Shown here in pieces: positions 1 to 33,748 of a stretch of DNA of 33,748 nt. The notes under the pieces are model-generated. The model was not told the DNA's origin. It saw only the letters and a list, made by a program, of their open reading frames with translations, and made no database searches. Origin of the DNA: Hyphochytrium catenoides (taxonomy: Eukaryota; Protista; Hyphochytriomycota); NCBI GenBank assembly GCA_900088475.1, contig FLMG01002800.1, forward strand, positions 1-33,748. The letters run 5' to 3'. Both the position numbers and the translations under genes were made by a program. The number at the start of each line of letters is the position of its first letter. Position 1 is the stretch's first letter.

Positions 1-3000
1 CTCTCTCTCTTCTCTCTGTCTTCTGTAACCTGTCACGCCCACCTGGGCTTCGCATGTTCTTGCCTTCCTGCTCTCTGTGTCTGCAGCTGCTAGTTCCCTG
101 CTAGACAGAGCTTCGACAGCCAAACACAGCTTACTGCCAAACACATTGTATGGTTGAAGTTTCCCTAACTCTAGATTATATATACTCCTCAGTTTCACAC
201 ACAGTTAGCTACCAAACCCTTATCCTACCAAGGTCAGAAGCTCATTGAGTGCGAGCAATTGTAGGGCTTATTATGCTCAAAATGTACAACAAACCTTCTC
301 TCCTTCGAATTGCTTTGTTCATTCACAATTAATGTTACAGATTATGGTGAAATTCCGGAAAGATATAGGTATACATTCTGAATAATGGTATGATTTAGCC
401 ACAAATAGGTGGCACTTCTAAAATTTTTTTGCGAGGCCTGGTACATATATAGTAATACAGCACTACAGCCTCACGTCCAGCAGCAATTACCATTTTATGA
501 GACTGACAATACACTGGGAAGTAAGATTAGTAATATGTCGAGCACGCGAATGAGGATGCGTACCCCTACAGAGCTCCTCCTGGAGCGCCTCGCCCGGTGG
601 TTACAAGAAAGATATTGATGAGTGCACTTCAAGTGGCCGCCAAGCGAGGATGTTCAAGCCAAGCAAGAGCCGAGCTGCCAGTGGCTGCGGAGGTACAGTT
701 GAGGAGAGGAGGAGATCGTGAGCTAACAGGAGCAAGGCAAGGAGATCTTTAGGATGGTGACTGGGCTTGAGGAGAGCAGAAGACAGAGGCAGTTCGCGAG
801 GTGAATATCGGTGCACCGAAGGAGCGATTTGCCGGAGAGGTTATTGACGTCGTTTGGCCACAACTTCAAGCTCAACGCGTAGGATTAGCAGAAAGAGGGA
901 CACTTATCCTTAGACCTGTTGAGCTTTAGTGCATGTGCTTCGGAGGGAGTTGGAGTCAAAGCGAGGGGGATGGGAGGCTGTGCTGGTCTTTCACGAGAAG
1001 TCTTGTCTGTCATCTTTGGGGCGGTCATTTAGGTTGACGTAGTACCATCATCCTTCTGGGTAGGCAGACTGATGGAGACCTACACGGAACACAAGCCTCC
1101 ATATTCTCTCGCTGCGTCGGCATTTTGTGTCTTCAAAATTAACGGGAAGGGAGAGGTCTGCAGATCGTGAGCGTCATGGGGCTTGCCTTTTGCTCTGGAT
1201 TATAGTTGGCTTCACCGCGATTCTACAGTTGGGCAAGCGTAGAGAGCAATGCTCTGCTCGTTGTGCTTGTGGGGTCCTTTAACAACTCTTGGACCTTTGC
1301 TCGTCATCAGATGCGCGAAAAAATCTCTACCAACATTCGCTTAAGCGAAGAGTGCTGAAGTGTTAATGGTGGATCACTTCTGTGATAGCGTTAGCTTTAC
1401 CGCCGCCATAACTTCGGTGGTGCTGAAATATTAGTGCAAGGCTAAAGAAGTCCGTTGAAAAGAGACTTGGTTGCTCAGACATAACCATCGCCGCTTACTC
1501 TTCCGTATACGTCGTAGTCTCTGCCGCCCCCCCTGCCCCTAAGAAAAATATAGGTATGTGGATCACGTTCAGGCAGAGTGGGGGCCAGAGATGCTACCGG
1601 CCTGTCAGCTTTTCTGGCTATATTTGATCCTAATCTGCTTGCCCTTGCTAGCCTTGGCCATGGTGCCATCCTGCTTTGTGGCTCTGGTAGAGCTCTCCCT
1701 TGGCCGGCTGCCCTTCAACATCCATTGTCAGTGCCTGGGCTCTATCGACTGAGGTTTAGCTTTCTTACCATTGGCCTCGTCACCTGGTCCTGCGGAGTAG
1801 TTGGGATGGCAGAACAGTGAGCCAAAAAAAATGGTATCTCTTGAAGTCGACACCGACACCGCCCGACAATCAGGAGAGCACGTAGGGCGATGTATGTGAT
1901 ATGCGGTCATGCTGACAATAGCCAACAAGATATGGAAGAGAGCAGGATAATAGGTTCAGACTGACAAAAACGTTAGATAAGGAAACTCAAGAGAGGTGAT
2001 CGTAAAATCTGCGAACACGGTTTCTTGTTGGGAGCAAGCGTCAGGGATATTATACCATGCTTTAACCTCTTGCCGCTTCTCAGAGGAGAGGAGGTCAGTT
2101 GCTACCGCCCCAGTGCCCTCGTCTAACACTCTCTCTCCAACTTGGTATCTCTGTCCCTCGTTCTTCTCCGTTCGCTTTGTGCATTGATTCTTAGCCCCGA
2201 CCTCTCACTTTCCTGTGGTAGAAGCGTACAATGGGTAGACGGCTTGGAGCCAGCTTGTACCTACCTAATTCCCAAGGTTCTCTCTCTCTCTCTCTCTCTC
2301 TCTTTAGCTCTCACTCTGTCTCTCATCAGTCGTGACCCTCAGGGCAGCCCAATGGCTCCTATCTAGGCCTGCCTTTGTCCTTCATCGACCCGTATTCTGG
2401 CACTCTATAGTCGCTACATTGCTTAAATTCACCCTTGTTATCTGGTGCAATGATTGAATCGTCAACCTTACTTGGTCTACCGCGTAGAGCAATCGACAGC
2501 TGATGGGTCTCTGGTAGCTCGTAGGCTTGAGTCTTCCCCTCAGGTTGGGGTCTCAGATCTACCCCTTGGAGCTCTTTCGTTTGCCCTCTTTCTCTCACTA
2601 GGAAGGTGGTTCCCCACCCCTGGTCTTCTTCTTCTTCGTCAAGTTTCCACCTGGACAGTGCTATCAATCAGCCCACGCGGTTCACGCTGATGATGTCCAG
2701 GCAGGGCAGGCTAGAGCGGGGATATAGCTCTTAGAGCGACACATACTAAGTGGAGGTATTGATCAGAAACACCGAGAAGATTAGACGGGAGAGGCAATAG
2801 AAGCTACTGCTAGCTCCCTTATCCACACTGGTCCGAGCAGCTAAGCGGAAAGATGCACAAATTGTAAGTCCGCATGTAAAATTACTATACGGATGCAGCG
2901 GGAGAGTGACCCAGTTCCACCGAACAAGCATAAGCAGAGGAATAGATCGGATTGAACATGGCACTGATTCGGCTGCCACCTACGTGCTAGCAGCCATAAA

Positions 3001-3141
3001 GTTGTGCCTATCCTCTATAGGACTACCTTGAGGTACAGCTGCTGACTATAACGTTCTCCGTCCATGCATGAATGCCACAGGAGGGTTTGAACTTTTGATA
3101 CCTTTCTCAGTGCTGGCGCCGTTCTCTTTGCTCAAATCTCT

Positions 3142-6100
3142 CTATCTCTTCTCACATCTACGTAGCCGAGGCTCACAATGCTGCTCAAGTATATGGAGAG
3201 AGAGTGTGTGCAAGTCCTCCAGCTGATCAGACCGCAGGCTGATGAGCGGTTGCCCCAGCACGCTAGTCACGTACTGGCTTTCCACCCAGCGCAGAAGTTC
3301 TCTCTGGCTATCGGTCAGTCCTGTCTGCCCGCTTTCAGCTTCCTCTGCCCCTGGCGAATGAAGGCCTTCTCGTTGTAGCCCATGTTTCTGCAACTCAATG
3401 ACTCGTAGCTGCAGCACAAGCTGACCTTCCTTCCCTCGCAAGTATGCACCGAGGGAGAGGTGGAGCCCACGCCAATAGAGCTGTGGCTGGGGCACCCAAA
3501 AGAGACTCAGGTGCTTGTACAGTCCTTGTCGTCGATCCAGCACCAGATCCTGCTGGAGCGCCTGATTCTGTAGGTACTGAGGGCAGTCGCGAAACGAACA
3601 GTGATGCTTCAACAGGCCACTCAGTTCCATCAGCTCTAGCTGATCTGTCTGAGGTCTGCTCTGGTTTAGCCGGTCTACCTCCTCCTGCGTGAATACCTGT
3701 GGCGCACCGCTGTGAAAGAGCAAGAACTCACGTTGGAGAAGCGCCTGCGCCGCAAGCCTGGAAGAACGAGTCCTCAGGCGCAGTTCGGCAGTGCGTTCTT
3801 GGGCCAGAATGGCTAGCTTATCTCCCATGATCCGTCGCCGTTCTTCAGCAGCAATGGCTTCAATAGCTGGTCGTGGATCAGGGTATAGAGGAGGAGACAG
3901 TCCAGCACGACGGGTCTGAGAGGTGTGATAGCGCAAGGCCTGGACATAGAGGCCAATCTGTAGCAGTCTAGTGTTGGTGCAGCGTGGCAAAAAGCCTGAC
4001 ACAAAGCTGTCCATGCGCCCAGCAGCCCCGTCCTCAAATCCTGTCTCTATGTAAGAGTACAGAGCGTCCGCAGTGTTCTGATCAGCCAGAATGGCACCTA
4101 GCTCCCACCGCCGCTCCCTTCCATCTTTAGTGACATAACCGTTGCGAAATTGATGATATAGCCGGGCAAAGCCGAAGACCGCCACTACGGCTTGAGGAGA
4201 GGGCGTAGCGTGTGTCCAGGTCTTGTCGTTAAAGAAGCGGCTCGAAGCTCTCATCCCAGCAGCGGCATCGAAAGTGCCGTCTCTCACTCCTTCTTCCTCA
4301 GATTCCTTCCCTTCCTTACCGTCATTGACGTCCACCGAGGCCCAAGAGATACCGAGGGACTCACGGATGTACTCCCGAGGGTCTGTTTCCTTGCCTTGGG
4401 AGTGAGCTCTCGCTCCTGTCTCTCCTGCCACCTTCTTTGCAGGCCTTTTTGCTGAACGAGAGCGGAGCATCAACCGCACCATTCTCGACACGCTCTCTGC
4501 CATCAGCCCTACAGCCACTTGCGCCAGCTGCTCCTGCATCCCATCTGTATCTCTGTCTTCGCTTACTTGATTGTTGTTGAAAAGTCTCCCAGCGGTGGGG
4601 TGAAGACAGAGGACTGCCAGCACCTGGGAGACAGATAGAACGTCATCACCTGGAGCCTCAGTCATATACCGAGCAGGATTGGGAAGCAGGAGCTTGGCTG
4701 CAATAGAGTCCCAGTGGGAGCTAGGGCTCTCTGATCGCGCCTCGCTGCTCTTTGAGCAGAAGACAGCCACATCGATGGTGTACAAGATGCGGAAGATAGA
4801 TTGAATCAACTTCTGTCGTCTCTCCCTCTTTTTATACCCATTCTCTTCCGCTTTCTGTGTGACTTCCTGTCCATCCTTCTCCCTTCCTGGAGCGGCTGAC
4901 TCCTGCGCCAGTCGCTCTAATGCGCGGACGAAGGCTGACAGCAGGAGCGCGGGTTCTTGTGAAGGTAAAGTTAGGTCTGGGTTTCGCGTGCAGACAACTG
5001 CAAGGTAAGACTTATAGAGAAGAGAAGCCCTGAAGGCTGAGTAGCAGGACGAATAGGGGAAGCGAGACTGGCCGTCCTGCCCCTCTTCACCTTTGTCGTA
5101 CCGCTCTAGAGGGTTCTCAAGCACGATAACATCCGGTGCAAGGTCCCCAGTCTCTGAATCTCTGTATTGGGCTCCCGCGTGGAGGAGACACATAGCAGAG
5201 GCGGTGTCTATCATGTCAGTCGAGACATAGCTGACCCCAATGTGCCAGGGATTAATGTTGGCCGATTCGCTGCGGAACACACGCACTGCAACGCCCGTCA
5301 TACCAGCAAAGTAGAGCCAATCTAGAACAGAAAACGAGCGTAATGCCTCAGGAGAAAGCCTTGCTAGGGACAGTCCAAGTTGCTGCCAGTGCTGAGAGCC
5401 TGAAAGTCCCGAAACAGTGGAGGTGAGAGCAGAATTTTCCTCTGCTCTCTTGTCATAAACCCTTGTCTTTCCCACCTTCAGGAAGAGATCTTCTCCAATG
5501 GCAGTGGCATCTGTTACAGAGCCCTTCAGTCTAAGAATCTTCATGCCGAACTTCATGGCGCCAGCTGGTTGAAGCCACAGCGCCTGCTGTTCGCTGGTCA
5601 TTTGGCTGCTTGCCAAGACTACGTTCGCCTCCAGCTCGTTTATCACCTCTTCTAGCGCCACCACCAATCCTCGCCTTTCTTTCATTAGAGCCACACGGGC
5701 AGGTGGGTCTAGAAGCCGCAGCTCTCGTTGGGGAACATTCGCTGCCTTCACGGACTCGAACACAGTCCGCAAGGTCTCCATGGCCTTGCTCACAGGCTCT
5801 CCAGCAATGGCTGCGACCTTGATGTCTAGGGTGAGCTCGTGGCAAAGGCGCAAGAGAGAGGCTGACGAGGAAAGGCGGCTGGAAAGCAGAACAGGTATAC
5901 AGAAGCATCGGTTCAGGATAAGCTTTCGAGGAGGAGTGCCCTCAAATAGCAGTGTTACGACTGATGACTGACTCGACCCTTTAGCTGCCTTCGGTTGGTC
6001 CTCCTGTTCTTCCTTCTGTGGCTCCTCCTGCCACGCTGGAGGGAGTCTTAAGATCCCCACCTTGCTAGGTGGAGCCACCAGAGACGTAAGAAAGCCCTTC

Positions 6101-8913
6101 CAGACGACATCTTCATCCTCAGGACAGGAGATGGACACTGAGAACCATTCTAGCGAGGACTTGACGTCCTCACAGAGATCAGCAATTACTGCGGGGAGCG
6201 TCAGAACACTTCTGCAATAGGAGATGGGAGCCATTTCAACCGCCGCAGCCATCTCTGTCAATGTCTCGGTCTTGCGCTTAGCCTTCATAAGCACTGCCGT
6301 ATGTGCGTCCTTCCCAATGCCGACGACTTTGAAAAGGCAGTTCACGCCGGCTCCAGAGATGCGCTTAGCGGCAGTAGAGAAGGATTGGTCTAGCTGTTGA
6401 GCTGCATTGTAGGTGTCTTTGCCGTCAGTGATGAGCACAAAGCAGTAGACCAGATCGGACTCTTCGCTTTGCTTCGCCTTACGCACCTCCTCTCTTAGAT
6501 GCCGACTTCGTTTCTCGTTCTCCTCTTCCTTCATGTTGTCCGTCTCTACCATTCTTTCTAGGGCACACTTCTTTTTCTCAGTGCTGTCGTTAACTCCGCC
6601 AGGGCCTTGGCGTCCTTGCATCTTTTTCGCCTTGTCTTCTTCTTTTCTCCTCCTGTGTTGGGCGTCTCTCAAAAGCTTTTCTTCTCGTTCCCTCTCCCAA
6701 CGCTCTTTGTGAGAGAGAGCAACGTCTATCGCCTTCTCATAGGCTAACAAGATATTCGTCCCGCCTTCTAACGGCATCTCACGCTGCGAAGATGCCTGGA
6801 AGAAAGCGCCATCAACATTGGGAGTATGGCTAACAGTGGAGCCAAAGAAAATAACGTCGGTCCGATCAGGCGCCAGCCGACGTTGGAGGAGTCCACAGGC
6901 TGGCAGGATGAGCTGTCTAAATGGTCCTCGACCAACAGACTTAGACCGATCCACAAGAAGAATAAGCTGCAAGCGGCACCGCGGACCAGACAAATAGTTC
7001 GACGAGCATGCCCAGGTGCGAAGAGCCCTCTTATCCACATTAAGTGTCCATAGATTATTCGTCCCGGAGAGGCGATTGAAGAAGATGCCAAAGGGCTCTT
7101 CCTCTTGCTCTTCTCCATTATTGCCCTTGCTCTTCCCTTTGTCCAGCTTCTCCTGTTTCTTCTCGTGCTTTTCACCAGGCTCTTCCTCGTCATAGATGAT
7201 CTGCTTGGCTGTCTCCTTCTGGAGGAATTCATCTCTGGAAAGCGCCTGAGCTTTTGGCCCCACCGTGATAATAAATAGAGGCAGAAACTGAGAGGAGTCC
7301 CGTAGCACATATTCTTCCGTCTCAATAGAGATGTGACTGTCGACGCCAAAGGCCAAAGGCATGTCTGTCACCTCTTCTTTCTCTTCCTTCTTCTCCTTGC
7401 TCTTCCTCTCTTTCTTTTTAGCACCCGATTCCTGATCGCACTCCTCAATGCCATCACGATGCGGCCAGCGTATCTGAGAGGAGCTAGAGCTGGAATCTAA
7501 GACGACACGCCTCTCATTCTCGAACCCAACCAGGCGGCCATTTCCCAGCAGCGCAACGCCCACAAACATCTGCCGGTAGCGGCCGGCATCCTCTACAGAA
7601 TACATACTCGCTCGACCCGCCGACCGCGCGACATACAAGCCACGACCCCAGAGAGAGCCATGAACCATTGGAAGGAGCCATCCGCGGTCCGTTATCTCTC
7701 CCGCTGCTCTCAGCCCTTCTCTAGATATGTCGGCTGCCACCGTCCTATCAGTAGTACAATGGAATGCGAGCGTGGGAGCGAAGAGAGCCTCCTTATGTAC
7801 CCCCTTCTGTTGGCCGCTAGGGTTGCCAGTCTTTCTCTGACTTTCTACCTGCATTAACTGCTGATGCACATGTATAAATTCCTTCAGAATGCGTGGACGA
7901 AGGATTCGCTGAACATGAATGCATTCTAACCCATCCCCTTTGATCCCGTTATTCCGCTGTACAATCTCTTGCATACTTGCCTCGAGCTCTTCCAGCAGCT
8001 CCCCTACCTTCTTCTCTGCCACCAATTGGCTAGCAACACTCTCGACGAGCCTTTGCGGCCCGTCTCGCAAGATGAAGAGAGGAGGAAAGTCAGAAATAAC
8101 CTTCTCTTTCAAAGGAGTTGACCCAGGGCGTTGGGCAGCAGAGCGAGGTAGCCCAACAGCAGACAGGGAAGAGGTAGAAGGCCCTGTCATTTTTAAAGCA
8201 GGTAAAGGTTCTTGCCGTGCGCTCTTCGTCTTTTGCAGAAACTCGATCACCACGTTCGTGAGGTCGAATAGGAAGCCGTCAGGAGTAGCAGTAGGATCAG
8301 ATGCCTGTAGGTTGGGAAAAGAAGTAGCTTGGAGAGAAGAGGACGATGAACAAGCACGTCGTATGTCTACTGCGTGGTCACTTGCTCTCCGGAGAAGTAG
8401 TAGAAGCACCTCCTGTTCCCCGAAGGAGATGCCGAACGTCCCTGCTGGCCAGAAAAAGAGAGCTGGAGGCTTCAATGGGTAGTCAGTAGGCAAACCGAGG
8501 ATTAACTCTACTTGTTGGGACATCTCTGATGGGTGGACATGATGAGGAAAGCAATAGGGCAAGGATTAGGATGAGGGTGGGGTTAGAGGCAGACGGGCAA
8601 TGGGATAGCGGGACTTACCTGGAGGGGAAGAGGATGATATAGATCTCCCAATGAACCTTGCCCAGCGCAGATAAGTTCCTGCCTCTCCTACAATCGACGG
8701 CCCGTTTGTAGTCTGTCGGATAGGTTGTCCTGCTATTTGCGAGTCAGAATCTGGGTCCATGAGGTTTATTCCCCAAGAAGCGGGTCCAGAAGGGACCCGA
8801 GGATCAGAGGGAGAGAGCAGGATGAAGTCCTCGTCATAGATGGCCTGCAGGGTTAGTAGCTCTTCCTCTAAGTTCTCTGGAAGCCGCTCCTGGGCTTCCT
8901 CTTTCTGTTCCAT
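3142..8913 (-). CDS. Large multidomain protein: RWD domain + PARP-like ADP-ribosyltransferase catalytic domain + von Willebrand factor A domain + uncharacterised C-terminal region (~1892 aa, 2 exons)
   Basis: Exon 1 8913-8619 (MEQKEE...EEELLTLQAIYDEDF, RWD N-helix). The 93-nt intron 8618-8526 has a GTAAGT donor, a CCTAAT branch-like site and a CAG acceptor, and is phase-compatible. Exon 2 8525-3142 contains LILGLPTDYPLKPP (RWD YPxxxP), PARP motifs LAFHCT / HGSLWGRGLYVA / EEYVLRDSSQFLPLFII, and vWA MIDAS LLVDRSKS...GGTNI...VLITDG...VVGIG. Confidence 0.85.
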
Positions 8914-9115
8914 TGTTCTATGTGTTTCGCCCACACACTTCCTTCCTTCCCGTGTTCCAGCTCCGCGATGCTTTCTTCCTCTTGCTTCTAATCAATGGCG
9001 GCTTCTTCGATGGCGCCTAGGCGCCCGTCTGACTGGGATTCTTGCTATCCGTCGTGCTCTTGAAAGTTGTTGTTCGTTCCTCTGAGTTAAGGACTGTCCT
9101 TCTTTTTCAACAGAG

Positions 9116-9145
9116 CATGCCTTGGAGGGACATGCCTTGGAGGGA
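9116..9145 (+). repeat. 15-bp tandem duplication CATGCCTTGGAGGGA x2
   Basis: Two exact adjacent copies at 9116-9130 and 9131-9145. Confidence 0.9.
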
Positions 9146-10593
9146 TGTTAGTTGGCATTGCCTCGCTCAACAGAAAGCTCTCATGGCGGCGTTGCTCTTC
9201 TTCATCGTCTTCAGCATGTTGCTGACTTCATCTCAGTTGCTGCTGCTCCTAGTGCACTGCCGTCGCTGCTTCCACAAATCAAGATGCCAGCGCGAAGCAA
9301 AAAGCCAAAGACTCGGATAAAGCCTGAGTCGTTTTTGATGTAGTATGGTAATTTCCTAGCGATGATAACCCGGGTTATTGCGTATTCGAGTCATGTTGGA
9401 TGAGGGGGAGAATGAAGGTCACTTCTGGGACACTCACTCTTCTTGAAGAAATTGTGTTCTGAGCCCAGGAGGGTTCCTGATAAATACGGTCTAGTTCTAA
9501 ATAGGTCCATGATTTATACACCCTCTTCTGACATCAGACACTTTGGTAGTGCTGACAGAGCTCCACAGACAATAACAGGCTTTTCTTACTGTTGCGGGCC
9601 ATCATGAACCATCATGAAGAGCGCCGCTAGCGCCGCAGGGCCAGCATCTTCATCACTCCCGATCATCATGAGGTTGTTGCAGATCTCAGGTTCGGTCGCA
9701 TGAGTTAAGACTGACCATCTTTGCAGCTGTGACTATGTCCAGTTACTTCGTTTGCTTGCCCTCCTCGACGATGATTTATCTCTGTGTTTGTGAGGGAGTT
9801 GTTGACGTAGTAAAGAGATGACATACGGTAGTTTTCGTAGGAAAGATGACAGTTCTCACGATTGGAAGAGAAGGACTACATGGAGTGACAGCAGCAGTGC
9901 AGGAGGGAAACGACGAGTGAGGGGAAGGAATCTATTAAGATTGAAAAGCAATTGAAAGAAGATGATCATGCCTACAATATTCTCCCTCCACTGGTCCTGC
10001 AGGAAGCGATCGGCAGGATTCACCATCAAACGGTCAAAGTCTCCTTTCCTTCTATTGCCCCGTCGTTCTGCTTGCCGGCAACTTTCCTGGGCTTCTTGTC
10101 CTACGATCCTATTTATGAATGCGTGAAAACGTCAGTGATTAAATTGAAAGGTCGCGCACTTCATAGACGTACTCTACCGGTAAGTTTGGGCAACGGGAGG
10201 CGGGGCTTAATAATTAAATAGAGTTCGTGAGCTATGTCATATGTCTGGTGCTCGTTCACGCACCCTGTTGCAAAAGGAGGTGAAGAGGGTGCACGACAGA
10301 CAATAGATGGTGTAGCTTGTCTGCCATCCAGATGCTGCAAAGACTTTCCAGACGTCCATAAAATCTTTCAAATCTCTTAAATCTTAGAACTTGCTTTCTG
10401 TACGAGCGGCATTTATATCTTGCCCAGGGGCTGTGAAGGGCGTCGCGGGTGACGCGCATAGGGAACTATGTTACACATCTATTAGCTGGTCTTTGACATC
10501 CAGACAAATCGTAGAAACCGTCCACATAAGCTTCTCTCGCTAGTCATCAATTAGCTGAGAGAGAATAGAGGGTTCCGAGAAGAAGTGATCCTT

Positions 10594-11517
10594 TTAGGCC
10601 CGGACCACGGGAAGATCACCGACATGAAAACTCTGTGAGGGCCTTCGATGGTTTGTGTAGTCTTCTTCAAACGCATTTGCACTCTCATCACCTCTATAGG
10701 TGTGGTACCTTTGCATAGGGGCTTGCTGGCCCCTAACCGCAGGGCGAAAGGACCTTTCCGCTCTGGAAGTACTATAGGAACCAAGTGCAGAGACAGAGTT
10801 GGCAGAAAGTGGGCGCTGCTTCCTCGCGCCGCTAGTTCGAGAAATAGAAGTGGTAGGTCTAGCCCCACCAGTGCTATAGTGCGTGGTACTGCGAGAGTGA
10901 GGAGCAAAGCTGTTCCGGGTGTTGAAGATCTCTCCTCTAAGTCCTGACTCGAGCTTCTCCTCGATTACCGCCAGCTCGCCGGAAGAATCAACAATAAATC
11001 GTCGGAAATCACTGATGATAGCCTGACAGCTGTCGCAGTATCGAGATCTTCGAATCGATCCCGCAGGACCCATAGGGGTAGAGAAGGAGATCTGAGAAAG
11101 AGTTCTAACTAGCGATCGTAGTAGCCTCGCTCTGTCTGCTACTATAGCCTTGTCCTTCGATAGAAAAGAGAAGAGATGCTTCTTGGGAAACTGATAGCTG
11201 CGGATAAAGTTCTTTAGAACACTGCAGTTGGAACAACTGGAGGCGGGGTCTGCAGACTGGTGAGCTTTGCAGATCCTATCCCAGAGCGCATGGAACTCCG
11301 AATAGCGCCGCTCAACTGCGAAAGACTCTCGAGTGAGGGCATCTACCACGAGGATTGTGTACAACGTGGCAGACTTCTTGACTTTAGCGCAGGTCACGGT
11401 GGCGAAGAGTATCTCATTGGTATTACTAGGAACTCCAGCGTTGGGCCCATTAGAGGAGGAAGAGGTAGAAGTAGAAGAGGGTAAGGAATCGACGGGAGAG
11501 GTATCCTTGACAGCCAT
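10594..11517 (-). CDS. PX (Phox homology) domain protein, ~307 aa, single coding exon
   Basis: First ATG of the 10594..11562 ORF is at 11517. TLYTILV...FAVERRYSEFHALW...FPKKHLF...IVADRARLL match the PX hallmark motifs RRYSEF, FPxK and R. The C-terminal tail is low-complexity and S/R-rich. Confidence 0.85.
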   Translation of the reverse strand: MAVKDTSPVDSLPSSTSTSSSSNGPNAGVPSNTNEILFATVTCAKVKKSATLYTILVVDALTRESFAVERRYSEFHALWDRICKAHQSADPASSCSNCSVLKNFIRSYQFPKKHLFSFLSKDKAIVADRARLLRSLVRTLSQISFSTPMGPAGSIRRSRYCDSCQAIISDFRRFIVDSSGELAVIEEKLESGLRGEIFNTRNSFAPHSRSTTHYSTGGARPTTSISRTSGARKQRPLSANSVSALGSYSTSRAERSFRPAVRGQQAPMQRYHTYRGDESANAFEEDYTNHRRPSQSFHVGDLPVVRA

Positions 11518-14049
11518 TTTGTCCTCCGCTTTCGATGAGTATTTGTAAATGGAAAGCCGCACTCTTTCTGTTTCCTACTAGGCTCTCATAAGTCTAGCTC
11601 TACCGGAGAGAACAGAGCTCAAGAGAGATCCTGCTGGTCCTTTAGAAAGGCAAGCCCGCCGCAACTACACGGCAAAGACGTTTCCTCTTGTGCAAGATAC
11701 AAGAGCTATAGAGGACGGGATGAAAGAGTGAAAGTGTCTTCTGAAAGTGAGGCAAAGCAGAATTGATTCCGATAATGACCGAAGAAAGAGAGAAAGGAGT
11801 GAGAGATAGGAGAGAAAGACAACGGGCGGCAAGAAGCAAGAGAGATAATTGATGATGACGGACCGAAGAAGCGAACAATGACCTTGAGCAACGGGCGAAC
11901 TTTGAGACGACCAAAAAGGTCTCAGTGTCTTGACACTTTGTGCTCTGAAGCTTCTTTCTTCCCTCGTCCACCGACAGAGCAAGGAAAGTACTTGCTCACC
12001 TGGCTCTGTCAATGGTCTCGGGTCTCTCTGCAGGTGCCTGCTTATTGTGCTAACGCTGCCAGAAAAGAGAAGAGAGAAGACAAAGGGAACAAGGCAATGA
12101 TGGAGAGAGAGGAGAGGAGGACGGACATAAAAAGGAGGAAGAGTCAGAGGAGGTTGTGGAGCAACGAGTGAGTCAGACGGACGAGACAGAGAGATATAGA
12201 GTTGGCAATATGGGAGACAGAGTATAGAAGGCTCACATCAGAAAAAGATATTGAGTATGAGGAGGAACGAAGAAGAGAGCTCGCGAGAGGAGCCAATGAA
12301 AAGACAGAGTGGGTAAGAGATATAGGGTGAGATGAAAAAGAGGAGAGCGAGCGTAGATGAGAGAGAGAAAGGAGGAGACAAAGTGCAAGGGTGGAAAACG
12401 GCCCCTGACCCGCTGTCATCAGCCACAGAAGCGCCTTTGGCCACTGGAACCTCATGGCGGCTTCCCCGCCAACAGAAAGCGCAGCTCTAGAAAGACTCAG
12501 TTGATATACAGGGTATTTCTTTAGAAAGAACCATATTTCTTTTTTCCGTCACTACTAACATTTGGAGGCGATGTTTCTGGAGGAAGGTGCGGGGTGCGGC
12601 GAAGGATAAGGTACGGACTAGCCAGTAGTCCAAGATAGGCCTCTCTGCATTCTGGGGCTACTTGATTATTGTTTACTGGCTCAGGGTTAAATGAGTAGGC
12701 TACGGATGATCTGTGTCATTATTACTACTCCGTGTTGGGGCAATTTGGCTACTGCAGCTTCTTGCTTTCGAAGCTCAGAAAAGCCTTCGAGAGACAGAGA
12801 TGAGGGAAGGGAGAAAGACGAAAGAAAGGCTTGTTTCTTTGGGTATCACAGTTAATCACCTAGCAGAGTCTTTCGAACCAAGACTCCTTCCTTTGCCTCT
12901 TCGAAATACTTGCACGCCATGGCCCTTTGGCTGTAGTTCTGTAGGTGGGTCTACCAGGTGATCATAGAGCCAATTACATGGGTATAGGAGTTCATCCTAT
13001 GGGCCTTGTGATTCTCTCCAAAGTTGTCTTGTAGAAAAAGGGCGCAAAGCATGGGGACCCTTTTTCACATTTACACCTCGTTGGACATCAAAGGCTGTGG
13101 AGGCAAGAAGACCAGCAAAGTGTCTTCTTTAGACAAGAAAAGGAAAGCAAAGGCCTACGAACTCCAGAATCAGTAGGAGAAAATAGAACTGAAGATCTTG
13201 CTGTCTAAAAGTGGGCTAAGATTCTATAAAGGTCATGGTTCGAAGGAGGAGATGCATCGTTGGCTCCACTGACCTGTGGGGTTTGACATTATAGCAACGT
13301 CAGCTCTTGAATTGTCAGTACAGGTAGTGACCTAAGATAGCCGCCAATGTTAGTTCTTATGTAGGCTTATTCCTAAGGGAGGACCAGTTTATGACCTATC
13401 AACCTATCAAAAGGGCAATCAGGTCTGATAAAGTCGCATTTGTGGCTAATGGAGTCTACGCAAATTTTCCATCTAAGGTTTCAGGTCCATTACATTTTTG
13501 TTTTCGTTCGAAAGTACACAATACTTTAAAACTTCAGCCATATAAACGATCGAAAGCTTCATGACCCGAATCTTTCCCAACTCCACAGAACCAGGGTATT
13601 TGCCTGGGATCTGGGGATGGTTTGGCGGGGTCCGAAAACCATTTCTTGTGCATCACAATGGCGCGAAAACTCCCTCCTTGACCTGAATTATTTGATTATT
13701 TCAAAGCTTAGGTGAAACTTCTATTTAACCATGAAATATTTTTGTTAAATAAAGTTCACATGGAAGCTTTCCTTCGTAAGAGGCCAAGAGAATACCAAAA
13801 ACAAAAAAAATTGGTGGAAGATGTTATTAGATCCTTCACTTCTGTATCTTTTTCAGGCATTCTCAGTACAGATACTGCCACTCTGGCTTGAAAGATAAGC
13901 TGCAGAAGCCCAAGCCTTGTCAGTTTTCCCTCTGAGCTTTGCTCTCTGTTGCTTCTCAGCGCCAGTCTCCGTTCCAGATCTGATATCTGGCAGGTTATTG
14001 TGTTTTGTGCTTGTACTGTAAAGGAACGCAGATGCTTTATTTGGCCATC

Positions 14050-15410
14050 ATCATCTGATGGAGATTGAAGATTAGTGCCTTATGGATGATGGCAGATTTC
14101 TGTTGGCTGATGAGCCAAAGCAGCAAGGAGAAGAGGAAATACAGCCCTATAATGGCGCTGCTTGCATGCCTTGCAAGCAATAGCACGGCGGACGGACCGA
14201 GAAGTGGACGACATGCAAAACAGAGAACAAGAAGAAAAATAATGATAGACAACGAAGCCAAAAACAAAGGAGTAAGTGAAGGACCTTGATGAGTTGATGA
14301 GCATAATAGCATTTGTACCTCCCTTGTCAACAGGACAGTCATAGAGTAGAGCTTGATTCGTATAATAATTTCAACTGCTGCTGTTTTTTAATTAGCTCCT
14401 TCATATTATGCGCTTAAGCCATCTGTTGAGAAACGTGTACATCAGTCTGCGATCATCTAGGGAACTTGGTTATGGAGCTCCATGGTTGGTGTCGAGAAGA
14501 ACTGGTCAGCTGTCTAGTTTATAAGAGTACTAAAAGATCGCTCTCATCAAAGCTTCGAATGATTGTCCTCCGTCTTTCTACCCTTATTATATTACGTTAA
14601 TGTTGTTGGCTGCCACATAGTTCTACCGGCGAGAATTCTTCGTGGTGGCCACGCACCATGAGCTGTGGCAAAACGGCTTTTGTTGTTCTTCATTATATTG
14701 TGGTGCAATGAGGATTCTTGTTGGGCACAGCGGCTGCTGCTGAACTGCAGCGGCAGGTGTGCATGGTTTTCGGACGACAGCTGAATCAATGGAAGATGGA
14801 GATGCAATATTGGCGCAGTTCGACACTCTGCCATGGTGTCATTGGCACGAAATCTACTGCCCGGTTAGCAGCGACCTGCTGCTGCGAGTGTTCTTGAAGT
14901 TTTGCTCTCTATTATGAAGGAGAAGGCTCATCGACAAGGCATCATCATCCCGATTCCTGCAAAACGTGGGGCTACTGCTTGAGAGGCACCCATTCAGAGC
15001 TCACAATGGACGGTAGCTGACGCATCGACAACACCACCGAATTCTCACAAACAGCAGGCTGGTGAACAAAGAAGGAAAAGCCCATCATCGAAGCCACGAC
15101 GATTGTTCTCAGCAGTGGAGGAAGGCGCCACTACTTCACTTCTCAGAACTGGCAGAGTGATGGACGGTAAAGAATACTGCATGTTGCCCAGCTGATCCCA
15201 TACACCATGATGCACTATACAAAGCATAGGCTACTTACTATATCTCAGATCATGATGGACCCGAAAACCCGATCTCAAATCCTTCTAGCTAAAAGGATGA
15301 CGCACCACCACGATGATGGTCTCCATCCCTCCTCAGTTTTTCCCACTCTTCAACGGATGACGAAGAACGTGATGGAGAATAGAGAGATATCGACGACATT
15401 TGCGGCAGGT
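14050..15410 (+). pseudogene. Probable decayed protein-coding relic (identity unknown; hints of a Cys-cluster DNA-binding motif)
   Basis: Protein-like frames broken by stops that are one C>T change from Gln/Arg codons, e.g. ..YNGAACMPCKQ*HGGRTEKWTTC.. and ..ELTMDGS*RIDNTTEFSQTAGW*TKKEKPIIEATTIVL.. Confidence 0.3.
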
Positions 15411-16847
15411 AAATGTTTTTGTTTTTTCCACAAGTGGCAAACGGGGCGTGTATATACACTGGAGCAAAGGCCCTCACGTCTTTACTGCTGCTGTTAGGCT
15501 CAGGACTGGCATTACTGAAGTTTAATGCTGACGCCTTCCCCTCATTTGTTCTTTACTCCGTTACTTGCTGCGAGCGCAGCAAAGTCAACCAACCATCAAC
15601 TGTTCTTCCTTCTTCTATGGCACTGCTTTTTACAAAATAGGCGTCTGTACTGCTGTGAGGAGAGTCACTGCATACGGAAAGAACCGACATAAAGAAAACA
15701 GGCAAAAGATTTGGCAAAGAGATCCTGGGCAACCGCTGTCACTTCTGACCTCCACATCCAGCCGCCCGTCGTTTGATCCTCTCTGTTGTCGTTAAAGCGA
15801 GTTGCAGGCGGCAACCCTTTCTACAAAGACAAAAGCGTGAATGCCTCGCTAATTCTTAGTCGCTGATGATTGAGAAGGGAAGATACGTTTAGCCATTCTT
15901 CGTTCTAATTCTAGTATGTCTTTCTGTACATCTTCTAGGATCAAGTTCAGGCGTGATAACTGACCACTCTGATGACAGCAGGCTCGTCGTGTTGAGCGAA
16001 TGTCAGGATCTTGCTGAATGTTGAGTGCGATTATTTGTTAAAGACGACTATCGTAATGATAATATAACACTAACTTCTATGATGTGTGATGCAGGGGCTG
16101 AGCCCTCTTTGCAGTTTGTTGCAAGGTTGAAGCTCAAAGAGGTACAGTCGCCACAAAGGACCATCTGTGCAAAGTGCCAGCCCTCATCAGTAGGAAGACA
16201 CTCCCTAGTCTGTTTTCTTTTGCCGATGATTGTATGATACAACTGCCACGCAAGTTATCGACTCTGCTTCACCTTTCCGATATTGGTAGTCCCTCCAAGA
16301 AGCGCCTGCCTTTGCCACTGAGCCGCCAACCCAGCCCAGATGTGTTGCTGCGGCGTGCCACCACCCACGATCTCTTTGTCCACTACTATTCGTAAGGTTT
16401 AATCTAATTTTGGTTTGGACTACGAGTTGACGATGAAATAAAGCTGCTATGACTGCTGCTAGAACTCAGTATCACGAGAGAAAGATATATCTCAGTCTTG
16501 CTGCACCGAGAAACAGTAGCTGAACGGCAATGTTGGCCAAGTGGGACCGAGGACAGTGACGGGGACTGTAAGTCTGGAAGATGTCCATTGCTCTCTCTCT
16601 CTTTTTTTCCCTCTCTCTCTCTTTTTTGTCTGTCTGTCCCACTCTTCTTTCTCATGCAAACTCTTTCCCTTATATGCTTCTTTTCTCTGTCTGTCTCGCG
16701 TCCTTGCTTTACTTCTCACTCTTTCTCGCAGTCCCGCTGCCTCTGTCTTGCACTTCTCTTCGTCTATTTGTTCAGCTCACAATCTGGATGATGTTCCTAA
16801 AAAGTGGTTCACATCACACTTCAGACTGCCAGATCGAGGCGTCATTG

Positions 16848-16950
16848 ATTGGTCGATATGTGATTGACTAGCCGCCTCTGATTGGAGAATTGGAGAAAGT
16901 ACGTTCATGTATTGGACGGAAATTTCAAGAGACACTGGAATCTGGCCAAT
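16848..16950. promoter_or_regulatory. Cluster of five CCAAT/ATTGG boxes upstream of the BT1-like gene
   Basis: ATTGG at 16848, 16881, 16889 and 16911, and CCAAT at 16946. They lie in a unique-sequence island between a CT tract and an AG tract. Confidence 0.5.
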
Positions 16951-16989
16951 AGGACGAGTCCGTGTGAAATAGGCTTTCTCTGTGCATAT

Positions 16990-17009
16990 GAGAGAGAGAG
17001 ACAGAGGGC

Positions 17010-17045
<36 letters not shown>

Positions 17046-17340
17046 GGGAGAGAGAAGGGGAAGGGGAGGGGAGAGGGTAAGAGAGAGAAGAGAGAGAGGG
17101 AGAGGAACAAAGAGAAAGAGAGAGAGAGAGAGAGAGGCAGAGAAAGAATGAGAGAGAAAGAAGAGGAGAGAGAAAGAAGAGGAGAGAGAAAGGGAGGGTA
17201 AGGGTAGACAGACAAGACAAGAAGATAGACAGGTCGACAGACACAGAGAGAACCAGGAACAGAAAGAGAGGGAGAGAAGCCACAGAGAACCGGAGAAAGA
17301 GAAGAGAGATCCCAGAAAGAGAATGACGGAGAGACAAACT
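16990..17340 (+). repeat. (GA)n / purine-rich low-complexity tract
   Basis: Near-pure A/G run with (GA)n stretches, seen directly. Confidence 0.95.
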
Positions 17341-17574
17341 ACTAGGGCAAAGAGTTGAAAGGGAAGATTGAGAAGACGGAAAAGCTCACCTGCAGAAGAA
17401 GAGATAGACGCTTACAGGGCCTAGAATATCTCCATTCTGCAGATTAGATCAAGGAGAAACCAGACGACAAGAAGAGAGAGATCACCCAGAAGTAGTAGTA
17501 GTGTATGAACCAGCGTGACCGCTCTCCGCTTGAGCGATTGTCTCACTCGTAAGTCAAAGGAGCCTTCAAGCGTG

Positions 17575-19384
17575 ATGCACAGCGAACTGGCGATCAGGGT
17601 TCCCCTGGAGGCTCTAAGCCCGCTAGGAGTACCAGAGAAGGTGTCTCTTGGAAATGAGAAGAAGGAGCTTCTTCTCTCAGGAGAGACGAAGGACATCTAT
17701 AACATTGCTCTCGATGGAGAGGTGCCCAATCTTTGGAAACCTAAGCACATTGGCCTCCTTGCCAACTGCTGGGCCACTGGCCTAGCCTTTGGCTTCTCGC
17801 AAGCTATCATCTATCCCATCGTCAATGTACACTTTAACTCTCAGAACCAGGTGGTCAGCGCAGCCACCAGCGTTGCCTTACTCTTCTGGTGCTATAAAAT
17901 CTTCTTTGGCCTTCTCTCGGACGCATTCCCTATCTTTGGGCTGCGGAGGAAGCCCTACATCTTCATCGGATGGACCATTGCGATTGCCGCCCTAGCTATT
18001 CTGGGCTACCTAGGAGATGACGCTACCAGCGATGCTTATGGGGTGACGATCATTGTAAGCATTCTAGGAGGGTGCAACTTGGGCTATGTGCTAGCAGATG
18101 TGGCAGGAGACGGGCTGATAGTCAGTCTAGCTCATAGAGAGCCCATTGAAGTGCGAGGAAGAGCTCAATCTCTTACCTACATCGTCAGAGGGTGCGGTTA
18201 TGTCCTGGGCTGTCTCCTTGTGGGCCTGGTCTTCAATAATCCCAAGTATGGAGGGAACTTTGGCTTTGGACTAGACATTTCTTCCTCCGTCTGGCTCGTG
18301 CTTGGCATTCTTACCGCCATGATGCCTCTGTATCTCATTCTGGAGGAGAAGCCCCTGACGGGGTCCCGACGCGGTGGTGCAGATGTGGTCGCGCTGTTCT
18401 ATGATACGTTGCAGAACAAAGCAGTCTATCAGATTATTCTCTGGACCACCGTCTCAGGTTTCTTAGGCACCATCTCAAACAACGCCGTCTCCCAGGCCAA
18501 TAACATCTGGTGAGATGCAGCGCACGCGGGTTGATAACGATTGCGTTGTTAGGCATGTGCTTTCGTTTATATACTAACTTAAGTCCTCTTGCTTGCTTCC
18601 TGCCTTCATTGTCTCATCTGTGTCTTGGGCCTCGTCCACTATCAGCTGCCTTGGCTCTCTGTCCATCCTTTTGGTGTCCTCCTATCTAACTCTGTCTTTC
18701 TCTGCGTCTCCTAGGGTGAAGCTTACTCCCTTCCAATACTCATTGATGGCCATGTTTGAGAGCTTGATCTCTGTAGTGGGACTCTGGCTTGTGAGAACCT
18801 ACTTCCTTGAGACCAGCTGGCGGACCATATATTCCATCTCCTTCATTGTCTCTTCTGCTCTTTCCCTCCTATATCTCCTCGTCGTGTACGACATCATCCG
18901 CACGGCATGGTTTGTCATCTTCTCTCAAGTGTCCGTCTATTTCTCCCAGTCATGGTCCTTCTTCGTGGGCGTCTTCTGCATTGTAAGTACTGCCAACGAA
19001 TTGCAGCTGATGTTTCACTTCTTATGCCATTTCTGATAGAGAGAAGGGCTGCCCTGCTTTCTCTCAGGTTTTCTACTGGTGGCTTGAGTATGGATGTTCT
19101 GCTTGGAGTTCTCTGTTCTCTTCAAATTGATTAGTAGGGACTGTCTGTTTCGCAAAAGGCATTTGCTCCGTAGGTGGCAACATTCTAGTTGGACCGCAGT
19201 GCGCCTAATATTGATCGTGCAGGTTGAGGTCTCAGCCCCAGGCGTGGAAGCGATGACATACGCGATGATCACAACGGCTAGCAACATGGTTGTGCCTGTC
19301 TCTGGGATTGTCTCAAACCAGATTGCAGGTGCATTCTCATCCTCCTCTTCCTCGCTTTCCCATCGTTTGCTCTCATTCTCCTCC

Positions 19385-19441
<57 letters not shown>

Positions 19442-19791
19442 AGCTCAACGTCTACTCACCCCTTTCTTTCTCCTTAGGCCTCTTCGACGTCCAGCCAGAA
19501 GACTTACGAAATGAGGCAGCAGACCCAGGAGTGCGCGACCGCTTTCTCTACCTTACACTGCTAGTACTAGTAATCAACAGTCTAGCGCTATTCACTCTTC
19601 CTCTTCTCCCTCGACAAAAGAAAGAGGCGAGAGAGCTCTTTGTGGCGGGGGGAAAGAGCCCCCTAGCCGCTGACGTCCTCGTTGGCGGTACTTTTCTCTG
19701 TCTCCTCTGCGGAACTCTCTTCAATCTTCTCACTGTCATCCCAGGCATCTCCTGCCTAAAGTTCTTAGGAGGGAATGGGTGCGCATCGTAA
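17575..19791 (+). CDS. Folate/biopterin transporter (BT1/FBT family-like, MFS fold), 540 aa, 4 exons
   Basis: Exons 17575-18509, 18715-18982, 19223-19328 and 19478-19791 are all GT-AG and total 1623 nt in frame. Motifs: WCYKIFFGLLSDAFPIFGLRRKPYIFIGW, ADVAGDGLIV...EPIEVRGRAQ, GVEAMTYAMITTASN, LPLLPRQKKE; ends CLKFLGGNGC. Many hydrophobic segments. Confidence 0.9.
19385..19441 (+). repeat. (CT)n microsatellite in intron 3 of the BT1-like gene
   Basis: Seen directly. Confidence 0.95.
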
Positions 19792-20154
19792 ATATCTGAC
19801 GGCAGAAATATTGCTCTTCTTAGGTTTGACCAGAACAGGCAGTAGAGAGAGAGAGAGAGTGGAAGGAGAAAGAAAGGGAGAAAAGGCAAGGCACATGCTA
19901 ATTAGAGGCGGCCTTCGCTCCCACGTTGCATTGTACTCTATACAGCTATGAGAGGACACAAAAGGGAAGGGAAGACTGGTGACGATGATGTACCACCATA
20001 GCCAATTATTTATTTATTCTCTCTAGGCTAATCATAAATATTGAGAACTGTCCCTTGTGCTCTTGTTCCATCTTTGTCCTCGGTTCCTTCTTTTTTCAGA
20101 CCAACAACGAAAGCTCTTCTTCCCCTCTCATCTCCGCTCTTTTCTCCTGTTCTT

Positions 20155-20729
20155 TCAGCCCAGCGATCTTCTGCTGGCTTCCATTCGTGAGAGTGCAATG
20201 CCAAACGCTTGAAAGGGAGAGAGGGGAAAGCGATAACTAACCTCAAACACGTCGTCTGCCACCTGTTTGGAAGGACAGAGACAGCATGCGAAGAGGAGAA
20301 GGAGGACTTTGATGAGAAATGGAGTGCCTTTGAAAAGGTAAAACGCAAAATGTAGATCGGAGCGCTAAGGCTAAGCGAGCGGATGAGAAGAATCAAGAGA
20401 TGGGAAGGGGAGGAGTTGGGAAAGAGACCGAGAGACGCAGAAAAGAGTGAGAGAGAAAGAGAGGGAGTGGGAAAGAGACAGAGACTACCTTCAAAAGGCT
20501 CAAAATTGGACTTGTAGCCTGCGGGAGAGAGAGGGTTTGCCAGAGAGGGAGAGCTGATGAAGACAATTCGGGAGAGCTGGATGTATGAGCTGAGCTTTTC
20601 TCTGCTGCTAACTGTTCGACCGAAAGAGAAAGGGCAAAATTCTTCACTGATGTCACAATCTCCTGTCCTTTCGGGGCCTCCCAGAACTCTCTAGATAGGG
20701 GGATAGAGAAAAAGAGCGCACGCGCGCGC

Positions 20730-20761
<32 letters not shown>

Positions 20762-20764
20762 AGA

Positions 20765-20804
<40 letters not shown>

Positions 20805-21996
20805 AAGATATGAGAAGAGGAACGAGAGAACAAGCAGTGGAGAGCGACCTGAGTTATGTCATCGATGCTAACATGGCAGCAACAAGAATAGAAGGAAGTA
20901 GCTTGCGACAGACCTGTAGAGAACAAGGGAAGAAGGCCACTAGAGAGGAGACACATCTTCTACAAGGCAGGCAATTGCTAGGAAGGTGATGACGGCTGTG
21001 ACAAAGATAGAGATATGATGGAGTAGGGCAACAAGCAACTCACACATTGTAGATTATAAGAGGCAAACAGACAGACAGACAAAAAGAAGTAATAAAGGCC
21101 AGTGTCAAGAGTGAAGGAGGAGGAGGCGATGTACCTAGGTACTTCCGCCAATATCGTGATGCCTCGCTCCTCGGCTGTCTGCGTCTTCTGATGAGGAAGT
21201 CGATGGGTTTAGATCAGGGAAGCAGGAAAGACATTCTTAAGTAAGAGAAGAGACCGCCCGAGCAACAGAGAAGAAGAGAGTTAGACAGAGACAAAAAATG
21301 AAGAAGGGGAGAAAATCTCGGAGTCACGCAGAGAAGTAAGATGAGAAAGTGACCAGAAACAGCGGGAACGGGGAGAGACGCCGAAAGTGCGGATGGCAAG
21401 GGGTTCTAAGTGGCCATGATGGTTTGCTTACTTTCCCTGTTGTTGCAGCATGCAGCGCATATTGAAGACTTCTCTCTTCCTGCTTTAGGACATCGAAGGA
21501 TGGACGCCAAACTACAAAGCCGTTGATGTCCCTTTGGTAGGCAGGTATGGCAACCTAAAGCAAGGCGTTGATGACGAGAAATGACGACGCGACAAAAGAG
21601 AGAGAGAGACAGAAAGGATATCGAGAGAGCAGAGAGAGAAAGATGGAAGAGTGAGGACATTAGGCTGACGGAGGAGGAGAGGCCTTTCACTAAATAGTTG
21701 TATGTCTTCTCAAGGGTATGTTGCCCACCTGCATTCTCACTTGTCCATCATTCTCTTCATCTTCTTCCTCCTCGTCCTCCCAAACGGAGAAAGAAGAGAA
21801 ATGAATGCAGGCGTACTCTCTTCGCAGCAAGCCACGTGTTTGCGCTTCCTCCTTGTCCTAATGACAACATGCACAAGGGATGGAGGATGCGCCTTAGATA
21901 TAATTACGGCTTTCGTTAGTCGGGCTGTACCCAAGGACTGCGCCAGTAATGAGAAGGTATTGTCGAAGAGAGAGAGAGGGAGGGACAGAGATACAA

Positions 21997-22027
<31 letters not shown>

Positions 22028-24101
22028 AGAGAGAGAAATTAGGGGATACTGAAAAGGCGTCATGATGCACTTGAACTAATTACGGAGTCGGAGGTATGTG
22101 GAAATGCTAGTTTTGAGGGTAGACGACCTCCTCATTGAGATACCTCTTCATTTCCTGCTGCCTGACTCTCCTGTCGCTTCTTATTGCCACCTCCTCCCAT
22201 CAGCTTTTTCACTTCTTTCGGACTTTCTCCCGTGCCATACAGAAGAAAGTCCCCTCTTTCTTCTCCAGCTCGAAGTTTCCCTAGAAGCAACTCACTACAT
22301 TCCTTGCGATGGAGATCTAGATCTCTCCTAGGAACAAGAGGTCAAGCAAGAGGAACAGAGAGGGCAAAAAAAAAGCCGATCATGGGAAACAACGTAAGGA
22401 GTTAGCTTGTCCAAAGCAGAACACTTTGACTGACAGAGCAAGAATAGCAGTATGCTAGGATCCCAATGAGGATGGGAAACTATGCAGCCGCTGCTGGACA
22501 GACTGCAAGACGGACAGAAAGAAGGAAAGAGAAGGCAATAGCCTTGCAGAGTAAGAGAGACATGGTCCATATGAGCTTCACTTTGCGGCTGAGAAGGAAG
22601 AGAGAGAGAGAGGAAGCTTTTTTCTCCTACCTGTCTCCTGAGATCAGGAAGTAGCTGGCGATACTTGGTAGCTTCTTCCTACAGAGGATGAATCAGCAAA
22701 AGCAAGAGCCATTTACGGCACAATAGAGAGTAAGAGAAAGTAAGGAAACGAAAAGCAGATCCAGGCGGGCAGGGGTCCGAGAGAGGCTGGACCGGTGAAG
22801 GCGAAAGAATGTAGATAGTAGAAGAGCAGAAGAAAAAGCCAGAGAGAGCAAAAACAACAGAGGAGACCACCACCAGAAGGATCTCGATGGACTCCTGCCT
22901 GTCCACGAGGAGCAAGCGGGAGATGAGCCACGGCAGGAAAAGTTTTGGAGATGAGATCTATGACTAAATAGAAGATAGAACAGACGAGACCAGGAGTCTC
23001 CAAAAAAGAGAGAGAGAGAAAGAGAGACCGAGAGACAGAGAACATGGACAGTCCGTGCCGAACAAGAGTATAAGAACAGGATTTTGAGCGGCTGGGCTCC
23101 ATACTTGGCAAACATGAGCGGAGGGCCGAGACTGTCATCTTCGCCTCGCACTTGGAAGGTAAAGACTGGGATTAGCTGCGGGTGGTTATGTCGGATGATG
23201 GTGTTGAGGATTAGTTGTTTTGTGCAGATAGGCATCGGATCGAGTGGCGGTGGTCGTGCTGTACGACGAGGACGAGAGAGAGAGACAGATAGAGAGAAGA
23301 CGGAGAAGAGAGCGAGAGAGGAGCGGCACAAGGAACAGGGATGAGCGGGAAACACTGAAAAAGAGGCAGGTAAAAGTATAGATGCGAGAAGAGGTTCTTG
23401 ACCTTGCTGCCAAGCTGTTTGTCTCTCTTGATCGTCCCTCGGACTAGTGATCCGGCACGGGGAGGACGGAGGAGAAAGCGGAGTCGTTGTGCATCTTCAT
23501 TCACAGGCAAAGGGTCGTCTGCCACTGCCTGCGGAGAGAAGAATAGTAAGATTAGCGACCGCGGGCGAAATGAGAGAAGAGAAATGCCAGAAGAAAGAAG
23601 AACTGTTGGAGAGGACGAAGAGAACGAAGAGATTGGAGCAGATTAAATGATGAAGAGCAATTGCAGAAGAGAAAAGAGAGATTGCGCGTAGGAATATTAA
23701 CAACAGAGTACTTTTTGCCGGCTGACAGAGGTGAAAGTAAAGATTCAGCCCTACAGGAGACAAAAGGAGAGCAAGAGCTTGAGAAAAAGATAGAAGAGGG
23801 CAGNNNNNNNNNNNNNNNNNNNNNNNNNNNNNNNNNNNNNNNNNNNNNNNNNNNNNNNNNNNNNNNNNNNNNNNNNNNNNNNNNNNCGAAAGACCCGCAG
23901 CTCACGTTTCTAGTCTCTCCTGTCCTGGGTCGGGATGGCGAAGGTTCTTCTCTGCGTTGAGTTTGTTCGAATAGCCCTCTCACACCATTCCCTAGAAAGA
24001 GCAGAGTGAATAAGCTTTTCCCTTTCCTCTTTCTCTCCCTCTCTTTCAATGATTCTCTCTTTGTCTTTCCGTTTGCTACCAGGTCCATATCCTGCCATCA
24101 T
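20155..24101 (-). CDS. Divergent Tubby-domain (TULP-like) protein, ~10 exons; 5' exons uncertain
   Basis: Phase-consistent exons: 23528-23403 (FLLRPPRAGSLVRGTIKRDK), 23175-23105 (LIPVFTFQV..PLMFAK), 22678-22631 (KKLPSIASYFLISGD), 22327-22144 (LLLGKLR...FLLYGTGESP), 21937-21875, 21554-21432 (VAIP...VWRP), 21187-21135, 20690-20489 (TSVKNF...LSLLK), 20262-20155 (VADDVFEVSYRFPLSPFQAFGIALSR). These are colinear with the Tubby motifs LRPAP/CRITRDK, SNYLIS, GKLR, ASVKNF and DVFTMDYxYPLxAxQAFAIALS. Start is ATG 24101 or 24088, upstream of an N gap. Confidence 0.82.
20729..20804 (+). repeat. (GA)n microsatellite in a Tubby intron
   Basis: Seen directly. Confidence 0.95.
23804..23886. other. Assembly gap (N run)
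   Basis: Ns in the sequence; further gaps at 30382-30404 and 33202-33244. Confidence 0.98.
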
Positions 24102-24267
24102 CGTGCTGTCTCTCCCTTCCTTCTCATCAACGGTGTCTACTTCGTCTCCTGACTGGAGAAACCTTAACAAACCTCTCTCTCCATTCTCTTCTTTCTCTCC
24201 CCGATCCCCTGTACCCTCTCTCCATCCATCTCTCTTCTTCTAGCTCTTGTTGCCTCTTCTTTCTAGG

Positions 24268-25626
24268 TCAACTCTTTTCACTTCTTGGTTTTGCTTCTCT
24301 CCTTTCACTCTGATCCTGCCTCTCTTCATCTTCAATCATCGCGTTCCTGCTAAATAGCGAACCTTCTCTCTGCTTCTCTTCTTTCCCTTCCTCCTTTCTC
24401 CTCGGACTGTCAGCGGATCCTGGCCTTCTAGTGCTGCCTGGTTGGTGCTCCACCTTCACCTTTTGTAAGGAGCGGAGCAAGCGAGTGAGGGGAGAAGGAG
24501 AGAGAAGGAGAAGGCTCATGATGTATAGGCAGGCAGATCTAGACGCACAACATGAAAAGGAAAAACTAGACAAACTAAGAGTGCGCGGGAGAGAGAAGAG
24601 AAGAGAAGAGAAGAGGGAGAGAGACACCCAGGAAAAGAGAGAAAGAGATAGAAAAAGCGAGAGAGAGAGAGCCAGAGAAAGAGAGAATAAGACGGAATTG
24701 GGAAGTGAGTGGTGAAGAAGCTGTCCGAAGGTCGATGAACAAACAGCTCAAGGAGCAGGCGGTCTGTCTCTATCCAGCCCCGAAAAGAGAGAGAACACGT
24801 GGCCGAGCAAGGGAGAGAGAGAGCCATGCTCCAGGCCAGAGAATCTTACCTTTCTTGGACTCTTTCGACTGGGAGAAGAACTGGAAAATGAGCTCGCTCG
24901 TATCATCTCTTCTTTTCGCGACAAAGACAGTGAAGAAGGAGAAGATGGGAAGGGAAGAGTTTCCTTTGTTAGGAAGATTAAGGAAAATGCACCGATGTAA
25001 TTCAGGGAATAAGGAGAAAGGAAACAACCAGAGCTAAAGAGGAGAGACAGAAAAAAGAACGAGAGAGAGAGAGGGCGACCAGGAGAGAGAGAAGTTGACC
25101 CAGGAGATGTGATCAGTGGAGCTTGGGTGTCGGGAGCGAGAGGCAAGCGGCAGAACAACCTCTACATCTAGAGGAGGAAGGAGCAATGGAAAACGACAAG
25201 AGAAAAGAAGAGAAAAAAGAGAGAGAGAAAAGAAATAGAGAGAGATAGAGGGGAAAAGAAGAGAAAGAGAAGAGCAACAGAGGCGGAGAGAACAGATGAG
25301 GAGTGTGGTTCGGCACTGTTGCGGATCAAAGCAAGAGAGAAGACGGGACGGGTAGCTCGAAATCTTCCTGGCCCGAAGAGGATAAGATGGGAACCCTCAG
25401 GGCCACGGGAAAGGCTGCGGCATGCCATTAGAGCAACTGATATCATGCTATCTCGATAGTACGAGGAAACAAGCAACAGCATTGAGCGAGAGAGTGGGGG
25501 ACAGTAAGAGAAAGGGGAGAGAGTGACAGAAAGAGAACAAAGAGAGAGAGAGATACATATGTATATATATATAGAGAGAGAGATACATAGAGAGAGAGCG
25601 AGAGCGAGAGCGAGAGCGAGAGCGAG

Positions 25627-25667
<41 letters not shown>

Positions 25668-28600
25668 GAGAGAGAGAGAGAGGAAGAACAGGTCATGGCA
25701 GGGCGAAACGGCAGATCGTTTTACAGGAGGACTAAGAATGACTATTAACCCGAGACGCAGATAAACCGAGACCATTCCAATTTGTATCCCTTTACACATA
25801 GTATCTAACGAAAATAAGCCCGGGTCGAGACCTGAATCTTTAACCCGGGTGTTCCATGGGTGTTACAGTCATTCCTGTGCTGAGAAGTGCTTTCCCTTTG
25901 TCGGAGAGTGCCCGCACCATGCGCCGTCTCCCATCTCTCGCGTCCCTGTCCCAGTCCTCTCCTTCTGGCTCTTCTCTATCTTTGTAAGGCGAGGAAGAAG
26001 AACGTTGGCTTCGTTGTTGCTCTTGATGATAAGGAAGAGAGGTGCGTTCGTTCTCTTCTCTGTCTGCTGATCTCTGACTGTGAATTTGTTGCTCGATGCT
26101 CAGGGCTTCAAGCGGTGGCATCTCTAGGGGTGAAGGCAGCGAGACCAGTCTCTCTCTGCTACTCTCGTTCCCTCCACGAACAAGCTCTTCTTCTTCGTCA
26201 TCATCTACCTCTTCTCTCTGCCCTTCCACAGAGCCAGTGCCTATAATAAATAATTGCTTCCCAAGATGTCCTGCATCGTCCTGTGCGGCTAGTACGCCCT
26301 CATCGGTAGCAGGAGAGCGGATGACAGCCAGAGAGCTTTGGGGCCTAACAAAAGTGGACCCTAATCGTGGAGGAGAGATCCGTGGCCGTCATTTTCCAGA
26401 AGGAGTAGAAAGAAAAGAAAGGGAAGAGTGTAGCGTGCAGAGAAACAATCGCGATGGCCTGGCCTCAAAAAGAGAAAAAGGCGGCTCACCTATGCTCAAC
26501 AAAGATTAGCGGTGTACAGTGTGAACACACAGATATAGGATAGGCTATCATTTGACAGCATGATAGCCCGACATGGGCCTTTAAGAAGTACATGGCAACA
26601 CTGAGACCCACCTCCTCTCCTCGCGCTTCGAAGGCTTTCGTCTCCTGTTTTTTCTCTGATAAATCTGAGACGGGCTATCGATGCTTGAGTCTGGAACTTT
26701 AGTCTCTCCTCTGCCTCCTTCACCTTCTCGCTCTTCAATATGTCCGAGACCAGCTGCAGGTCCCACAGCGTCCACAGGTTATGTCCCAGCGCAGGCAACC
26801 GGACCCCAGCCGCGTCATTCCTTTGCGTAAATGGGAGGGTCGAGAGGAGAGGAAAGGCAACCTTCAGGAGTCGATCATGCAGTGTGAGCATCGACGTCGT
26901 CGTACACAGGCAACGGAGAGCGGAGAGCTCTCTGCAGTGTGAGCAAGATGTCGAAGCCCAGCCCGACTAATAGACAGAAAAACTTCATGGCTGAGGACCA
27001 TTACATAGCTAAATTGCACCAGCCTCTTGCAGCCCAAGTGGAAGCGTAGTCTCTATAAACGAAGAGTATGTCCTCACCGTATCCATTGCTGGCTAGCACT
27101 TGATTGTGCGATAGAAGCAATTTGTACCAAGAAAGGGGCAGTTTTTCCTCCCTTCAGTACTTCGTGGAACTTGTCTCTTAGACGCGCCATCACCGTTGAA
27201 AACATCATTTCATTCGCATCCAGCTCTACGAATGTAGCATCAAACAACCGAAAGAGTCCGCTAAAGATCTGGTAAAGACGAAGATGCACAGATAGAGAGG
27301 AAAGATAGAGTTGAAGCGCAAACGAGGGAAGAGAGAGCGACAGGGAGAGAGAGAGAGTGAGACGAAAGCGAGAGAGTAAGAGAGCGTGGAGAAAGAGAAA
27401 TGAAGGGTACAAGGCAAAAAGTGAACAAGGTCAGAAAGATATAGATGGACTTGTGCTGTAAACCTTAGACCACCAGTTAGACCTGCAGCCAACTACGGCC
27501 GGCCCTAATGAACCCTCGCTTGTAAATACTGTCTAACCCTTCCCACGCTTCATCCGTACCCCTAAACCTTCACTCCCAGGGCAGGGCTTTCTATGTCCTG
27601 CTAGGTCAGGGTCGTCCTCCCTCTCATGCAGATTTCTTTGCAGTGCACACTCCATCCTTACTTTTGTCTCGCCTTATTGTTCTCCTTACCTCATAGAAGC
27701 CTGCTTTCGTGGCGAAGAGGGACCAGAAGATATCTGGTTGTCTCTTGACAGAAATAGACGCTCTCGCCTCGTCCAGTTCTCTTCTTCCAAAGCGCACCAT
27801 CTTTCCCACGTCTATCCCTAAGAACTCCGCGAAGATCATCCTGCAGAGGTTCACTCCTACAATGGCCCACGAGTAGGAACCTCTCGCAATGAGCTCTAGC
27901 GCATCTCCTCTGTGTACCTCGCAGATGTACACAAGGCTCTTTAGAGCTAACACTCCTCCGCCTCTAAGATCGCTGCAAGGGTCATCTTTCTGAAAGCCTA
28001 ACAATCGCCATTCTAATGATTGTCGGCAATAGGGAATGATAAATGGCGTGATATCTATCTCCGCTCGCTGGCAATGGACACCAAGGACAAGATCAAGAGA
28101 AGAAGGTCAGTTTCAGGATGGAAGAAGCGCTAGAGCCCGGACGAGCAGAGAATCGTAGTCGCAGAGGCAGAGCCGCTGATAACGAAGGGGGAGCGGAATG
28201 TCAACTTTACCTAGCCATAGAGACAGGCATAGAGACAGGCAAGAGGCAGAGAAAGAAAGACCTGTGCACTTTGAAAGGACAGAGAACTGCTTACTTAAGA
28301 GGCACTCATAGTTAGACAGAATAAGCGAGGTGCAAGGAGAAGACAGAAGAAGTCCTGCTTCTGACTTACAGAGTAGTTCTGTGGGTAGACGCCTGCCCAC
28401 AGTCTCCTCAATAAAAACTCGTGCTTCTCCTCTTGGAACGCTGTCTTTAGTTCTATCAGAAGGGTGAGTGCGGTCTTTATCTCCTGTTTGGAAGGGTAGC
28501 GCTTCTCAATGTTGGCACGTAGATCCTCGATCCCCGCGGAGAGAGACTTTTTAACTGCCTTCGTCAGCCACATCGTGCCTCGGGGCAGGAAGGGAGAGAG

Positions 28601-29169
28601 ATACGAGCAGACACAAGGAGGCAAAGGACTGCCAACAGAGATGTGGACCAACGGACTGCCCTTGAGGGGAAGGACAGTTGCTAGCAGAAGAAATGGATCA
28701 ACACTGTTGTCCAGATGTTCAAGGTCAAAGCACAATCCTTAAAGATAGTTCTAGAGAGGAGAGAGAGAGAGGTAAGAGAGAGAGGAGAGAGAGAAGCAGA
28801 TTTTGTCTCCTAACTAGGCTGCTATCTGTCGGAAGACAGAAAGAAGATGCTAGGGCTGAGGTGAAGATGCCCCCACATCTAGAGCAAGGAGCAACGTCCA
28901 CCCTTTTCCTCCTCGTGCACTATTTTCTTTGCCAATGGCTAGTCTTCTGTCTCTTGGCTACTGTTGCTCTTGGTCCTTCTTCGACATTTCTCTTCTCCTC
29001 CTTCTTCCTCTCCTTCTAGCGCTTCCTTGACGCCGTGCCGTCTCTTGACGGCGTTCTCGCACTGTCTCAGCTCCTCTGTATCTACGATTGACAACGCTGG
29101 CTCTGTCTCTCTCTCGTCCTCTTCTCTCTGTCCCAAACTCTTCCAGGGCTTCTGACAGCACGTTCCCAT
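24268..29169 (-). CDS. ELMO/CED-12 (ELMOD-type) domain protein with MGxCC N-terminus and long C-terminal extension (possible PH-like domain); multi-exon, both ends uncertain
   Basis: Core exons: ~28580-28370 (HEFLLRRLWAGVYP), ~28067-27690 (EWRLLGFQKDDPCSDLRGGGVLALKSLVY...YSWAIVGVNL), 27268-27078 (FRLFDATFVELDANEMMFSTVM). Phase-consistent continuation 26931-26612, 26360-25867, 25804-25750. Further probable exons near 25.4, 25.1, 24.9 and 24.75 kb, and a last exon ending at TGA 24268. Probable start MGTCC at 29169; its splice to the core is not resolved. Confidence 0.75.
25559..25682 (+). repeat. Compound (TA)n-(GAGAGC)n-(GA)n microsatellite in an ELMO-gene intron
   Basis: Seen directly. Confidence 0.95.
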
Positions 29170-29874
29170 GTCCTTTCTCTTCTCTCTCTTCTCTTCTCTT
29201 CTCTTCTCTTCTCTGTCTCTCTTTCTGGGCCTGTCTAGGCTGCACCTTTCCCACATTCCGCTTTTCTATTTCTCGTATTCTCTGTCTGTTCCTGTTCCCA
29301 CCCTTTTTCCTATTATTCCTATTATTGGCGTGTAGCTTTAGATATCTCTTCGCCCTCTGTCTACCAAATGTCTCTCTCACCGAGACGTTTATATCTCTAC
29401 AACCTCTGTCTCGTTATGAAAGGGTGTTGTGAAGGTGCTCTCAAAACTCTTTCTTATCTGTCTCTTCCCCTCTGATGATGGCTGGCCTTCAGGTCTAATC
29501 TGGCTCTTTGGGTCCAAAACCTCTATGAGTACTATACCTTACCTTAATCGTCAGATATCTCTTACAAGCGCACAGCTCTATTCAAGAACCGGTTCCTATC
29601 AAATACACTATGACTTAAAATCAGACACAGCATCAACAGTAAGTCGCACTTGCGTCAGGCAAGTCATAAGTCATAGCCTCCATTCCCAATAAAAATAAGG
29701 AATTATAGCTTAATATATCAAGAATCATTAGAAGTGTATTCAGAATCGTCATACCTCCCACTCCATCCCCAGGAGCAAGGACTCCGTTACATTGAGAACA
29801 GGATAACAATTTGTCTTTTCGATGGCTCCACTCGTACGCTTCCCTCCTCTCTCACTCTTACTCTTTCCTCTTCC

Positions 29875-29887
29875 CTCTCTCTCTTTC

Positions 29888-29956
<69 letters not shown>

Positions 29957-29995
29957 CTCGCCTTCTTTCTCTCTCGCTCGCTCTTTCTCTCTCCT
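29875..29995 (+). repeat. (CT)n microsatellite (~30 perfect units) between the divergent ELMO and IQ genes
   Basis: Seen directly. Confidence 0.95.
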
Positions 29996-30228
29996 CCTCC
30001 TTCTCCTCGCCTCTCTTCTCCTGTTCCTTTCGTTAGCTTTCGCCTTCTCATCAAAGGTCTCCGTATCTAATCTCCGCGCATTTCTCTCCCCTCGACCCAA
30101 CTCTTCATAGAGGTGAGAGCGTTATGCCCTCCTCACTCAACCCACAGGCCCGCTCTTGGCAAGGCTGCTAGCTCTTCTCCCTGGCGCCCTGGCCACCGCT
30201 CGGAGAGGATGTAAGAAGGGCTGAGAGT

Positions 30229-32684
30229 ATGTCCACCAGGAAAGAGGCTCGGTCCGATATCCATGGGGAAGAGACAGCAGAAGAAGCCCAGCAGGGTCCT
30301 TCATCATTGAGAAGAGCAGCAGAATGGGGCCAAGTGGTAGGAAATGTGTTGTCGCTTTGCTCTCCACATTTGTTGACTAGANNNNNNNNNNNNNNNNNNN
30401 NNNNGTTGCGCTGTGACTCGATAGCTTTGACTCTGTCCTTGCTTCTCTTCTCAGTTCTTTCTGGTTTCTGTATCCCTTTCTTTCTTTGCTTTGCCTCTCT
30501 CTCGCTACCACTTCGTGTGCTATCATTGCTGTCTTTCCTGTTTTCTCTCTCTTCATGCTCCTCTTACTCCTCGCCAATCTCTTCCTTTCTGCCTCTTACT
30601 CTATCTGCATGCTAACCTTCCTTCTCTTCTCTTCTCTTTCTAGGAGAAGTATCCTCTCTCTCGCCAGATCTGTTACATTGACCAAGAAACAGGAAAAGCA
30701 GTCATCCGAAGTCTCTCTCTTTCTTCTCCCTCGTTCAAGTCTTCGCTTCCGTCTCCGTCTCTTGCAGTCAAATTTCAAGAGTTTGATGCGCAGCAAGATG
30801 AAAAGATCGCTGCCCTTCGACAGCTTATTTCCTCTCTCTCTCCTTCTGCCACAACCTCTCTCTCTCCCTCTCTGTCTCCGACGGGCCCTACCTTGGTGGG
30901 AAAGGGGAGAAGAGAGAGGGAGGACGGGGCTGGAAAGAGAGAAACGTCAACAGAGGTTGTCTCTCTACATCGTTCTGAGCCTGTCAACTATTTGGAAATA
31001 AGACAGAATGAGGCTAGCAAGAGAGCCAGCATGCGTAACAAGGGAAAGCGAACACTTCCTTCTTCCGCTCTCTCTTCCTCTCTCTCTCCAACTCACTCTT
31101 CCCCTGTTCCACCCCCTCTCTCTTTCTCTTCTCGTGCCCCTATGCCACTTTCTCTCTCCGGTGAAGGGAACCCATATGAAGCCCTTCAAAAGCTCCAGAA
31201 GACAGATCCGGCAAGGCCTCTCCCTTCTCCCTCTAACGCAGACCTTTCTCTCCCTTTAATTCTTCCTTTCTCCGAGAATTTGCTTTCCTCTTCGGCTGCT
31301 CCGACCTTTCTCTCTTCCTCTTCATTTGAAGAGAAAGAAGAAACAGGAGAGAGAGAAGCCAATGTGAGTTTGCCGCCTCTTAGCGGGGGAGAGCGGACAC
31401 CACGAAAGGAGAGAATGAAAGAGAGAGATAAGGAGATGAAGAAAGGCCAACAGAGCGCAAAGAGACAGAGCGGAGACAGAGAGAGGGAGAAACTGAAGAG
31501 AAGGAGAAGCGAGAGTAATCAGCATCTTTCTGGTCCTCAGCTCTCTCCCCGCGCCATGGAAGTGCTGAAGGCTAACGAAGAGCTCATTACAAAGCTAAAG
31601 GAAGAGGCAGAGAAGGAGAGAGAAGGAGAGAAACGAGAGAGAGAGAACACTAAGCGGCAATTGCAGCGCTTACGATACCAGTTGGGATTCGAACTGTTGG
31701 AGAAGACCTTGAGCCGATTCTGGAAGAAGAACAATCTCTCTCTGGCCATGAGGAAATGGACTGCGTTTACGGAGCATGAGAGAGAAGCATGTAAGACTAA
31801 GAGGAGAGAGAGACGAGAAAGAGAAGGGGGAGAGAGAGGACGATCTTGCCTTATGGCTTTCCTTCGCTCCGGATAGCTGTGTTACCCTTTCCTAACGCTT
31901 ACTCTTTCTTACCTCCCGGAGTCTCTTCAGTCACTTTCTCCACTGTCTTCCAGCCTCTCTCCTTCCTTTTGTTTTCTTTCCTCCTCACGTCATCCTCATC
32001 TTTCTCTCATCCCTTGTCCGTCTCTCGATGTCTCTACTTCTTCCATCTGTCTCTCCCTGTCGCTGTTTTTATCTTTCCTATGTGGATATAGTAACTTTGC
32101 CCAATTGAGTGTCCACTCGTGGCGGACGTCCACCAGAAGACGCTGTCTACTCTCCTTCTTCCGCTGTCACTGCCATTTCTCTCTTTCTCTCTCTCTCACT
32201 CTCTCTCTCTCATTGTTCCCCTCTAGACGCTGCAAGGCACTGGCTTGAGAGTCGAGCAAGGGTTATACAGCGCGCCTACCGAGCTTACAAGCAAAGAGAA
32301 GAAGAGAGAAAAAGAGGTGCCACGTGCATTCAGAGCACAGCAAGGATGTTTCTCGCCAGAAGGGAGAGAGAAAGAAGAAGAAGAGAGAGAGCAGCCACAG
32401 ACATTCAAAGAGTAATCAGAGGATGGCTAGCAAGAGAAAAGGTAACGCAGTCATCCACCTTGCGAGTTTACTCTTACTCTCTCTCTCTCGCTCGCTCTCT
32501 GCGCCGCGCCTGCAGCCTTACCCCATATCGCTCTCTTTCTCTGTCTTCCTTTCACCCTGTCCGTGTCCTCTCTCTTCATCCTTGAGGAGCTATTGGTTTT
32601 CCGCAGCAGCTCTCTCAAAAGACGTCTCTTCTATCACTTTTGGATTGTACCTTCTTGGTCCCTTATCAGGTCTTCCTTGCAAAC

Positions 32685-32751
<67 letters not shown>

Positions 32752-33487
32752 GCTTCTTATCTTTCTGTTTGATCTATTATCTCTCCATCTCTAAGCTAAA
32801 AGAAATGCTTGGCCAAGAACTTAAGAGCGTGCTTTCAACTCTGTCGGAGAGGGAGAGAGACCGGTTTATCGAGGCAAGCTTTTTAGCTTCCGTCCTCGAG
32901 AAGCAGAGCCAAGGGTCAAAGAAGGCAAGAGGTAAAGAAAACATGAGAGAGGAAGAGATTGAGCAAATGAGATGGAGAGAGTGAGAGAGAGAGACACCCA
33001 GGATAGTTGGGACAATGGCTTAAAAAGGAGAAGACGGCCATCTTTCCCTCCCCTATCTCTTTACACTACGGATATACGTGAAAATCTACTTGCAGACATG
33101 TATTAGCCCCGCTCTCTACCTTTCCCTCTTCTCACTGGATTCCCATCTTCCTTCGTTCTCACTTCTTTTGTTGTTGTTGGTTCTCTCTCTCTCTCTCTCT
33201 CNNNNNNNNNNNNNNNNNNNNNNNNNNNNNNNNNNNNNNNNNNNGTCCTGCGATATATTGAGAGGAGGGAGACAAGAAGAGAAAGAGACAAAGCAAAGGA
33301 TATAACTCCGGCTAGAGAATCCCATCACCAAGAGAGAGAGAGAGAGGAAAGAGAGACAAGAGAAGAACCAGAGTCGAGAGAAGAAAAAGAGGAAGCACAG
33401 GAAGCACTAGATATGCCAGCTGCTGGCGGAATCATGGACGAAAGAAAGAGAATGCTCCAAGCTCACGCCCAAGCTCATGCCGCGCGG
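30229..33487 (+). CDS. IQ-motif (calmodulin/centrin-binding) coiled-coil protein, multi-exon, probably 3'-incomplete
   Basis: Exons 30229-30336, 30644-31790 and 32227-32441 are phase-consistent. Exon 3 has three IQ motifs (ARVIQRAYRAY, ATCIQSTARMF, AATDIQRVIRGW). Probable further exons at ~32588-32647, 32796-~32931 and ~33245-33487 (after an N gap). Confidence 0.7.
32692..32751 (+). repeat. (CT)n microsatellite in an IQ-gene intron
   Basis: Seen directly. Confidence 0.95.
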
Positions 33488-33695
33488 GTCAGTAGATTAA
33501 CGGAGATCTGATAATGTTTGTGTGAGTGAGACGGACAGACAGGAGAGAGACAGAGAGAGACACACACAGGAAGAGAGAGAGAGAGAACGAGCAAGAGAGA
33601 AAAGATGGAGAGAGGGTAAGAGAACTGAGAAAGAGGGAAGGATAGAGGAGAGAGAGGCGTGAGAATGAGAGAGAGAGAATAAGATGAAGAGAAGA

Positions 33696-33735
<40 letters not shown>

Positions 33736-33748
33736 CAGAGAAAAAAAG

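Follow-up and report, generated by a model that had tools for sequence, protein, structure and literature searches.

The gene described here raises a double question: whether a protein that joins an RWD domain, a PARP-type ADP-ribosyltransferase (ART) domain and a vWA domain in one chain is a singular fusion or a diverged member of a known group, and what such a protein could do. The gene lies in the window, the whole stretch of 33,748 nucleotides from Hyphochytrium catenoides that was analysed. The fusion is not unique, and belongs to an old, widespread and unnamed family. The reading favoured here for its function, reasonably probable as a whole, is that of a family ADP-ribosyltransferase that docks through its RWD and its long C-terminal tail, has partners in the ubiquitin system and couples ADP-ribosylation with ubiquitylation on one target.

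The two-exon gene and its RWD domain

On the minus strand, a 1,806-codon open reading frame (3142-8562) and an upstream one (8566-8934) share a common frame, and the sole in-frame stop between them, a TAA at 8565-8563, falls inside an intron (Table 1). The intron begins with GT at 8618-8617 (GTAAGT) and ends with AG at 8527-8526 behind a pyrimidine-rich tract, and the exons meet in phase 1 within a Glu codon (g and ag). The earlier note had removed these 93 nt to join the exons at 8619/8525 into a protein of 1,892 aa, and the sequence supports its junction: the sites are canonical, the frame is kept, the stop is removed and the spliced product has 1,892 codons. Judged by sequence comparison alone, the two exons make up an intact gene, whose product is an intracellular multidomain ADP-ribosyltransferase of 1,892 aa.

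Table 1. Features of the gene in the window. Residues are numbered on exon 2, with the Met at 8523 as residue 1.
Feature	Positions	Strand	Residues	Details
Exon 1	8619..8913	(-)		295 nt, ATG at 8913-8911
Intron	8526..8618	(-)		93 nt, phase 1, GTAAGT...pyrimidine tract...CAG
Exon 2	3142..8525	(-)		5,384 nt, stop codon (3144-3142) included
RWD, C-terminal half	8224..8525	(-)	1 to ~100 of exon 2	strand 4, DYPLKPP, closing helices
PARP-type ART	7249..8106	(-)	140-425	Pfam, family profile, Foldseek, motif columns
vWA	6151..7011	(-)	505-791	predicted model, Foldseek, MIDAS columns
Beta-rich segment, then three-helix bundle	5599..6150	(-)	792-975	predicted model
Conserved tail core	3895..5451	(-)	1025-1543	strand-strand-helix subdomain and ~11 helices
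Cys/His cluster (candidate zinc site)	3460..3714	(-)	H1604, H1640, H1641, C1642, C1647, H1671, H1688	

An RWD is an alpha-plus-beta sandwich with a YPxxxP motif. Exon 1 codes for its N-terminal half, consisting of helix 1 (LEEELLTLQAIYDEDF) together with three predicted strands, and matches positions 1-27 of the 112 of the Pfam RWD model (PF05773) at E 0.0033, under the gathering score. On a model built from the RWD domains of family members, residues 13-35 of exon 1 fall on positions 1-23, and residues 5-50 of exon 2, which include DYPLKPP, fall on positions 51-94, with a further match at 105-119; the two halves, searched separately, are collinear and complementary. A gene model with the wrong 5' end, in which translation starts at the Met at 8523, exon 1 lies outside the mRNA and the RWD is truncated, would be in line with the weak RWD scores of exon 1 by itself. 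Such an error has a small probability, given that exon 1, on the same strand, fills exactly the absent first 23 positions of the RWD model, that an intron with canonical GTAAGT/CAG sites preserves the frame and excises the only stop, and that a complete RWD opens the chytrid relatives, at residues 4-9.

Homologues match the Pfam RWD at E 9e-15 (P0051) and 8e-9 (P0003), and the gathering score is exceeded, over the full length of the domain, in P0003, P0008, P0026, P0051, P0095, P0109 and P0161. The domain is the most constant N-terminal partner in the family: 26 members are long enough upstream of the ART to contain it, and it was detected in 13 of them. The probable RWD, already read from the letters of the sequence as devoid of the catalytic Cys, agrees in its two halves with Pfam and the family model, and with the homologues: in the window protein no Cys follows the YP motif (YPxxPP) within 40 residues, where E2 enzymes carry the catalytic one, and no Cys is conserved in the family RWD alignment. 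RWD domains are E2- or GCN1-binding modules and are also present in PARP6/8 (PMC10450202).

The transferase and vWA domains

The ART contains H255 (7761-7759) in AFHCT, Y297 (7635-7633) in GRGLYVA, Y308 (7602-7600) and E404 (7314-7312) in EEYVL, as well as a disordered S/K/E-rich loop at approximately residues 343-390. Pfam PARP (PF00644) matches it at E 1.9e-5 with 24.7 bits, slightly short of the gathering score (26.7), and the Atlas features give 0.94 to PARP clusters. When the family ART profile is compared with the PDB, tankyrase-1 (E 7.6e-12), PARP10 (1.7e-8) and PARP4 (E 6e-5) are found, PARP16 being absent at E<=0.01, and the AlphaFold2 model matches the ART domains of PARP10 and tankyrase with a Foldseek probability of 1.0 and a target-normalised TM-score (TMt) of ~0.65. 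The PARP-type catalytic domain proposed earlier is supported in this way by the family profile and by Foldseek, and its triad, H255-Y297-E404, is present.

The His and the first Tyr are kept in essentially all aligned relatives, and at the third triad position, Glu in the window copy, relatives may have E, Q, A, S, I or T. Because the first two residues are family-wide and the window copy also has the catalytic Glu, the ART is predicted from its sequence to bind NAD+ and to be catalytically active; it would most likely modify itself and bound partners and, with the third position so variable, may carry out either poly- or mono-ADP-ribosylation. The opposite proposal, that the domain is a pseudo-enzyme in a protein that is only a scaffold, like PARP13/ZAP or PARP9, could invoke the Pfam score under the gathering score, the Cys that replaces the Gly of the H-G-S/T motif and the long disordered interruption, but it is very unlikely in view of the presence of H255, Y297, Y308 and E404 together, the near-universal His and first Tyr of the relatives and a core modelled with high confidence.

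The vWA domain gives E ~0.1 (0.11) with Pfam alone. Its core, with a Rossmann-like fold, has a pLDDT of ~90-97 in the predicted model, and Foldseek matches it to the vWA domains of TRAP (4f1j_A, TMt 0.68), ITIH1 and CMG2. The MIDAS, which had been noted as intact, consists of D525-x-S527-x-S529, T589 and D700, and these are kept in most relatives; at approximately residues 591-686 the domain is interrupted by a long helical hairpin rich in K and E. Judging from these conserved residues, the MIDAS metal would bind an acidic residue of a partner. The Pfam scores of the RWD, PARP and vWA domains of the window protein are all sub-threshold, and their assignment leans on the family and on the predicted structures.

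The conserved tail and the proposed link to ubiquitin

The C-terminus of ~1,000 aa, which the first reading of the sequence had left unassigned, has no Pfam match, and neither do the tails of the family members scanned; in prediction it is, nevertheless, a large and confidently folding module (pLDDT 83.7, pTM 0.76). The structural matches to residues 792-975 are many, but they are generic helix bundles, such as BAG, spectrin and RRF domain I. In the tail core the motifs GMxG, PW, DTASA, TRNP, LTEA and AExxSR are near-invariant in the family. The sole whole-domain structural match to the tail is the hemiRING-UZI E3 module of UBR4 (PDB 8BTL), with a sequence identity of 11% and an rmsd of 6.3 Å, and Foldseek gives the tail model no match under E 0.02. 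Modules of this UBR type are helical UZI bundles packed against a RING-like strand-strand-helix subdomain, the E2-binding part, with C2HC (UBR4) or full RING zinc ligands. In UBR4, the module recruits UBE2A/B and its C2HC zinc ligands are essential (PMC10873205).

The tail differs from that module in several respects. There is no profile-level similarity, and no UBR4 sequence was found in profile searches with the tail; residues 1025-1140 hold no conserved Cys/His pairs, the only conserved Cys being C1112 (40/52 sequences), and the UBR4 zinc ligands are without conserved counterpart in the aligned part of the tail. An invariant Cys/His cluster is located ~60-140 residues downstream of the matched module, with the motif GLLxHHCxFxxCPxYL, on beta hairpins with flanking helices in the predicted model. 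Its residues are kept in the aligned sequences almost without exception (C1642 in 47/47, C1647 and H1604 each in 45/46, H1671 in 40/40 and H1688 in 37/38); the cluster is a candidate zinc site.

Partners from the ubiquitin system are proposed because the tail core resembles the E2-recruiting UBR4 module, the RWD is E2-like and the chain ends in a probable zinc site. From their folds, the RWD, non-catalytic as it is, and the tail would serve for docking and so guide the enzyme to what it modifies; the partners would most likely be components of the ubiquitin system, and a target would be ADP-ribosylated and ubiquitylated in a coupled manner. The ubiquitin link suggested in the earlier note has thus gained one lead, a weak one, in the modelled resemblance of part of the tail to the UBR4 E3 module, and has received nothing from profile searches, which did not return UBR4.

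A known parallel is the pair formed by tankyrase and RNF146. Tankyrase has the nearest ART by sequence, and the logic proposed here, ADP-ribosylation coupled to ubiquitylation of one target, is the same. The tankyrase chain contains ankyrin repeats and a SAM domain, and its partner is a separate WWE-RING ligase; in the window protein none of these domains (WWE, ankyrin, SAM, RING) was found, and the coupling would hypothetically occur within the chain. Taken to its extreme, this leads to a single-chain hybrid of ADP-ribosyltransferase and ubiquitin ligase, in which the tail, as a diverged E3 module of the UBR type with its metal site moved to the invariant C-terminal Cys/His cluster, would recruit the charged E2 with help from the RWD, and the ART and vWA would both select the target and mark it. 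A single chain would then write the two marks, or would ubiquitylate ADP-ribose itself; the hybrid would be ancient and lost in animals, plants and yeasts. This stronger version is considered rather unlikely. If the tail is truly UBR4-like, it would widen a ligase module so far known from UBR proteins alone.

An unnamed family and its place among the PARPs

An exhaustive HMMER search yielded 132 relatives, 28 of them at E<=1e-30 (best E 2.6e-110), from chytrid fungi, Amoebozoa, choanoflagellates, Rhizaria and one dinoflagellate. The alignments of most full-length members span from the ART to approximately residue 1700, and the layout is collinear. The databases call these proteins only "hypothetical" or "PARP catalytic domain-containing". 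They form an unnamed eukaryotic family with the order (2H phosphoesterase in some)-RWD-ART-vWA-three-helix bundle-large helical module-Cys/His cluster, which is probably old, since it occurs in at least four supergroup-level lineages. The layout, for which the earlier note named no characterised example, recurs in many single-celled eukaryotes, where it is unstudied, and a literature search found no published description of an RWD-ART-vWA protein. In the tail tree, the window protein is the sister of the chytrid clade. The gene looks vertically kept and not like a conflict-type island, and no support was found for the stress or anti-pathogen module that had been suggested.

A 2H phosphoesterase (PF13563) is N-terminal in P0005, P0030, P0037 and P0080, with E down to 5e-23, and it speaks for another proposed function, that of an ART directed to RNA or ribosomes. 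According to this proposal, the RWD would attach to GCN1 where ribosomes have stalled or collided, the ART would act on the phosphorylated end of an RNA or on a translation factor, and the 2H domain of the relatives would handle 2',3'-cyclic phosphate or ADP-ribose-phosphate products. The constancy of the RWD is in its favour, as GCN1-binding proteins, e.g., GCN2, IMPACT and RNF14/RNF25, carry one at the N-terminus, and several PARP-type ARTs act on phosphorylated nucleic-acid ends in vitro. However, neither the window copy nor its relatives in chytrids have the 2H domain, none of the members scanned showed an RNA-binding domain, and RWDs also bind E2s and kinetochore partners, with no sign that singles out a GCN1-binding one here. 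An RNA or ribosome target is accordingly improbable, and the reading with ubiquitin-system partners is retained.

PARP surveys, which divide the eukaryotic PARPs into six clades, give no description of an enzyme that combines RWD, ART and vWA with a conserved tail of 900 aa; that the usual model organisms lack the family would account for its having been overlooked. For the question of how ADP-ribosylation couples to ubiquitin-like signalling, the family is a compact natural system to study.

The last alternative is that the protein is a diverged orthologue within a known clade, either vault PARP4 (clade 5) or PARP6/PARP8 and fPARP2 (clade 6). PARP4, with the layout BRCT-ART-VIT-vWA, is alike in being cytoplasmic and multidomain and in having an ART, then a vWA and then a long C-terminal interaction region, and it is among the PDB sequence matches of the ART. 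Its own features are the BRCT before the ART, the VIT before the vWA and the MVP-interaction domain, none of which was detected in the window protein (for BRCT and VIT, at Pfam E<=1). Compared with PARP4, the family has an extra RWD at the N-terminus and another tail, ~900 aa long and without Pfam family; its ART is much nearer to tankyrase and PARP10 by sequence than to PARP4; and PARP4 chains are missing among the structural matches of the tail model.

In the PARP6/PARP8 and fPARP2 group, an E2-related RWD likewise precedes a PARP-type ART, a combination that has hinted at cross-talk with ubiquitin-like modification (PMC10450202, PMC13720257, PMC4245714), and Reticulomyxa has an RWD-bearing PARP6/8 homologue (PMC4245714). 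In those proteins the RWD is split, a C4-type zinc finger and a helical extension are present, the fungal ones carry a UBCc at the C-terminus, and there is no vWA. In contrast, the window RWD is contiguous in the protein and split by the intron only, its ART is followed by a vWA and a large tail, and neither a UBCc nor a zinc finger N-terminal to the ART was found with Pfam, nor was a helical extension seen, and PARP16-like sequences are missing among the profile matches of the ART. Orthology to either clade is thus very improbable, and in a set of 1.84 billion proteins the nearest PARP-only matches come from no other clade, being fragments of this same RWD-ART-vWA family.

Gene model and RWD domain

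Read directly from the DNA, the locus presents two open reading frames in the same frame that are separated only by a TAA codon, and this codon is lost once a short phase 1 intron is removed (see the table). The codons of the two resulting exons add up to 1,892, exactly the product that had been claimed in the earlier note. Readthrough at the TAA, or an alternative genetic code, was rejected, since the longer frame runs without any other stop and canonical splice sites flank the TAA.

Features of the studied gene and of the rest of the window
Feature	Position	Strand	Remarks
Exon 1	8913–8619	-	295 nt, from ATG at 8913
Intron	8618–8526	-	93 nt, phase 1; GTAAGT from 8618; pyrimidine-rich tract leading to CAG at 8528–8526
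Exon 2	8525–3142	-	5,384 nt
ORF on the exon 1 side	8566–8934	-	upstream ORF
TAA between the ORFs	8565–8563	-	inside the intron
ORF on the exon 2 side	3142–8562	-	1,806 codons
PX (phosphoinositide-binding) domain ORF	10594–11562	-	322 aa; Pfam E 9.7e-5; next gene upstream
BT1 folate/biopterin transporter family ORF	17515–18513	+	exon-sized; E 5e-16
IQ calmodulin-binding motif ORF	32109–32585	+	E 4e-13
(GA)n/(CT)n microsatellites	16990–17189, 19377–19441, 20730–20808, 21967–22036, 25573–25682, 29843–30017, 32692–32751, 33543–33733		long, between genes

The two exons were searched separately (exon 1 as 8620–8913 and exon 2 as 3145–8523, both on the minus strand), and residue numbering starts at the methionine at position 8523. 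A search for sequencing runs listed none from RNA. The proposed 8619/8525 junction is based on splice signals together with a comparison to relatives, and its main support is that the two exons carry complementary halves of an RWD domain in the right order: residues 13–35 of exon 1 align with positions 1–23 of the family RWD model, and residues 5–50 of exon 2, which include a DYPLKPP motif, align with positions 51–94. With Pfam, exon 1 matches RWD over positions 1–27 (E 0.0033, below the gathering threshold), and a less likely alternative is that the 5′ end of the gene model is wrong. In many relatives the RWD domain is full-length and above the Pfam threshold (P0051, E 9e-15; P0161, 8e-14; P0095, 3e-13), with further full-length matches in P0109 (6.5e-13), P0003 (8e-9) and others; with an iterated family model it is present in half of the members whose ART is preceded by 130 residues or more (13 of 26). 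Two of the relatives, P0008 and P0095, appear to have two RWD domains each. Matches that seemed to contain the ART only turned out on inspection to be fragments of RWD-ART or 2H-ART proteins, which indicates that this type of ART and the RWD travel together. The locus is firmly supported as a real, intact gene with a conserved multidomain architecture, and the RWD-ART-vWA observation of the earlier note is confirmed. The window RWD lacks a cysteine after the DYPLKPP motif, which is consistent with a non-catalytic E2-like fold.

A widespread family within the PARP superfamily

The fusion is not a one-off. An exhaustive HMMER search with residues 1–1200 against 1.84 billion cluster representatives recovered 132 relatives at E<=1e-3; of these, 79 passed E<=1e-10, and 28 reached E<=1e-30, the best with an E-value of 2.6e-110 and 35% identity; none in the searched collection exceeds ~37% identity to the window protein. 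A word-index search with the 1,793-aa exon 2 protein had given no match, because words are too sparse at ~35% identity. When the whole exon 2 protein was compared by local phmmer, most long matches were collinear from the ART (~residue 240) to ~residue 1700.

Members of the family occur in chytrid fungi (Siphonaria, Irineochytrium, Chytriomyces, Physocladia, Zopfochytrium), Amoebozoa (Mastigella, Clastostelium), choanoflagellates (Hartaetosiga, Salpingoeca infusionum), Rhizaria (Paulinella, Papus) and a dinoflagellate (Cladocopium), and the remaining ones come from environmental assemblies. In a maximum-likelihood tree of the tail core, the window protein is the sister of the chytrid clade (support 99/95). 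The relatives are mostly named "hypothetical protein" or "PARP catalytic domain-containing protein" in their sources, and a few gene models are fused with a neighbouring gene and named after it, as beta-secretase in Chytriomyces and kinase in Cladocopium. In the Cladocopium goreaui models P0165 and P0166 a protein kinase domain is joined to the family tail; this is probably a merged prediction and not a true fusion, and it was kept out of the evidence.

The ART is just short of the Pfam PARP gathering score (residues 206–420, E 1.9e-5, 24.7 bits vs 26.7), and in a protein-language-model search residues 150–470 retrieved PARP clusters at 0.94. The single protein sequence found no match in the PDB. 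The profile of an alignment of 29 sequences over residues 140–860 (A2) matched tankyrase-1 (E 7.6e-12), tankyrase-2 (~5e-10), PARP10 (1.7e-8), PARP12 (5.5e-8), ZAP (9e-8), PARP4 (6e-5), PARP3 (6e-4) and PARP1 (6e-3) in the PDB; PARP16 was not among its matches at E<=0.01. The AlphaFold2 model containing the ART and the vWA has a pLDDT of 77.4, with domain cores above 90, and its ART resembles those of PARP10 and the tankyrases (Foldseek probability 1.0).

H255 and Y297 are kept in essentially all relatives, and the window copy also has Y308 and E404, the latter in a motif, EEYVL, that parallels the AEYVIY of tankyrase. An ART with a complete triad is therefore firmly supported in the window, and these residues suggest that it is probably active. 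Across the family the third triad position is occupied by E, Q, A, S, I or T, and the enzyme may add either single ADP-ribose units or chains. A less likely alternative is that the ART is a pseudo-enzyme.

The vWA domain matches Pfam below the gathering threshold (E 0.1). Foldseek matches its model to vWA domains from Plasmodium TRAP, from ITIH1 and from CMG2; a confidently modelled K/E-rich helical hairpin is inserted in it, and the MIDAS residues D525, S527, S529, T589 and D700 are all in the window copy and kept in most relatives; a vWA with a complete MIDAS is thus well grounded.

A less likely reading takes the protein for a diverged member of a known PARP clade. PARP4 has the order BRCT-ART-VIT-vWA, and RWD-like or UBCc domains have been given for clade 6 only, including an RWD-bearing Reticulomyxa protein (PMC2964712, PMC4245714). 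Split RWD domains have been predicted in PARP6/8 (PMC10450202), and in a review of ADP-ribosylation in fungi from 2026, fPARP2 is the sole RWD bearer listed. No account of an RWD-ART-vWA protein came up in full-text literature searches. Within the PARP superfamily, the protein is a new variant that has not been studied before.

The C-terminal tail

An alignment of residues 790–1793 with 51 relatives (A1) yielded a tail model with a pLDDT of 83.7 and a pTM of 0.76. A Pfam scan of the 52 tails returned no family, only scattered chance matches, of which three weak ones to Bag6_BAGS fall on a three-helix bundle. Sequence profiles built for the full tail, for the core and for the end brought up nothing credible in the PDB; Foldseek gave nothing below E 0.02, only weak helical-repeat matches, and the ESM Atlas, by shape and by features, nothing usable. 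A large conserved tail that belongs to no Pfam family is thus solidly supported.

A match of the tail to UBR4 recurred in a second-look run. Two points speak against it: sequence identity is only 11%, and UBR4 needs C2HC zinc ligands for activity, of which the aligned part of the tail has no conserved counterpart. A true relationship to UBR-type E3 modules is possible, if rather doubtful. Downstream, the family has an invariant Cys/His cluster (H1604, C1642, C1647, H1671 and H1688, with H1640/H1641; motif GLLxHHCxFxxCPxYL), located on short hairpins between helices, which is a plausible candidate zinc site.

Proposed role and surrounding sequence

In the proposed role, partners would be brought in by RWD, vWA and tail, with the ubiquitin system as their most plausible source, and these partners or a shared target would be modified by the ART. 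The earlier note had proposed docking on ubiquitin machinery or GCN1, an AAA+ partner and a stress or anti-pathogen module; this interpretation is partly supported. The architecture stands; nothing was found here in favour of an anti-pathogen role. A less likely alternative, a role directed at RNA or at ribosomes, is suggested by the biology of RWD and GCN1, and by fusions in four relatives (P0005, P0030, P0037 and P0080, from Clastostelium, two choanoflagellates and one environmental assembly), in which a 2H phosphoesterase (PF13563, with E-values as low as 5e-23) sits at the N-terminus, ahead of RWD-ART. These fusions hint that some family members carry out chemistry on RNA ends or ADP-ribose-phosphate; the 2H domain is absent from the window and chytrid copies.

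Elsewhere in the window, the PX and IQ frames were recognized, and the BT1 frame spans only the first third of its profile, so that further exons should lie downstream. The composition profile shows strong GC and AT skews locally, which the many long microsatellites explain.
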